In this document: positions 1 through 64,000 of the stretch, in pieces
Position numbering within the stretch: the stretch's first letter is position 1
Layout: each line of letters starts with the position of its first letter
DNA from: Candidatus Enterousia sp.
GTDB taxonomy: Bacteria > Pseudomonadota > Alphaproteobacteria > Rs-D84
Assembly (NCBI GenBank): GCA_045587125.1
Contig: JAZNBN010000012.1
Coordinates: forward strand, 17,461 to 81,460
Direction: 5' to 3'
DNA: 64,000 nucleotides
Notes under the pieces: model-generated
Told to the model about the DNA's origin: nothing
Seen by the model: the letters and a program-made list of their open reading frames with translations, nothing else
Databases searched by the model: none
Program-made: the position numbers and the translations under genes

Positions 1-348
1 ACCATTCCAAGAATACCCATAAGGACAACATTCTTGGGCACTTTTTGCACCGGGGGCAGAAAATCCAGTTTCGCATTCGTTTATACCCTTGTTTATTATG
101 GACACAGTTGTTTCAACCCCGGGACACCAATAATTTTCAACACAAGTCACGCATTCCAGTTGATTTTTTGGTAAATATGTTCCCGGGTCACAAATGATAA
201 TATTTGGCGTCCACATCGCCTTCATTTCTGCGTTTCCTTCGGTAATTCCAAATGTATCTATGGTGCACATCGATGTTTGTGGATCAAAAGGCAACACCGC
301 CATTGCATTCAAGCAAAAGCCTACAGCAATAAAACACACTAAAATCAA
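1..348 (-). CDS. Secreted cysteine-rich protein; its 3' end runs off the window
   Basis: The minus frame is open from 381 to the window edge. It shows a signal-peptide-like IKRLILVCFIAVGFCLNAMA and then Cys-rich repeats (CDPGTYLPKNQLECVTCVENYWCPG). The start is unclear: TTG 346-348 or ATT 355-357, downstream of AAGGAG at 373-378. Confidence 0.45.
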   Translation of the reverse strand, partial: MILVCFIAVGFCLNAMAVLPFDPQTSMCTIDTFGITEGNAEMKAMWTPNIIICDPGTYLPKNQLECVTCVENYWCPGVETTVSIINKGINECETGFSAPGAKSAQECCPYGYSWNG

Positions 349-504
349 ACGCTTAATAAAAAACGTTAAATTCTCCTTTCGTTATACACAAGGATAGAAA
401 AAACAAGCCACCCAAGGCAAGCAAATTATTTAAATTTGCTATATTTTGCTATGATAAAAAAACAAGTTTTTTACGAGAAATAAAAAAATACCCCACAGGG
501 TATT

Positions 505-750
505 TTATTCAACCAACTGCCAACCTGTAAAAGTATAACCAGGTCTGACGGGGTCTTCTGGCATTGTAATTTCACCATCATAAGAACATGTACTGGACAT
601 AGTTTTATCATCATATCCCTGATTCCAATTAATATTAATTGTGTTTTCTGTACATATTCCATTTACATTACTGTACCCTGTTTGGCATTCAACTGCAAAA
701 TATGTACATGTTTTTGCACCATTTGCCAATACATTTATACAATTTTCCAA
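505..750 (-). CDS. Small Cys-rich protein ending in a PGYTFTGW repeat (Listeria-Bacteroides / Flg_new type); possibly the distal part of a frameshifted gene
   Basis: ORF-track 81 aa with TTG start and a C-terminal DPVRPGYTFTGWQ motif. Upstream, to about 895, another frame encodes a signal peptide plus DETCPTGY. Confidence 0.4.
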   Translation of the reverse strand: MENCINVLANGAKTCTYFAVECQTGYSNVNGICTENTININWNQGYDDKTMSSTCSYDGEITMPEDPVRPGYTFTGWQLVE

Positions 751-1018
751 AGATGCAGTTTAAACCTGACTGTGGCCACTGGGGCAACTGTCTGACGAAG
801 AAACGTAAACATCTGTTTCTGATACCGCTGTATATCCAGTTGGGCACGTTTCATCCGCCAGTGAATTAAACACAGGCAATAACGCACAAATAGAAAAAGG
901 TATTAAAAAATGCAAAAAACTATTTCTTTTTACCGCATGAAATATACAAAAACTCCTTACGTATGTTACAGTGTAGCAAAAAAACTAAGTATCTGTGCAA
1001 TTATTTTTATATAAAAAT

Positions 1019-2038
1019 TTATTTTGAATTACATGCCGCCGACAACAGCATATTAAATTTTGAACGCTCATATCGCTCGTGCTGCAATGCTTGGTTTATA
1101 GCCAAGTTACCACAATCCATTTTTATTGGCATTTGATTTATAATTATCTGCAAATTAAACATTCTGCGACATATATCATTCAAATTTTCCCATGGCAAAG
1201 CCTGGGTTCTGGATAAATGTAATTTATTATATGGTTCCATATATTTCAAAGGACCACAATTTTGCTGATAAAATATACCACCATGCCCAGCATCATAATT
1301 CACAGAATGCGTACGAATATAATCATTATCATAAAATGGAGAAGGTAAAAACTGATTAAATATAGGTTGATAAATTATCGTCTGATTTGGCAATGGATTA
1401 ACCGCACGTAATATTGGTAATACAGCCTTGTTTGTTCCTTTGTTTAAACCGCAAGATAACCTGCCATTTTCTACGAAAGTCAAATCTTTCACTGTTGGAA
1501 AACCAAGTTTTTGGGACACTAAATTAACCTCCGAAACATTGGTAAAAGAATAATTATTTATAACCATTTGAAAAACCGACGGAGAATAAGTAAAAATCGG
1601 CGTTTCAATACCATTCATCAAAATGCCACGACCAGTTGTATCAAGACGTTCAACAATCAACATACGATCTGTCTTTCCAATACGATTATCAATATATATT
1701 TTTGGTTCAAAATCATACAATGTCGGATTTAAGTTGTAACTTGCGTGCCATAGGCCAATCCGTACCTTATCAAACCAATCCAACAACAAATCTATTTCTG
1801 TGGCAGCAATGGGTGCATCAGCCAAAACTTTTTCTACAACACCCTTAACACGTGCTTCCCAGCCTGAATAACGAGTATTACACGCAGAACATGCTGGCAA
1901 CGTAAACCGCATAAAATCTGAGATTCCGCAGCAGGCTTTTGTTCACGTCCAGTCATACGTATCAACCATTGCGGAATCACATGTTCTTTGTTTTTATCTT
2001 TTGGAGGTTGTCCTCAAAACACACATTTTTTTTGCCAT
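1019..2038 (-). pseudogene. HNH / His-Me-finger Abi-like nuclease gene broken by two frameshifts
   Basis: ATG at 2036-2038 gives MAKKMCVL. The next frame gives GQPPKDKNKEHVIPQWLIRMTGREQKPAAESQI. A third frame (ORF 1019-1912) continues FTLPACSACNTRY. The EHVIPxxL ... CxxCN layout matches the intact gene at 50912. Confidence 0.55.
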
Positions 2039-2431
2039 TATAAACCTTTATTATGTTATGGCGCCATGAACAATTAAACAATCCGCCGTTTTAGTCTGGT
2101 TTTAAGGTTATCAAACCAAACCATGTTGTCAATTCAAATATAATGCACATGACTAAATTTGACTTAGACAAAAACAAACAAAAATTACAAGAAAAAATCT
2201 TTTTATGTTACTGACTTAATTTCAAATTTAGGCATCATATAAGATATATACCACAATATATCGGGAATAAAATGATGTTCAAAAAATTCTGTAGAAAAAT
2301 ATTTGCTGTTTTTGCATTATTACTAAAAAGATATTATAGAAATATTAAAACAATCTGGCGGAACGTGCGACCGGTTGTAAATATGTTTTAGATTTTTAAT
2401 TTTACAAGTATTCTGGTGGGGTATGTTACCA

Positions 2432-3703
2432 TTATGCAAATCGACGTATGGCATCGTATGCCAAGCCTAATCCGACACTGGCCATTTTATTAGAATCTGA
2501 AATAACAGCGTTTGGAAATACACTGCGAAACATTGCGACAATATATGGAATTTGAGTTGACCCACCTGTTAATATTATCAAACTAATATCCGTGTTTTTA
2601 ATTTGAGCCTGGGTCAAACATTGATTCATTGAATTGTTTATCTTTGCCACATCCGCAGATATTGCATGTACAAATTCTGTTGCACGCGTTGTAATAATCG
2701 GGCAATCATCTAAAAAATCCAGACGTTGGGTTATTTCGTCATGGCTAGATAAACTTATTTTCGCACTTTCAACATAATCTAGATTTGTATGTCCAAGATT
2801 ATTTTCCAATATGTCCATCATTCTATGTATTTTATCAGGTGACAATGCTCCAATCTGAACACCACGCATCATGTTCCATACATGGGGCGTATAGGCACGA
2901 TTTACAGATGACCATGTTGATAAATCAATATATGGTGCATTTGGTACAGGTAATATTTTATCACCACTGCGATACATTGAACCCAAACCAAACATCGGCA
3001 TAAAATGTTTAATTGCAAACACATAATCAAAATCATTTCCACCAATACGAATACCTGTGTTCGCCAGAATGTCATCCGTTCTGTCTAATTTATTCATTAA
3101 ATTTGCCCCAAGACGAATTACAGTAAAATCTGATGTGCCACCACCAATATCTATGACCATAGCCAAATGTTCTGAATTTAAACTGCGTTCATGGGCAAAA
3201 GCGGCCGCAATCGGTTCGTATTGAAATCCAATGTTCTGGAACCCAACATTGCGGGCAATCCGTTCCAGTTGATGTTGTGCCATGTCATCGCCACATGAAT
3301 CATTGTCGCGAAAATGCACAGGTCGCCCCAAGACAACATCTGTTACAGATTGATTAACAGATTCATCTAGCTTTTCTTTTAAATATTGAATAAAATATCC
3401 AATAACATCTTCAAATTTGGTGTATTTTCCATATATCTGGGTACCGGTGGACATTGTTGATGTACCTAAAATACGCTTTAAACTACGCATCAGTCGCCCT
3501 TCGGAAAAAGGTTCACAATATTTTTCATACGCATCATGCCCGATAAAAACATGTCTGCTGGATTCATCAAAAAATAATGCCGTTGGAATCGTATCACAAT
3601 TTGGATCAATTCTAACCATGCGTGGCACACCACCATCAGAAACAGATACGGCAGAATTAGTTGTCCCGAAATCAATTCCGGCGACATAGTGTAATGAAGA
3701 CAT
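2432..3703 (-). CDS. Hsp70-family ATPase (YegD/HscC-like)
   Basis: Motifs GIDFGTTNSAV and DIGGGTSDF are present. Start chosen at the internal MSSLHY, preceded by AAGG. Confidence 0.8.
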   Translation of the reverse strand: MSSLHYVAGIDFGTTNSAVSVSDGGVPRMVRIDPNCDTIPTALFFDESSRHVFIGHDAYEKYCEPFSEGRLMRSLKRILGTSTMSTGTQIYGKYTKFEDVIGYFIQYLKEKLDESVNQSVTDVVLGRPVHFRDNDSCGDDMAQHQLERIARNVGFQNIGFQYEPIAAAFAHERSLNSEHLAMVIDIGGGTSDFTVIRLGANLMNKLDRTDDILANTGIRIGGNDFDYVFAIKHFMPMFGLGSMYRSGDKILPVPNAPYIDLSTWSSVNRAYTPHVWNMMRGVQIGALSPDKIHRMMDILENNLGHTNLDYVESAKISLSSHDEITQRLDFLDDCPIITTRATEFVHAISADVAKINNSMNQCLTQAQIKNTDISLIILTGGSTQIPYIVAMFRSVFPNAVISDSNKMASVGLGLAYDAIRRFA

Positions 3704-3921
3704 TAGAAAAACCTTGGAGCAGTTATAGTGTATTATAAAATGCTTTTTATTGGTTGCAAGTTTTTTCTGTTGTCGCCCCAGCAATCACAGATTGCGAACG
3801 CTTTGTCCACACTTCCTTTTCGTCACAAAAACAAAACGCCCACAATGGGGTTTTGATTATTTCTGGCGAAGTATGATTTTATCACGACCAACCACATACA
3901 AATTCCAATTCTACAGGGAAT

Positions 3922-4602
3922 TTACAGGGATTTTTTATATTCTGTTGGTATGCTGCGATTCCATGTAACGTCACGTTTAATGATTTTTGCGGGATTGCCG
4001 CCAAGTGCTGTCCATTCTTCTGTAAAGGCCTTGGTTACGATTGTTTCGGCACCGACAATGGTATTGTTTGGCAATTTTGCATTTTTCAGTAATCTAACTC
4101 CATGTCCCAGCCAACAATTATCGCCAATAACAACGTTGCCGGGGCCATTTAGTACTTGACCTGTCTTTCTGTCTAATACGCTATGAAAATCTGTTGCGAC
4201 AATACTGATGTGCCAGCCAATCATACATTCTTGTCCGATTGTTACAGAGGAGCCACTTTCACATAGTTCTATATATCCACCCGTAATAGTTGTGTTTTTA
4301 CCCCATTGCAAGTGTTGCTTGTTGCCATTTCTAACAAAAACTGACAGATTGTTTATTTCTGGGCTTTCTTCAAAATTCAAAACCGCATCATCTGCAACAA
4401 TTACTATTTTAGAGCCTTTAAATATAGTTTTGTCTGTCAAACATACCGTATTGTTGTTGCCATTTATTTCTATATCCAAACCAGATATTTTCTTGTGCTT
4501 TCCCAATACAATCTGAACACCATCGGATTGTTTTATTATGATTTTATTATTGTTTCCAATAATTTTGTACTTTCGTAGCCAGCATTGTTTGATGTTTTGC
4601 AT
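3922..4602 (-). CDS. Left-handed beta-helix (hexapeptide) acyl/acetyltransferase
   Basis: Hexapeptide pattern IGDNCWLGHGVRLLKNAKLPNNTIVGAETIV. The gene abuts the upstream one (4602/4603). Confidence 0.75.
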   Translation of the reverse strand: MQNIKQCWLRKYKIIGNNNKIIIKQSDGVQIVLGKHKKISGLDIEINGNNNTVCLTDKTIFKGSKIVIVADDAVLNFEESPEINNLSVFVRNGNKQHLQWGKNTTITGGYIELCESGSSVTIGQECMIGWHISIVATDFHSVLDRKTGQVLNGPGNVVIGDNCWLGHGVRLLKNAKLPNNTIVGAETIVTKAFTEEWTALGGNPAKIIKRDVTWNRSIPTEYKKSL

Positions 4603-5445
4603 TTAAGAGTCCTTTGTCTTTAAGAAACGATTGGCAATCGCAGAATTTACTTTATCAATATATTTATCCATTGACATGTCATTCTTAACTTCATTATGGT
4701 TGTATTCCATATAGGCAGCATCCCATGCCGTGTCTTCATTTCTAAAACGTGCGGTTTTAGAACTTAAAGCATCGCCTTTACTGCGTTTAATCAGATATTC
4801 TTCATAAGATTTAAAAATATAATGTTTGATATGCATATTAGCATATGTCCCGTTTTGCAGCCTGGCATTTGATATTGGCACGATTGGTTCACCTATTGCA
4901 TTTACCGCCACATAACCATCAATGGCTGATGGTAAATGTAGATTTTTCACTATTATGCGTCTTGGGTTTATAATGCTTTTGCACATTTCTGATGTAACAT
5001 TTGTCGTGTTATGAGATTTGAAACGTTCGATTACCAATCCCGGCTGTTTAGTTTTACGACCTGAATCACCATATACCATCCACTGTAAAACAACGGCGGC
5101 TTGGTCTTCAAATTTTTCTAAATCTGTTCTTATGTTACCTGTGTCTGAATATAAAAACTCATCAATATCAATAACAGCCAGCCAGTGGGTATCATTTTGA
5201 TGTTTGTTAACACAATCCCTGTAGGCTGGCATTTGCATGGCGATACCAGGCCAATACGTATAATCTACAATACCGGCATCAATGTAAGGCTGTAAAACCT
5301 GTCTTATATTATCTGTACTGCCGTTATCATAGATATAGAATTTCTCCACCCCAACAATCAAATGGTATTCTAACCATTCCGGCATATATTCTGCCTCGTT
5401 CTTGATAATACAAGTGGCAGATAAATAATATTGTGGTTTTATCAT
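4603..5445 (-). CDS. Glycosyltransferase (GT2 / GT92-like fold)
   Basis: N-terminal CIIKNEAEYMPEWLEYHL...YIYDNGSTD and a DIDEF (DxD-like) motif. Overlaps the upstream gene by 4 nt. Confidence 0.65.
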   Translation of the reverse strand: MIKPQYYLSATCIIKNEAEYMPEWLEYHLIVGVEKFYIYDNGSTDNIRQVLQPYIDAGIVDYTYWPGIAMQMPAYRDCVNKHQNDTHWLAVIDIDEFLYSDTGNIRTDLEKFEDQAAVVLQWMVYGDSGRKTKQPGLVIERFKSHNTTNVTSEMCKSIINPRRIIVKNLHLPSAIDGYVAVNAIGEPIVPISNARLQNGTYANMHIKHYIFKSYEEYLIKRSKGDALSSKTARFRNEDTAWDAAYMEYNHNEVKNDMSMDKYIDKVNSAIANRFLKTKDS

Positions 5446-6872
5446 CTAAACTTTTGTTTCAATATTCCGTTGTGTATAATATATTCAGCAGTTAGGGGCA
5501 ATTGATCCAAAAATGCCCTTTCATGCGATATAACCAGAAAAGCACCGGGATACTGAGATAGAACCGATGCAATATATTGCTTTGTTTCAATGTCAAGGTT
5601 GTTTGTTATTTCGTCCAGAATCAATAATTTTGGTGGTCGTGCAGCAATTTGCGCCAATGATAATCGTGCCTTTTCACCGCCTGACAATGTCTTGACCTTG
5701 GCGAACACTTCTTCATTTTTTCTGAATAAGAATGAATTTAGATGTTTTCTTATTTCCAAGGAATTCATGGATGGATTTCTATCTTGAATAGTGCCTTCTA
5801 CGGTTTGTTCTGAATCAAGATTTTGATAATGTTGTTCCAAATACCCTATATCCTTGGTGGGCAACAAATGCCAATCACCATTACACGTAACTTTTGGGTC
5901 TTGCATTAACGCACGAATAAAGGTAGTTTTACCAGATGCATTACTGCCACTGAGGGCAATCTTATCATTAGAATCAATTGAAAAATATATTTCAGACAAA
6001 ACCGTTTGAGTTCCATAACCACATTCCCCAAAAGAAACAGATACAAGGTTACTATTAGATTGCGTGTATGCACTGTCTAAGACAAACTTTGGTCTGTATT
6101 CTTCTGGTAGTCTGTTACTACCTATCTCGGTTTGAACTTCTTCTAATTTTTCACGCAACTTGGTAATTTTTGCACCAGCTTTTGCCTGGGCGTTACCAGA
6201 TTTTGCATCAAAGCCCAGTTTATCATTGTCTTTGGCTTTCTTTTTGCCGGACTTTGCCATTTTTTGTGCTTCTTGCTGACGCTGAATTCTTAGTTTTTTC
6301 TTTTCTTTTTGTAATGAATCCAATGCTTTCTGCTGAACTGACAGCTGAATTCCCTTTTCAGACATATAATCGTAATAATTGCCAAAGAAAACATTTATGC
6401 GATCATTTTCGATATGCCAAATTTTATCAACGCATTTTGTCAGCAAATCAATATCGTGTGTTACAATTATCAGTGTTCCTTGATAATTGTTCAACATTCT
6501 CATCAATGAATATTTGGTATTTTGGTCTAGGTGATTTGTCGGCTCGTCCAACACCAATACATCTGGATGGCTTGCAAGTGCATCTGAAAAAGATTTATTA
6601 AACCTTTCGCCACCACTTAGATCGGTGTGTTGTAAAACCGTTTGTGGCACATAACCAATACGTAATCCATCAACACCAGAAACTCGTCCTGAGGTCGAAT
6701 CCATATTATCTGTTAAAATTTTTAACAAAGATGATTTGCCGGTCCCGTTACGACCAATAATACCAATACGTTCCCCGGGAAGAATTTGAGTGGAGAACCC
6801 AGAAAAACAAATCTTGTGTGGAAATTCAAGAGATAAATTCGTTATAGATATTGGTTTATGTGCCATAAACAA
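5442..6872 (-). CDS. ABC-F family ATPase (two ABC domains, no membrane domain)
   Basis: Two Walker A motifs (GRNGTGKS, GSNASGKT), two LSGGE signatures and two Walker B motifs (LDEPTNHLD, LDEITNNLD). A Lys/Gln-rich interdomain linker joins them. Confidence 0.8.
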   Translation of the reverse strand: MFMAHKPISITNLSLEFPHKICFSGFSTQILPGERIGIIGRNGTGKSSLLKILTDNMDSTSGRVSGVDGLRIGYVPQTVLQHTDLSGGERFNKSFSDALASHPDVLVLDEPTNHLDQNTKYSLMRMLNNYQGTLIIVTHDIDLLTKCVDKIWHIENDRINVFFGNYYDYMSEKGIQLSVQQKALDSLQKEKKKLRIQRQQEAQKMAKSGKKKAKDNDKLGFDAKSGNAQAKAGAKITKLREKLEEVQTEIGSNRLPEEYRPKFVLDSAYTQSNSNLVSVSFGECGYGTQTVLSEIYFSIDSNDKIALSGSNASGKTTFIRALMQDPKVTCNGDWHLLPTKDIGYLEQHYQNLDSEQTVEGTIQDRNPSMNSLEIRKHLNSFLFRKNEEVFAKVKTLSGGEKARLSLAQIAARPPKLLILDEITNNLDIETKQYIASVLSQYPGAFLVISHERAFLDQLPLTAEYIIHNGILKQKFR

Positions 6873-6927
6873 CCTCTTATGTTTCTAGAAAGATACCGCA
6901 AAAATATGAAAAATCAATAAAATATGT

Positions 6928-7764
6928 TTAGAGAAGTTCTAGTACCCCATCGCCACCAAATAAAAGTCTGCTGATATGAAAAGCTTTATACCCGTTATCT
7001 GACAATAATTTTTGTAATAGTTTTTGATTGTTAGAAATTTCAGCCGGCGCAGTTTCTGTTAAAGGATGTGAGATGTGTAACAACTCTATATTGTCAAATA
7101 CAACAGGTTTCCCCAGACGTAAATAACATAAAAAAGCAAAAGCATCGTCTTCACACGAATATCCGTGATATTCAGGAAATCCGCCAATAGCATAAAAATC
7201 TGTTTTAGCAATTATGCCAAAATTGCCTATGAATGATTTTAAAAGTATTTTTACAGAGTTTTGATTCTTATATCTGATTTCTGGTGCTGGTACTATTGCA
7301 TCTTTTTTTAATTCTGTTAAATCTCCGCTTTTCGTTATTTTGAGTAATGCGGTTCTGTTTTTTGAAACCCAGTTCAAATCTGGCGACCATAAACGATTGG
7401 CTCCGTATCCATATATTGCATCTTGGTTACAATAAGCCATCAATCTTTCAATACAGTCGTTTTGCATTGGGATTGTGTCATCATCATTAAACAAAATGTA
7501 CCGACTCTCTACAAATTTTACACCAAAATTACGAGCCCCACCGATTGTCAAATTACACGAAATTATTTTAATATCCGGCAAACCATCACAAAATTCTTGT
7601 AGTTTTTCTGTATTTTTCGCATCAGAACCGTTGTTTATTACGATTATTTGGTGCGGTTTTACTGTCTGATTCAAATAAGCGTTTATCACAAATTCAACAG
7701 CCCCAGCCTTAGTGGTATATGAATTATGAGTCAGAATCAAGACGGATATATCAGACCGTTTCAT
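6928..7764 (-). CDS. Family 2 glycosyltransferase
   Basis: SVLILTHNS...NNGSD...FNDDD pattern. Confidence 0.7.
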   Translation of the reverse strand: MKRSDISVLILTHNSYTTKAGAVEFVINAYLNQTVKPHQIIVINNGSDAKNTEKLQEFCDGLPDIKIISCNLTIGGARNFGVKFVESRYILFNDDDTIPMQNDCIERLMAYCNQDAIYGYGANRLWSPDLNWVSKNRTALLKITKSGDLTELKKDAIVPAPEIRYKNQNSVKILLKSFIGNFGIIAKTDFYAIGGFPEYHGYSCEDDAFAFLCYLRLGKPVVFDNIELLHISHPLTETAPAEISNNQKLLQKLLSDNGYKAFHISRLLFGGDGVLELL

Positions 7765-8716
7765 TTAATAACTTCGCTAAAATTTCTTGTTTATGTTCAT
7801 CTATATATCTAAATTTCTTTATATCACGTTGTAAAAGCCCCTCGAAAAATGATTCTTGATAATCTATTAACGAATTTTCCAGGACACACGACTGAACAAA
7901 ACGCAAAAATGTAAATTCAAATGCATATTTTAGGTCTTGATCGGTAACACCTGTTGTTTCTTTGCATACCACCAAGAAGTCTGCAGATTTTTTTAAATTT
8001 TCATCAGACAAATCACTATTTAGGAATGCAAACCATACAAAATTTATCATATCTTCTGCATAATGACCACGATGAACCAATTCAAAGTCCAAAACAGAAC
8101 TAATCCCGTATTTTGTGAATAATATATTCTCGTTATGAAAGTCACCATGCACAAAATCGTTGGCATCGGCCAACCAATTATACAATGCTGTATTTTGCTT
8201 ATATTTTGATAGAATTTCTTGTTTTAGTTTTATGATATTTTGTACCGTATCCCGGTATGAATCCGTGCTTTTTAATTTTTTAGCGGTGACGTCTAATTTT
8301 TTTATACTGCTATCTATATCATAATACAAATCTAAACTGTGCTTTAAATCAGGTGTAACCTGTTGTTGTTTAAATCTTTTCAACACCCTGGCAATTGGCT
8401 CATAATAACATTTTTTTATATCAACACCATGCAAAACTTTGCCTTCTAGATATGGTAACACGACAAATTTATGTTCTGAATTTATAAGCAGTGGTTTTAT
8501 AAAATAGCGCTGTCGATCTGTTTTAATAATTTTATTAACAGATTGTAGTTTATCAATATAGTTATCAAACGCATTTCTTAGGAATTTTACAACATATTTT
8601 TGTTCATCATCTGTATGAACAATGTAGTTCTCTGCTGTAAAACCACCAAGCCGCTCGTCACGACAAATATGCTTTTTTAATAGATTTTCTAGTAAGAGCT
8701 TGTGTTCATGATTCAT
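7751..8716 (-). CDS. APH / choline-kinase family small-molecule kinase
   Basis: Motifs FVHGDFHNENILF and LDFELV (Brenner and DxD-like). Confidence 0.7.
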   Translation of the reverse strand: MNHEHKLLLENLLKKHICRDERLGGFTAENYIVHTDDEQKYVVKFLRNAFDNYIDKLQSVNKIIKTDRQRYFIKPLLINSEHKFVVLPYLEGKVLHGVDIKKCYYEPIARVLKRFKQQQVTPDLKHSLDLYYDIDSSIKKLDVTAKKLKSTDSYRDTVQNIIKLKQEILSKYKQNTALYNWLADANDFVHGDFHNENILFTKYGISSVLDFELVHRGHYAEDMINFVWFAFLNSDLSDENLKKSADFLVVCKETTGVTDQDLKYAFEFTFLRFVQSCVLENSLIDYQESFFEGLLQRDIKKFRYIDEHKQEILAKLLNETV

Positions 8717-8797
8717 TTTAGTGAATTTTATTTGTTTTTAGCCAGAAAATCAAGATTTTATTTGACTTTATGATTATTTGTTTTATGCTTTTTAAGC

Positions 8798-9391
8798 ATG
8801 AAAAAGCCGCATTTGTACTTAGATTGTGACGAGGTGTTGTTAAAAACGGCTGGTACACATGCGCTTTTTTTAGAACAACAATATGATATATCAGTAGACC
8901 AATCTCTGTATCCCAGCCAATGGTCATTTCCACCAAATAGCGGCTTAGATTTCAAGAAGTCTACGGAAAACTTTATTAAATCTGATTATTTTGCAAATAT
9001 TCCCGCTATGCCAAATGCAGTGGAAGCAGTCAAGTTATTGTGCGAGCACGATTATACAATGTCTATTGTAAGTTCTATTTCTAGTGATAGTATAGCACAA
9101 CAAAAACGAATATCTAATTTATACGCTGTTTTTGGTAATTCATTTTATGAAATTCAGTTATTGCCTTTGGGCTGGGCAAATAAAATAGCTTTTTATCAAT
9201 CAAAACCACATGGAATCGTTATTGACGACAGTATTTTTAATATACAAGATGCTATTAAATGCGGTCATGAAGCAGTGTTTATACGAATTCCCCAGAATAA
9301 ATCACATCATGAATTAGCCAAACAACAATGTATAACATCGAATTCCAGCCTGTTCGATTGGGTAAAAAATCAGACCATTAAACAAAGGTAA
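8798..9391 (+). CDS. HAD-superfamily hydrolase (5'(3')-deoxyribonucleotidase-like)
   Basis: N-terminal LYLDCDEVLL (DxDxV/L) motif. Confidence 0.55.
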   Translation: MKKPHLYLDCDEVLLKTAGTHALFLEQQYDISVDQSLYPSQWSFPPNSGLDFKKSTENFIKSDYFANIPAMPNAVEAVKLLCEHDYTMSIVSSISSDSIAQQKRISNLYAVFGNSFYEIQLLPLGWANKIAFYQSKPHGIVIDDSIFNIQDAIKCGHEAVFIRIPQNKSHHELAKQQCITSNSSLFDWVKNQTIKQR

Positions 9392-9395
9392 AAGT

Positions 9396-10706
9396 GTGCA
9401 AATAACAGTTTATCCTTCTAAACCACGAAATAATACAGTTGTTAGCATCGGTGGACACAAACATTCTTTTGTTCAGATTTTATCAGCAGCAGTGATATTA
9501 AAAAGGGAATGCACGATACACAACGTTCCTAAAACAGATGACGTGCTAATACTAAAGCAAATTATTCGCGATTTAGGTGGGGTAGCATCTTTTAGAAATC
9601 ACAAATTTTATCTTAACCCAAAAGACATGAAATACAAGGTCCCATCGGTTGATTTGTGTAATAAAATACATGGCGCATTATATTTCCTGTTTGCGTTGGC
9701 AATACGTTTTCACAGGTTTCCTTTGCTGGATACAGGGGGCTGTCAGATTGGAAAAAACAAGGCACGTCCCAACGATCATTTATTGGAAATATTAAATCTA
9801 TTTGGAAAGACAGAACAACTGAATGATGTAGAGTTCTCGTTCCTGCCATACAACAAGCAAAATATACGTTTAAACATTATGCGTTTTTCTGATAGTTATT
9901 TTCGTTTGTCTGGGGAAAAAATTAGCAGCGCAACCAAATTGGCTATTTTAGCCTCTCTTACGAACAAACATCATAAAACAGTTATAAAGAATCCATACAT
10001 AAAGACAGATGTGTTGGATTTATTAGATTTTTTGGCGAAAGATGGACATGTTATATCCAGCGATAAAAAACATATAACTATCACCCCAAAACAAACAAAG
10101 CGTCCTGCAAACATTGACTTCACAATATCTGATTGCCAAAGTGAAGTTTTTACATTTATCACCTTGGCCCTTGTAAACAACATCAAACTAATATTACAGG
10201 TGAATTCAGCAGATAATGTTAACCGTATATTGTATCATGAACTTAAAGCACTGCGAAAAATGGGTGTCAATATACAATTTCAAGAACACCAAATAGTTAT
10301 ACCCAATAATCAAGTAATAAAGTCTAAAAATATAGTAATTAAACAAAATCAAATCCAAAGCGACCATCAGCCATTTTTTACATTGTTATTATTGCACGGG
10401 AATAAGCTAGCGACCATTCGTGAAGAGGTATGGCAGTCTCGTTTTGAATATGCAAAAGAATTATGTAAACTGGGGTATAATATAGATTTTGCAACGGCTC
10501 AAATAACAGTTCATCACACAAAGCATATCAAAAACAACAAAAGAACCGTACTTTGCGCCACAGACACTCGTGCGGCTGCTGTGTTGGCAATTGCAGCGAT
10601 TAAATCGGGGAAACAAACTGTTATTAAACACTTTGAACATGTCAATCGTGGGTACGAGGATTTTATTAAAAAATTACAACAAATTGGGGTAAATATATCA
10701 CAATGA
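9396..10706 (+). CDS. MurA-like enolpyruvyl transferase (EPT family)
   Basis: GTG start. Full-length collinearity with MurA as recalled, including GGCQIG..RPNDHL (catalytic Cys region) and C-terminal TDTRAAAVL...HVNRGYEDFIKKLQQIG. Confidence 0.7.
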   Translation: MQITVYPSKPRNNTVVSIGGHKHSFVQILSAAVILKRECTIHNVPKTDDVLILKQIIRDLGGVASFRNHKFYLNPKDMKYKVPSVDLCNKIHGALYFLFALAIRFHRFPLLDTGGCQIGKNKARPNDHLLEILNLFGKTEQLNDVEFSFLPYNKQNIRLNIMRFSDSYFRLSGEKISSATKLAILASLTNKHHKTVIKNPYIKTDVLDLLDFLAKDGHVISSDKKHITITPKQTKRPANIDFTISDCQSEVFTFITLALVNNIKLILQVNSADNVNRILYHELKALRKMGVNIQFQEHQIVIPNNQVIKSKNIVIKQNQIQSDHQPFFTLLLLHGNKLATIREEVWQSRFEYAKELCKLGYNIDFATAQITVHHTKHIKNNKRTVLCATDTRAAAVLAIAAIKSGKQTVIKHFEHVNRGYEDFIKKLQQIGVNISQ

Positions 10707-11899
10707 AAATACTGTCTGTTCTAAATATTTCTAATAAAGAAAATATAACCTGTGATTCTGGTTATATTTTTCAAGCTATACTTGCAGAAGAGTTTAACAA
10801 AAAGGGGCACGAATATATTGTTGCAGGCTCTAATTGTAAGCAATTTAGAAAAGTAAAAATTCCATACACCAAAAAGGTCTATTTACCATTGGGGACAAAT
10901 AAATATAGTGCCAGATTTGATTTTGATTCTAGGTATTTTTATAAACTGCTAGACAAAATAAAACCGGATATTATTTTTAATACCCAAGCAGAATTGACAC
11001 CCGCTATAAAATCTGTACTGGCATGGAATAAATTAAATATACCTGTGGTAACCTATTGTCATTATCCCGCATTATGGGCCAATAAACCGAATTCATCAAT
11101 CCCGGAATTAGACCAAAGTTTAAATTCCGAAAATTTGTGTACGCCTATTTTAATGAACATACTAAGTGCCCTACAAATATCTGATGTATTTATAATACAA
11201 AGCAAGTTTGCCAAAAAACTATTAGAAAAGGCGGCAAAATTTCACAATATAAAATATAAAAAAAATAGATTTTTTGTTATCGCACCACCAGCAGACGAAA
11301 AGTTCTTGGAATATATATACACAAATGAGCCTGATAGAAATTTTGTATACAACCACAGATTGTATAAGACATACGGAACAGAAAAATTTATAACTATATT
11401 CAAAAAGCTGAACAAGAAATATGGTGTTAATTGCTCTGTTCTAGACCCTATGCAAAAACGTTCTAAACAACGTTCCGCACACAACAATACCCCGGCTGAA
11501 TATTTACAACAAATGGCTCAAACGCAGGGATTCATTGTTGAGAGAAACAATAGGGACAGAAATGAATACAAGCGAATTTTATCAAAATCTCTTGCAGGTT
11601 TTGCTCCATTAAGACCGGCCTGCGTTTGGTCTATGGCCGCAATGGATTGTATGGGACTGGGAATTCCTGTAATTGCGCCAAATATGGCCGCGTTTCCTGA
11701 ATTTATACCACAAAAACTGCTGTATAAAAATCAATCAGAATTAGAAAATATTGTTAAAAACATAATTGAAGACAGCTCTTTCAGACAATCGATGTCTAGA
11801 GAATGCTTTAATATAGCAAAGAAATATTCTGCTAAAAACATTGCAGGCAAATTAGAAAGTGTTTTCAAACAAGTATTGGATAAAACATGTATGGAATAA
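10703..11899 (+). CDS. GT-B fold glycosyltransferase (GT4-like)
   Basis: Size and C-terminal pattern (AMDCMGLGIPVIAPN...PEFI). Overlaps the upstream gene by 4 nt. Confidence 0.6.
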   Translation: MKILSVLNISNKENITCDSGYIFQAILAEEFNKKGHEYIVAGSNCKQFRKVKIPYTKKVYLPLGTNKYSARFDFDSRYFYKLLDKIKPDIIFNTQAELTPAIKSVLAWNKLNIPVVTYCHYPALWANKPNSSIPELDQSLNSENLCTPILMNILSALQISDVFIIQSKFAKKLLEKAAKFHNIKYKKNRFFVIAPPADEKFLEYIYTNEPDRNFVYNHRLYKTYGTEKFITIFKKLNKKYGVNCSVLDPMQKRSKQRSAHNNTPAEYLQQMAQTQGFIVERNNRDRNEYKRILSKSLAGFAPLRPACVWSMAAMDCMGLGIPVIAPNMAAFPEFIPQKLLYKNQSELENIVKNIIEDSSFRQSMSRECFNIAKKYSAKNIAGKLESVFKQVLDKTCME

Positions 11900-13524
11900 C
11901 AGGAATTGTCGGAAACGATAAAAAATATTTAACAAAATCTATAAAGAAAATTTCTAGGCGGGGGCGCGCTTATGTTGTTCAGAATTTATCAGCAGATAAG
12001 TATGTCACATTATCATTCAACAAAACAAACAGAACCCCACAACCTGTTCATTTCTTTATAGATGAGTGTTCTGGGGATTTTTGCCTGTTTTACGGTATAT
12101 TATACGATAAAAGTACAATTTATAAGTTGTTGGGAACAAGCGCAATATCAGATGATGCCGAACTTATTATGAAATTGTACAAAAAAATGGGTTCTAAATT
12201 TATAAAATCCCTTGATGGCAGTTTTGTGATTATTCTTGGAACCAAAGGTAAGTTATCGCTAATTTCAGATTATTTTGGCACGAAAAACCTATATTATTCC
12301 GAAACACCCAATGATTACTTCGTTTTTTCTTCTTCATTACAATCAATATTACGCTATGTAAAAAAATCCAAGATTTCAGAACAGGCGTTGACCAGTTATT
12401 TACAATACCGTTTTGTTGCTCATCCTCTAACAATATTTGAAAATATATATAAGATATCGCCAAAACAAATAATCCAAATTGGCGACAAAATAATAAAAAA
12501 GCAATACACAAAGGATGTTGTGTCATCAAAATCTTTGAAAGATTGGGCACAGATTGTAGCAGACTGTCATTCTGATAAAACTGGATTGTTGTTAAGTGGC
12601 GGATTAGATTCGAGTATATTAGCATCATTAACAAAACCAGTAAAAGCGTTTACAATTTCTTACGAAACACGACACTCAGATATGGATTTATCTTGTGCAA
12701 AACTGGTTGCAGCAAAATTTAACCATAAACATAACGTTGTTAAAATGAAATGTCGTGATATTTTGTCTGCTTTGAATAGTTCTATCTGTCAACTTGAAGA
12801 ACCGATATATTCCACTATTTCTGCCAGTAGCAACTTTTTAGCAAATAAAGCAAAAAAATCAGTAAGCACAATGATTACTGGCGATGGTGCGGATGAGCTG
12901 TTCATAGGATACAACTATATAAGAACAGCCCTAAACAGTAAAAATAACGAGATAGAAGAATACAAAAAGCAAATTTCATGGTGTGACAAAAAGTTATACC
13001 AAACCCTTTTTGTGAAAAATATTCAGCAGATTGATTTGATTAAGAAAACAAATACTGCACTGGACACAATAATGAACTTTGAGCAAAATTATCGCTTGCC
13101 AAATTATCACTTGTTTAGATTGGAAAAGATAATGGCTGCCAACAATATCATTGCGTGCACACCTTTTTTGTCGGAACAAATGTTAAATTATGTGTCTGCT
13201 TTTACAAATAAAACATTGTATACAACTCCGCCAAAAAAACATCTTAGCCAACCATTTGTTGATGTTTTACCTATGGATGTTATTACCAGACAAAAGCAAC
13301 CATTTCCTGCCCCGTTTATCGTATGGATTGATACATGCTTGCGTAAAGATATAATCAAGACTTTTTCTAATAAAAAACTAACCTGCAAAATAGGGATAAA
13401 TTGTGGTAATCTACTGAATTTAGCATACAAACAAGACAAACAATATCATGATTATACAACAATTTGGGGGGTTTACATGTTGTTAAAATGGTTGAAACGA
13501 TTTAAAAGATATATTGCACAATAA
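11887..13524 (+). CDS. Asparagine synthetase B-like amidotransferase with Tyr in place of the N-terminal nucleophile Cys
   Basis: Starts MYGITGIVG where the family consensus is MCGI. PP-loop LLLSGGLDSS is present. An in-frame stop lies two codons upstream of the ATG (TAA at 11881-11883). Confidence 0.7.
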   Translation: MYGITGIVGNDKKYLTKSIKKISRRGRAYVVQNLSADKYVTLSFNKTNRTPQPVHFFIDECSGDFCLFYGILYDKSTIYKLLGTSAISDDAELIMKLYKKMGSKFIKSLDGSFVIILGTKGKLSLISDYFGTKNLYYSETPNDYFVFSSSLQSILRYVKKSKISEQALTSYLQYRFVAHPLTIFENIYKISPKQIIQIGDKIIKKQYTKDVVSSKSLKDWAQIVADCHSDKTGLLLSGGLDSSILASLTKPVKAFTISYETRHSDMDLSCAKLVAAKFNHKHNVVKMKCRDILSALNSSICQLEEPIYSTISASSNFLANKAKKSVSTMITGDGADELFIGYNYIRTALNSKNNEIEEYKKQISWCDKKLYQTLFVKNIQQIDLIKKTNTALDTIMNFEQNYRLPNYHLFRLEKIMAANNIIACTPFLSEQMLNYVSAFTNKTLYTTPPKKHLSQPFVDVLPMDVITRQKQPFPAPFIVWIDTCLRKDIIKTFSNKKLTCKIGINCGNLLNLAYKQDKQYHDYTTIWGVYMLLKWLKRFKRYIAQ

Positions 13525-13714
13525 CAATTTCCTTATTTTAGCATTAAAAATACATATTTGCCCCAACACCCCAGGTTTCCTTATCATATGAGTTTTCAAG
13601 TAAAATATTTTTAATTTTGGCGATTTTTACAAAGATCACATTTGAAAAAAATTCCTTTCACGTTATTAATTAGTTACAAGGAATCTAAACCTGTCATAAC
13701 TGCAAAGGCGGGAA

Positions 13715-14230
13715 TTGGTTCGCGTTATAATTGAACGAACAACTTATTCGCAAGAACGACCGATACTCTGTATCAATATCAACCCACAGTTGTATAATTC
13801 GTTTTTATCTGCATATCATATCAATCACAATAGCCGTCCAATGGAATATACGGTAAATGGTGATAATGTGACGATTGTGCGACCGGTTGTACTGCGCCGA
13901 TATGCCAACACCAGATTTAGAGGTGGACACAATGGCACGCTGAGCATTACAGAAAACAACCACCTGATATTGAAGGCGTTCGCCACCGCGTGGCGATATA
14001 GGGAAATGTATGAACGAGGTGGGGATGTAGATTCAATTGGCCGAGCCGAACATGTCGCCCTGCGCCATATTTATAAACACCTGTCGCTGGCATATCTGAA
14101 CCCAGAAGTCGTAAATCATATATTGAGTAATCAATGTCATATATCTGTTCGTGATATGTTGGACAAGGCATCACGCAGCAATAACTTTACCGAACAGAAA
14201 AAGTTATTTGATTTTCAGCAACATTTATAA
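13715..14230 (+). pseudogene. C-terminal remnant of a serine recombinase (catalytic domain missing)
   Basis: The tail LSLAYLNPEVVNHILSNQCHISVRDML...FTEQKKLF resembles the conserved tail (LAPDIVEAIL..QP..L....W.EQ) of alphaproteobacterial resolvase-family proteins. No resolvase N-domain is present. Confidence 0.45.
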
Positions 14231-14394
14231 TATAATATGCACATGCCTGTTGGAAGGCTATCTCATCCGTGTAAAGATCTCATCATCCAACAAATAACAT
14301 AAACCTTTAACCTGGGTTTTATTGTCTAAACTACAGATTACGGATGCCTATTTTCTAGATAATAATCCCCATAAAAACAATAAAGGAGTATGTT

Positions 14395-15075
14395 ATGACA
14401 CATATTGAATATTTTAAATTACAAGCTAAAAATCTGTTAAAAGACTATCAGACGCGTCACTTGTCAGAAGCAGGCGACATTTACGAGTACGAACCAAAGT
14501 TTTTTGATATCGTTGGTATATTCCTGGAATATGGGATAATGGACGACGTTCCAAACTTTGAATTTAAGTTAGGCAACGCACAGCACCTGATCGCCCAAAT
14601 AGCTGGCTTTGATAAATGGGCAGAGCTTATAGGTGCCGCAGAAGAAGAACAGGCCGAAGCGCATCATTTTCTGGAAACTTATAAATATAACGAATACGGT
14701 TCCACTGGATTTATATCGCACAATTTTACACTGGACGGTCGTGATGTGACAGAATTTTCTCATGAACCAAAAGGAAGTGATGTCCCCTATCATGAAGAAC
14801 TATCTGGAGAGGATTGGCAAGATGGTATTGATGAATGCTTAAAACATGGTATGGGATTTGATCCAGACACGCTGGTGGAGTGCATACATTGTGGCAAACA
14901 GTTCGCATTCAAAGAAGTCAAGGTCAGATGCCTAAAACCAGAATATAACTATGGTCAAGTGGATGATTTTAAGGAAATTATGTGCAAACACTACCCTAAT
15001 TGTGATGGTAACTTGATTGATTTGATGCCCGTAGAAATACAGAACGACAATGGGGGTGATGAAGATGAAAAATAA
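14395..15075 (+). CDS. Hypothetical acidic protein with C-terminal CxxC...C..C cluster
   Basis: Good SD (AAAGGAG) before the ATG. No family recognised. Confidence 0.55.
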   Translation: MTHIEYFKLQAKNLLKDYQTRHLSEAGDIYEYEPKFFDIVGIFLEYGIMDDVPNFEFKLGNAQHLIAQIAGFDKWAELIGAAEEEQAEAHHFLETYKYNEYGSTGFISHNFTLDGRDVTEFSHEPKGSDVPYHEELSGEDWQDGIDECLKHGMGFDPDTLVECIHCGKQFAFKEVKVRCLKPEYNYGQVDDFKEIMCKHYPNCDGNLIDLMPVEIQNDNGGDEDEK

Positions 15076-15358
15076 ACATTTCTCATATCCTCGCAATCAA
15101 ACAAAATCATACACAAATACCAATGGATATAGAGTGTATAAAGATACGGGTACATTGGTTCATCGACATATGGCAGAGTTGAAACTTGGGAGACCTTTAA
15201 AATCTGGTGAAGTTGTACATCATATAAACAGAAATAAACAAGATAACAGACCGTCAAACCTGTTTATATTCCCCAACCAGCAAGCACACTGGAACGCCCA
15301 CAAACAAGACGCAAGAGACTTTGGCACTGATTATAGTTTTAGAGGTAAGAAAAACTAA
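15065..15358 (+). CDS. HNH endonuclease (homing-type, HNH_3-like)
   Basis: VHRHMAE..LGRPLKSGEVVHHINRNKQDNRPSNL...H.NAH. Start chosen at the internal MKNKHF, which overlaps the upstream stop. Confidence 0.7.
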   Translation: MKNKHFSYPRNQTKSYTNTNGYRVYKDTGTLVHRHMAELKLGRPLKSGEVVHHINRNKQDNRPSNLFIFPNQQAHWNAHKQDARDFGTDYSFRGKKN

Positions 15359-15482
15359 AATTGCCACGGTGGTTTTGGGGATTGTATGTAAACAGTGATA
15401 AAATTGGGTTATTTTGGGTTTTAATTATACATACTGGTAACTTCGTGGTGTAAAAGTGGTGGAAGTCCGCCTAAAAACAAAG

Positions 15483-15503
15483 CCCCGACAGATTTTGTCG
15501 GGG
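15483..15503 (+). terminator. Hairpin CCCCGAC-N7-GTCGGGG followed by a T-rich tail
   Basis: Perfect 7-bp stem downstream of the HNH gene. Confidence 0.5.
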
Positions 15504-15512
15504 GTTTGATTA

Positions 15513-15529
15513 TTCCTGGCGGAGACGAA
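15513..15529. repeat. 17-nt direct repeat of the tRNA-Ser 3' end (att-like)
   Basis: TTCCTGGCGGAGACGAA occurs at 15513-15529 and again at 15703-15719. The second copy spans the last 13 nt of tRNA-Ser plus 4 flanking nt. Confidence 0.7.
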
Positions 15530-15670
15530 TTCCTATCCTCGATACACGACAATTAAAATCTACAAAAATCTTGTCCCTACGATTTTTGTGATTTTTCTAA
15601 TCATGTATTCTCGTATTCGCCATGCGCTATGCTCTGGCGCATCCCTTCATCTTTGCCAGGTTAAAATCAA

Positions 15671-15690
15671 AACCACCCAAACGGGCGGTT
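15671..15690. terminator. Palindromic hairpin AACCACCC-AAAC-GGGCGGTT (member of a repeated terminator family)
   Basis: The identical 20-mer recurs at 55357-55376. Confidence 0.6.
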
Positions 15691-15706
15691 TAAGATTTTA
15701 ATTTCC

Positions 15707-15797
15707 TGGCGGAGACGAAGGGATTCGAACCCTTGATACGGTTGCCCGTATACCACATTTCCAATGTGGCGCACTAGACCAACTATGCGACGTCTCC
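15707..15797 (-). tRNA. tRNA-Ser (anticodon GGA), CCA encoded
   Basis: Hand-folded cloverleaf: acceptor GGAGACG/CGTCTCC, anticodon loop TTGGAAA, long variable arm, T-arm AAGGG-TTCGAAT-CCCTT, discriminator G. Confidence 0.9.
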
Positions 15798-15805
15798 GTA
15801 TCCGA

Positions 15806-16192
15806 TTATTCTTCTTCTGCTGATTCTTCGAATTCTTCAACAACTTCTTCGGCAGTTTCAGGTGCAATTTCGTCAGATGCCAATGAAGCCTCTAATTCTG
15901 CATCAATTTCACGCAATGCAGGATCTTCACTACCAATTTCTAATGATTCTTCACCGTCCAACGCAACAGGTGTTTCCTTGTAAGATTGAACGAATTCGTG
16001 ACGTACCGCATTAACGTCCAATTTGCCACTGGCAATTTCACGCAGGGCCACAACCGTTAATTTATCGCCACCCTTTTCAACCACAGGTTCCGCACCACCG
16101 TTCAGGTCACGAACGCGTTGAGATGCCAACATCCCCAGTTCATAACGGCTTTCTACGTATGGTAATGTATCAGAATTTGTTGTACGTGCCAT
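15806..16192 (-). CDS. rpoZ: DNA-directed RNA polymerase omega subunit
   Basis: VESRYELGMLASQRVRDL...KLTVVALREIASGKL core with an acidic tail. Confidence 0.85.
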   Translation of the reverse strand: MARTTNSDTLPYVESRYELGMLASQRVRDLNGGAEPVVEKGGDKLTVVALREIASGKLDVNAVRHEFVQSYKETPVALDGEESLEIGSEDPALREIDAELEASLASDEIAPETAEEVVEEFEESAEEE

Positions 16193-16372
16193 TTTAAATC
16201 CTTTGTTGAAATAATTTTCGTCAGATTATAATGCCCCATGACCGGCAAAAAAGCAAGCAGAAAAATTTTAAACCGTCAAAAAACTATCTTTATGAATATT
16301 CCTACACGACAATTGACAAACTTTTATTTGTGCGTTATGCTAGATTTCGCAAAAAACAAAAGGACGATTTTA

Positions 16373-16816
16373 ATGTTTAAGTTTAATTTTACAAATGGTA
16401 AAGCAGATAAAGTAGCAATAGTTTTGTTTATAGCTTTTGTTATGTGGTATTATGACTTTTTTAATAAACCAGATTTAGAAAATTTTAACCTGAAAGAACA
16501 GTTACCTGCACCACAAAATGAAATTGTCGTGCGTAACCGTGATATTGCAGACGCTATTAAACATCAGCAGAAAATATCCGCAGACTTTAACCGTATGTAC
16601 AATGAATTAAAAGGTTGGAAAAAGATAACATGGCCAAGCCAACCTGTGGATAGCGCCAGTTGGTTCAGAAAAATACACCCTTCCCCACCGTATCTATATG
16701 CACCTAGTATGCGCCATTATCAAAAATTCATCAAAAACTATGAAAAAGATCTGCGCAAAGAAGCGGAACAACTTGCAAAAATAAAATATGCCCATTATCA
16801 TGACAAACAAAAATAA
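16373..16816 (+). CDS. Hypothetical membrane-anchored protein
   Basis: Start chosen at the internal ATG after AAAGGA. One N-terminal TM segment (VAIVLFIAFVMWYY). Confidence 0.5.
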   Translation: MFKFNFTNGKADKVAIVLFIAFVMWYYDFFNKPDLENFNLKEQLPAPQNEIVVRNRDIADAIKHQQKISADFNRMYNELKGWKKITWPSQPVDSASWFRKIHPSPPYLYAPSMRHYQKFIKNYEKDLRKEAEQLAKIKYAHYHDKQK

Positions 16817-16843
16817 ACACGCCCCCGGCATGGGGGTGTTTTT
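16817..16843 (+). terminator. Rho-independent terminator
   Basis: ACACGCCCCC-GGCA-TGGGGGTGT followed by TTTT. Confidence 0.65.
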
Positions 16844-16884
16844 ATGTGGTTGAAAATGTTAAAACACAGGCTATAATTCATATT

Positions 16885-18117
16885 ATGAATAATAAAAATA
16901 TTAAATCTGTTTCGTTTGGCTGCAGGTTGAACGCACTGGAATCTGAAAAGATTCAAAAAATGCTGAGCAATCACATAAATTCGGCAATTGTTGTTAATAC
17001 CTGTGCCGTCACGGCCGAGGCTGAACGTCAATCCGGTCAGGCCGTACGCAAAATCGCACGCGAAAATCCAGGTGTTCAAATCTTTGTGACCGGGTGTGCA
17101 GCAACTCGCAATCCTGAATTATTCCGCAACATTCCGAAGTGCACCGTTATTCATAATGCAGATAAAATGAATATTGATTATTATTTGTCTGGCAAGATTA
17201 CCCTGCCCTATACGGAAATTAAAAATATTCAAAACACAGATTCCAAACTGTCCAAGAAATTTATTCAAATTCAAAATGGTTGCAACCATGCGTGTACATA
17301 CTGTATCACACGCGTGTTGCGAGGACCGGCAATGTCTTTTGAATACGAAAACATTCTGCAAGATATCAAAGATGCCGTGTCAGACGGATTTTATGAAATC
17401 GTGCTGACCGGCGTTGATATTGCATCTTATGTTCAACGCGATAGCGATAAAGTTGTTTTGCTGTCTGATTTATGCAAAAAATTGTTGTCAGACGTGCCTG
17501 AAATTCAAAGGCTGCGTCTGTCTTCACTGGACCCGGCCGTCCCAGACATACAAAACATTATAGATTTGATATTACAAGAGCCTCGTATGATGCCACACAT
17601 TCATTTTTCTATGCAATCAGGGTCGGATACGATTTTAAAACAAATGGGACGCAGGCATAATGCAAACATGGTCAGAAATCTGGTGCAACGTGCCAATAAT
17701 AAAATCAGTTTCAGTTGGGATATAATTTGCGGTTTTCCAGGCGAAACAGACACGCTGTTTAACGAAACACTAAATCTGGTTCATGAATTAAAACCAATAA
17801 AAATTCACGCCTTCCCATTTTCACCACGACCCGACACGCCAGCGGCAAGCATGCCAAATCAGGTTAATCGTGCCGTATCAAAACAACGCGTAAAAATTAT
17901 AAATGATGCTACGAATCAAAATAAAACTGATTTCATGTGCACACAGATTGGAAAAACAGTATCTGTATTGGTTGAAGAAAACAATATTGCACGTTGCCCA
18001 CACGATATAGCCGTAAAAATCAGTGGAGAACCAATAAAATCCAAAACAATTTGCAACGTTCAATTGCTGGACATATGCGGTGACGGGTTTGTTGGCCAAA
18101 TTACTCTTGACAAATAA
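16885..18117 (+). CDS. mtaB: MiaB/MtaB-family radical SAM methylthiotransferase
   Basis: N-terminal SFGCRLNALESE, radical SAM CNHACTYC, and a TRAM-like C-terminus. Confidence 0.75.
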   Translation: MNNKNIKSVSFGCRLNALESEKIQKMLSNHINSAIVVNTCAVTAEAERQSGQAVRKIARENPGVQIFVTGCAATRNPELFRNIPKCTVIHNADKMNIDYYLSGKITLPYTEIKNIQNTDSKLSKKFIQIQNGCNHACTYCITRVLRGPAMSFEYENILQDIKDAVSDGFYEIVLTGVDIASYVQRDSDKVVLLSDLCKKLLSDVPEIQRLRLSSLDPAVPDIQNIIDLILQEPRMMPHIHFSMQSGSDTILKQMGRRHNANMVRNLVQRANNKISFSWDIICGFPGETDTLFNETLNLVHELKPIKIHAFPFSPRPDTPAASMPNQVNRAVSKQRVKIINDATNQNKTDFMCTQIGKTVSVLVEENNIARCPHDIAVKISGEPIKSKTICNVQLLDICGDGFVGQITLDK

Positions 18118-18155
18118 ACAATTTGTTATAACATGTATATAAAAGGATAAAAGAT

Positions 18156-18365
18156 ATGCAAGAAGAAAATAATATTTTAGATAGAGATTCCAAAGTTGTT
18201 ATTGCTGTATTTATCGCGACTTTTTTAGCGGTTGGTATCGCCGTAACAACCAGACCCAATCAACAGAACGAAGAAACAATTAAACAAGAAGAAATAATAA
18301 AACAAAAAGCCGACAGCATGCCACAAAAAGCCAAGGCTATAAACTTCTTTCAAAAAACAAAATAA
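18156..18365 (+). CDS. Small membrane protein
   Basis: AAAGGA SD and one TM segment (VVIAVFIATFLAVGIAV). A terminator follows. Confidence 0.5.
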   Translation: MQEENNILDRDSKVVIAVFIATFLAVGIAVTTRPNQQNEETIKQEEIIKQKADSMPQKAKAINFFQKTK

Positions 18366-18370
18366 AAAGA

Positions 18371-18392
18371 ATGCCCGAATGGGCGTTTTTTT
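18371..18392 (+). terminator. Rho-independent terminator
   Basis: ATGCCC-GAAT-GGGCGT plus a T7 run. Confidence 0.65.
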
Positions 18393-18662
18393 ATGCCGCA
18401 AGGTTTTGTTATTACACCTGAATGTCTATCTTGTACAAACCAACAAAAACACTTTGCAGCAAATAACGCAGCCGCAACGGAACCAAAAGATTCACCAAAT
18501 TATCAGGCGAAACAGGATTATTCTGATAAATTATTACGCGAATATTTTCAAATGGTATCCGCCGCTAATAAATGCAATGATGAAAAAATCAAAAAAAGAG
18601 AAACTTTGGATAATTTACAACAACAATTCTATTCACAGCGCCAACATCAACGACAACATTAA
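18393..18662 (+). CDS. Hypothetical Gln-rich small protein
   Basis: ORF only, with no clear SD. It competes with the overlapping ORF 18379-18759. Confidence 0.3.
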   Translation: MPQGFVITPECLSCTNQQKHFAANNAAATEPKDSPNYQAKQDYSDKLLREYFQMVSAANKCNDEKIKKRETLDNLQQQFYSQRQHQRQH

Positions 18663-18736
18663 AACAAAACGACTTTTTAGGTGCAACATTCTATCAACGA
18701 TTGAATACGTTGCATACCACATTGTATGTCACGATT

Positions 18737-19714
18737 TTAATTATGCCTGTTATTTGTGACTGCACCTCTGGACGAACCTGTCCGTATTCTCTTAGGGCTA
18801 TCGATGTTCGGTCTTGTATTGTTTACAGGTTGGGAAATTGCTGATCTTTCTATTTTTTTATTTATTGCTGATCGTGTGGCTGCTCTACGGTTCGGAATTG
18901 CACTTCTATCAGTAAAAATTGATGGCAAAGAACCAAATTCAATATTTTTATTATTGTCCTTGGAATTTAAATCCGTTTTTGTTTCTGTCTGTGTTGTATC
19001 TTGTGGCGCTATTGTGTTTATTTGAACAGATAACTTTTCTGTATTCACAGCATTTGTTTGTGCCTCAGAATTTACATGTATCTTTTTGTTATACGGAATT
19101 CTTTGATTAATTTTATTATTAGACTGTTTTAATATATTCTGCAGATTTGATACTGCTACCTGCGCCTGATCCATGGCAGACTGTAAATTTGTAAGTATCG
19201 CATTAACAGAATCAGTATCATAATTACCATCGTACTCGGGTGTCTCATCAGTTGGTGCTTTATAGTATTCTTTTTGCCAATTACTGTTATTCCTATAACA
19301 TTGAAACACAGAACTTGCCCCACTATCAGAAGAAGGGTACGTCCCAGGACACGCAAAAACATTTTTGATAGCATTTGTGGATGAATGATGTGTAACTTCG
19401 CCATTTTTTATCGTATAAAACCCGAACCACGTAGACACCCATACTTCATCATAATCTGTCGCAACATACATACAATCACTATCTGGGGTTCCATCGTCAC
19501 ACAATCCTTCTTCTTGCCACGCACCCCACCCAGGAGCAACTAATTCAGAAGGTGCTATTTGATAACCTTGAATATCATGACTATAAGTATCACCAGGAGT
19601 ATATTTCCCGTTATTCGTGCAAAACAATCCAGCAGGACACGTTTTTTGTGTGGCAGCAAATGCCTTATATATACACAGCAAAAACATTGTAATAAACACA
19701 GAAACTTTTTTCAT
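18737..19714 (-). CDS. Secreted Cys-rich protein with a low-complexity basic tail
   Basis: Signal peptide MKKVSVFITMFLLCIYKAFA, then TCPAGLFCTNNGKYTPGD. Similar in style to the ORF at 1-348. Confidence 0.65.
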   Translation of the reverse strand: MKKVSVFITMFLLCIYKAFAATQKTCPAGLFCTNNGKYTPGDTYSHDIQGYQIAPSELVAPGWGAWQEEGLCDDGTPDSDCMYVATDYDEVWVSTWFGFYTIKNGEVTHHSSTNAIKNVFACPGTYPSSDSGASSVFQCYRNNSNWQKEYYKAPTDETPEYDGNYDTDSVNAILTNLQSAMDQAQVAVSNLQNILKQSNNKINQRIPYNKKIHVNSEAQTNAVNTEKLSVQINTIAPQDTTQTETKTDLNSKDNNKNIEFGSLPSIFTDRSAIPNRRAATRSAINKKIERSAISQPVNNTRPNIDSPKRIRTGSSRGAVTNNRHN

Positions 19715-19868
19715 ATTATATACCCCATATTTTTACAAATATATTATTAAAAATGCCACCAGCATTCTGCACCGACTATATTAGGTTTATAACATCCCCG
19801 ACCCCATATACCCCTATGGATTTATTTCATAGTATATCACTAAAATCCAGAAATGTAAATAGGATATG

Positions 19869-20273
19869 TTATTTTTGATGTTCTAAACCAAATTCTCTTA
19901 ACAAAGGCAATATTATATCCTGTAGATGCGGATAATATTTTTGCATTGTATCATGTGCATCTAATGGTTTATCTGATTTGGTCAGTCTGGCACATTCCCA
20001 ATCAATTATCATTTCTATATAATCCTGACGGGTTCGTTTTTTGGTGCACTCAACATGGTGTCTGTTGTTTTTTCTGTGGATAGACTGTACCCATTTTTTA
20101 TTACGTCCCACAATCATCGCAATCGGATATAACCATAATAATTTATCTATATCATGCATAAAACCACGCCATGTGTTTCGCCCTAATAATTTGCGTTCAA
20201 CCCGCAAAAACGCACGTTTATGTTCCAAAGTATACTGTTCATAATGGACAAATTCAGAATATTTCATTGCCAC
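19869..20273 (-). CDS. Small His-rich HD-like protein (recalled as DUF5662-like)
   Basis: Motifs FMHDIDKLLW and NNRHH. Overlaps the upstream gene by 10 nt. Confidence 0.5.
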   Translation of the reverse strand: MAMKYSEFVHYEQYTLEHKRAFLRVERKLLGRNTWRGFMHDIDKLLWLYPIAMIVGRNKKWVQSIHRKNNRHHVECTKKRTRQDYIEMIIDWECARLTKSDKPLDAHDTMQKYYPHLQDIILPLLREFGLEHQK

Positions 20274-20989
20274 AAATCCCCCAGTTTTAAATTAAATTTA
20301 TATTGCTTGCTTGGGCGATACCCAGCACCAGATGTTTTTCCAGGCACTTCGGTACAATATTTTGTTATTTTTTTATGAAAATTTGATTTATCAACATTAC
20401 GTTCTGATAACAACATGTAAACCTGGCGTGCATCTTCCAGTGTAAATTCAGATGGCAAAAATTTAAACAAAATATCACTGTTATCAAGACGGCTACGCAT
20501 ATGCTTCCATGCGGTTAATAACTCTATCAACAGTTTATCTTCTTGGATATTTTTTGCATCCGTTTCAAAAAAGTATTCTATGCTAAAACCTACCTTTTCT
20601 TTGGTAACATAAGTATATGTTTTATCGCCCAGTGTTATGACATTATTCTTAATACTAACATCAACCAAATCATATTCCGGTAAAATTTGTTTTATATGCG
20701 AATTATTTGTAATTCCAATATGAATTATATCAATTCCTGACAAATCCAAATACTTTTTGTCTCCAAGTGTATAAACTTGTTCCAGATGGAAACTGTCTGT
20801 ACCCAAAGCATTCGCCAATTCATTACGAATTTGTGCCTTTATATCACAATTATCATTTACAGAAACCGTTGGTAATGCACCGTTTTTGCGGTGCACCAAC
20901 AACCCCAATTTTTTTATACTGTTTTTGCGAATGTCTTGATTGGTAACTTCATCCATTATCAACATAACACATGTTAGATTCAGTTTCAT
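20264..20989 (-). CDS. NrtR-like regulator (degenerate Nudix domain plus C-terminal winged HTH)
   Basis: C-terminal LPSEFTLEDARQVYMLLSERNVDKSNFHKKI matches the NrtR wHTH signature (FTL..L...YE......DK.NFRKK). The Nudix box is degenerate (IRNELANALG). Confidence 0.6.
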   Translation of the reverse strand: MKLNLTCVMLIMDEVTNQDIRKNSIKKLGLLVHRKNGALPTVSVNDNCDIKAQIRNELANALGTDSFHLEQVYTLGDKKYLDLSGIDIIHIGITNNSHIKQILPEYDLVDVSIKNNVITLGDKTYTYVTKEKVGFSIEYFFETDAKNIQEDKLLIELLTAWKHMRSRLDNSDILFKFLPSEFTLEDARQVYMLLSERNVDKSNFHKKITKYCTEVPGKTSGAGYRPSKQYKFNLKLGDLWQ

Positions 20990-21825
20990 CTTACATTATC
21001 CTTGGCTATTTTTAGCAAGTTTAATTTATAATCAACTAAATTGCCACCATAATATACAATGTTAGAATAACCATAGTCTAATTTTTTTGTATAAAATGTA
21101 ATAGGTACACCATGATACATCCACTCATAACGGTCAAAGAATTTTTCATCTTTGATAACAAATTCTGCACGTTCTGACATTTGCCGAATAATCTTATCCG
21201 TATCTTTTTTTGTTAATGCGTTTTGCATAATCCATGCTGAATAGACATTATTTATATTGTCGTTCCTTGTATTTGTATTTAACGTCTTTAAACTGACTGT
21301 TTTAATATTCGGAAATGTGTCTATATACATCTGAATATCACGTAAATAGTCATCAAAAGAACAGTTCTTTAACATTACGTAATTCAAACGTATATCCGCG
21401 GTTTTAAACGCATCTGTATTTATATAATCTCTTTTATACCCCAGCGTTCGCATATCTTTTTCAGAATCAAAATCTGTTCGTGTAATTTCAACCAAGAAAT
21501 CATCTTTAAACAGTTCTAATTTGTTTGGCTCGAAAAACAAGTTACCCGATGTTTGAATACGTTTTTCGTCAAATATGTTTGATGTACGTACCGAATTAAC
21601 AATGGATTTTAATTTATCATACCCGTGCAGCGATGTTTCTCCGTTTCCAGACAAGATAAAATATCTGAAATTTATACCCATATCTTTCAAATATTGAAAT
21701 TTTTCTGGCAACAAATGTATTCTGTCGTCAACCGTTGGCCATTTGGTAATTTTTGCCGTACAATAGGGACAATTTTTATCACATCTGAACGAAGATAAAA
21801 TCAATTCAAATTCTTTATATTTCAT
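20986..21825 (-). CDS. Radical SAM enzyme of unknown specificity
   Basis: CDKNCPYC (Cx3Cx2C) at residues 15-22 and an ILSGNGETSL glycine-rich motif. Confidence 0.7.
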   Translation of the reverse strand: MKYKEFELILSSFRCDKNCPYCTAKITKWPTVDDRIHLLPEKFQYLKDMGINFRYFILSGNGETSLHGYDKLKSIVNSVRTSNIFDEKRIQTSGNLFFEPNKLELFKDDFLVEITRTDFDSEKDMRTLGYKRDYINTDAFKTADIRLNYVMLKNCSFDDYLRDIQMYIDTFPNIKTVSLKTLNTNTRNDNINNVYSAWIMQNALTKKDTDKIIRQMSERAEFVIKDEKFFDRYEWMYHGVPITFYTKKLDYGYSNIVYYGGNLVDYKLNLLKIAKDNVR

Positions 21826-21835
21826 TTTGACTCCT

Positions 21836-22339
21836 TTATACTAGTATGTTGTTAATAATTGGTAAAACTTCATCTGAATTGTTATACGGGAATACTTTGA
21901 CATTTTTATCTCGATACATTGCATCTGCAATCGCAAACCAATGCTCTGACTTGATTTGATGTACAGAATCCTGAATCTTGTACAAAATATAAATTTCTTT
22001 GTTTTGATTTAATGCCCACCCCAACTCAACAATTGCCCCAGGCGAAAATTCTTCATCAAAAACCACAATGAACATATCGCAAATTGATACTTCGTGCGAT
22101 TCGCCCGCTATAACAGTATTACAATCTGTAGCGGATACAGTTCCATCTGGGCCACGCTCGCACCAAAAAGGTCCAACATAACCGTATTTTGAATTTATTT
22201 GTACATTATCATCTGCATAAATCATTTTTTTTGCATCACTCAACAATATAGCACGAAAATCATTTTGAAATCCTTTGACAATATCCGTGGCAAATTCTGG
22301 CGATTTTTTAAATTTTCCTGCAAGATATACTTTTTTCAT
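21836..22339 (-). CDS. Nucleoside 2-deoxyribosyltransferase-like protein
   Basis: N-terminal KVYLAGKF and SPGAIVELGWAL, the family's G...ElGyA pattern. Confidence 0.55.
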   Translation of the reverse strand: MKKVYLAGKFKKSPEFATDIVKGFQNDFRAILLSDAKKMIYADDNVQINSKYGYVGPFWCERGPDGTVSATDCNTVIAGESHEVSICDMFIVVFDEEFSPGAIVELGWALNQNKEIYILYKIQDSVHQIKSEHWFAIADAMYRDKNVKVFPYNNSDEVLPIINNILV

Positions 22340-22911
22340 TGTTCATCCTTTTTCATTATACGTCTCCAATTTACATAGGACATTATTGCCATCACTGTCC
22401 AAACACAATTTAATCCCAATAACCACCATGCAGTATTCGGTAACATAAAGTATTCGATAATATATACAATATCGTTTACCGTCCAAATAACCCACGTATC
22501 CAATTTTCGTTTAACCATGTAATACGTTGCAATAAATCCCGACACGGTAGAAAACGAATCCAGCCACGGCAACGGATCATCCGTATGTTTTAATATACTT
22601 GCGATACAAAACGTTGCAGCACCCCCGCCAAGAATATACAAAACACGTTCTAATGAACTGCATTGTGTTATACTTTGCCTCTGCTTAGATCGAGACCATA
22701 ATATCGTCCCCATAATCCCCATAACTAAATAAACAATGTTATTCATCATATCGCCATACAAATGATTCACAGCAGAAAAAGCAAACAAAGTAATAATTTG
22801 CAAAATATAAAACACCCAATTACTGCGTTTGTTTTGCATTACTAAAAAACCCTGAACCAATCCAAATACGGTCGCAATTATTTCTAATAAAATAGAAAGT
22901 TCAATGTACAT
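22336..22911 (-). CDS. pnuC: PnuC-family nicotinamide riboside/nucleoside transporter
   Basis: Multi-TM protein with PnuC-like segments (GLVQGFLVMQNKRSNW; DTWVIWTVNDIVYI). Start chosen at the internal ATG just after the upstream stop. Confidence 0.7.
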   Translation of the reverse strand: MYIELSILLEIIATVFGLVQGFLVMQNKRSNWVFYILQIITLFAFSAVNHLYGDMMNNIVYLVMGIMGTILWSRSKQRQSITQCSSLERVLYILGGGAATFCIASILKHTDDPLPWLDSFSTVSGFIATYYMVKRKLDTWVIWTVNDIVYIIEYFMLPNTAWWLLGLNCVWTVMAIMSYVNWRRIMKKDEQ

Positions 22912-22922
22912 GTCCGCTCTCT

Positions 22923-23195
22923 TTAAAACGTCAATTGATAATTCACTTCCCAATATAATTGTGTTTTTTCAGACTCAACTAAATCAGTCATACCTCCATT
23001 TTGTAATCCAACGGATGCATTTACTGAATTATTATCATTAATAGAAACGCTTTTTCCTATTTCGCTATAATTATAATACATACCATCAAACCTATCTTGA
23101 AATACACCAACCTTCACATAATTTGTATCCGGTTGTTGTATCGCAGAACATCCAACCAACAAAACACTGAATATAAACAGATGATATTTTTTCAT
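22923..23195 (-). CDS. Small lipoprotein
   Basis: Lipobox LLVGC within MKKYHLFIFSVLLVGCSA. Confidence 0.6.
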   Translation of the reverse strand: MKKYHLFIFSVLLVGCSAIQQPDTNYVKVGVFQDRFDGMYYNYSEIGKSVSINDNNSVNASVGLQNGGMTDLVESEKTQLYWEVNYQLTF

Positions 23196-23604
23196 AAGCG
23201 CTCCTTGATTAAATTTGCCACCCTAAGACTTATGGTAATATACACTATAAGTTATATAATGTCAAGAATTTTTTCACAATTCATATTGCATCCCTTTATT
23301 TATGTACATAAGGATTATTTTATAAACATACGTATTTACATACGACTTGGATTAAAGAAACATTTTTCCGTCCCTGCTCTATCACTGATTATACACACAA
23401 GTTTTCAACCATCATTATCCAACCTATATCAAAAACCGCATTATTCAAACACACAATTCAATCATAGGTTTATTTTTACTATCAGTAACACGTTATTAAA
23501 GATATAAAATTCTTTATTACACACATGTTAAATAATAAAAATACGAAAAATTAAAAAAAATACTTGAAATACTTTTGAATACAGTATATTATATGCAACG
23601 CTAT

Positions 23605-23642
23605 TCGGGCATAGTTCAGTCGGTAGAACAACGGACTGTTAA
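23605..23642 (+). pseudogene. tRNA-Asn 5' half, copy A (nt 1-38, through anticodon loop CTGTTAA)
   Basis: Identical to nt 1-38 of the intact gene at 31267. It diverges directly after the loop. Own promoter TTGAAA-17-TATTAT upstream. Confidence 0.85.
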
Positions 23643-23816
23643 CACAAACGACTCAATCTTCCTATAACTTGATTTAGTTCCGAACCCCCTGTAAATCTGG
23701 GATTTTTCTGATATTAAAATTGGCACTGTTTTTGACGAACATAGGCTTCAGATGGGGTTTAAACAGGTCTGTGTTTTACACAGCCGCTACACAGCACCCC
23801 ATTTTACACCGATTTT
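23643..23816 (+). repeat. 174-nt cassette left-end module, copy A
   Basis: Matches 26793-26966 with 5 mismatches in my alignment. Contains TTTTACACAGCCGCTACACAG. Confidence 0.85.
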
Positions 23817-23844
23817 GTTTGCATGTGTCAATTGCTGAAAAATT

Positions 23845-24561
23845 CTATAAACATAATTGAACAAAACTCTTACCATAAGGTGTCAGTCTAACCAAACCCT
23901 TGTGATAAAAAGCACCCAATTCTGCTTTCTGTTTTTGTATATATAACGCCTGTTCATATAGCACCTCGTACAATTCTTGTCTTGTAATATGCTCTGACAT
24001 CGTACATACAACCAAGCCCAATCTTTGCAAATTAACCAAAGCAACTGAATCTGTAAAAATTTTAACTTCATCTTTTTCGATTGGTTCAAGAATAATACAC
24101 GGATCCAATATCATTCGGTATCCACCCATACCTTTATTAGCTTTTTTTCTTACAGACACTATCGGATACATTTCAATATTTTGTATACTTTTTAATATAT
24201 TAACATCTTGTACGGATAACTGTTTTATAATCTCTACAAAGCTATCTTGTATAGCGTCACTAGTTTCTCTGTTTGAAGCAGCAGCAATCAATTTGGCAAA
24301 TATCTCCCGTTTATATTCTTCGTCTACGTACCAACGCGCCGCTTCTAAAGCTGGCCCAACTACGGACCTTTTAGGCGAAATTATATTTTTTGGACTAATC
24401 GTAGATAGATATTTTGTTATATTATTACCATAAGCAGCTATAACGTCTGGCGAAGTTTGCAACTCCCCAAAGATGCAATTTACCATAGTTATTGGACAAT
24501 TATTCATCTGTGTCATAACAGCGTCATTACCAGCACTTTGACTTTGTTTTATCTTATCCAT
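23845..24561 (-). CDS. Abi-alpha (DUF4393-like) abortive-infection-type protein
   Basis: PALEAARWYVDEEYKREIFAKLIAAASN....DSFVEIIKQLSVQDVNILK resembles the Abi-alpha core. Start set at MDKIKQ. Confidence 0.55.
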   Translation of the reverse strand: MDKIKQSQSAGNDAVMTQMNNCPITMVNCIFGELQTSPDVIAAYGNNITKYLSTISPKNIISPKRSVVGPALEAARWYVDEEYKREIFAKLIAAASNRETSDAIQDSFVEIIKQLSVQDVNILKSIQNIEMYPIVSVRKKANKGMGGYRMILDPCIILEPIEKDEVKIFTDSVALVNLQRLGLVVCTMSEHITRQELYEVLYEQALYIQKQKAELGAFYHKGLVRLTPYGKSFVQLCL

Positions 24562-24562
24562 C

Positions 24563-24712
24563 TTATGCTCGCTGTACCTGTTTAGAGTTGTCACCTGCTT
24601 TTTGTGTTTGTTTTATTGAATTTTTGTTTATATGCACCACTATACTACCACCAACAATCCCTGAGATAAAACTTACTACTAAATTTATTAAATCAACATT
24701 ATTAAAATTCAT
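24563..24712 (-). CDS. 49-aa single-TM protein immediately upstream of the Abi-alpha gene
   Basis: Not in the ORF track (shorter than 60 aa). AAAGGGG SD 6 nt before the ATG. Sequence MNFNNVDLINLVVSFISGIVGGSIVVHINK... Its stop lies 1 nt before the Abi-alpha ATG. Confidence 0.5.
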   Translation of the reverse strand: MNFNNVDLINLVVSFISGIVGGSIVVHINKNSIKQTQKAGDNSKQVQRA

Positions 24713-24798
24713 ATTCGACCCCTTTGTAATTATCGTTATTTTAACTCGCTAAGTTATAGCAAAAAATTCGTTAAAGGTCAATAAGTTACAAACAAAAC

Positions 24799-24816
24799 AC
24801 CGCCCAATTGGGCGGT
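24799..24816. terminator. Perfect palindrome ACCGCCC-AATT-GGGCGGT
   Basis: Downstream of the minus-strand gene 24843-25349, with T/A runs on both sides. Confidence 0.65.
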
Positions 24817-24842
24817 TGTTTTACTTGCTCACCACCTGTTTC

Positions 24843-25349
24843 TTATTCAAATATTTTTGTTTCTTCGTTATAAACTGCAATATATCGTTCACCAAGCCTT
24901 GCATCCCAAAACTTCTCTATGGCTTTCAATATCTCTGTCAATTCCATTTCTTTATCATCTTTTATTACTATAAGTTTGGCAGGTACATTTGTACCGGACT
25001 TTCTGCCGGTTTTACACGGTTTATTTAAATTAAAGTGTTTCGTACCATTGGCAATATTTTCCAATACTTCGCTATAGGGCATTTCTTTACTAATCACCTC
25101 TTTCTCTGCCTTTGTCTTACAAAACCAATCCCTTACATGGTAAAGTGTAATACAAGCATTTATTGCTGTTCGTTCATCGGACTCTTCTTTGTAAAACTCT
25201 CTTAGATTCTGTTTTACAATCCGATGATAAAAATACTTTGGTTCATGGTATATAAAAGATGGGCCAGGTCTTTCTAGAGAGACCTTTATATCCGGGAAAA
25301 TTTCTAGTCCTAACTCTGGTATGGATATTTTCTTAGTAAAATGTTCCAC
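24843..25349 (-). CDS. Hypothetical protein (168 aa)
   Basis: GTG start. No family recognised. Weak HEPN-like hints (LYHVRDWF, ANGTKH) only. Confidence 0.5.
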   Translation of the reverse strand: MEHFTKKISIPELGLEIFPDIKVSLERPGPSFIYHEPKYFYHRIVKQNLREFYKEESDERTAINACITLYHVRDWFCKTKAEKEVISKEMPYSEVLENIANGTKHFNLNKPCKTGRKSGTNVPAKLIVIKDDKEMELTEILKAIEKFWDARLGERYIAVYNEETKIFE

Positions 25350-25381
25350 TTTTCACTCCTTAAATTGCATTAGATAAAATA

Positions 25382-25399
25382 ACCGCCCGATTGGGCGGT
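25382..25399. terminator. Palindrome ACCGCCC-GATT-GGGCGGT
   Basis: Lies between the OMP gene and the 168-aa gene. Confidence 0.6.
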
Positions 25400-25416
25400 A
25401 TGATCGTTTTGTTAAC

Positions 25417-26142
25417 TTAAAAAACATATTTTATACCGGTCCTAATCGTATGATTTGTTAAATTTTGACCGCACTCTTTTATATCTGCTAATCGATAGTT
25501 TTCACGATGCACTCCATACACACCAAACGACTTCATTTCTTCCTCTGTACCAAAGGCTCCATCCGGAAACAAATTATTTGCATATTCAGCATTTGCCGCA
25601 TAATACCCGCCAAGATCAGCATTATTTTTTAATTTGTTCATATCATAACTGATATCAATATACAGATTATCGTGTATTTTAACAGACGTTCCCAAACCTA
25701 TAACAGCACCAGAATCCATCGAGCCAAATTTTGTTTTATTGTGTAACAAAGCACCCAACTTTACATATGGTGTAACACCTTTATACGTTCCACCAAATTT
25801 CAGACTTAACGACGACCAGTTTTTCACTGTATTGCCACCAGTGTTATAATTGATACCTAAAGCCACATAAAACCATTCGTAGCGAAAATCGCTACCAATT
25901 TCAAAGCTAGTTCCAAAATTCTTATCAGAGCCACTATGTTGGCTGTCATATATAAAGTAATAGTGTGCGGCAGGATAGAACCAATTTTGCCAATGATGAA
26001 TGTCGTGTTCTTTTATTTTATTCTGCACTAGATTAACGCCAGCACTAATTTGCGCATAAGGTTTTATGCTCCACTCTGCGTTGGCATTTGTTGCACTTAT
26101 AACAGTCAATAAAACACAAGTAAAAAATGCACATCTTTTCAT
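25417..26142 (-). CDS. Outer-membrane beta-barrel protein
   Basis: Signal peptide ending ANA, alternating beta-strand pattern, and C-terminal IKYVF. Confidence 0.7.
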   Translation of the reverse strand: MKRCAFFTCVLLTVISATNANAEWSIKPYAQISAGVNLVQNKIKEHDIHHWQNWFYPAAHYYFIYDSQHSGSDKNFGTSFEIGSDFRYEWFYVALGINYNTGGNTVKNWSSLSLKFGGTYKGVTPYVKLGALLHNKTKFGSMDSGAVIGLGTSVKIHDNLYIDISYDMNKLKNNADLGGYYAANAEYANNLFPDGAFGTEEEMKSFGVYGVHRENYRLADIKECGQNLTNHTIRTGIKYVF

Positions 26143-26348
26143 TATATCTCTCTTGCTTTCATTCCCATTCTAGCAATAACATTTAAAAATGTAAATTGAA
26201 TATATTGCATTATTCTGTGTAGCAGAAATGGGGCGTTTTTTTACAAAATTTGGTGTGGATCGCTACATTGAAAAAATACGTGCAAAAAAGCGTGCGTTTT
26301 CTGATGAATCTGGATACAGATACAAACGCATACCATCCCGACCGTTCA

Positions 26349-26754
26349 GTATTTTACACAGGTGCTACACAGATTAGCAAAATACAAAAACCGCACAAAT
26401 GACTTTTGCTGGATTCTTGGGACGCACGTGGCATTTTTAGTCCCTTTAAACTTACGGACTACTGAGGCAATGTGCTGAGCGACATAAAAAAATAATATTT
26501 TGGTCAATAAAAAAACACCAAAACTGCAGATTTCCGCCACATAATTCGTCTTATGATTGTTTTGTCGTTTTACTCTCGAAAAAGCTCCCAATCTCACGGA
26601 CAAAAATAGGTCAAAAAGGCATAAAAAAATGTTTTCCACATTTCATACACACAGGCGAAATTTCATAAAAAAATCCGCAGATTTCTGCGGTTTACATATT
26701 TTTGAAAAAAGCCTTGACTTCTGCGGAAAATTGATATATTATTCTGTTCGCTAT
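26349..26754 (+). repeat. About 400-nt cassette right-end module 1 (carries the promoter for tRNA half B)
   Basis: Homologous to 30868-31266, with shared blocks CGCAGATTTCCGCCACA, AAAAATGTTTT.CACATTTCATACACACAG and TTTTTGAAAAAAGCCTTGACTTCTGCGG. Contains the palindrome CCGCAGATTTCTGCGG at 26675-26690. Confidence 0.8.
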
Positions 26755-26792
26755 TCGGGCATAGTTCAGTCGGTAGAACAACGGACTGTTAA
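26755..26792 (+). pseudogene. tRNA-Asn 5' half, copy B
   Basis: Identical to nt 1-38 of the intact gene. Preceded by TTGACT (26714-26719), a 17-nt spacer and TATTAT. Confidence 0.85.
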
Positions 26793-26966
26793 CACAAACG
26801 ACTCAATCTTCCTATAACTTGATTTAGTTCCGAACACCCTGTAAATCTGGGATTTTTCTGATATTAAAATTGGCACTATTTTTGACGAACATAGGCTTCA
26901 AATGGGGTTTAAGCAGGTCTGTGTTTTACACAGCTGCTACACAGCACCCCATTTTACACCGATTTT
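26793..26966 (+). repeat. 174-nt cassette left-end module, copy B
   Basis: See 23643-23816. Confidence 0.85.
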
Positions 26967-27055
26967 TTTACAGCATCTCAAAAGCCCATTTTTCAGCATA
27001 TCCGATGTACTTTTTTGGATGTCGTTGGATAGATTTTTTGCAATAAGAAATAATA

Positions 27056-28492
27056 TTAGCCCTGCAAAATGTTTATCATGCAATCTATTGACTGTCGCAT
27101 TTCTTCGTCTGATGGCTCCAATGGATGTAGAAGATTACGTTCGTTCCTTGACGCCTCTGGGTGGTGGTAAAAATTTCTTATATACGTCATTAAAGTAAGC
27201 TTTTGGGCTGATTTAAAAACTCCATCTTTTAATCGTGACCATAGCTTTTCTTGTTTTACGTCATTTGTTTTCAAAAATTCTTCCATTTCATTTTCTTTTT
27301 CACGTCCATTTTTTTCTTGTATATAGCCATATAATTCATCATGAAACTCTATCGTTGGTATATTAAACGCAAAATATCTTATTTCCGCATACGTAGGCCC
27401 AAATGGCAGTACGAATTTATTGTTAACAGATTCTGCTTTAACGGTATTTTCTTGTTCGGTCAGTACGATTATTTGCGCTTTCTTATCCATAGCATCTTTT
27501 AATACATATTCGGAATGAGTCGCAAAAAATATTTGTGACTTTTGTTCTGTTTCTGTCTTAAACAAATCAGAATAAAATGAAAATATTTTACTTTGCCATC
27601 TTGGATGCATACTAATTTCTGGCTCATCAATTAAAACAATACTTCCGTCTAGCACGCCCATATTTTTGAGCAAAAAGCCTCCTCTAAATACAATTTGTTT
27701 TTCTCCGGAACTTAATTCTTCTAATCTAACTTGTTTACCGTTTTTCATAAACATCACTTGTTGCTGATTACCATCTGCTACAATCCCGTGAAAATTTATA
27801 CTTTGAAACATTTTGTTAAAAGCATCTGTGAATCTAGACAGTTTTACATGCTTTACTTCATTTGGTGGCACACAACCGTCATGCACATCTATCCAATCTG
27901 ACAAATATTGATTATCTTGCACGCTGATATCTATCAACAACTGCTTAAATAGCATTGCGATATCTTTGTTGGTATGTCTAGGTCCGAGATCTTCTAAGGA
28001 ATCGATTTGAGATGCTGTAATTGATCTGATTGCTTGTGTTTCAAAATTCATTCCTACTTTAGAGTGAATAGAATGAAATACTGAGGAAACTCTGTTCATA
28101 ATCGCAGGATAAGGATGTTTTTCTCCAGACAAGTAAACGACATAATTGTTATAACTGTCGTCTTCCGTATGTTTGTATTGTAGCACAAAAGTCTTATTAT
28201 CTAAATTCCTTACTATGGACACACGTGGTTCTCCTAAAAATGATTTAACTAAATCAAATTCTTTCGAAGTTAGTATGCATTTTATTTCAAAATCAAAAGA
28301 AGGCCTGGTCAGTAAAAAATTATGCATTTGAGCTGTTATATTATGCAACAGATTTAGCAGAGCTGTCTTCCCTGTGCCGTTTTCACCGGCAAAAACTATA
28401 TTTTTATACGGCTTACCATTTTCATCACAAAAATTTAATTCTAAATCATGTAAAATCGGATGATTCTGTAATTTTAAACTTGCTATTTCCAT
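27056..28492 (-). CDS. ABC-type (AAA_21-like) ATPase with a C-terminal domain of unknown function
   Basis: Walker A GENGTGKT, Walker B VLIDEPEISMHP, and FFATHS. Start set at MEIASLKL. Confidence 0.65.
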   Translation of the reverse strand: MEIASLKLQNHPILHDLELNFCDENGKPYKNIVFAGENGTGKTALLNLLHNITAQMHNFLLTRPSFDFEIKCILTSKEFDLVKSFLGEPRVSIVRNLDNKTFVLQYKHTEDDSYNNYVVYLSGEKHPYPAIMNRVSSVFHSIHSKVGMNFETQAIRSITASQIDSLEDLGPRHTNKDIAMLFKQLLIDISVQDNQYLSDWIDVHDGCVPPNEVKHVKLSRFTDAFNKMFQSINFHGIVADGNQQQVMFMKNGKQVRLEELSSGEKQIVFRGGFLLKNMGVLDGSIVLIDEPEISMHPRWQSKIFSFYSDLFKTETEQKSQIFFATHSEYVLKDAMDKKAQIIVLTEQENTVKAESVNNKFVLPFGPTYAEIRYFAFNIPTIEFHDELYGYIQEKNGREKENEMEEFLKTNDVKQEKLWSRLKDGVFKSAQKLTLMTYIRNFYHHPEASRNERNLLHPLEPSDEEMRQSIDCMINILQG

Positions 28493-28587
28493 ATTCGGTC
28501 CTTTTAAACCAAACATACAATGATAATGATGTAAATTCAATAACTTTTTATATAAAAACCGCCCCATTTTGGAGCGGTTGGTTTTTA

Positions 28588-28965
28588 TTACTTTGAACTA
28601 ATTGGCACAATAACGCTGCTGTCATATGTACACATATTTCCAGCCGCACCATCAACCGCCAAGCCTATCAGCCCACCAAAGACTACATTTCCAAAAATCC
28701 ATGGATTCACACTGGACGACACAATCGCACTAGATTGATTTACCTTTTTGTCTTCCATGACATTAACGGTTATATCAGAACAAGATTTTGGAACTGTTAT
28801 AAAAGTTGGCAATGTTATCTGTTGGCTTCCAAACTGCTTTGAATTTATCTGTGCTTTTACCGATGCACCATTACTGGTCATCAAGTTTATTGTATCCGGT
28901 CCGCCGTCAACAATTGAAGCACATCCCGTCAATGCCAATACAGATAAAACTAATATCTTCTTCAT
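28588..28965 (-). CDS. Lipoprotein
   Basis: MKKILVLSVLALTGCAS lipobox. Confidence 0.6.
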   Translation of the reverse strand: MKKILVLSVLALTGCASIVDGGPDTINLMTSNGASVKAQINSKQFGSQQITLPTFITVPKSCSDITVNVMEDKKVNQSSAIVSSSVNPWIFGNVVFGGLIGLAVDGAAGNMCTYDSSVIVPISSK

Positions 28966-28989
28966 GTTGTTTCCCTTTGTGTTCATGTA

Positions 28990-29637
28990 TTAGAAAGTAT
29001 AACGCAGTCCTGCACCCCACAGAAATGCTCCCTTGATATCAGAATCACCAATTGGCACAAAATAACGCAATGTTGTTTGTATACCGAATCCATTTTTTAT
29101 ATCTGCCGACAAGCCAACTTTGAAGACTGCGGCTCCACCGTCATCTTCTTCACTTATACTATAAACACCGTTGCTTATTGCTAATTCTGTCGCTGTCATT
29201 TCAACACGCTGGTTCACATTGGCATATCCGACACCAAAAATTAAAGAACCTTTTTCTGTGTCACTAAAATCAAAATTGAAATAAGCGTCTGCCATTGCAC
29301 TAAATGCCGAAAAACCAATGGTCACATCTGAATAAGCTTGGTTGTATGGAGATCTTACAACCGCATCTTCGTCAAACGCATAATCATATGCAATCGAACC
29401 GCCAAACGAAACTTTATCGTTTGTAGCCGGATTAAACTTCACGCCTGCTTCTGCACCCAGAACCTGGTAAAAATCTGGCACAAAGCTTAACATTTCATCC
29501 AATACTTCTTCTGCCTCTGAAGTATATGATAAATTAGCACCAGAGTAATTTGCCCCGATAAAAAACTGTGCATCTACCGCCAAGGCCGGCAAAGAGAACA
29601 ATGATATCGTAGCTGTTGTTAAAAATATGTTTTTCAT
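28990..29637 (-). CDS. Outer-membrane beta-barrel protein (OMP_b-brl/porin-like)
   Basis: Signal peptide MKNIFLTTATISLFSLPALA and C-terminal LRYTF. SD AAAGGGG. Confidence 0.7.
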   Translation of the reverse strand: MKNIFLTTATISLFSLPALAVDAQFFIGANYSGANLSYTSEAEEVLDEMLSFVPDFYQVLGAEAGVKFNPATNDKVSFGGSIAYDYAFDEDAVVRSPYNQAYSDVTIGFSAFSAMADAYFNFDFSDTEKGSLIFGVGYANVNQRVEMTATELAISNGVYSISEEDDGGAAVFKVGLSADIKNGFGIQTTLRYFVPIGDSDIKGAFLWGAGLRYTF

Positions 29638-29900
29638 TTTACACCCCTTTATAAAAAAAGTTAGACCGCCATGGGATGTTAGGCGGTCGGGGAGTTCAAA
29701 AATCACTTCATCGTTGATTCTGTCGCTTTCGGGTTTCCCCTGTTGTATAACGAACAGCCCCCCGACTTATTAAGTCAGGGATAAATAACGACACAAAACC
29801 ACAGGAAGCATATCGGATTTTCGATACGCCTTGATTTTGTACCGGATGAAGTGGGCTTTTGACAACCCCGAACCCATATCCCTATGGATTCATTTCATAG
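29638..29900 (-). promoter_or_regulatory. Structured 5' leader with alternative hairpins and an intrinsic terminator (candidate riboswitch/attenuator)
   Basis: - 9-bp closing helix: CACUUCAUC (29845-29853) with GAUGAAGUG (29704-29712).
- Hairpin CCCUGACUU-AAU-AAGUCGGGG.
- Alternative pairing GUCGGGGGG with CUCCCCGAC.
- Terminator GACCGCC-N11-GGCGGUC followed by UAAC and U7, just 5' of the SD. Confidence 0.55.
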
Positions 29901-29942
29901 TCTATCACTAAAAATCAAAAAAGTAAATTGAATATATTGCCA

Positions 29943-30701
29943 CTAGATTTTGTCTGGACTTTTTATACTGCAAACAGGGATAAACTTATCCTGACCGACA
30001 CACAAACACAATTCTTTTGTCAGCTCATCAATTTGTGAATGCATTTCTTTAAGAACTTCTGAAAAAATCTGTTTGGCTTCTATACTTAGTTTTTGATTTT
30101 CTGTATGTCTTTTTATAAGATCTTCTATTGGTAGGTTTTTTACCGCTTTTTCTCTGTCTTCATGACGCATACCGTGTTCAAAAATCTTTAATTCTGCAAT
30201 TTTGTTTGTTTCCCAACATGTTATTTCTTCATATTTATAAATCGCTTCCTGTGCCTTAGTCGCGAGTTTTTGTCCAAACAAATCAAGAATCCGCATAAAT
30301 ATACTATAATTCTTAGATGTGTATTTTCTTAATTCCTCCAACGACAGTTGCTCACAATCATAAATTAGATTATTTATTTTATCCTTGAGAAACATCATAA
30401 ATTGCCTGTATTCTTCTCTTATTTCTTGTTTCTCTTTCAGTAAAGCCAGAAAAAATTGCTTATTTGCGATAGCATATTGCTGTTGCATGATTTTTTCTTG
30501 AGATTTGGCAGATAATATAGAAACATCCCTTTGTTGGCGCATACAAATCCACTGCAATGAATAAATGAACAACGTTCCCACTAAGGCAACCAATGACATT
30601 TTGTCTTCTAATTTGCTGTCCCCACAAAATAAAATCCATAACAGCCATCCAACAATAAGAACCGGAATGATATATACTGCCTTATGTAATGTTTTTTTCA
30701 T
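29943..30701 (-). CDS. Membrane-anchored coiled-coil protein
   Basis: Two N-terminal TM segments followed by helical, charged repeats. Start set at MKKTLHK. Confidence 0.5.
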   Translation of the reverse strand: MKKTLHKAVYIIPVLIVGWLLWILFCGDSKLEDKMSLVALVGTLFIYSLQWICMRQQRDVSILSAKSQEKIMQQQYAIANKQFFLALLKEKQEIREEYRQFMMFLKDKINNLIYDCEQLSLEELRKYTSKNYSIFMRILDLFGQKLATKAQEAIYKYEEITCWETNKIAELKIFEHGMRHEDREKAVKNLPIEDLIKRHTENQKLSIEAKQIFSEVLKEMHSQIDELTKELCLCVGQDKFIPVCSIKSPDKI

Positions 30702-30867
30702 CACGCTACCCCCATTATTGCTATTCCATAGAATAGAAGTTTTTTTCTGCGACAGCAATATAAATCATTTTTTACCTGTATGATTTCTAAAAACACAAAA
30801 TCCAATTAAAACTACGCTTCTCCTGACGGATTTGGATATGGACACAGGCACATATAGTTCCAACTGG

Positions 30868-31266
30868 TCTGTGTTTTACACAGGCGCTACACAGATTGCC
30901 GAAATCCGCAAAAACGCTTTTGGGGCTTTGGGCGGTTTTCTGGGAAAAATTTTCGTCAAGACACGCGGACTGCTACAACCATGTACTGGGCGTTACACAC
31001 AGTTTTGGCACATTTTGGCAAAACAGACGGCAAAAACCGCAGATTTCCGCCACACAATTCGCTTTATAATTGTTTCAGAACATTGCCCACAAAAAACCAC
31101 CCAGACGCACGGACAAAAACAGCTCAAAAAAGGCGAAAAAAATGTTTTACACATTTCATACACACAGCCAATAATACACAGAAAAAACCGCAGATTCCCG
31201 AGGGTTATACGTTTTTGAAAAAAGCCTTGACTTCTGCGGGAAATTATTCTAGAATTGCTCTGCTAT
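30868..31266 (+). repeat. Cassette right-end module 2, including the tRNA-Asn promoter
   Basis: Homologous to 26349-26754. TTGACT (31227-31232), a 17-nt spacer and TAGAAT (31250-31255). Confidence 0.8.
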
Positions 31267-31342
31267 TCGGGCATAGTTCAGTCGGTAGAACAACGGACTG
31301 TTAATCCGTATGTCACTGGTTCGAGTCCAGTTGCCCGAGCCA
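31267..31342 (+). tRNA. tRNA-Asn (anticodon GTT), CCA encoded
   Basis: Hand-folded: acceptor TCGGGCA/TGCCCGA, anticodon loop CTGTTAA, T-arm ACTGG-TTCGAGT-CCAGT, discriminator G. 76 nt. Confidence 0.92.
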
Positions 31343-31568
31343 CGAATTCCGTCGCAAAATCGTTGATTTTGCGGCGTTTTTCTTTGTTAACACTTTTGGA
31401 TTTAGGCACACCACAATCCAGCTAAAAACACCACTATTTAACCCCTTGGCTACACAGCAGCTACACAGGATCCGCAACCTGTCCGCAGTCCGATGAATAA
31501 CTTACAATTTCCCAACCCATAAAAAAATCTACATATTTTGAACATATTGCAAAATTTGTCGCAAATTC

Positions 31569-32288
31569 TTAATCAAAAACTCTGTCCTGGCCCAACATGT
31601 CTTGTACTTCATCCGCATGTTGTTCGGCCATGTTTTCATTTGCGCCATTTTCAACAGCCGCCTTTAATATACGAACTATTTCGTGTTTATCGGTATAGTT
31701 TGCAGGTTCATTTTCTTCCAAAATCGTATCTACTACATCCAGCGCACGACGCCATGTTGTTACATAGGTGTTATGCGGAATAATGCTGACATCACGCAAT
31801 GTGCAACCACCATAAAATACCACAACTGAAAACATTGGGATTTCTGACATCTGTTTGGATTGTTTTTGCAGTTCTGCAATATGCCCCGCATTCTGTTTAA
31901 TTGGGTTATAGAATCTATACTTATCACGACCATACGCCAAAACCTGGGTCCATTTGTCTTGGTTGCCGCGCCCAAAAATCCAGCCACTGTAATCTTTAAC
32001 TTCAAACACAATCAAGCCGACTTTGGTCGCAACAACTAAATCAATTTGAGCATGTTTGCCATTGACTTTTTTTACATACAAATCGTGGAAAATTGCCCCT
32101 GGCGCGATACCATGTTCCAATAATTCATACACCAAGTCGCGTTCAGACCATGTGCCACGGTCCAGCGCAGTTACAGATTCAATCTGTTCATTTTTATGAT
32201 TATTGTATTCAATCTTTCTCTTGTTCTCTTGCCGCAACAACAAGAACAATCCTGTAAAGATTAAAAAGACTATAATAAACGCTTCCAT
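31569..32288 (-). CDS. NERD-domain protein with N-terminal TM anchor
   Basis: QIDLVVATKVGLIVFEVKDYSGWIFG...WTQV...YNPIKQN..H pattern. Confidence 0.7.
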   Translation of the reverse strand: MEAFIIVFLIFTGLFLLLRQENKRKIEYNNHKNEQIESVTALDRGTWSERDLVYELLEHGIAPGAIFHDLYVKKVNGKHAQIDLVVATKVGLIVFEVKDYSGWIFGRGNQDKWTQVLAYGRDKYRFYNPIKQNAGHIAELQKQSKQMSEIPMFSVVVFYGGCTLRDVSIIPHNTYVTTWRRALDVVDTILEENEPANYTDKHEIVRILKAAVENGANENMAEQHADEVQDMLGQDRVFD

Positions 32289-32386
32289 AAGGGAATTATA
32301 TCACCCGCATATAAACAGGCAAGGAATAAAAACGCTCGACTTTTTGTATAAAATCAGCAATCATACATACATATAAAAGGATTGTT

Positions 32387-32539
32387 ATGAGAATTACTTT
32401 ATATATTTTTTGTTGGCTCGCAGTATTCATCGGCGGTTTTGGCATGTTACTTTCCATGAATACAAATGATGTAATAATAGGCGGATTTTTGTATACTCCG
32501 GCTTTATTGTCTTTGGTTTATTTGGCCACACATAAATAA
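32387..32539 (+). CDS. 50-aa two-TM small protein
   Basis: Not in the ORF track. AAAAGGA SD. Sequence MRITLYIFCWLAVFIGGFGMLL... Confidence 0.35.
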   Translation: MRITLYIFCWLAVFIGGFGMLLSMNTNDVIIGGFLYTPALLSLVYLATHK

Positions 32540-32549
32540 GGATTTTTCC

Positions 32550-32702
32550 ATGAATAAAATATTTCTAATTGGGATATTATTAACTTTATCAGCATGCAAT
32601 AGTTTTCGTTGCGAATTTACGCATCCAGACAACATGAGTCCACAAATGTTACAAATTTGCTCTGCTTATGCAAATTCGGATAGTGTTTATATTGGTAAAT
32701 AG
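32550..32702 (+). CDS. 50-aa small lipoprotein
   Basis: Not in the ORF track. AAGGA SD. MNKIFLIGILLTLSACNS lipobox. Confidence 0.4.
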   Translation: MNKIFLIGILLTLSACNSFRCEFTHPDNMSPQMLQICSAYANSDSVYIGK

Positions 32703-32838
32703 AAACCGTAACTGGCTCATATAACCGGACCGCCACCAAGTGTAACAGTAAAAACCACATCTTCCTGACCCACCTAGCGCAAGAATATACCAAGCGATTT
32801 GAGTATCTGTGGGGGATGTATAGTCGCAAACAAACTAA

Positions 32839-34869
32839 CTAGCTTTTAAGAAACATAACATTTGAGAATGGTCTATGCATACCTTTAACATTAAAAAGCA
32901 GTGCATATCGACAATTATTTATCACATTACGCTCATAAATAATCTGCCGGATCATTTGCTCATTTTCCCCATTATAAAACACTAAAAGAATACCTATATC
33001 ATAAATAGGCAAAAACCAAATGCGTTTTGTTTTTTTTGCTTTTTGTATCCCGAGCTCTACCTGTTTAATAAACTGCACCTGATTTATCATTTTTGTAGAA
33101 AAGTTTTTATTTGGGAAAGGCATTTTTAATAAATCCAAACAAAGATTTATGTTTTGCTTTTTGGGCTGATATATTTTATTAACAATACACATCAATTTAT
33201 GATCTGCTCGTATTGCTGGTTTAACAAGCTTGCTATTCATATCAAATAAATCATAATATTCATCAATTTTCATGTCCGAAGAATATCCGCTAAAATATAA
33301 AGAGTCATACCGTTCGTCAAAAACGATATTAAGCCCGGTATCTAGATATAACCCTAGCAAATCAATATCATCTCCAGAAAGTGTGGGGAATTCATTAGTA
33401 AAACTAAGCTTGTATTTCTTTATTAAAAAATCTAACAATAAAATTTCACTATCTAACAGATCTGCCACTATTTCCAAATCCGACAGCACAAATGTTGGAT
33501 TTACATTTGTTTCTACCTCATGAGCAATGGCGTACTCTTCCATATTATTTTTATCCATAATAGAATTTCTTGGCAGAGCGTCTAACACAACATTGTATTT
33601 TATAAACTCTTTTATTTCATCTGGCTTAACTTCAATATGCCCATCTTGCGTTTCTAACACTAAATTGCCTGTTTGAGACTTTAAAAAACTTTCAAACCTA
33701 TCTGCCTGTTTTGAGGCGTACATTATATTATTTTCATAGTTTTCTTTAAATGCATTATCAGACCCTCTATAAATCGAATCCTTCGGACGTGCAGCTTTGG
33801 CCTCAAAAATTATCGCCTTATCTCCCAGTATTACGGTATGATCATTTTCAAAATTTTGTCCTTCATATTGATATTTAGCATTCTTTAGATGTATTGCATT
33901 TGGAAAGACCTTGGTTAATATCGCAGACAAACGTTCTTCTAAGTATTCGGGGCGTACTCTATTCTTATATGCCTTGTTCAACTTTTCATTGGACAATAAA
34001 AGAGTTTCTAAAATGGCTTTATGATTTGTTAGCATGCGAAATATATGAAACATAAAGTATTTACCATTTATTCTGATAATCGGCTTTTTCTGAACATATT
34101 TGCCTAAGAACAGATACATTTCGTCAACCTCGCTCAATTCGCCAAATTCCAACGAAAGTGCATCTAATACAGATATTATACGCTCTTCTTCAGTACCAGC
34201 AGGAAACAACCCTACAAGTTCTTCCGCACTCACCAGAATATAATCAATGTAATCAGCTAAACTGATCTCGTCGCCTGCTGAAATTTGCTTTAGTATCTCT
34301 TCTTCCTTGTGCCATAGATACGCTGGAAGTTTTTTATAAAGCACATCAAAAACAATGTTCAATTCCATATCAAAATACGGCTTTGTATCTATCTTCCTTA
34401 AGAGATCTTCTATGTACTGTCGCCTTTGAAACGGATATCCTTCACCTCTAACCAAAGCAGTATGATTTCTTATGCTTTTTATAAACAATGAATCTTCTTT
34501 ATCTTCCGACAAATTAAACCAGCCAAAATTAGCACAACAATTGAAAGCCAAATCATAAATTTCTTGTATCTCCTGAGGAGTTGGTTGGGCGAGCGCAAAA
34601 GCATCATATCGCTTTCGTAACATTAAGGATACGATTAACTCTAATGGGGCTTCTGTTGGATTTTCTGAAGCGATATAATCAGTTGCACGTTTGCAACACT
34701 TGATATATTTTTCATATAATAGCCCCTGCAATATAAGAAAAGGGTTAAATTCCAACAATAGTTCTTTCAACTTTTTTAAAGAACTTGTAAATTTATCTTT
34801 TAAATGCTTGTCGTACTCCTGAATAACGCTCTGTTGTTCTAAATCTTCCATTTCTTTACCGTTTGCCAT
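32839..34869 (-). CDS. Large hypothetical protein with a central PD-(D/E)xK-like motif
   Basis: 676 aa from MANGKE. ENDHTVILGDKAIIFEAKAA resembles a D...ExK nuclease core. No family recognised. Confidence 0.55.
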   Translation of the reverse strand: MANGKEMEDLEQQSVIQEYDKHLKDKFTSSLKKLKELLLEFNPFLILQGLLYEKYIKCCKRATDYIASENPTEAPLELIVSLMLRKRYDAFALAQPTPQEIQEIYDLAFNCCANFGWFNLSEDKEDSLFIKSIRNHTALVRGEGYPFQRRQYIEDLLRKIDTKPYFDMELNIVFDVLYKKLPAYLWHKEEEILKQISAGDEISLADYIDYILVSAEELVGLFPAGTEEERIISVLDALSLEFGELSEVDEMYLFLGKYVQKKPIIRINGKYFMFHIFRMLTNHKAILETLLLSNEKLNKAYKNRVRPEYLEERLSAILTKVFPNAIHLKNAKYQYEGQNFENDHTVILGDKAIIFEAKAARPKDSIYRGSDNAFKENYENNIMYASKQADRFESFLKSQTGNLVLETQDGHIEVKPDEIKEFIKYNVVLDALPRNSIMDKNNMEEYAIAHEVETNVNPTFVLSDLEIVADLLDSEILLLDFLIKKYKLSFTNEFPTLSGDDIDLLGLYLDTGLNIVFDERYDSLYFSGYSSDMKIDEYYDLFDMNSKLVKPAIRADHKLMCIVNKIYQPKKQNINLCLDLLKMPFPNKNFSTKMINQVQFIKQVELGIQKAKKTKRIWFLPIYDIGILLVFYNGENEQMIRQIIYERNVINNCRYALLFNVKGMHRPFSNVMFLKS

Positions 34870-34924
34870 TATATATACAACATCATCTATCATTAAGACG
34901 CTTTTTTCAAGGAATTAAAACACG

Positions 34925-35194
34925 CTATTCCACAAACACAATCCCAAACCATTTTTGCATGATGATCAGGCGGGATTGATAGTCGCCCGCAGAGTTGATT
35001 TCTGTTTCATATTCGTGTTTTAGCTGTTCTGACAATCCCAGTTCGCGCACCAGGCGATTGCACACGCCCATAAGATAGAAGATATTGCCCGCCGGCCCGT
35101 TCAGGTCGATGATCAGGCCCGTTGGGTACTTCGCCCCCGGCACACCCCGCCGGGCGCCGTGCAGTTTTCGTTCCAGCGCATCAATCGTTTCCAT
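34925..35194 (-). CDS. Hypothetical protein (89 aa) in the GC-rich insert
   Basis: ORF with strong GC3 skew. Overlaps the upstream ORF by 14 nt. Confidence 0.55.
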   Translation of the reverse strand: METIDALERKLHGARRGVPGAKYPTGLIIDLNGPAGNIFYLMGVCNRLVRELGLSEQLKHEYETEINSAGDYQSRLIIMQKWFGIVFVE

Positions 35195-35714
35195 GTGCGG
35201 TGCCTTTGGTTTTAAGCTCTTGCTGAATCTGCCCCCACATCAATTCCAGTTCGTCCAGCTCCGTCAGGTCTGATTTTAGCCACATTTCTGGGGTCTGCCA
35301 TACGTCGTCCTGGGCACAGGCCAGCGCACCGTCCACCAATTTACGGATGCGGTGGTTGCGCATTTCGTTCTTGATTGCGGACCGGTACAGCATGCGCTTG
35401 TCCACCGTGACGGGGCGTGACGTTGTGCCGGTGTGATACGCCCACCACTTGGCCATTTTTAGTTTGTTCAGCATTGCCACGCGAAGCATCGCCACCCCAT
35501 AACTCAGGGTACCGGGACCGTCGAATATCTCATCGGCCAGGTGTCGCCCGGCACGCCCGTTCAGAAATTCCAGTATTTCATCGGCGGACTTTTCGGGGTG
35601 AATTTGCCCCAGGCGTTTAACCGTCACGTCCCAGATTGCGTTTCGGTGGTCTGGGCTGTCATAGTGTGCCGCCAGCGCACCATAGAATCCGTATTGCTTG
35701 TTTATTGTTGTCAT
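35181..35714 (-). CDS. Hypothetical protein (177 aa) in the GC-rich insert
   Basis: ORF in a sharply GC-rich segment. No family recognised. Confidence 0.55.
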   Translation of the reverse strand: MTTINKQYGFYGALAAHYDSPDHRNAIWDVTVKRLGQIHPEKSADEILEFLNGRAGRHLADEIFDGPGTLSYGVAMLRVAMLNKLKMAKWWAYHTGTTSRPVTVDKRMLYRSAIKNEMRNHRIRKLVDGALACAQDDVWQTPEMWLKSDLTELDELELMWGQIQQELKTKGTAHGND

Positions 35715-35878
35715 GTCGTACCTCTTGCTTTTTCAACACAACAATGCCAACAAAAAATGGAATAGCTAGTGAAATAGACAGGAATACGCAAGAAAGTTTT
35801 TATCCCTATATCATGTTGCGTAATTGTTTGAATTTTGCTATGTTTCAAACAAAATAATTTAAAGATGCGGATCATAAC

Positions 35879-37525
35879 ATGGCAAAAAGCGAAACTATTA
35901 AAAATGAAGATATTTGGCAGAAAGACAAACTTGGTATAAAGCAGCACGTTACAAGCTTTGCCAATATTTTAAAGCAGGAAAAATACGTAGAAAATGGGAC
36001 ATCAAAAGTTTATTCCATTTCTGCTGAATTTGGTGTCGGAAAAACCTTCTTTTGCGAAAGACTGGCAGACATCTTGGAGCAAGACGGCATTCCTGTAAGC
36101 ATGCTAAATATATGGAAAATGGACTTTTATGATAATCCATTGGTGCCCTTGTTGATAAAACTAGAAGAAACATACTCACAACAATCAGAAACTGTTCGCA
36201 CAAAAAAGTTTCCAAACCCTCATGGATTATTAAGAGTTGCAAAATCTATTATTGCCGGTATAAATTTAGACGCACAAATTCCTGGTGTTGGCGAAATGAA
36301 CATTAACGGCGAAAAAATGGTTAACACTAATGAAAGCTTGAAACAGAATTCAACACAAAAATCCATCTATGACGAATACAAAACATTTGAAGAAGAACTG
36401 CATAAGATTAAAAGCTTTTTGGAAAATTGGGCAAAGAGCCTAGAAAGATCAATAGTTGTAATTATTGATGAATTAGATCGTTGTCGCCCAGACTATGCAG
36501 TAAAGACACTTGAAACTCTCAAACATTTCTTTGACATCCCTGGATTTGTATTTGTTTTGGCAATCGATGAATGCCAGCTTAAAAGCTCTGTGGAAACGTT
36601 ATATGGCACAAAGAATTTTGACGGATATAAACGTAAATTTATAAATAATTCTTTTGTGCTGCCTGAACCAGACAAAGTAAAATTTACAGATTATTTATAT
36701 GCCAAATCTGGTTTAGATCATATTATTAAACAAATTGAAAACAATCAAAGGGATTTGGTGTTTAAAATTAGACGCAATACGTATATAGAGAGGAGTTTGC
36801 CCGCTAGAATTAGCACCGAATTTCAAGAGGAACTAAATAAAATCAAAACATACAACCAACAACAAACATCAGAGTCTATTATTAAACGATATTTTGCTGC
36901 GTATAGTATACGATATAAGTTTTCTTTACGACAAATGGAACAAGTATTTGATAGGTTAGTTTTGTTCATAAAAAACATATTGGCAAATAATGTATTATTT
37001 TCACCAGACCTTGCTGTATTCTTGGTATGTTTACATGAATTTGATTTAGCAATATATACCAAACTTAAACAGAAAGGGTATATTGGATATGATGAAAATA
37101 TACAGACTGTAATTATTGGATCTAATACATCATTAGCCTATTCAATTTACGATAAAAATTCATTTTCAAAAGTATCTGGAGTTTTAGATAGCAACATAGT
37201 TCCAAATGTTCACACATATCCAGGATTTTCAAGCTCGCAGCCAGAAAGCGACCTCACTAGCTCTCGTATATGCATACGCCATAATGTAGACCGTTTTTTC
37301 AAAGCAGATAAAAACACAGCTATGAGATTCATAACTGACACAACAGAGTTTGGCGAAAGCAACCAAATCGACAATGGGGGAAGAATTACAATTGTTAGAC
37401 ACCCTCAAACGGACTCTCAATGGAAAACGCCGCCGCCAGATATAGATACAGCATCTGACTTTGATCTAGATGTGTTTAAGCAGGTATACTTCGAAAATGT
37501 AGAGTTTGTTTCTAATTTTTCCTGA
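35879..37525 (+). CDS. KAP-family P-loop NTPase
   Basis: Walker A AEFGVGKTFF and VVIIDELDRCRPDYAVKTLETLKHFF (KAP signature). Confidence 0.75.
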   Translation: MAKSETIKNEDIWQKDKLGIKQHVTSFANILKQEKYVENGTSKVYSISAEFGVGKTFFCERLADILEQDGIPVSMLNIWKMDFYDNPLVPLLIKLEETYSQQSETVRTKKFPNPHGLLRVAKSIIAGINLDAQIPGVGEMNINGEKMVNTNESLKQNSTQKSIYDEYKTFEEELHKIKSFLENWAKSLERSIVVIIDELDRCRPDYAVKTLETLKHFFDIPGFVFVLAIDECQLKSSVETLYGTKNFDGYKRKFINNSFVLPEPDKVKFTDYLYAKSGLDHIIKQIENNQRDLVFKIRRNTYIERSLPARISTEFQEELNKIKTYNQQQTSESIIKRYFAAYSIRYKFSLRQMEQVFDRLVLFIKNILANNVLFSPDLAVFLVCLHEFDLAIYTKLKQKGYIGYDENIQTVIIGSNTSLAYSIYDKNSFSKVSGVLDSNIVPNVHTYPGFSSSQPESDLTSSRICIRHNVDRFFKADKNTAMRFITDTTEFGESNQIDNGGRITIVRHPQTDSQWKTPPPDIDTASDFDLDVFKQVYFENVEFVSNFS

Positions 37526-37610
37526 ACCAGAAGAATTTATAACAGCGCTTTATTTACTTGAATAAAACGAAATATACGGCATATAGAACAACAAACCAAA
37601 GGAGTTTATT

Positions 37611-37844
37611 GTGATATATGGATATATTCGAGTTTCAACCGACAAACAAGACTGTGAAAATCAAAAACTGGGCATTGAATCCAAAGCCAGCGCACTGGGG
37701 CTGTGCATTGATAAATACATTGAAGATGCGGGTATAAAATTGGGGCGACAATTAGGCAGTCGGAATGCTATCCCATTTAGCATTTTGAAAGAATTACTCA
37801 AAATCCGCCAGAAATTGAATCAAATGCCATCTGCATATAAATAA
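37611..37844 (+). pseudogene. Serine recombinase (resolvase/invertase) N-terminal fragment
   Basis: GTG-initiated IYGYIRVSTDKQD catalytic-Ser motif. The ORF stops after 77 codons. Confidence 0.65.
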
Positions 37845-37948
37845 GAATTTTGATTGGCGCCTAGTAATTTTTGCAAATCCCCGCAAGTGAAAAATTACTG
37901 GATCAATTTTGCTATATTTTCTATTATCAAGTCAAAGGAAAGGAATAC

Positions 37949-38881
37949 GTGATTGCTATACCCGCCAGATTGCCGGATTATGTTGATTGCAAACCTGTCT
38001 TGAAATGGGCTGGTGGCAAGGGGCAGTTATTGGACCAAATCGAACCTAAATTACCATTAAAACTGAAAATGGGTGGCATCAAACGTTATATTGAACCATT
38101 TGTTGGTGGCGGCGCTGTGTTCTTTGATATCTATAATAAATACTCTATCCAAGAAGCGTATTTGTTCGATATCAATCCTGAATTGGTTATTCTTTACAAT
38201 GTTATCAAGCATAATGTTGAAGAATTGATTGTTGAGCTGACTAAATTGCAGACTGAATATCGATTGACCGAAAATCAAAAAGAATACTATTACGCACGTC
38301 GTGATGAATATAATAAATTCGACAAAGATATCGATGCAAATGTCTATCGTACCGGTTTTGTTCGCCGTGCGGCATTGACGATATTCTTGAACCGGACTTG
38401 CTTTAATGGCCTGTTCCGTGTGAACAGCAAGAATAAGTTCAATGTACCAATGGGAAAATACACAAACCCACGCATATTGGATGAAGAAAACCTGCGTAAT
38501 GTGTCTGATGCTTTGCAGATTGCAACCATTATTCAGGGCGACTTTGGCGATACATCAAAGTATGTGACGGATGACACATTTATCTATTACGACCCACCAT
38601 ATCGTCCAATTCGTGAAACTTCGTCTTTTAATTCGTATGCGGTTGGTGACTTTGATGACAATGAACAAATCAGATTAAAGAACGTTTTTGACGCTTGTCA
38701 TCAAATGGGTGCTTTGCAGATGTTAAGCAACTCTGACCCAACCAACTATGTTGATGACCCGTTTTTTGACGACCTGTACCAAGATTATAAGATAAATCGC
38801 ATTATGGCCAAGCGGCTGATAAATTCCAAGGCGGACGGTCGTGATGCAATTCGGGAACTTTTGATTACGAATTATGAATAA
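37949..38881 (+). CDS. Dam-type (D12 class) N6-adenine DNA methyltransferase, DpnM-like
   Basis: KPVLKWAGGK, FVGGGAVFF and YYDPPY motifs. A GTG start after AAGGAAAGGAA is preferred over the track's TTG at 37871. Confidence 0.8.
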   Translation: MIAIPARLPDYVDCKPVLKWAGGKGQLLDQIEPKLPLKLKMGGIKRYIEPFVGGGAVFFDIYNKYSIQEAYLFDINPELVILYNVIKHNVEELIVELTKLQTEYRLTENQKEYYYARRDEYNKFDKDIDANVYRTGFVRRAALTIFLNRTCFNGLFRVNSKNKFNVPMGKYTNPRILDEENLRNVSDALQIATIIQGDFGDTSKYVTDDTFIYYDPPYRPIRETSSFNSYAVGDFDDNEQIRLKNVFDACHQMGALQMLSNSDPTNYVDDPFFDDLYQDYKINRIMAKRLINSKADGRDAIRELLITNYE

Positions 38882-39653
38882 GAAACAGTATAGACTTTAT
38901 TGTGAAGATTGCCTGAAAAAGTTATCCGAAATCCCCGAAAACACTTTTGACATGATTTTTGCGGACCCACCATACATGCTGTCCAATGGTGGTATCACCT
39001 GCCAGAATGGTTGTGTTGTTTCTGTGAACAAAGGCGATTGGGATAAGTCGCATGGCCTTAGTGAAGATTTTGAGTTTCATAAAAAGTGGCTGTGTGCCTG
39101 TCATCGTGTCTTAAAACCAAATGGAACATTGTGGGTCAGTGGTACATATCACAGCATTTATTCATGCGGCTATGCGATGCAGTTATTAGGTTTTCATATC
39201 TTGAACGACATTACTTGGTTTAAGCCAAATGCCAGCCCGAATATGTCTTGTCGCTATTTTACAGCCAGCCACGAAACATTGCTGTGGGTCAGAAAGAACA
39301 AGAAATCTAAGCACACTTTCAACTATGAAGCGATGAAAAACGGCGATTTTCCAAAAGACTTTATTAAAAAGCCGGGCTGTCAGATGCGTAGTGTTTGGGC
39401 GATTGGCACACCGACCAAGGCCGAAAAAATACATGGGAAGCATCCAACACAGAAACCATTAGAATTATTGGAACGCATAGTCTTGGCATCAACCAATCCT
39501 GGCGATTTGATTCTGGACCCGTTTATGGGCAGTGGCACAACCGGTGTCGCCGCACTGAAACATGGCCGCCGCTTTGTTGGCATAGATATGGAATCACAAT
39601 TTGTTGAATTGGCTGAAAAAAGATTATATGATGCATCTGAAAAGAAGGATTAA
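38874..39653 (+). CDS. Second DNA methyltransferase (N4/N6 MTase, beta class; DpnA-like)
   Basis: FADPPY comes first and FMGSGTTGVAA is C-terminal. Overlaps the upstream gene by 8 nt. Confidence 0.8.
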   Translation: MNKKQYRLYCEDCLKKLSEIPENTFDMIFADPPYMLSNGGITCQNGCVVSVNKGDWDKSHGLSEDFEFHKKWLCACHRVLKPNGTLWVSGTYHSIYSCGYAMQLLGFHILNDITWFKPNASPNMSCRYFTASHETLLWVRKNKKSKHTFNYEAMKNGDFPKDFIKKPGCQMRSVWAIGTPTKAEKIHGKHPTQKPLELLERIVLASTNPGDLILDPFMGSGTTGVAALKHGRRFVGIDMESQFVELAEKRLYDASEKKD

Positions 39654-39656
39654 AAA

Positions 39657-40568
39657 ATGAAATACAGTCATATATTTAATAAGCTGTTGGGTTGCAAAAA
39701 CGATGATGAGGTTTTTGACTACTTGGTCGGCAACCTGAAAGAAACCATCAAGTCGTGGGATTATTTTGTAAACTGGCAAAAAGTTCTGAAGAACTATAAA
39801 AGCGTAAAGGTTTCTTTGAATCTGTTAAATACTCTGATTGGCGAAGCAGATATTGAGAAAGCTGCACGTGAATTGCTGGCGCAGTATCCAGACGTGATTA
39901 AAATTGTTCCGGCATTACTGGCCTGTAGAGATAAAAATATCTGCCTGCTGACAGATATGCGTAAATTCGATTTGACCCGTTTTGACTTCAGCAAACCAAT
40001 GTCGCCGGCAGATGGCGCAATGTTTATGAAAGAAAGCGGATTCTTGGACCTCTTGTCCGACCGCACAATTAAATCTATCCCGGATTACTTTATTGGTGTT
40101 GAAGTTGGTCTGGATTCCAACGGACGTAAAAACCGCAGTGGCACATCAATGGAAAACCTGGCGGAATTCTTTATCAAAGATATTTGCCAGCGCAATGGAT
40201 ACGAATACATCGCACAGGCGACCGCTGACAAGATTTATAAACAATGGGGCAAAAAGATTACGGTTAACAAATCGTCCAAACGCATCGATTTTGCAATCAA
40301 TACACCGCATAAACTGTATTTGATTGAAACGAATTTCTATGGTGGAGGTGGTTCTAAATTGAAATCGACTGCCGGCGAATATGCAGATATTTATCATCAA
40401 TGGACCAATGACGGGCACCAATTTATCTGGATTACTGACGGTTATGGCTGGCAGACAACTAAACGTCCATTACGTGACACTTTCGACACAACAGATTACA
40501 TCCTGAACATCGACATGGTGCAAAAAGGTGTGTTGGAGGAATTATTAAAGAAGCAAGATGCGATTTAA
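39657..40568 (+). CDS. DpnII/MboI-family type II restriction endonuclease (predicted GATC)
   Basis: WDYFVNW, GVEVGLDSNGRKNRSG..MEN, LIETNFYGGGGSKL and WITDGYGW match the DpnII family as I recall it. Gene order M-M-R is as in DpnII. Confidence 0.7.
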   Translation: MKYSHIFNKLLGCKNDDEVFDYLVGNLKETIKSWDYFVNWQKVLKNYKSVKVSLNLLNTLIGEADIEKAARELLAQYPDVIKIVPALLACRDKNICLLTDMRKFDLTRFDFSKPMSPADGAMFMKESGFLDLLSDRTIKSIPDYFIGVEVGLDSNGRKNRSGTSMENLAEFFIKDICQRNGYEYIAQATADKIYKQWGKKITVNKSSKRIDFAINTPHKLYLIETNFYGGGGSKLKSTAGEYADIYHQWTNDGHQFIWITDGYGWQTTKRPLRDTFDTTDYILNIDMVQKGVLEELLKKQDAI

Positions 40569-40668
40569 TAAAAACAACTGAATAAACGATTGAGTTAAAA
40601 AAAATAAACGCTTGACATACAATAAAGTTTTGTTTATTATTCTTCTTGAAGAATCAAGGAGAAGCAAA

Positions 40669-41067
40669 ATGGCGTTTCAACGATTTTCTCAAGTTGGACA
40701 AATATTTAAAGCAAGAGCGTCGATTTCAACGTTCGGGATGCTTAGTTTTAGTTCGGGGGCGCGTCAACGTTTTGACATGGATGAAGCCAAGTATAAATTT
40801 GGTGCGTTGTTTTTTGATCCTGACACAAGAACAATTGGCGTTCAATTATTAGCAGAAGACGATGGACAAGGAGTTGTAAATCTGAGATATAGAGACAAAG
40901 GACTTGACTTGGCAGTTAAATCTTTTCTTGAGTATTATAACATAATGCCTAAAACAACAAGTTTGTATGAGATAGACAAAGACGAACATACGGGTATGAT
41001 ACTTATAAAACTAGATACAGCTAAGGAAAGGATGACAAGGGGTAAATCAGTTGACGAAAATGATTAG
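40669..41067 (+). CDS. Hypothetical protein (132 aa)
   Basis: AAGGAG SD. Start set at MAFQRF. No family recognised. Confidence 0.5.
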   Translation: MAFQRFSQVGQIFKARASISTFGMLSFSSGARQRFDMDEAKYKFGALFFDPDTRTIGVQLLAEDDGQGVVNLRYRDKGLDLAVKSFLEYYNIMPKTTSLYEIDKDEHTGMILIKLDTAKERMTRGKSVDEND

Positions 41068-41271
41068 CCCTAATAAAATAAAGTCTGCCTAACCCTAATT
41101 AGACAGACCTTATCGGGATATACCCAGTGTTTAAGTTAATTACTAAACATTTTTATCTTAACACTATCCCGCCATTAAAGTCAAGCATCGATCCAAAAAT
41201 TTTGGGATTGGTGGTCTTGATGGTCACCTTTTGGGTATGGGGACCTTTGCCAAAAACATAAGGTTATTAAA

Positions 41272-41532
41272 ATGGCAACACTAGTAAAAAACTTAAACGG
41301 AACAAGTAAAAAAAATCCACCAAAAGGGTGTTCTTGCTGGTTAGATTTCTGGCTACAGAAAACCGATCGAAAAACAGCTGGCGAATGCGCACATTGCACT
41401 AACCCAGCTACCTTAGGTGGTCATGTTAAACCTGTAAACGGCAGTTTAGCATATATCGTCCCCTTGTGTGACGCATGCAACAAGAGAACCGATGAGTTTA
41501 CAGTTTACAAAGAGCTTGTACGCACTGAGTGA
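41272..41532 (+). CDS. Small Cys/His-rich (zinc-binding, His-Me-finger-like) protein
   Basis: CSCW...CAHC...GGHV...IVPLCDACN pattern. Confidence 0.5.
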   Translation: MATLVKNLNGTSKKNPPKGCSCWLDFWLQKTDRKTAGECAHCTNPATLGGHVKPVNGSLAYIVPLCDACNKRTDEFTVYKELVRTE

Positions 41533-41586
41533 AAAAAACAGGGGAATATCCCCTGTTTGTTTTAGATACGCACAATATTTTATTTT

Positions 41587-42090
41587 TTACCAAGACCACT
41601 CTTGGCCACCGACCGTTATTTTTTCGCCTAATTTATCACACATAATCTGGGCAAAATGCAGCAACACGTCACCATTAGAAAACGTTAGGCTTGCGCTTTT
41701 ATTTAGATCGTTATATCTCAGCCGTATCATTTTCTCATTATTATCTTGTAATACAGGCTCTAAAGAAGCCAGATGCTGGCGACCATCACCATGTACCAAC
41801 CCAACAAATTCTTGCTGGGTTTCTGGCTTTAGCTTTTTAAACAAATCATATACCTTGTGTGTTTGCAGTTTGTCTAATCTTTTGCCTTCCTTGAGCAAGA
41901 AAACTTTTAAGAACATTTCAACCGCTTGTAAAATGCATGTATTTTCAACGCCTCGCAATCTAAATTCTCTTAATATATCTTTCTTTTGCGATATTTCCTG
42001 TTGCAAAATAGCGCAAGTTGTCAAAAAGCCGACCCCGGCATCTGTTAATGACGTAATATTTGTGTATTCTATATCTTGTTGCCCCTGCAT
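41587..42090 (-). CDS. Hypothetical helical protein, possibly HEPN-like
   Basis: KRLDKLQTH fits Rx4-6H only loosely. Lies downstream of the DUF2075 gene on the same strand. Confidence 0.4.
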   Translation of the reverse strand: MQGQQDIEYTNITSLTDAGVGFLTTCAILQQEISQKKDILREFRLRGVENTCILQAVEMFLKVFLLKEGKRLDKLQTHKVYDLFKKLKPETQQEFVGLVHGDGRQHLASLEPVLQDNNEKMIRLRYNDLNKSASLTFSNGDVLLHFAQIMCDKLGEKITVGGQEWSW

Positions 42091-42222
42091 AACTACACCT
42101 CCGCACTATCTGCAAAAAGGACATACAAAAAGGCGATGGGTGGACATGCCAAGCACCAAAATACGAACCATCCTTTCTTGATAAAAACTGCCGGTCTTTT
42201 TTCTGTTTGCATTGTCATGTTT

Positions 42223-44196
42223 TTACAACTCCTCTACACCAATGTCGGTTAGGTATTGCCATAGGGCGTCATAGAATTTTGGTTGGCGGGTGGCGTCTGA
42301 TGCGTCGCCGCGTGGGACAAAGATTACAAAGCCTTCGCGGGCGCGGGTCAGCAGCACACGATATGCGTTTTTAAGATAACGTCTCTTGTCTTCTTGGTTG
42401 ATTGATAGCCAACGCGAACCACTGGGTTTGAAATATTCAAATTTGCCGTCAACATATCTGTAATCTGCGTCCCAGCCAACAACCGCATAATCTATTTCCA
42501 GGCCCTGGATATCAAATTCACTGGCCGCTTCTTCCATAAAGTATGAAGACTTGATATCATCACGTTCACCCAGGAACCACTTTTCCGGCTTGCACTTACT
42601 TTCTATCCAAATTCCGTCCGCACGCAATCTGCGACCATTTGAACTGGCAATCAAGCCATGACGCAACGTCTTGCCCGCAGTCTGTTCACGCACCCATTGC
42701 TTTGCACGCGCCAAATCACGCGTCATATAAATTGGATAGACTTCGGACAGTCGCTTATATTTTTCTGCGGCGGCGGCAGCATCATTATCAAGTAAAGAGT
42801 CAACAAAACCCGCAACATCGGATGTTCTGTGTGCACGCAATGATACAGACAGGTGCAGTTCCTTAATCGTTTCGCATTTCAGCCCATCGGTTAGGTCCGC
42901 AAACGATTGGTCGCCCAGGTATTCACTGGCAGTTATATCGCCAGACACGTAAACATTCCAATCTGGGAAAGAACGCTTTAATGACGCAAACCATTCTTGG
43001 ATACCGGCCTCGCCAGTGTTAATGTCCTGACCACCACCAACAAGGCACACAATCACGGCCCAATCTTGGTGTCGGTTCATATAGTCAATTAACAACTCTG
43101 GCTCGCTCATAGCCAAGAAGTGGGCACGCTGTTCATCAGTTAGACGGTTAAGAATCGCCCCTTTCTTCTTTTGCATAAAGTCTGATAACATACGTTGGTT
43201 CCATGCACGCTGTGCTTCGTCAAATATGACAACATTTTCAGTTGGAACGTCTGCCTCATTCAAGGAACGATCACGAAAGTGATGAATTATCTGAATAGAA
43301 GATTTTATCTTGCTGTGCGTAAGAGATTTGGACGTACCATTTTGCTTGTATGCATCTAGAGCCAAAGCCTCGCTAAGTACCGAAACCAATGGCTGATTAC
43401 CTGTCAAAAAGCACGAATAACTTTGCCCCGTTGTTTTCTGATTTGCAAATACAATGTTCAGACCGGCCAAGGTTTTACCCGCACCAGGAACACCCGTGAT
43501 AAAGCAGATGGATTTTTGTTTATTCTGCTTTGATTGTTCGATTATACGCTGAACCGCATCTGATGTCTTGGTCAGGTTTTCGGCGGCTGTATTTTGCGCA
43601 ATATCTGCGACAGAGTGAGTGTTATATAGGGCTTTGGCGGCTTCAATAATCGTTGGGGTCGGGACATATCTGGAATTTGCCCATTTATCCATATTGATTG
43701 TTGTGCACGAAGTATCTGTGTTGTGAATAATTATATTACGCAATTCATCGCCATCGGTCAGGATTACATCTTCTGGAACATCGTGTTTACGGTAGTCATC
43801 CGGCACACCCGTTGCCACCAAGATAGGAACGATTTTACACTGACGGCTTTCTTCGTGATAGTTTTGCAAATCAAATGCGTATGTGCGAACCTGGCGAATT
43901 GCATCACTGGCATAAGTTTCTGCGCCGACCTTAAATTCCAGAACAAAGACAGTATTGTTTATCAGCAAGATGTTATCTATGCGACCGCCCACACGTGGCA
44001 GTGTGTATTCAAACAGAATGCTGCCAGATGGCGCGTATGCCAGCGCATATTTCAACACGCGAATTTGTTCCATCCAGGCGTCTTTTTGTGCCGCAACTGT
44101 GTCGTATCTGTCACCTGCGGCGATAATACCAAAGATTTCATCATCGCTTTGGTGCAAGAAGTTTTGAATACTGTTTTTGTAGAAAGCGTCGCTCAT
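42223..44196 (-). CDS. DUF2075-type nuclease-ATPase (PD-(D/E)xK-like N-domain plus P-loop helicase-like core)
   Basis: GGRIDNILLINNTVFVLEFKVG, Walker A GVPGAGKT and VVIFDEAQR. Start at MSDAFYK, 1 nt after the NUDIX stop. Confidence 0.65.
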   Translation of the reverse strand: MSDAFYKNSIQNFLHQSDDEIFGIIAAGDRYDTVAAQKDAWMEQIRVLKYALAYAPSGSILFEYTLPRVGGRIDNILLINNTVFVLEFKVGAETYASDAIRQVRTYAFDLQNYHEESRQCKIVPILVATGVPDDYRKHDVPEDVILTDGDELRNIIIHNTDTSCTTINMDKWANSRYVPTPTIIEAAKALYNTHSVADIAQNTAAENLTKTSDAVQRIIEQSKQNKQKSICFITGVPGAGKTLAGLNIVFANQKTTGQSYSCFLTGNQPLVSVLSEALALDAYKQNGTSKSLTHSKIKSSIQIIHHFRDRSLNEADVPTENVVIFDEAQRAWNQRMLSDFMQKKKGAILNRLTDEQRAHFLAMSEPELLIDYMNRHQDWAVIVCLVGGGQDINTGEAGIQEWFASLKRSFPDWNVYVSGDITASEYLGDQSFADLTDGLKCETIKELHLSVSLRAHRTSDVAGFVDSLLDNDAAAAAEKYKRLSEVYPIYMTRDLARAKQWVREQTAGKTLRHGLIASSNGRRLRADGIWIESKCKPEKWFLGERDDIKSSYFMEEAASEFDIQGLEIDYAVVGWDADYRYVDGKFEYFKPSGSRWLSINQEDKRRYLKNAYRVLLTRAREGFVIFVPRGDASDATRQPKFYDALWQYLTDIGVEEL

Positions 44197-44197
44197 T

Positions 44198-44584
44198 TTA
44201 CTTTCCTTTGGCTTGTAGTGTTTTAGATACGATTTGGTCGGCGGGGAGTTGTGGGTGGGAGGGCAAGTCCTGGACCGGCACCCAATGCATATCGTCGTGG
44301 ACGCGCAATTGGATTTCGCCGGTGTAGGATGTGATTTCGTATGTATGAAGTTCAATAACCTTGCCTGAATCTGTTGTGTGTTTTGCGATTGTAATCAGGT
44401 CGCCAATTTGTGCGTCAATACCCAATTCTTCAAACAGCTCCCTGCGCAGGCATGTTGGGCCGTCTTCGCCATCTTCAAACTTGCCACCGGGGTATTCCCA
44501 TTCACCCGCCAATGGCTGGTCTGCCCCACGTCGCATCAGCAGAACTTTATCCCCATCCCTAAAAATCGCAGCTGTTACTTTCAC
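44198..44584 (-). CDS. NUDIX hydrolase (MutT-like)
   Basis: Complete Nudix box GGKFEDGEDGPTCLRRELFEELGI. Confidence 0.8.
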   Translation of the reverse strand: MKVTAAIFRDGDKVLLMRRGADQPLAGEWEYPGGKFEDGEDGPTCLRRELFEELGIDAQIGDLITIAKHTTDSGKVIELHTYEITSYTGEIQLRVHDDMHWVPVQDLPSHPQLPADQIVSKTLQAKGK

Positions 44585-44864
44585 ACTGAATCCTTTCCTT
44601 TACAACACCATCTTGCACTGTTTTTTTGGGTTTGTAAAGCCCTTATTTTCTGCGGATTTTAGTGTTTATACATAGAGATACGCCACGATACATTTAAGGT
44701 TAAATTTTACGATATTTTATGATTTAGATATAACTAACAACATATCAACAGTTTTACGTAAGTTTTCAACAATTTTTTGTGCATTACTACTTTCACTACC
44801 TTTTCTTTATCTTTTATTTTTATTATCTTTTATTTTTCTTTACTACTACTACTTTCCTTACCTA

Positions 44865-44896
44865 TGAAATCAATATTGAAATCAACATGAAATCAA
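44865..44896. promoter_or_regulatory. Three phased TGAAATCAA repeats (iteron/operator-like)
   Basis: Copies at 44865, 44877 and 44888, spaced 12 and 11 nt apart, plus a partial fourth copy. About 240 nt upstream of fic. Confidence 0.4.
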
Positions 44897-45024
44897 TTCT
44901 GATTTATGAAATTAGATAGTGCGGCTTTTGCTGCGGCACAGACCGCACCCACGCCCACAGTTAATCTTTTGATTTTAGTACACAATATTTACAAAGTGCG
45001 GCATGCGGTCTTGTTTTTTTATCA

Positions 45025-45057
45025 GTGTGTAGCAAGGTGGCGGGGTCGCCGTTACCC
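45025..45057. repeat. 33-nt direct repeat, copy 1 (upstream of fic)
   Basis: GTGTGTAGCAAGGTGGCGGGGTCGCCGTTACCC against 46294-46326, 29/33 identical. Confidence 0.75.
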
Positions 45058-45136
45058 GTATATGAAACGCCCGTCACAGGACCCATTAAATAACTGGAAT
45101 TTTTGTATTTCTTGGATATAATCAATAGGGTAAGGC

Positions 45137-46243
45137 ATGAAAGATATGGCAAAGTTTTCAGATTTTATCAGCGAATACAAAACAGCCCAAGAGCCATCTA
45201 AACAAGAAAAGGCACGTAATTGGGATATCGCCATTGGCCTGCAACAGGTTGATGGGTTGACACCATCGCGTTATCTGTACCAGGTGGCACGTGATAATAT
45301 CGAAGGCAAGCTGAGTCATGACGAAGTTCATCAGTCGCTGCGCCAGTATTACCGCACCCCAGAGGGTGACGAACTGGGTATTGAATACTGGGAGGCCGAC
45401 ACCGTTTCCAACCGTATTGCAGAACTGTTAAGCAATTCGTCTTTTACCTTTGCGCCGACTACTTTGCTGTCTATTCACAAGTATTTATTTAATGCGGCAT
45501 TGCCTGAACACTGGGTTGGGAATGTCCGTACCAAGGATATTATCAAGGCAGAAAACGTGCTGATGGGGGATACTGTACACTATGCCAGCCATATGGACAT
45601 TATGCCAACGCTGGAATACGACTTTGACCGCGAAGAACGTTTTGATTACAGTACGCTTAACACACGTGCGCAAGTTGAACATATCGCGCAATTCGTGTCT
45701 GGCCTGTGGCAAATTCATCCATTTCGCGAAGGCAATACGCGCACAATCGCCGTATTTGCAATCAAATATCTGCGCAATAAAGGCTTTGCTGCCGATAACG
45801 AATTATTCAAGGATTATGCAGAATATTTTCGCAATGCCTTGGTTCGTGCCAACTATGAAAATATACCGCGCGGTATCAAACGGACCTATAAATACCTGAA
45901 CTTGTTCTTTGGAAATCTGTTGCTGGGCGAAAACAATTCGCTGAAAGGTGGCGACATGGTTATAAATATCGCTAATCCCGAAATAAAAACTAGCGATATA
46001 ACTAGCGATAAATGTAGCGATTTGAATATAGATGACCTGAACAAAACAGAACGGGCGTTCTTTATCGCTATGGCTGAAAAATTATGCACGATGGGTTATG
46101 TTACTGCTGCGGACGCAATTTCTATAACGGGCAAGTCGTCACAGCGCGTACGCCAACTGTTTGTCGCATTGGTTAACAAAGGTTTCTTGGTTGCCACCGG
46201 TCAAAACAAAGGCCGCAAATATAGTTTGCCAGAAAAACGATAA
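45137..46243 (+). CDS. Fic/DOC family protein with C-terminal wHTH-like tail
   Basis: Fic motif HPFREGNTRT. Confidence 0.8.
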   Translation: MKDMAKFSDFISEYKTAQEPSKQEKARNWDIAIGLQQVDGLTPSRYLYQVARDNIEGKLSHDEVHQSLRQYYRTPEGDELGIEYWEADTVSNRIAELLSNSSFTFAPTTLLSIHKYLFNAALPEHWVGNVRTKDIIKAENVLMGDTVHYASHMDIMPTLEYDFDREERFDYSTLNTRAQVEHIAQFVSGLWQIHPFREGNTRTIAVFAIKYLRNKGFAADNELFKDYAEYFRNALVRANYENIPRGIKRTYKYLNLFFGNLLLGENNSLKGGDMVINIANPEIKTSDITSDKCSDLNIDDLNKTERAFFIAMAEKLCTMGYVTAADAISITGKSSQRVRQLFVALVNKGFLVATGQNKGRKYSLPEKR

Positions 46244-46293
46244 TCGATTTATAAGGAAATGTGTTCTTAGGTGCGAACCAATTTTTCAAACCT

Positions 46294-46326
46294 GTGTGTA
46301 ACAAGGTGTCGAGGTCGCCGTTACCC
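46294..46326. repeat. 33-nt direct repeat, copy 2 (downstream of fic)
   Basis: GTGTGTAACAAGGTGTCGAGGTCGCCGTTACCC. Confidence 0.75.
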
Positions 46327-46386
46327 CCAATCAAAAGAGGTTTTACAGAACCTATTTTTATTTTACTGAAATGCAACATGCACCAT

Positions 46387-46878
46387 TTAGGCACATATTG
46401 CATTTGCAACGTTATTGATGGCACGATAGGTGCTGCTGTCCATGATGTGGGTATATCCTTCGGTGGTGGTTATACGGGAATGTCCGGCCGCTTCTTTCAT
46501 GGCAGCTATATTTTCACCGATATTTGCACCCATACTGATAAACGAATGTCGCAGGTCGTGTATTCGCATATGTGGCAGCTTGGCATATGACAGTGCCCAT
46601 TCAAATGGCTTGCGGATGTTGTTTATTGGTCTGTGCTCGTTCCCAACACCTGGGAATACATATTTGCTGCCCAGTGCGGTTGCTTCATCCAGCGCAGCCT
46701 GCAAGTATGGTATAACCGCATCAGACAGTTTTACATCCCGGGCGCCGGTCTTGCTGTCTTTCAGGTGTATTACCTTGTGCATAAGCGCAAGTTCTTCTAC
46801 CTCTAGCCCGGTTATTTCAGACGCACGACACCCAGTCAGCATCAGCACCCGCAACGCATTGAATAACCGTGGGTGCAT
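46387..46878 (-). pseudogene. Tyrosine integrase, catalytic domain only (N-terminal half lost or frameshifted)
   Basis: TGCRASE, HDLRHSF, GHS and GYTH give the catalytic R...HxxR...H...Y set. The upstream frames contain stops. Confidence 0.7.
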
Positions 46879-47113
46879 TTTATGATGCAGTAGAACAATT
46901 GCAGAGATTCAATGTTGGAAAAAACGGTTCCCTTAGGCTGCATTTGGTTAAGAGCGTGCTTAGGAAAAATTATTTTATTCTTAAACCGCTTAAATCTGGT
47001 TGCGACCTGATTGGTTCGTTTGAGTCAACCTCACAGTAAGGCTTAAGGATTGCTTAATTATAAATTACACCTTATGGTGCATTTGCGTAATCTTTTAGAA
47101 AAACTTCACAAAG

Positions 47114-47191
47114 TCTAGCGATGGTTGTAAATTCTATTGGGTTTTCGTGCCGGTATGAACAAGCCACGCCGAGCCACATTTTACACCGTCC
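47114..47191. repeat. About 80-nt repeat, copy 1; part of a possible 53-codon HTH-like ORF (47072-47233, minus)
   Basis: About 80% identical to 49153-49233. Minus-strand translation gives WLGVACSYRHENPIEF. Confidence 0.6.
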
Positions 47192-47340
47192 TGTCAAAGG
47201 GCGGTTTTTCTTTGGATTTCTAAGGATTTTCACAGTTCGATAATACAGGTTATAAAATATGCTATTTTTCAGGCATTATCGAACTGCATAATAAAAAAGG
47301 TTAGAAACCTAACCTTTTTCTTAGTTCGAGTCCGCTTTGC

Positions 47341-49071
47341 CTATTCGGTCAAATCTAAATCTAGTTGTTTATTCAATTTTTTATACTTTTTGGAAATTTT
47401 CTCATCAGCGTACTCCCATTTGTACCCGCCAGCATAAGGTCTATGTCCCCTACAAACAGAACCTATATTTCCCGAACTTATTTTCATCTGTCTGCCTGCA
47501 TCCGATATGGACTTAAACGTTTTTATTATATTTCCTGTTTTAAGGTCTATCATATTTACTGCAACGCTTTTTGCTAGATCGCTACGTTCCTTGCCACATA
47601 TAGGGCATCCTGTTGGAATTTTTTTATTCGTTCTATGACTAATGGTTGACTGATACTCACAGGCACATTTTGGACAACTCCACCATACTTTATGATCTGA
47701 ACCACAACTAAACATACTTGGTTGCAAATTGCCATTTTTAGTTGGATGCCATTCCATGGCTATATCTGGTCTTACAGAAACCAGAGAGTTGCTTATCTCC
47801 GATTTTTTATATTCTAATATTTTAAATCTGTCTCTTTTTAAATTTATTAAATCATCTGGTATTGGTTTATACAAATTCAAAAGCATTAACAGCTTCCTTA
47901 AGGCAAATTCCAAATTCTTATGTTCGTACAGATTTTTCATACCAACTATACGATCTGCAACATCTTCGCCCGACTCCGGCATTTGTTCTCGCATTCTAAT
48001 CAGCGTTATGCCGTGTTCTTTACATATTTGATATTTTCGCTTTTCTCTTTCTATTTTATTTTGCTTATGCCAAGCTTCGCCATCATATTCAATCGCATAT
48101 TTGATTGAAGGAATATAAACATCCAATTCAAACTTGCCCAGAAAATCAGATTTATACCTGCTTAGTGTATCCGGATATAACCGCTTTACATAAAAGAATA
48201 CCGCTTGCTCTGCGAATGAAGTTTGCCGTCCTGAATAACATATTGGGCACCCTGTGCCATTTTGTGCAGTTCTATGACCTATCGTCGCTTTATATTCATG
48301 TCCCAATGGACATTGCCACCAAACCTTTTTGCTTGTGCCGCCAGTAAAATTCTCTGGTAACAAATCGCCATTTTTACTTGGGTGCCATTCTTTTGCTATA
48401 TGGGGAAATTTCGTTTTTAAATCGTTTATTCCTGGTACAACCACCTGAGCAGGTTCAGAACAACAAGAACAACCACGTTTTAATATCGACCTATTTGAAA
48501 TTTTTGCTTTCCATTCATAATTACATTTTGAACATTTCCACCACGCGTACTTGTTAGATGCATATGAAACTCGCTCGGGGTTATCGATGTTTTTAGTTTT
48601 ATGCCATTCTTTTACAAGTTCTGGCAAAAAAGATGCTAAATCCCTTATACCCTTTTTGCAATGTGGACACCATGCTAATTTCTTAACTTGATTTTTTATC
48701 TTTTCTTCCCATTCGCAACCACAATCTGGACATTTCCACCAAACCCTTTGACAAGCATATTGACTGAACAAATCCGGTGTTAATAAATTATTCTTACTAA
48801 ACAACCAATAAATTTTTGCTTTCGGATGGGTTGCTGTTAAATTTGCTTGTATCTTTTTTTTGAATATATAACGACATTTTGGACAATCTTGTTTTCTAAC
48901 TGCCCTATGGTGAATAGTAGTCTCCCATTTATGGGCACATCTGGAACATTTCCACCAAGCTTTCTTATTTGAACCCGATGTCAATTTATTTGGATCTAAA
49001 TCAGTATTAGCATCCCAATCCCATTCTGACATGAGTTCCTTGTTGTCAATGATGTAGGATTTTTGTTTCAT
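47341..49071 (-). CDS. Mosaic homing-endonuclease-like protein: repeated treble-clef zinc ribbons, Vsr/DUF559-like PD-(D/E)xK core, and a NUMOD1-like DNA-binding tail
   Basis: At least 5 repeats of the W.W....N....P......GS.KK.WWKC..C.H.W pattern. Also FELDVYIPSIKYAIEYDGEAWH and a C-terminal IKTFKSISDAGRQMKISSGNIGSVCRG....AGGYKWEY. Confidence 0.65.
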   Translation of the reverse strand: MKQKSYIIDNKELMSEWDWDANTDLDPNKLTSGSNKKAWWKCSRCAHKWETTIHHRAVRKQDCPKCRYIFKKKIQANLTATHPKAKIYWLFSKNNLLTPDLFSQYACQRVWWKCPDCGCEWEEKIKNQVKKLAWCPHCKKGIRDLASFLPELVKEWHKTKNIDNPERVSYASNKYAWWKCSKCNYEWKAKISNRSILKRGCSCCSEPAQVVVPGINDLKTKFPHIAKEWHPSKNGDLLPENFTGGTSKKVWWQCPLGHEYKATIGHRTAQNGTGCPICYSGRQTSFAEQAVFFYVKRLYPDTLSRYKSDFLGKFELDVYIPSIKYAIEYDGEAWHKQNKIEREKRKYQICKEHGITLIRMREQMPESGEDVADRIVGMKNLYEHKNLEFALRKLLMLLNLYKPIPDDLINLKRDRFKILEYKKSEISNSLVSVRPDIAMEWHPTKNGNLQPSMFSCGSDHKVWWSCPKCACEYQSTISHRTNKKIPTGCPICGKERSDLAKSVAVNMIDLKTGNIIKTFKSISDAGRQMKISSGNIGSVCRGHRPYAGGYKWEYADEKISKKYKKLNKQLDLDLTE

Positions 49072-49152
49072 ATAGCCATTATAGGAAATATGTTTTAATA
49101 ATCAAATAAAGATATACCCTATGGCTCAACGAACCAATTATTTACAAATATT

Positions 49153-49233
49153 TCTGCGATTGTGCCCAGGTGTTCGAATTCAATTGGATTTTCGTATCGG
49201 TATGAACAAGCCATGCCGAGCCACAGTTTATAC
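49153..49233. repeat. About 80-nt repeat, copy 2
   Basis: Minus-strand translation gives WLGMACSYRYENPIEF. No start codon. Directly follows the OLD gene stop. Confidence 0.6.
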
Positions 49234-49264
49234 CATTCCGCTTTTTTTGGGGGGCGATGGATTA

Positions 49265-50734
49265 TTATTTTTGTTTTTCTGTTATCATGTTTTTAAATAT
49301 TTCTACAATTTCTGCCTGTTTTTCCATGGCAACGGTTCCATCTTTGAATTTATTAATGATATTTATTGCAGGATTACCAGATTTTTTTATTCCACAAAAT
49401 GTTTCTATATCACGTGGAAAACCATACACATAATCTGTTAATTCAGAAAATTCATTTTTAACAGCAATATTGTCAGCCCTATTTGGATCACCATCAGTGT
49501 CATATAACACAGAATGATGGATATTATAGCTGTTTAATATTTTTTGAAAATATGGCATAGACCATTTCCCAATCGTATCAATAACCGTTACATTCTGGGT
49601 CAAAGAATGAGGCAAATCACCACGTTGCTTTAAATAGTTATATAACATATATTCTGTGGGTCCTTCAACCAAAGCGACCTTTTTTGCAAAAAATATATCA
49701 CTGCGTGGTCTGTCAAGGTACACCAGATTTTTCGCAATTTCTAATTCTGAATCTGGGATTTTATTTTGATGCACCTTTGTAAAACCATTTTGTTTATCAA
49801 CACGTATTATACCACGTATATCCATAACATTTTCAGACACCAAATGACCAGAATGCGTTGTTGCAATAACCTGTTGATTATTTGCCTTGGCAAAACCACG
49901 TAAATCATATACCAAATCTGCGATTGCATTAGGATGCATGTATGCTTCTGGTTCTTCATATAACAAAACAGTTGGTTTTATACCGTATAAAATTTCATCC
50001 AGTTGCGCATTTATTTTTATAAGCCCTGCAATTATACGTCTTTGTGTACCAGTGCTTAGCATACTTAAATCCTTTATACCTCCAAAATCTTCTTTCATAT
50101 GTAGCGACATCCGCGATTTAGACAGTTGCGGGTCAAAAAAGACATCAGGTTGCACACCCAGCATTTGAATTTCTTTGGCAATTTTTCGTTCAAGCTTGCT
50201 AAATTCATATTTAAACAAAAATTTATATGACACTTTTGTCCTTTCTATTCTTTTGTGAATAGATTCATTCAATTTATCTATGATATTTTTATATGTATGT
50301 TGCATATTATCACCAGATGGAATATAGATAACCTTACCAAACAAATCTTCAATTGGTTGATCTGATTGTGGTACGTCTGGATATACATAGTGGGTTTTAA
50401 AACTATCATCATCCCGCAATTCAAAGTTTGAAAAATCTACCTCTCTTCGTACACGTAATTTATTTTTATGTATTCTATATGCCTCTGGTAACGCCATATA
50501 CTCCACAGGAGTCATATCATATTCTATTTCTATCCACGGTACAGAATCAAAATCGGAATCGAAACAAAGATCCCCTGTATTTAATTCAATATCACCGTAA
50601 AAAAATCGAATTGCATCAATTATATTACTTTTACCAACATTATTTTCACCAACAATAATAGAATAATCTTGAAGTTCTATTGTTGCATGTTGGATTGTTC
50701 TAAATTTATTAATAGTTACAGATTTTATTTTCAT
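49265..50734 (-). CDS. OLD-family nuclease (ABC-type ATPase plus Toprim)
   Basis: Walker A GENNVGKS, Walker B LLYEEPEAYMHP, Toprim ALVEGPTEY and YDTDGD. Confidence 0.75.
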   Translation of the reverse strand: MKIKSVTINKFRTIQHATIELQDYSIIVGENNVGKSNIIDAIRFFYGDIELNTGDLCFDSDFDSVPWIEIEYDMTPVEYMALPEAYRIHKNKLRVRREVDFSNFELRDDDSFKTHYVYPDVPQSDQPIEDLFGKVIYIPSGDNMQHTYKNIIDKLNESIHKRIERTKVSYKFLFKYEFSKLERKIAKEIQMLGVQPDVFFDPQLSKSRMSLHMKEDFGGIKDLSMLSTGTQRRIIAGLIKINAQLDEILYGIKPTVLLYEEPEAYMHPNAIADLVYDLRGFAKANNQQVIATTHSGHLVSENVMDIRGIIRVDKQNGFTKVHQNKIPDSELEIAKNLVYLDRPRSDIFFAKKVALVEGPTEYMLYNYLKQRGDLPHSLTQNVTVIDTIGKWSMPYFQKILNSYNIHHSVLYDTDGDPNRADNIAVKNEFSELTDYVYGFPRDIETFCGIKKSGNPAINIINKFKDGTVAMEKQAEIVEIFKNMITEKQK

Positions 50735-50911
50735 ATCTTTAACGTCTTGTTTTTTCTGTTAAAGCCTAACAAAGAACGAAACAAAGTCAAGAAAAATTGA
50801 CATATCAAACATTTGTGCCAAACAGTATTACAATACAAGCAACGTGACAAAATGTGCCGATTCGACTTTATTTTATTGACAATCTCTTATTTAGTGTATA
50901 TAATATAAACC

Positions 50912-52105
50912 ATGTCACATAGAAAAAATTGTATTTATTGTAACAAGGAAATCACAACACGCAGCAGTGAACACGTTATTCAAAATGCACTGGGCGGGTT
51001 ATTAGAATCAGAAGATATTTGTTGTCCTGAATGTAATAATTTTATTAGTAAACATATAGATGCACCTTTTACAAAGATATTCAATCCAATAATCAGTGGA
51101 ATAGAAAATTTTTCTAAAACAAATAACACTAAATCTATGCCGCCATATACGGGCACAGTTTTATACAACGGCAAAAAATATACCGCCAATATCAAAGGTG
51201 GCAAGGTTGTAGGTTGTCCGGAACTTAGTCGTGAATTGCGGTCTGATATATCAAAATTACCACTGGAAATTATATCGTATAACTTTGACATACAAAATTC
51301 TGCGTTTAAAACAGGACTGGGGAAAATCGCATTTAATTATGCAATGGCGAAAAATGTGGATTTTCAATATCTGAAACCAGGGTTAAATGTAAGCCAATCT
51401 GGCAGTACAGTTAATAAAATAGAATACAACTATGAAGTATTGGCATTTTGTCCGATGAACCCGATTGATTATCATGTTGAACTGAATAACAATTCTTTTG
51501 AGCCTTTTCATAATATAATTTTGTTTTCAGAATATAATGAATTGTGGTGCTATATAGATTTATTCAACACATTTCAATACTATGTGCGTTTATCGGACAC
51601 ATTGCCAGACAACACAAATATATATTCGTGTTATACGCAAACATTGCAAAAACCAGAACGTATTGCCCCAGATTTATCTGATTTACGCAACCCAAAAGAT
51701 ATAATGATTGTCGCACAGCAATACGGCGTTCAACCATGTATGGACGTACAAGAATTATCAAAACGAATTAATATTGCATTGGCCAGAAAATCACAAAAAA
51801 TTCCAATGGAACAAATTTACCAACCACGTATAGAACATGCTGCAAATGATATGATTATGACAAATATGCTGGGCGGGGCTGTTAATCCATATCTGTTATA
51901 CAATGCCATATGTTTATATTTTGATAATGATGAATTTCACAAAGAAAATTTCAGAACACTGACACCATCAACAGGTTTCAATAAAATATTTTCATACCCA
52001 CATGAAATTGCCAGAACTTTATCAGCGACACCTGAATTACTGCAACAATACACTATGGCAAAATTCAATAAGATGAATCAATATTTATGCCAGAAAAAAC
52101 ATTAA
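50912..52105 (+). CDS. HNH/His-Me-finger Abi-like protein (397 aa)
   Basis: CIYCNKE....SSEHVIQNALGG....CCPECNN. Same layout as the pseudogene at 1019-2038. Confidence 0.6.
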   Translation: MSHRKNCIYCNKEITTRSSEHVIQNALGGLLESEDICCPECNNFISKHIDAPFTKIFNPIISGIENFSKTNNTKSMPPYTGTVLYNGKKYTANIKGGKVVGCPELSRELRSDISKLPLEIISYNFDIQNSAFKTGLGKIAFNYAMAKNVDFQYLKPGLNVSQSGSTVNKIEYNYEVLAFCPMNPIDYHVELNNNSFEPFHNIILFSEYNELWCYIDLFNTFQYYVRLSDTLPDNTNIYSCYTQTLQKPERIAPDLSDLRNPKDIMIVAQQYGVQPCMDVQELSKRINIALARKSQKIPMEQIYQPRIEHAANDMIMTNMLGGAVNPYLLYNAICLYFDNDEFHKENFRTLTPSTGFNKIFSYPHEIARTLSATPELLQQYTMAKFNKMNQYLCQKKH

Positions 52106-52180
52106 CCCCAATAATTTATGATATTATTTGGAATAAAATCCATATTATGATATAATATTATACATTGAAGGATACGAAAA

Positions 52181-54091
52181 GTGGTATTGGATAAATACGA
52201 TGATTTTTTCTTAGGCAAAAATGTAACTGAACCTGTTGCAATAGAAATGTTGGTTGACGTTAAAGACATACACGCCTTGCAACGATTTTTAGAAAATTCT
52301 GGATTCCAAACAACCACAAATGGAAACGAAAAAGAAAAAATTTTAATCGATATAAGAAAAAACACCACATTATCCCAAGCGTATTCCATTATAACACCAG
52401 CATTAAAACCAGAAGACAGAAAAAAGCTCTATGAGGCATTGAAATATACAATTATGAAGTATGCCGAAACAACCAATTCTTTGGTACAAATAAAGTATCC
52501 GCATTTACTGGATTTAAAACACCTGATAGGCAAAAGACAAATTAAACACGATATAGAACTGGGCGAACAAGTACAACGTATTTTACGTGATTTAGAAAAA
52601 TCTGATGACACACATTGTTTGGATACAGATGCCCGCAAAAATATTGAAGACATCAAGCGATTATTCCCTACAAATTCTAACAACGGCATTCCTTTGTGTT
52701 ATTGTGGAACAACTGTTCCAGATCCATACAGCGTAGTAACATCTAATATAACCAGATTTTTTAGATTTGCCTCCACAAACCCTGGATACGCTAAGAATTT
52801 CACGGGAATTTTTGGAAAAAAAGAATTCGACGGACATCAAAACATAACCCATAATGGCAAACAAAGTATAGGCTTCGTTTTTCAATATGAACAACAACCA
52901 TTCCCACAGCAACTTTTTTTTAACAATAGCGGGATAGAATTTAATTGGCCTGCAATTGGCCACAAAGATCGTGAAGATGAAACCGCTATAAATCGTTTTG
53001 ACAACCCATGTGTCGGCATATATTTGGTTTGGGGTGCCCCTGATAAAACATCTAAATTTTATATTTATAAAATTAGCGAACAAGATCCACGCTATCAAAT
53101 TATAAAACAGTATTATACACCAACTAATGTCGCTTTGTCTTTTAGTAAAAACGAAAGATTCCAGGCTTGGTTACAAGAAGGCAACACACACCAAACATAT
53201 ATCCCCTGTAAAGACGGGGATATAGAACAAACCATGAAAAATGCGGATAATCTTGTAAAAACACAAAACGCAAAAAAGCAAAAGATTACAGAAATTGAAC
53301 AAGAAATTTCCGACATTTACAACAAATGTCGTTGTGAAAATTTTTCAGACATCGTAAGCCCCAGTACTTCTGGCGTAACCAGAATTTATGGTTGCGTAGA
53401 TATCCAAAATAAAATTAAATACGCCCAACAAAATACAAAACGACATGATAAAATCTTAAAAGATACACAGATCAGAATAAACACTATTCTGTCTGAAATT
53501 CAGTCGCATGATTATTTGACACAGCATACGTTTAATCAAATTCAGCCTTTAATCCAGTTGATAAAACAGAAACAAGATAATCTTGTTAACATACAAAACA
53601 ACTTGGAAAATACTGCGACTGTATGTGATAAACTATTAAAAAAATTAATAGATAATCTTGTCATGGGCAAAAACATCGTACACCAACAAGATGTACTTAA
53701 CATGGATTCAGAAACACGCAAACAAATTTTACAACACTATAAAAATTTGATTGCCAAATTAACAAAGTACGAACTATCCGAAGAAACCATAAAAAATTCG
53801 GCATACAATTTAATAAAAATATACACAACTGGAAATAAAGCAGAATTGTTTGACATCCTATGCGCCATTCGCAATCAATCATCGAAAGATTTCAGAACAA
53901 CGATGAAAAACACTATAAAAGCAATGGATATATCTGCAGAAGAAACCGAAATACTGATAGAATTATTTAAAAATGATAATTTATTCGTAAACCGTATCAA
54001 AAAAGCACGTAAATTAATGATATTAAAGCAAGGAACAGCAAACATTATAGCCAGAACACAAAACAATCCTGGGCCAGAAAAAACAATATAG
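52181..54091 (+). CDS. Large hypothetical protein with a coiled-coil C-terminal half
   Basis: GTG start after AAGGA, 75 nt after the HNH-like gene. No family recognised. Confidence 0.55.
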   Translation: MVLDKYDDFFLGKNVTEPVAIEMLVDVKDIHALQRFLENSGFQTTTNGNEKEKILIDIRKNTTLSQAYSIITPALKPEDRKKLYEALKYTIMKYAETTNSLVQIKYPHLLDLKHLIGKRQIKHDIELGEQVQRILRDLEKSDDTHCLDTDARKNIEDIKRLFPTNSNNGIPLCYCGTTVPDPYSVVTSNITRFFRFASTNPGYAKNFTGIFGKKEFDGHQNITHNGKQSIGFVFQYEQQPFPQQLFFNNSGIEFNWPAIGHKDREDETAINRFDNPCVGIYLVWGAPDKTSKFYIYKISEQDPRYQIIKQYYTPTNVALSFSKNERFQAWLQEGNTHQTYIPCKDGDIEQTMKNADNLVKTQNAKKQKITEIEQEISDIYNKCRCENFSDIVSPSTSGVTRIYGCVDIQNKIKYAQQNTKRHDKILKDTQIRINTILSEIQSHDYLTQHTFNQIQPLIQLIKQKQDNLVNIQNNLENTATVCDKLLKKLIDNLVMGKNIVHQQDVLNMDSETRKQILQHYKNLIAKLTKYELSEETIKNSAYNLIKIYTTGNKAELFDILCAIRNQSSKDFRTTMKNTIKAMDISAEETEILIELFKNDNLFVNRIKKARKLMILKQGTANIIARTQNNPGPEKTI

Positions 54092-54329
54092 TAACTATAT
54101 TCTGATATCGTTTATGTTATTTAATACAAGCAATCTCTTGATTTTTTTGTTTGGTATGATATGATGTAATTGAGCAAAGGTGGATTTAACCAGACTTGTC
54201 CTACCTAAATGAAACGGACTAAAAATGGGGTTGTTATTATGCAAATTTTCCATTATTGTATATTTATAACATGCGGCGCGTATCGCAAATCCGCCTTTGG
54301 TTATTTTTGCAAAACCAAAGGAGTAAACT

Positions 54330-55337
54330 ATGCAAAAAACAGCTGAATCAGTATCTATTGGACATCCAGACAAAATCGCAGACTATATTTCTTGTTTTAT
54401 TCTGGACAGAATGTTAGAACAAGACAAAGACATAAAATATGCCGTGGAAGTCATGATAAAAAACAACACCGTTGTGTTGGGCGGTGAAATCAGTGGTAAC
54501 GTCAATCTGGATAATTTACACGAATATGTTAAACAAGCCATATCAGAAATCGGATATGATGACCGATATGCCATTATTTGGGACGACATGACAATAAACC
54601 CAAACAACATAAACGTTATAAATTTAATCGGTGTACAATCCGCAGATATTAATCGTGGCGTACGTGCCGATGGTTGGGGCGACCAAGGGGTCTTTGTTGG
54701 GTATGCTTGTCAAGGCGACGGAATGATAAACCGTGAACTGTATTTGGCACGTAAACTGAATATGGCATTATACGACAAAGCCCGAACATCAGATAATCTG
54801 GGACTGGATATAAAAACACAAATAACATTAAATAACAATAAAATAGAAACGGCTATTGTTGCCATTCCTATGTTGCATGATGAAAATTTGAACGAATTTA
54901 TTATATCCGTACTGGGCGAAAAACCAGACAACATAATCGTAAATGGCACAGGACGATATACATACCATGGACCAATTGCAGATTGTGGTATCACAGGACG
55001 AAAATTGGCATGTGATTTTTATTCCACAGCATGCCCAATCGGCGGTGGCAGTCCATGGACCAAAGATGCAACAAAAGCTGATTTAACATTAAACCTGTAT
55101 GCCAGAAAATTGGCATGCGAAAATCTGGGTGATAATGACGAATGTTTCGTTTACCTGTCTTCATGTATCGGACGCAGTGAATTACCCAGTGGTTTAATAA
55201 AAACCGTCAAAAACGGGGTTACTGAATACCACAACCTGTGGTGCAATCAAAAACCAAGCACCCTTATTCGTGCATACGGACTGGATACACCTATTTACAC
55301 CCAGTTATGCAAAAAAGGTATTTCAGGGATAATGTAA
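54330..55337 (+). CDS. Divergent, shortened S-adenosylmethionine synthetase (MetK) homologue
   Basis: ESVSIGHPDKIAD, GWGDQGVFVGYA, DCGITGRK and GGGSPWTKD are collinear with MetK motifs. 335 aa against about 384 aa for E. coli MetK as recalled. Confidence 0.7.
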   Translation: MQKTAESVSIGHPDKIADYISCFILDRMLEQDKDIKYAVEVMIKNNTVVLGGEISGNVNLDNLHEYVKQAISEIGYDDRYAIIWDDMTINPNNINVINLIGVQSADINRGVRADGWGDQGVFVGYACQGDGMINRELYLARKLNMALYDKARTSDNLGLDIKTQITLNNNKIETAIVAIPMLHDENLNEFIISVLGEKPDNIIVNGTGRYTYHGPIADCGITGRKLACDFYSTACPIGGGSPWTKDATKADLTLNLYARKLACENLGDNDECFVYLSSCIGRSELPSGLIKTVKNGVTEYHNLWCNQKPSTLIRAYGLDTPIYTQLCKKGISGIM

Positions 55338-55356
55338 TTTCGTCTGTATCAATAAA

Positions 55357-55376
55357 AACCACCCAAACGGGCGGTT
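55357..55376. terminator. Palindromic hairpin AACCACCC-AAAC-GGGCGGTT
   Basis: Lies between convergent genes. Identical to 15671-15690. Confidence 0.65.
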
Positions 55377-55383
55377 TTTATTT

Positions 55384-56808
55384 TTAAATATCCCTTGATG
55401 GAATATCCACAGTTTGTATATTCCCCTTTTGGTGATTTACCATATTATGAAACATAGTAGATGCGGCATTTCCAACCGCATACGCCATACGTTCAACCAA
55501 TGTTTTATAATAAACGAACCGTGTATTTCCACGATTTGCATGATTGTATGCACATGAAGTATTTTTAGCCAATTCAGACACCGTTTTATATTCAGGCATT
55601 TCTTTTGTTATTTTTTTATATGGGAACACCATGGCTTTGTGATAGAATTCATTAGCAAAACGTTCCTTGGCGGTATCAAACATAATTTGTTTTAACGGAG
55701 AATCCATTTCGTCCCATAAATCATCATCGGAAACAAATCGTTCTTCACCGTCTTCTTTATAAGCCTGCACAGCATCTAAAAACGCCTGTAAAGTATGTTC
55801 TTTTGCATATGGGTCCAGCCCAAAATCTGGGCTGTGTATCAACATTAAATATTGTTCAAAATGTGTTAATTCATGTACAATTATATTAACAATAGCTTCT
55901 TGGTTATCACAACTGCGCAATTTCACTACACCTTCGACAGAAAAACCACCCAAAGCCCGACTATTTTTATCCAAATCTATTACCAATTCTGGGGCAACAT
56001 TATCCCAACCACGTTCATGAACATAAAATTTATAAAAAGCCTTGGCAAATTCAACACCAGAATCTTTATACTTGTTTGATATCGCCAAAATTTTTTCAGA
56101 ATTTTTATTCATTATGTCCATAACAGGATTTACATATTTTATAAAATCTATGGAAGAAGATACTTTCATTGTTCCATCACGTCCTGAAACCCTTTTATCG
56201 TTGGGTTTTAACTGCTTTGGAATAAATTTCGCCAATTTTTTTAAATCTGTATATGGCGTAGAATCCGTCAGATATACCAACGCATCTTTGATATCTTGTT
56301 TTGACCAGCCGTCTTGGCGCATCCATAAAATCGCATCAACAGCCGCGGCATTAACCATCATATTTTGAACAGGTGATTCTGGATTAGTAATACGTTCCAG
56401 TATGTAAATTATAAAATCATGATCAAATTGATGTTGTAAAAACGTTTCTAAAACAGTATTCAAAGGTAATTCTTTTTCGCCCTGGGAACGGATATTTTTA
56501 TTGTATTCAGCAATATCTTGGGCAATCTGATTTTTATTCCAACCAATTTTTTTACGCCACCATGCACCCAATTCATGCCAAAATTTTGGTATATCCAGAT
56601 GATTACGCCAATCCAATGACCGATCTATTACAGCACGTATAACATCTTTGGGAACATTATTCTGGGCCAACAAAAGAACCTTGTCAAATACTGCATCATC
56701 AATCTCACCTTCGTCATTTTTTGCAGATTTAAGAACTAATTCTTTTACAAAATCAATATCTAAATTGTGCTTGTAAACTAAATTCTGTATAAAATCATTA
56801 AAGTCCAT
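55384..56808 (-). CDS. Hypothetical protein with HExxH motif (putative zinc metalloprotease/effector)
   Basis: IVHELTHFEQ. Confidence 0.5.
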   Translation of the reverse strand: MDFNDFIQNLVYKHNLDIDFVKELVLKSAKNDEGEIDDAVFDKVLLLAQNNVPKDVIRAVIDRSLDWRNHLDIPKFWHELGAWWRKKIGWNKNQIAQDIAEYNKNIRSQGEKELPLNTVLETFLQHQFDHDFIIYILERITNPESPVQNMMVNAAAVDAILWMRQDGWSKQDIKDALVYLTDSTPYTDLKKLAKFIPKQLKPNDKRVSGRDGTMKVSSSIDFIKYVNPVMDIMNKNSEKILAISNKYKDSGVEFAKAFYKFYVHERGWDNVAPELVIDLDKNSRALGGFSVEGVVKLRSCDNQEAIVNIIVHELTHFEQYLMLIHSPDFGLDPYAKEHTLQAFLDAVQAYKEDGEERFVSDDDLWDEMDSPLKQIMFDTAKERFANEFYHKAMVFPYKKITKEMPEYKTVSELAKNTSCAYNHANRGNTRFVYYKTLVERMAYAVGNAASTMFHNMVNHQKGNIQTVDIPSRDI

Positions 56809-56914
56809 TATTTACACCTCTTTTCCGCATTTTATCACAAACATAACCGTTATTCAAAAAGTATTTTTTTGTACTACAATCATATAAAATAGTAAAATTC
56901 CAAGGAGGATAAAC

Positions 56915-57013
56915 ATGGCAGATAAAAATAAAATTTATAATTTGACTACTCTTTTATTGGGTGCATCATGCTTTGTTGGTGCATTTGCATCTGCATACAG
57001 AAAAGAACGTTAA
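56915..57013 (+). CDS. 32-aa small membrane protein
   Basis: Not in the ORF track. Strong SD AAGGAGGA 5 nt before the ATG. Sequence MADKNKIYNLTTLLLGASCFVGAFASAYRKER. A terminator follows. Confidence 0.4.
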   Translation: MADKNKIYNLTTLLLGASCFVGAFASAYRKER

Positions 57014-57033
57014 AATAGTACTTGTTAATAAAA

Positions 57034-57053
57034 AACCACCCGATTGGGTGGTT
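57034..57053. terminator. Palindromic hairpin AACCACCC-GATT-GGGTGGTT
   Basis: Same family as 15671 and 55357. Confidence 0.6.
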
Positions 57054-57101
57054 TTTGTTTTATGATTTGTTTATATTCCTATTTTGTGATACTATGGGTA
57101 C

Positions 57102-58313
57102 ATGGCAAAAAAAGAATTAGACAAATCTGTAAAACGCGGATTGACCCTGTTGAAAATGGGGTGGTTTTGTCATAATTTTATGCTGATTGTACCTGTGATT
57201 GTGTTGGTTTATACGTCCAAGGGTATAACCGTTGGGGACTTCTTTTTAATTCAGGGTATATTCAGATTGGCTGCGTTTTTATTTGAAATACCGTCTGGGT
57301 ATATGTCTGATTGTTTAAGCCGCAGACGTGTTATGATTGCGGGTGGCGTATCTACAATTGCCGGTTATGTGTCTATTGCGTTGGCATCTGGATTTTGGAC
57401 ATTAATTATGGGCGAAGCGTTACTGGGGATTGCCAGTGCACTGTTTTCCGGCACATTAGAGGCATATACATACGATTTGTTAAAACGCAACAAAACACAA
57501 AAACAATTCTTAAAAGAATTTGGCAGTATCACCACTTGGGCGGGGGTTGCAGAATTTGTAGCCATGATTATTGGTGGAATATTATACGGATATATTGGTG
57601 CAAATATATTGTGGATTGAAACCGTAATTATGTTGTTTGGTACGATTGTCTTCTTGTTCTTGCCCGAATTATTAGAAGTCAAACGCGTTGTAAAACACAA
57701 AGATGCAATTACAGATGCGGTATCTATTACAGTCAAAACGTTGCAAAATCCAAAACTGCGGAACCTGATATTATTTCCATCTTTGTACGGTGCGTTCACA
57801 ATCATAATGTTCTGGATATTACAGCCAATTATGGACACTGTAAAAATACCGGTTGGATTATTTGGGGTTTATGCAGGTGCCAGTCAATTGTTTCGTATAA
57901 TATTGTCTAAGTACGCATATAAAATATGTGAAAAATTGGGTGAAATTCGCACTTCGATGATAACAATTGGTACGGTTGTAATTGGGATTACAATGGGGTT
58001 GATTGCCACACATATCAACAATATGCCATTAATATATATTGCATGTATGATTTTGGCAATATCACCGTCTTTCAGAATATTAAACAATTTGCAATATAAC
58101 ACTTTGATTCATCACAGCATTAAATCAAATGAACGTGGGACGGTACTTTCCACCCGCGCAATGGTTGCGACCATTGTTGGGGCAATTGGATTGATTATGG
58201 CAAAATTCTTGCTGGACGGATTTGGAATCACAACCACATTGGTATTTGTATTGTGTATGTCTGGTCTGTTGGTATGGTCGTTAAAACGCGTTATGAAATA
58301 TATAAAGAACTAA
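57102..58313 (+). CDS. MFS transporter
   Basis: About 12 hydrophobic segments and a loop motif SDCLSRRRVM between TM2 and TM3. Confidence 0.7.
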   Translation: MAKKELDKSVKRGLTLLKMGWFCHNFMLIVPVIVLVYTSKGITVGDFFLIQGIFRLAAFLFEIPSGYMSDCLSRRRVMIAGGVSTIAGYVSIALASGFWTLIMGEALLGIASALFSGTLEAYTYDLLKRNKTQKQFLKEFGSITTWAGVAEFVAMIIGGILYGYIGANILWIETVIMLFGTIVFLFLPELLEVKRVVKHKDAITDAVSITVKTLQNPKLRNLILFPSLYGAFTIIMFWILQPIMDTVKIPVGLFGVYAGASQLFRIILSKYAYKICEKLGEIRTSMITIGTVVIGITMGLIATHINNMPLIYIACMILAISPSFRILNNLQYNTLIHHSIKSNERGTVLSTRAMVATIVGAIGLIMAKFLLDGFGITTTLVFVLCMSGLLVWSLKRVMKYIKN

Positions 58314-58314
58314 A

Positions 58315-58334
58315 AACCACCCAATTGGGCGGTT
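58315..58334. terminator. Palindromic hairpin AACCACCC-AATT-GGGCGGTT
   Basis: Lies between convergent genes. Confidence 0.6.
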
Positions 58335-58354
58335 TGTTTTTTGTCTTATTAACG

Positions 58355-59161
58355 TTATTGTTGAATCTGTTTTGTTTTTTTGATGATTTTATCTAACATT
58401 TGCGAAGTTGCATCTTCATAAACCTGTCGTAATTGCTTTAATTTGTCTTTTAATTCAACAGGTATAGCATTGTTTTCATCGCGTATGCCTTGGCCATTAA
58501 AAGTCAAATATTCGTTTGCAATTGCATTAAATTTTGTTGAATAACGTTGCGGTTTTTCCCAGTTTTGCATCAATGTACTTTCCACATTTCTTGCGGCAAA
58601 CTTAAAACAAATAAAATATGCAATTTGATCCAGGTGCTGTGAAATATACACAGATTTGCGGTTTAATAAATCGTCTATACCTTTAGATACTGCACGGCAA
58701 ACTTCTTGGTGTGTTGGTCTGTTGTTTTTCAAGTATGCAGTGGCATATGCAGAAACCTCATCAAAAGCATAAAGGCCCGACATTTCGTAATAGTTTGTCA
58801 TTATCCATAGTGGATTCCCAAATTTTCCATTGGACATATGCTTAGATTCATGAGCAATTGTTTGTGCTTCCCTTTGGTGTATAAAATCAATATCTTTGTA
58901 AATTTGATCATTAGGATCCAAATTCAGACTCGGGTCGATAAAGTATTTATATACAGTTATGTATTTATTTGGCCAAACATAGTCGCCACCAACAAATTGT
59001 ATATGCCCTGAACGATAATCGTCTATATCATATGCGGCAATTATGCAATCAACATATTTTATTTCTGGTTTGTCATAAATGTTTTGAGATATGACAACAA
59101 CAGGCGAATCCTTGGTCGCCTTGTGTTGAAATAAATCAAAAAATCTACTTAACTTGAACAC
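58355..59161 (-). CDS. Hypothetical protein with HExxH-like motif
   Basis: IAHESKHM. Confidence 0.45.
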   Translation of the reverse strand: MFKLSRFFDLFQHKATKDSPVVVISQNIYDKPEIKYVDCIIAAYDIDDYRSGHIQFVGGDYVWPNKYITVYKYFIDPSLNLDPNDQIYKDIDFIHQREAQTIAHESKHMSNGKFGNPLWIMTNYYEMSGLYAFDEVSAYATAYLKNNRPTHQEVCRAVSKGIDDLLNRKSVYISQHLDQIAYFICFKFAARNVESTLMQNWEKPQRYSTKFNAIANEYLTFNGQGIRDENNAIPVELKDKLKQLRQVYEDATSQMLDKIIKKTKQIQQ

Positions 59162-59239
59162 ATCACCATTATAGACAAATAATTTATATTGTCAATATAT
59201 TTGTTCGGTAAAAAAAGCACCCGATTGGGTGGTTTGTTT

Positions 59240-59788
59240 TTATTTTTCCAATATCTTTTCCAAAATGTATATGTGCAGCCATTCTTTATCAACTATGACA
59301 GCATCGTGTTTAATGCCAACTATCTGATAACCATGTTTTAACAAGTTGTTTAACGAACGAATATTCTTGTGACACACTTCTGCATAAAGTTTATGAACGC
59401 CATTTTCACGTGCCCATTTTTCAACCATAGTTTTAAGTTTGCCGCCAAGCCCTTGGGAAGTATATTTATCCAGAATAACACTGCCTGTTTCGCCAGTTAA
59501 GCCACGATATTTTGGATTTTCTGGTGCGATTCTTGTAATTGTAGATTCTCCAATAAGGTTATCGCCATCCCAAGCACCCAAAAACAAATTATTTGGGTTA
59601 TCATACATAGCCATAGAAGATTCTTTATCCTTTTTCGGTTGTCCAGGGTATTGACTGGTATATTTTACCCCTGGGTCACGCACAAATTTATCAAAGAATT
59701 TCATCATGGCATCATAATCTGTGCCACGAACACGTCTTATAGTGACAACTTTACCATTCTTTAATTTGAATTTAATGCTGCGGTTCAT
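59240..59788 (-). CDS. GNAT acetyltransferase (tandem paralogue 1)
   Basis: MNRSIKFKLKNGKVV...SQGLGGKLK...ILEKILEK. Start set at MNRS. Confidence 0.65.
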   Translation of the reverse strand: MNRSIKFKLKNGKVVTIRRVRGTDYDAMMKFFDKFVRDPGVKYTSQYPGQPKKDKESSMAMYDNPNNLFLGAWDGDNLIGESTITRIAPENPKYRGLTGETGSVILDKYTSQGLGGKLKTMVEKWARENGVHKLYAEVCHKNIRSLNNLLKHGYQIVGIKHDAVIVDKEWLHIYILEKILEK

Positions 59789-59798
59789 AATAAAATCC

Positions 59799-60344
59799 TT
59801 ATTTCTCCAATATCTTTTCAAGAATATATTCGTGGTGCCATTCACCATCTATGAACGCGGTATCGTGTAAAATGCCGACAATTTCATATCCTTGTTTTAA
59901 CAGATTTCCCAAAGAACGAGTGTTTTTGTGGCGGACTTCGCTTTGTAATTTATGCACATTATGTTCCAGTGCCCATTTGTTAATAATTTGTTTGAATTTA
60001 GTTCCCAAACCATTGGATGTATATTTTTCCAACATCGTTGTGCCTGTTGTTGCAACACGGCCAGAATATGGGTGGTCTGGCATCTTTTTCATTATGCTTG
60101 CTGTTCCGACTATTTTATTTCCATCAAATGCCGCAATAAACAAACTGTTTTCGTTGTTCCAATCTTTTTCTGCTTTTTCTTTTGACGGCAAAGGACGCCC
60201 AGGATATTGCCATGTCCATTTTGCACTTGGGCCCTTTCTGAATTCGTCCATATATTTCACAAAAGCATCATAATCACCAATTTTCATTGGACGAATAACA
60301 ACTTCTTTCCCATTTTTTAATTTGAATTTAATGCTGCGGTTCAT
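59799..60344 (-). CDS. GNAT acetyltransferase (tandem paralogue 2)
   Basis: MNRSIKFKLKNGKEV...SNGLGTKFK...ILEKILEK. Collinear with the paralogue along its whole length. Confidence 0.65.
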   Translation of the reverse strand: MNRSIKFKLKNGKEVVIRPMKIGDYDAFVKYMDEFRKGPSAKWTWQYPGRPLPSKEKAEKDWNNENSLFIAAFDGNKIVGTASIMKKMPDHPYSGRVATTGTTMLEKYTSNGLGTKFKQIINKWALEHNVHKLQSEVRHKNTRSLGNLLKQGYEIVGILHDTAFIDGEWHHEYILEKILEK

Positions 60345-60411
60345 GCCACCCCACTTTTTTGTTATAATATCCATAACATACAAAATAATCACCCGTATAG
60401 CAATAAAAAAA

Positions 60412-60425
60412 CACCCATTTGGGTG
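60412..60425 (-). terminator. Hairpin CACCC-N4-GGGTG followed by a U7 run on the minus strand
   Basis: Directly after the 54-codon ORF. Confidence 0.65.
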
Positions 60426-60431
60426 GTTTAG

Positions 60432-60596
60432 TTACGGCATAAGGCGTGTTGGTCCACGAAACAAGAATGTCGATTCACGCAGGACAACAAATGCGACACT
60501 GGATTGCAGACGCAACGTTTGCGCATGACCTTTGACAGTTATAATTTCGCCAATTTTTTGTGGAATTTCGGCGATATGCGTTCTTATTTTTGACAT
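60432..60596 (-). pseudogene. 54-codon ORF resembling the N-terminal OB-fold of a class IIb aminoacyl-tRNA synthetase (Asn/Asp/Lys type); truncated
   Basis: Not in the ORF track. Strong SD AAGGAGG. MSKIRTHIAEIPQKIGEIITVKGHAQTLRLQSSVAFVVLRES fits the V.V.GWV...R..G...F..LRD pattern. Confidence 0.4.
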
Positions 60597-60875
60597 TTTT
60601 AACCTCCTTGTTGTGTTCGTTGTTTATGTTTTAATAAGAACACAAGGACGTTAAAACACACATACCGCAATAATCAGAATGCGTGGACAACGTGATGCCA
60701 CCTTGTTTCGTAACATTGTCACCAATGTTACCTTTTCAACTCTCGCTGGGTTCGCCATACCATTAAAGAGTCCGCTGCTGTAACGGGCAGTCCCGGGAAG
60801 TTCTAGTAAGTGCAAAATGTATTGCCACCGTTCTTCTTCCGCCTCGCCATTGTTAGAGGGTCATCGGCCTTTCAT
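60597..60875 (-). promoter_or_regulatory. T-box-like leader with an SD-sequestering platform
   Basis: - T-box core ACAAGG-UGGCAUC-ACGUU at 60689-60706.
- Its partner AACGU-CCUUGU at 60642-60652.
- The same CCUUGUGUUC can instead pair with GAACACAACAAGG, which overlaps the SD.
- F-box CCGUUA at 60781-60786.
- Stem III GUAACAUUG-GUGA-CAAUGUUAC.
- Promoter TTGCAA-16-TATAAT at 60881-60908. Confidence 0.6.
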
Positions 60876-61000
60876 ATTGTATTATAGTACAAAAAAATAT
60901 TTTTGCAAGTGTTTTTACTATATGCATTATCCACTTGATATTCCTTGACAAACCTGACAAACACAATACTATTACTATTCTAATCAAAGGACATAAAAAA

Positions 61001-61711
61001 ATGACGTCAAACAAAAATACAAAATTATACAGAAAATATGTTGGTATTACACCTGATGAACGTAAAGAAAAAATCCATTTGGACCTGATATCCTTTCCAA
61101 TAGCTTTATTCGCAATGGGAAACATAATTTGGTTATTCGGACAAAGCACCCCAACAAGAGTAATGGGTCAACGAAATCGTATGTACAAACCATATAAAGC
61201 TGCAATACACGATGCATATATTCCAACTGATAAATACATAATTGATGAAAACACATACAATACTGGCCAATTAAAAATCAACCCAAATCCAAAGTTCAAA
61301 GTAAATGGATTATGGTTGGCAAATTTAATACTGTCACTATTCTTCTTTATTGGCTCCGCATACGTACATACAGAAAACAAAAGAGATTTGGCCACAGTAG
61401 ATATGATGGTTGATCTGGAAAAATTCGGAAAAATTTATAATTTGAATACCAGACAGGTTAAACAACTGGTAAAAAAATCTAGTAATATTATTGCCAAAAT
61501 GTCAAAAGAAAATCATGTTTATTTTGACATGATAATAAACGGCAAAATTGATATCGATAAAGACAAAACTTTTGTTGATATGGCGGTTGCTATACTGGAC
61601 GGCTATTTGCGTGCACACCCAGAAGAAGAAGCCGGCATATTAAGTGTATTCGCAGAAAACAAGCCTTTGACAGAAAAATTAAAGAAAGTATTGGCGGTTA
61701 AATACAGATAA
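61001..61711 (+). CDS. Hypothetical membrane protein
   Basis: Start at MTSNKN after AAGGA. Two TM segments. Confidence 0.5.
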   Translation: MTSNKNTKLYRKYVGITPDERKEKIHLDLISFPIALFAMGNIIWLFGQSTPTRVMGQRNRMYKPYKAAIHDAYIPTDKYIIDENTYNTGQLKINPNPKFKVNGLWLANLILSLFFFIGSAYVHTENKRDLATVDMMVDLEKFGKIYNLNTRQVKQLVKKSSNIIAKMSKENHVYFDMIINGKIDIDKDKTFVDMAVAILDGYLRAHPEEEAGILSVFAENKPLTEKLKKVLAVKYR

Positions 61712-61735
61712 AAAATCGGACAAATGTCCGATTTT

Positions 61736-63268
61736 TTAATATTGTTTTTGATTTTTACTATAAAGTGTTCTTAATACTGCCCCTGCTTTCAATAATTCGG
61801 ATGTTGGTATTTCCTGCATATTATATTTTTGCTGAAATTTATATATTTTTTTCAGATCTGTTGGTAAATTATCTATCATTTCTGATACATCACGATACAT
61901 ATATATTCTGAACATATCATACATAGACAATTGATATGAACCACCATGCAAACGACGCATCATTGAATTAATAATATTCCTAATTGTTACAGGCTTTCTG
62001 TCATATAAACACGCCAGATCATCTACACTTAGTTTATCTTTGTTTGTTGGCGTATAAATGAAATGTATGCGTTTACATAACTGTATTTTTTCAATATCAT
62101 CATCTGTTATCCCAAAACCATTATATTTCAAATAGATATCCATATTACGTGCCAACACACCACCATACGCATATATATTTTTTATTTTATATTCTGTGTA
62201 ATCAGACATTATTTTGACGGCAAATGAATTTATTGGTTTTTCTATAAAAAATCGGAATTGCATGTCACCCAAAAATTCACGCAACAAATCAACCTTTGGA
62301 AAGATTTGCTTTATCTTGACATAGTTATCCTTGTAACAATCGATTGTTTTTTCAGATTTCTGTGAACTTTTAGCATATTCTTTGGGTGTTAATGGCACAG
62401 ATCCAGTGATTGCAAATATTTTACCCAGAACCAACAAATCATCAGATGATACATCCAAGATATTTTGTGCATTTTGGAATTTATATATTCGGTATTGCTG
62501 GAGCGACAATGTCCGCATAATACCATCAACATCACCCACCACATACATACGCAATACATTGTCTATATTATGAAAACGCCATTTTAATCTTCTTTGCATT
62601 TTTAAAAGCCTCTCACGGACTCCTGGGACACCAATACCGTACAAGACAGCCAATTCAAAACTATTTAATCCATCTTTGCTGGGCACAGGTCTGTTTGTTA
62701 TATTATTTTTACGGTAATCGTCTTGAATCGATTGAATATCTTTGTCTGAGACACCAATTCCAACAGATTTACATACTGTGTTAATATTTATAATATCGTA
62801 CGGTTCAGAAGAAAAAATAAAACCATTAACAACTTTATTTACATAATCTGCTATGACTTTTACAGCAATTGCATCAAATTTGGCATTAATAAAACTTTTA
62901 TAAAATTCATCACCGTACGCAACACGCAATAAATTTACATGCGGAAAAATTTTTACAATTTTCTGATACTGTGCATCAAATAATTTTTGTTCCACATCCG
63001 CCTGTTTTATCACTTCTGATCGTTGTTTTTCTGCCAGACTTGGCAATGCTTTGATATCAGATATAAGTGTCATAATATCAGATGGAACAGGTATATTTTT
63101 TATCGTTCTGATATACATTGCATGTTCAATAGATGTCAAACGACGAAACATATCCGTCCCACGGACAGGTCTGTGACCATTTTGACGACACAAATTCAGA
63201 ATTTCATTCAATTCTGAACGAAACTTTTTATCACCGTTTAATCTTTTTAATTCAGAACAATTGCGCAT
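61736..63268 (-). CDS. Internally duplicated protein with two sigma-70 region-4-like HTH modules
   Basis: Two half-repeats align: KIFPHVNLLRVAYGDEFYKSF...IAVKVIADY with QIFPKVDLLREFLGDMQFRFF...FAVKIMSDY, and FELAVLYGIGVPGVRERLLKMQRRL with DDLACLYDRKPVTIRNIINSMMRRL. Confidence 0.55.
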   Translation of the reverse strand: MRNCSELKRLNGDKKFRSELNEILNLCRQNGHRPVRGTDMFRRLTSIEHAMYIRTIKNIPVPSDIMTLISDIKALPSLAEKQRSEVIKQADVEQKLFDAQYQKIVKIFPHVNLLRVAYGDEFYKSFINAKFDAIAVKVIADYVNKVVNGFIFSSEPYDIININTVCKSVGIGVSDKDIQSIQDDYRKNNITNRPVPSKDGLNSFELAVLYGIGVPGVRERLLKMQRRLKWRFHNIDNVLRMYVVGDVDGIMRTLSLQQYRIYKFQNAQNILDVSSDDLLVLGKIFAITGSVPLTPKEYAKSSQKSEKTIDCYKDNYVKIKQIFPKVDLLREFLGDMQFRFFIEKPINSFAVKIMSDYTEYKIKNIYAYGGVLARNMDIYLKYNGFGITDDDIEKIQLCKRIHFIYTPTNKDKLSVDDLACLYDRKPVTIRNIINSMMRRLHGGSYQLSMYDMFRIYMYRDVSEMIDNLPTDLKKIYKFQQKYNMQEIPTSELLKAGAVLRTLYSKNQKQY

Positions 63269-63272
63269 TATT

Positions 63273-63848
63273 TTACCTCTTTTCACGCAGATTATATATG
63301 CCACGTGCCTGCAACGCACGACGCAAAGAATTATAATGTTCGACCTGGGGGCGTAAATGATGATTATACAGTGTGCTGTTATTACTTATCATTACAACTG
63401 GTATATTTTTTTCCAAACACCCAGAAACAACATATGGACTGTCATCAAAGTGAACATACGGTTTTAATTCTTTTAAAATATCTGATTTTTTACCTGGTTT
63501 GTCATACACCTGGTCAAAGTAACAATTTATACCGGCATCACGCAATTGATTAAACGTTTTTTCAGGCTGTTTATATTTACGTTCTGTTACAAACAAAATT
63601 TCCAAATCCGGACGTTTCATCAAATTATTTAATATTTCTGGCATACCTGGATCCAAAACAGGCATAGTATACAACATATCATGACCAAACAAATCACGCA
63701 AAGTCGCAACCATTTTTTCACTGTAACAACCAGACAAATCCCAATCTGTTGACTTAAAATATGTTTCACCACATATATCAAACGCCCGCATATACAGCGG
63801 TTTCATATCAAAAATTACGTTATCTAAATCAAAAGTTATTCTTTTCAT
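63273..63848 (-). CDS. HAD-superfamily hydrolase (5'-nucleotidase-like)
   Basis: N-terminal ITFDLDNVIFD (DxDxV) motif. Confidence 0.55.
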   Translation of the reverse strand: MKRITFDLDNVIFDMKPLYMRAFDICGETYFKSTDWDLSGCYSEKMVATLRDLFGHDMLYTMPVLDPGMPEILNNLMKRPDLEILFVTERKYKQPEKTFNQLRDAGINCYFDQVYDKPGKKSDILKELKPYVHFDDSPYVVSGCLEKNIPVVMISNNSTLYNHHLRPQVEHYNSLRRALQARGIYNLREKR

Positions 63849-64000
63849 AGCCGTTTTATATTATCACAAATAACAAATACGTCAAGTATTTTATATAAAA
63901 TCTTATAGAATTTTGATACCAGGTCTTTGATTGGCGATTTGCTAAACATATAATCCAGGGCATAAAATTTTAATAAAAAATATCCTTGCGGGAAATTGTC

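Follow-up and report, generated by a model that had tools for sequence, protein, structure and literature searches.

A relic of a probable translational T-box riboswitch upstream of an internally deleted archaeal-type aspS gene in Candidatus Enterousia

T-boxes are treated as a Gram-positive device; surveys record them in Firmicutes, Actinobacteria, Chloroflexi and Deinococcus-Thermus, and in two deltaproteobacteria (PMC2494555, PMC3766115). Translational T-boxes are known upstream of ileS in Actinobacteria (Mycobacterium tuberculosis, M. smegmatis and Nocardia farcinica; PDB 6UFG, 6UFM; PMC7583486), and TBDB sought this class in Actinobacteria only, in addition to class I matches with a truncated stem I (PMC7778990). 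The leuA T-boxes of Geobacter sulfurreducens and Pelobacter carbinolicus are the only proteobacterial ones in the surveys consulted here (PMC2494555). In Clostridium acetobutylicum, an Asn/Glu 'two-codon' T-box controls a tRNA-dependent transamidation operon (Saad et al. 2012, 2013, as relayed in PMC4206432 and PMC4052509). Archaeal-type non-discriminating AspRS (AspRS2), as in Thermus thermophilus and Deinococcus radiodurans, serves tRNA-dependent Asn formation in bacteria (PDB 1n9w; PMC4206432).

Here we describe a leader at 60597-60873 on the minus strand of a 64,000-nt stretch of DNA, analysed as a whole and called the window below, from Candidatus Enterousia (order Rs-D84, Alphaproteobacteria; gut). 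All modules of a translational (class II) T-box are present in this leader in canonical order, and we consider it very probable that it is a real T-box riboswitch of that class, one that would bind tRNA. The window copy is nevertheless a relic: an internal deletion took nearly all of the AspRS gene that it once controlled. A preliminary description of this DNA had proposed an Asn-specific translational T-box before a truncated asnS; the Asn specifier, the sequestering of the Shine-Dalgarno (SD) sequence and the class IIb aminoacyl-tRNA synthetase (aaRS) remnant all stand, but the gene appears to be aspS. Its placing of a T-box in an alphaproteobacterium-like genome also stands, since the host belongs to the Alphaproteobacteria and about 45 species share the leader with an intact gene.

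Like the ileS class II elements, the leader has an ultrashort stem I without an elbow-binding platform, an apical-loop specifier followed by a purine, a stem II S-turn, a discriminator with a UGGN bulge and an insertion atop A2, an SD sequestrator opposed to an antisequestrator, and a candidate IIA/B pseudoknot involving the F-box, which reads CCGUCA in N. farcinica and CCGUCA or CCGUUA in alphaproteobacterial leaders. Unlike them, it belongs to Alphaproteobacteria (Rs-D84 and relatives) and not Actinobacteria, precedes what would be an archaeal-type non-discriminating aspS with specifier AAC/GAC and not AUC, carries an extra conserved 35-nt hairpin between F-box and stem III, and has relatives (loci L045 and L068) that appear to be without stem II. 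With the C. acetobutylicum element it would share the reading of tRNA-Asn in control of the transamidation route to Asn-tRNA-Asn, the same proposed regulatory logic. That element is, as far as the relaying papers describe it, transcriptional, with a long stem I and two overlapping specifiers, and governs a multi-gene operon in a Firmicute, whereas the Enterousia leader would be translational, short-stemmed, with a single specifier and a single gene, in a Gram-negative lineage. The Geobacter and Pelobacter leuA T-boxes likewise lie within Proteobacteria as traditionally defined, but in Deltaproteobacteria, with typical full-length architecture and ahead of an amino acid biosynthesis gene; the Enterousia elements precede an aaRS gene in reduced-genome Alphaproteobacteria. 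The mechanism class itself is known. What is new here is the taxon (no T-boxes are documented in Alphaproteobacteria) and the type of gene.

Anatomy of the leader

The upstream features of the locus, in the order of transcription, are as follows.

60881..60908, minus strand: sigma-70-type promoter, TTGCAA (60903-60908), 16-nt spacer, TATAAT (60881-60886); 10/12 matches
60841..60868, minus strand: ultrashort stem I, with basal helix GCC/GGC, K-turn-like GAUGA / GAG, 2-3 bp helix and 9-nt apical loop UCUAACAAU
60852..60854, minus strand: proposed specifier AAC (Asn), followed by purine A at 60851
60796..60840, minus strand: stem II, with base GGAAG/CUUCC, purine-rich S-turn-like internal loop (GAA / AGAA) and variable distal hairpin
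60778..60795, minus strand: stem IIA (CGGG/CCCG), F-box CCGUUA (60781-60786) and candidate IIB (CUG/CAG, pseudoknot), from the Rfam alignment
60738..60772, minus strand: extra conserved hairpin, GACUCUU/GAGAGUU plus UGG/CCA, between F-box and stem III; absent from the Rfam model
60710..60732, minus strand: stem III, GUAACAUUG-GUGA-CAAUGUUAC, perfect 9 bp, preceded by the purine run GAAAAGG

Nearly all the motifs listed in the preliminary description were found where it had placed them on the minus strand, among them the F-box CCGUUA, the perfect stem III and GAUGA. The promoter, TTGCAA-16-TATAAT, was recovered at 60908-60881. The promoter scan finds three such sites per 700 nt where 2.0 are expected by chance, and is therefore weak evidence by itself; support comes from conservation, the -35 TTG and the -10 TATAAT recurring in relatives at equal spacing. 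The leader, earlier put at about 270 nt, measures about 278 nt, and its full predicted fold (-81 kcal/mol, z = -2.36) was equalled by 1 of 200 shuffles. An ORF of 29-89 codons overlaps the leader, with a start and end that vary; in several species it has no start codon at all. Leader-peptide attenuation was rejected on account of this variability and of the missing start codons.

Stem I and its K-turn take up 28 nt. By comparison of lineages its register is GCC / GAU bulge / G.A A.G / GGC K-turn, the helix sequences varying while pairing is retained and the apical loop measuring 5-9 nt across all lineages. In the Rfam alignment CGAUGA and GGAG fall on the K-turn positions of the model, and at least 70 nt of model stem I are deleted. 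In about half of the species the K-turn reads GAUAA, not GAUGA, so that A.A replaces the usual G.A. The CCUC/GAGG hairpin first suggested for this stem is disfavoured: half of the species carry a U-to-A change, which breaks it but is tolerated by the K-turn register. The other part of that suggestion holds, in that AAC followed by A stands in the apical loop under either register. Thermodynamic z-scores of isolated stem I hairpins were not significant, as expected for 35-nt pieces.

The apical loop carries AACAAU in all 43 aligned Enterousia-group leaders. Because it also holds the triplets CAA, ACA and AAU, we infer the register of the specifier; with AAC so placed, the specifier fits the tRNA of the regulated gene and a purine stands next to it.

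Stem II has four pairs with compensatory changes within Enterousia and covaries in the wider set too, and Rfam aligns its GAA...AGAA to GAA...AGUA of the model. L045 and L068 seem to have no stem II at all. Stem IIA is invariant within Enterousia, and the candidate IIB pairs are paired in 98.4% of cases with one-sided changes only, so that the pseudoknot fits the data but is unproven. The extra hairpin, which cmscan handles as an insertion, is nearly invariant within Enterousia and, with distant relatives in the set, has compensatory changes at two to three pairs. Compensatory changes occur at 8/8 pairs of stem III in a 15-sequence set, and at 6/8 within Enterousia. The K-turn, the S-turn, IIA/B with the F-box and stem III thus stand in order, each correctly placed by cmscan.

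Discriminator, sequestrator and tRNA end

Three further features bear on the proposed switch.

60642..60706, minus strand: discriminator (antisequestrator), with A1 ACAAGG/CCUUGU, 7-nt bulge UGGCAUC (60694-60700), A2 ACGUU/AACGU and a capping hairpin at 60657-60685
60597..60656, minus strand: sequestrator helix, UUUUAACGUCCUUGUGUUC (60638-60656) with GAACACAACAAGGAGGUUAAAA (60597-60618); buries the SD AAGGAGG (60603-60609)
31267..31342, plus strand: tRNA-Asn(GUU), the proposed ligand, with G73 and encoded CCA

The T-box core reported earlier, ACAAGG[UGGCAUC]ACGUU...AACGU-CCUUGU, was confirmed at 60642-60706: the conserved T-box sequence appears as A1, a 7-nt UGGN bulge and A2. It agrees with the consensus AGGGUGGNACCGCG at 11/14 positions in the window, as claimed, and at 12-13/14 in relatives. 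A1 and A2 each show three compensatory pairs across lineages and are invariant within Enterousia, and the bulge reads UGG[C/U]A[C/U]C in every copy. At one bulge position the window copy has U, against C in 42 other leaders. L066 also reads UGGCAUC, in front of an intact gene; the change is therefore probably tolerated, which weakens the argument that it proves decay.

UGGC is complementary to the G73-CCA end of the tRNA-Asn in the window, and the anticodon GUU, discriminator G and encoded CCA of this tRNA bear out the match suggested earlier. L066 also has a tRNA-Asn, ending ...CCCGAG, and the L069 bulge, UGGU, would require a G.U pair or an A73 tRNA. tRNA-Asp usually has G73 as well, and discrimination between Asp and Asn by the bulge is therefore improbable.

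As the preliminary description had it, CCUUGUGUUC is able to pair with GAACACAACAAGG across the SD AAGGAGG (60603-60609). The resulting sequestrator is present in both the minimum-free-energy and the alignment-consensus folds and, since CCUUGU and AACGU are common to both structures, it and A1/A2 are mutually exclusive. Predicted energies were about -35 kcal/mol for the OFF state and about -22 kcal/mol for the ON state, the antisequestrator being 10-13 kcal/mol weaker; the helix that excludes A1/A2 is thus the more stable in these models. Such weakness is expected in principle of a ligand-stabilised state (PMC7583486). Across distant lineages we judged the sequestrator by per-sequence folds, its register moving one base between lineages. 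In these folds the SD is sequestered in Enterousia, L066 and L067, and the helix is weak or ambiguous in L069, L070 and L071; the lower sequestrator of L066 and L067 has changed in step with A2.

In relatives with an intact gene, the mRNA leader would bind tRNA-Asn, the anticodon GUU pairing with AAC in the apical loop of the very short stem I, and stem II and the IIA/B pseudoknot would be expected to brace the codon-anticodon contact. On an uncharged tRNA, the free 3' GCCA would pair with UGGC of the 7-nt bulge and so stabilise A1 and A2, the antisequestrator. Without this pairing, the 3' strands of A1 and A2 would bind the ribosome-binding region, burying the SD and turning translation off. 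Because the regulated AspRS would make Asp-tRNA-Asn, the loop would raise the enzyme when tRNA-Asn is undercharged. In the window, all that is left for the intact-looking leader to guard is the fusion peptide of 54 codons, with the original terminator behind it.

An alternative helix as long and stable as this one could also be the terminator of a transcription-attenuating class I T-box, and most known T-boxes control transcription (PMC7778990, PMC7583486). However, its 3' strand is the SD region, after which stands AAAAAUG and no U-run, a terminator scan finds none after the discriminator, and stem I is without the distal platform that transcriptional T-boxes need (PMC7583486), so that a class I element has very little chance of being the right description. 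The marks of class II, by contrast, are all found here: an ultrashort stem I, an apical specifier, no distal platform, an SD predicted to be occluded and no U-tract (PMC7583486).

The regulated gene and its deletion

The downstream part of the locus consists of the following.

60432..60596, minus strand: remnant ORF of 54 codons, residues 1-41 (OB-fold start) in frame with the last 13 (426-438) of an archaeal-type AspRS
60474..60482, minus strand: deletion junction CTGCGTGAA (codons Leu-Arg-Glu), sole surviving copy of a 9-bp direct repeat
60405..60425, minus strand: intrinsic terminator of the former aspS, CACCCAAATGGGTG followed by T7

Bases of the window align to positions 1-127 and 1243-1300 of the L001 gene with a 9-nt overlap. 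The fusion arose when an in-frame deletion, running from one 9-bp repeat to the other, took out 1152 nt and with them 384 of 438 codons. The C-terminus of the intact homologue, ...LRESTFLFRGPTRLMP, is retained in the remnant ORF, and the alignment to the L001 gene places the terminator directly after the native stop codon. The preliminary description had read this ORF as the OB-fold start of an aaRS followed by a terminator; this is right for the N-terminal part and for the terminator, and wrong for the C-terminal 13 codons, which are fused in frame.

Searched against Pfam, the remnant peptide gave nothing at or above gathering score (best Gins51_C, E 0.19, at 12 bits where the cutoff is 27), and against PDB one weak match to an AspRS N-domain (E 0.25). 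Since these direct matches are at chance level or weak, we took the identity of the remnant from its homologues and their contigs. The intact homologue belongs to NF003483, 'aspartate--tRNA(Asn) ligase' (454.4 bits, cutoff 353), with PF01336 and PF00152, and its best solved relatives in PDB include the archaeal-type AspRS 1n9w (1.2e-79). By these matches, which it shares with AspRS2, the parent gene would be an archaeal-type non-discriminating aspS, not asnS. The parent AspRS appears to be without the GAD insertion, judged from its length of about 438 aa and its end-to-end match to archaeal-type chains, and family membership together with the T-box specifiers suggests that it would charge both tRNA-Asp and tRNA-Asn. 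The remnant itself is a pseudogene fragment of the NF003483 family, not a member enzyme.

No second T-box or aaRS paralogue was found within the window. A phage origin and a plasmid origin were both rejected, as a distant blastn of 58000-63000 against phages and a megablast of 40000-64000 against plasmids gave no match. GNAT genes adjoin the locus in many relatives, on either side and in either orientation.

Two GNAT acetyltransferase genes lie downstream in the window, and the leader might still be used, controlling them by read-through or controlling the 54-aa peptide as a micropeptide. In favour of this, the deletion keeps the frame, and L005, an independent sample, carries the same allele; the leader remains about 93% identical to those of its closest relatives, L005 and L001, with only two private changes, and GNAT genes are frequent neighbours. 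Yet a strong intrinsic terminator lies between the ORF and the GNAT gene, and the fusion peptide is an OB-fold fragment only, with no Pfam match at gathering score. The changing side and orientation of the GNAT genes in relatives indicate that they are not an obligate part of an operon, and an in-frame outcome has a prior probability of one third. Continued use is therefore very unlikely, and the window copy is best described as a relic.

Conservation, covariation and codon switching

On a 701-nt stretch RF00230 gave the lowest E-value among 4227 families (17.5 bits, E = 0.15, full model 1-219), which for the window copy alone is not significant. Scores on relatives ranged from 17.2 to 55.6 bits, with values such as 29.6 bits (E 5.6e-4) and 38.3 bits (E 6.5e-5), and further homologues gave 55.6, 40.4, 36.3 and 31.9 bits (E 1.2e-9 to 1.6e-3). 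In every RF00230 alignment the K-turn, S-turn, F-box, stem III and T-box sequence fell on the correct model positions. The gathering score of 93 bits is reached neither by the window copy, which is absent at that threshold, nor by any relative, and score is lost through about 70 nt of absent stem I and through insertions. The preliminary description had named this threshold as a check on the T-box reading, and at 17.5 bits the check formally goes against it. We do not count the low score as refuting, because the threshold is tuned to transcriptional T-boxes with a long stem I and TBDB required a separate model for translational (class II) T-boxes (PMC7778990).

The decisive support for the putative T-box is comparative. 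In about 45 species of Candidatus Enterousia / Rs-D84 a homologous leader stands ahead of an intact gene of 438 aa, and the same holds for MAGs of more distant Alphaproteobacteria. A leader model made in this analysis, R1, was run on loci that include the sequence ahead of the gene; in 40/40 of these it detected exactly one copy, always directly upstream of the gene, and the window gave no further match. In all six extra relatives, with 48-66% protein identity, RF00230 or R1 matched upstream of the same gene, in L068 at the discriminator only. The arrangement of A1, bulge and A2 at homologous loci, proposed earlier as a test, proved to be conserved and to covary across lineages. Among 43 Enterousia-group leaders 99.2% of cells were paired, with 11 compensatory pairs, and none of 500 shuffles did as well. 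Among 15 diverse leaders 98.1% were paired and 29/50 pairs were compensatory, including A1 and A2, against at most 8 pairs in slid registers; A1, A2, IIA and the lower extra hairpin do not vary within Enterousia and draw their support only from the distant relatives, in an alignment that is model-fitted and so biased towards the structure.

At the loop position of AAC, the triplet GAC followed by a purine stands in L045, L068, L070 and L071, and AAC in L066, L067 and L069. These triplets would be the codons for the two tRNA substrates, Asn and Asp, of the regulated non-discriminating AspRS.

An operator bound by the synthetase itself, in autogenous repression like that of E. coli thrS, would also account for an aaRS gene behind a highly structured leader with an occludable SD. 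The thrS type, however, mimics an anticodon arm, whereas the leader loop shows the codon AAC/GAC and not GUU/GUC; the T-box sequence with its UGGN bulge, the F-box and the S-turn stand in canonical order, and the loop codon tracks the tRNA substrates of the enzyme across lineages. We give a synthetase operator scarcely any weight against a tRNA sensor. That the T-box likeness arose by chance in intergenic DNA rich in A+T, as the sub-threshold E = 0.15 of the window copy might suggest, is practically out of the question and counts as already refuted by covariation and by the matches in distant relatives, given the leaders before the same gene in 6/6 extra relatives (with the discriminator alone in L068), the 29/50 compensatory pairs and the toggling of the apical triplet between two cognate codons.

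Taken together, the leaders lead us to favour, by a modest balance of probability, an unrecognised clade of translational T-boxes in gut Alphaproteobacteria that are Gram-negative and have reduced genomes (Rs-D84/Enterousia, with related MAGs that bear a Rickettsiales or Alphaproteobacteria label), a clade long coupled to the archaeal-type non-discriminating AspRS gene, with a specifier toggling between GAC and AAC on orthologues, and including the stripped-down forms of L045 and L068 that seem to work without stem II. Given present knowledge of T-box structure, tRNA binding by an ultrashort stem I without stem II would be unexpected. If functional, these leaders would extend tRNA-sensing riboswitches to Alphaproteobacteria and offer a natural series for the minimal RNA of tRNA recognition. 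A conserved and covarying T-box family missed by standard Rfam annotation would point to a wider host range and would show what annotation by score threshold can overlook. The switch between Asp and Asn specifiers, on orthologues of a single dual-substrate synthetase, may serve as a natural experiment in the evolution of T-box specificity. The window copy would be a riboswitch just after the loss of its gene, the RNA almost intact, and as such useful for dating and for spotting orphan riboswitches. Finally, Enterousia-type symbionts are amino-acid-auxotrophic (PMC12306168), and the leaders hint that such symbionts may tune tRNA-dependent formation of Asn-tRNA.

Anatomy of the leader and its proposed switch

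Re-reading of the minus strand found every motif of the preliminary description at its claimed position, and the tRNA-Asn named there was borne out. The relevant features are:

60881-60908 (-), promoter TTGCAA-16-TATAAT (promoter scan)
Between promoter and ORF (-), leader of ~278 nt
60738-60772 (-), nearly invariant 35-nt extra hairpin GACUCUU...GCGA...GAGAGUU, between F-box and stem III
60603-60609 (-), SD AAGGAGG
60596 (-), start codon ATG
60432-60596 (-), 54-codon ORF, 3' end at 60432
60405-60425 (-), strong intrinsic terminator (terminator scan)
31267-31342, tRNA-Asn with anticodon GUU, discriminator G73 and encoded CCA

The leader comprises, from its 5' end, a K-turn (GAUGA / GAG) and an ultrashort stem I, then stem II, whose S-turn-like loop is rich in purines (GAA / AGAA), and stem IIA/B with the F-box CCGUUA, and finally a purine run with stem III, followed by A1, the bulge UGGCACC (UGGCAUC in the window copy) and A2, which a hairpin caps. 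Translational T-boxes as published have the same module order, an apical-loop specifier and an insertion atop A2 (PMC7583486). The F-box reads CCGUCA in many relatives, as it does in the N. farcinica translational T-box. The Rfam T-box model has nothing that corresponds to the extra hairpin, which is kept down to 64-66% protein identity (loci L066 and L067 of relatives) and gives way to a shorter hairpin in L069.

The apical loop of stem I is UCUAACAAU, and AACAAU is invariant in 43/43 leaders. Among distant relatives the helix of stem I differs in sequence with pairing retained, and its loop displays either AAC plus a purine (L066, L067, L069) or GAC plus a purine (L045, L068, L070, L071). 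Thus the position occupied by AAC in the window (60852-60854) toggles between AAC and GAC across orthologous archaeal-type AspRS genes of related Alphaproteobacteria. A non-discriminating AspRS has two tRNA substrates, Asn and Asp. This switch is the strongest single argument for the loop triplet being the specifier. The bulge UGGC is complementary to G73-CCA of the window tRNA-Asn, in agreement with the pairing to a GCCA 3' end proposed earlier. An operator bound by the synthetase itself, of the thrS kind, is unlikely, since the loop displays a codon rather than an anticodon and the leader holds the complete T-box motif set. A leader peptide was excluded by ORF comparison across relatives.

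The alternative partner of the A2 and A1 3' strands (UUUUAACGU CCUUGUGUUC) is GAACAC..AAGGAGGUUAAAA, and the resulting SD-burying sequestrator, anticipated in the preliminary description, is the minimum-energy fold (~-35 kcal/mol vs ~-22 for the antisequestrator). Where A2 differs in L066 and L067, the sequestrator's lower part differs along with it. In T-boxes, ligand binding temporarily stabilises the weaker conformer (PMC7583486), a principle that the predicted energy gap matches. The sequestrator is not followed by a U-run, and the terminator scan predicted no terminator there, so the read-out should be translational; a transcriptional T-box is unlikely given the missing U-tract. The analysis shows the leader's anatomy, its covariation, the codon switching, the complementarity to the tRNA end and the two alternative folds; from these we infer tRNA binding, charge sensing and an effect on translation.

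Covariation, Rfam scores and relatives

At gathering thresholds, Rfam matched only two tRNAs in the window and no T-box. With permissive thresholds on 60300-61000, the Infernal search proposed earlier returned RF00230 with the lowest E-value of all matches, but at 17.5 bits (E 0.15), under the gathering threshold of 93; the alignment is full-length, with F-box, stem III and UGG bulge correctly placed. The whole leader folds at -81 kcal/mol (z = -2.36). Taken alone, RF00230 score and fold of the window leader are suggestive, short of conclusive. Distant relatives among L066-L071 scored 55.6, 40.4, 36.3 and 31.9 bits (E 1.2e-9 to 1.6e-3), L041 38.3 bits and L003 29.6 bits. Window and relatives therefore stay below Rfam's operational threshold (17.5 to 55.6 bits vs 93), mainly because ~70 nt of stem I are absent; sequence and fold comparison found every defining feature of the T-box mechanism, in structure and in sequence. 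TBDB needed a model of its own for the translational class, and its use was confined to Actinobacteria and those class I hits whose stem I is truncated (PMC7778990).

Conservation was assessed on an alignment of 43 distinct leaders (294 columns). Their RNAalifold consensus contains a basal helix, whose asymmetric loop is K-turn-like, and a short stem I; stems II, IIA and III, with the extra hairpin ahead of stem III; and a long SD-burying helix. When we specified the tRNA-bound ON structure, 99.2% of cells were paired and 11 pairs had compensatory changes; 0/500 shuffles were as good, and slid registers gave 1-4 compensatory pairs. R1, a covariance model built from these leaders, found one copy per locus, invariably directly upstream of the gene, and no copy in the window besides that of the remnant. 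It also matched upstream of six homologues (L066-L071) only 48-66% identical. In 15 diverse copies aligned to R1, 29/50 pairs were compensatory (3 in A1, 3 in A2, 8/8 in stem III) and 98.1% of cells were paired; fitting to R1 biases this alignment towards the structure, yet the margin over slid registers (<=8 compensatory pairs) is still large. Covariation, together with Rfam and R1 matches in distant relatives, excludes chance resemblance.

Two termite-gut alphaproteobacterial MAGs (L045:2862-3003 and L068:2350-2500) have minimal T-box leaders upstream of homologous aspS, seemingly only a K-turn, an ultrashort stem I with GAC specifier, a ~30-nt linker and the discriminator domain; no stem II, IIA/B or stem III was seen in either leader. 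Such an architecture is unexpected, because structural work finds hardly any tRNA binding by a truncated stem I when stem II is missing (PMC7583486). In the predicted fold of L068, the helix that apparently masks the SD is a separate one and not a competitor of A1. A Hadza human gut contig (L069:1-1301 and 2501-3811) carries tandem class IIb synthetase genes (PF01336 + PF00152), the second with an AAC T-box whose bulge is UGGU rather than UGGC; the region upstream of the first lies beyond the contig end. A Holdemania MAG (Firmicutes; L060:2669-2882) has a canonical long-stem-I T-box (62 bits, E 4.9e-11, below gathering 93) preceding a 29%-identical class IIb synthetase gene, and its T-box sequence, AGGAUGGCACCACGUU, is similar to that of the alphaproteobacterial leaders.

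Surveys place T-boxes in Firmicutes, Actinobacteria, Chloroflexi and Deinococcus-Thermus, with leuA of Geobacter and Pelobacter as the only proteobacterial cases (PMC2494555, PMC3766115). A full-text literature search of incomplete coverage returned no report of an alphaproteobacterial T-box, which is absence of evidence. The kind of T-box is known; new here are the host class, the type of regulated gene, the Asp/Asn specifier switching and the extra lineage-specific hairpin.

The remnant ORF and its surroundings

The 54-aa peptide has close metagenome relatives, two carrying the OB-fold domain PF01336. In one related contig, L001, the same leader is followed by an OB-fold ORF, then by a catalytic core of class II (PF00152, 344 aa) and a GNAT gene, which is the window order minus the catalytic core. 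Against NCBIfam NF003483 ('aspartate--tRNA(Asn) ligase', cutoff 353) the reconstructed full-length protein reached 454 bits, well above its AsnRS-model scores, and it matched the archaeal-type AspRS structures 3nel, 1b8a and 1n9w (E 1e-88 to 1e-79). The ORF, previously described as truncated asnS-like, is thus a class IIb synthetase fragment, but its parent is an AspRS.

By nucleotide alignment, window bases match positions 1-127 and 1243-1300 of the L001 gene, with a 9-nt overlap, CTGCGTGAA, so that the remnant joins codons 1-41, in frame, to the final 13 codons; the intact gene ends in ...LRESTFLFRGPTRLMP and the window ORF in ...VLRESTFLFRGPTRLMP. The alignment indicates that a 1152-nt deletion between short direct repeats produced the fusion ORF, and the terminator behind it is, on the same reading, that of the original aspS gene. 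No second class IIb synthetase is encoded within the window. The identical deletion allele occurs in L005, from an independent sample. Other, independent alleles are disrupted differently, by a frame-shifting deletion of ~22-28 nt (L001), a break after 131 nt (L003) or a premature stop after 52 codons (L004); the short query enriched the search output for such alleles, and some of those in L001, L003, L004 and L005 may reflect misassembly where contig coverage is low.

The window leader shares 93% identity with the leaders of its nearest relatives. Two of its substitutions are private and fall at columns that otherwise do not vary; one of them is a C-to-U change in the bulge, a variant also present in L066, where the gene is intact. 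On these figures the leader can probably still fold, and the deletion is recent. The window copy of the T-box is a relic. The switch is unlikely still to serve the fusion peptide or the GNAT genes, since a terminator intervenes and the GNAT genes change position among relatives.

Tandem GNAT acetyltransferases (59240-59848 and 59799-60392, (-); PF00583 / PF13302, weak ArsN1-like NCBIfam match) lie just downstream of the remnant. Homologues adjoin the T-box-aspS locus, on either side, in many relatives (L001, L009-L011, L017, L018, L032, L040, L046, L048, L050, L051, L068), and one adjoins a gene of 42% identity in an Anaerolineaceae MAG. That the two are linked in function, as by detoxification of aminoacyl-adenylate or of amino acid analogues, is no more than a guess. 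L001 has a 156-aa ORF of no assigned function (L001:6260-6730) separating aspS from the GNAT gene, and a search of the other fetched loci gave no homologue; in the window the GNAT gene comes directly after the terminator (gap ~60393-60431), apparently leaving no room for it.

The window looks rich in accessory genes. Among the ORFs at 27056-28567 (-), 35879-37525 (+), 49265-50734 (-) and 5442-6872 (-), several have weak, sub-cutoff NCBIfam matches to ATPases or effectors of anti-phage defence (restriction-associated AAA / PtuA-like, QatA-like, retron Eco8 effector-like), and one reaches 363 bits against a ribosomal-protection-like ABC-F model, just below its cutoff of 380. Four further large window ORFs had no NCBIfam match.

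The intact gene and its dispensability

In a scan of one genome per species, the intact 438-aa gene was 85-95% identical in ~45 gut MAGs (ruminant, horse and human) that bear the name Candidatus Enterousia or 'Alphaproteobacteria bacterium', with farther copies at 73-75% and 61%. Protein search extended this to a continuum down to ~46% identity, named 'aspartate--tRNA(Asn) ligase', in Alphaproteobacteria or Rickettsiales MAGs. Enterousia belongs to the uncultured alphaproteobacterial order Rs-D84, with genomes <1 Mb that are without amino acid biosynthesis (PMC12306168).

In the proposed feedback loop, undercharged tRNA-Asn would act through the Asn-specific T-box to yield more non-discriminating AspRS, which would make Asp-tRNA-Asn, the GatCAB substrate. 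Saad 2012 and 2013 (via PMC4206432, PMC4052509) describe a tRNA-Asn-reading T-box that controls the transamidation operon of Clostridium acetobutylicum; it reads tRNA-Asn as proposed here, but the control described there is by transcription. Since the gene is deleted here and disrupted elsewhere while intact in ~45 species, the AAC-controlled copy is dispensable in some strains, which are then predicted to have another AspRS and an alternative route to Asn-tRNA-Asn. The window also encodes an asparagine-synthase-like amidotransferase (11887-13524, (+); TIGR01536 166 bits, below cutoff 267). Should this protein make asparagine, the loss of need for the tRNA-dependent route in this strain might in part be accounted for.
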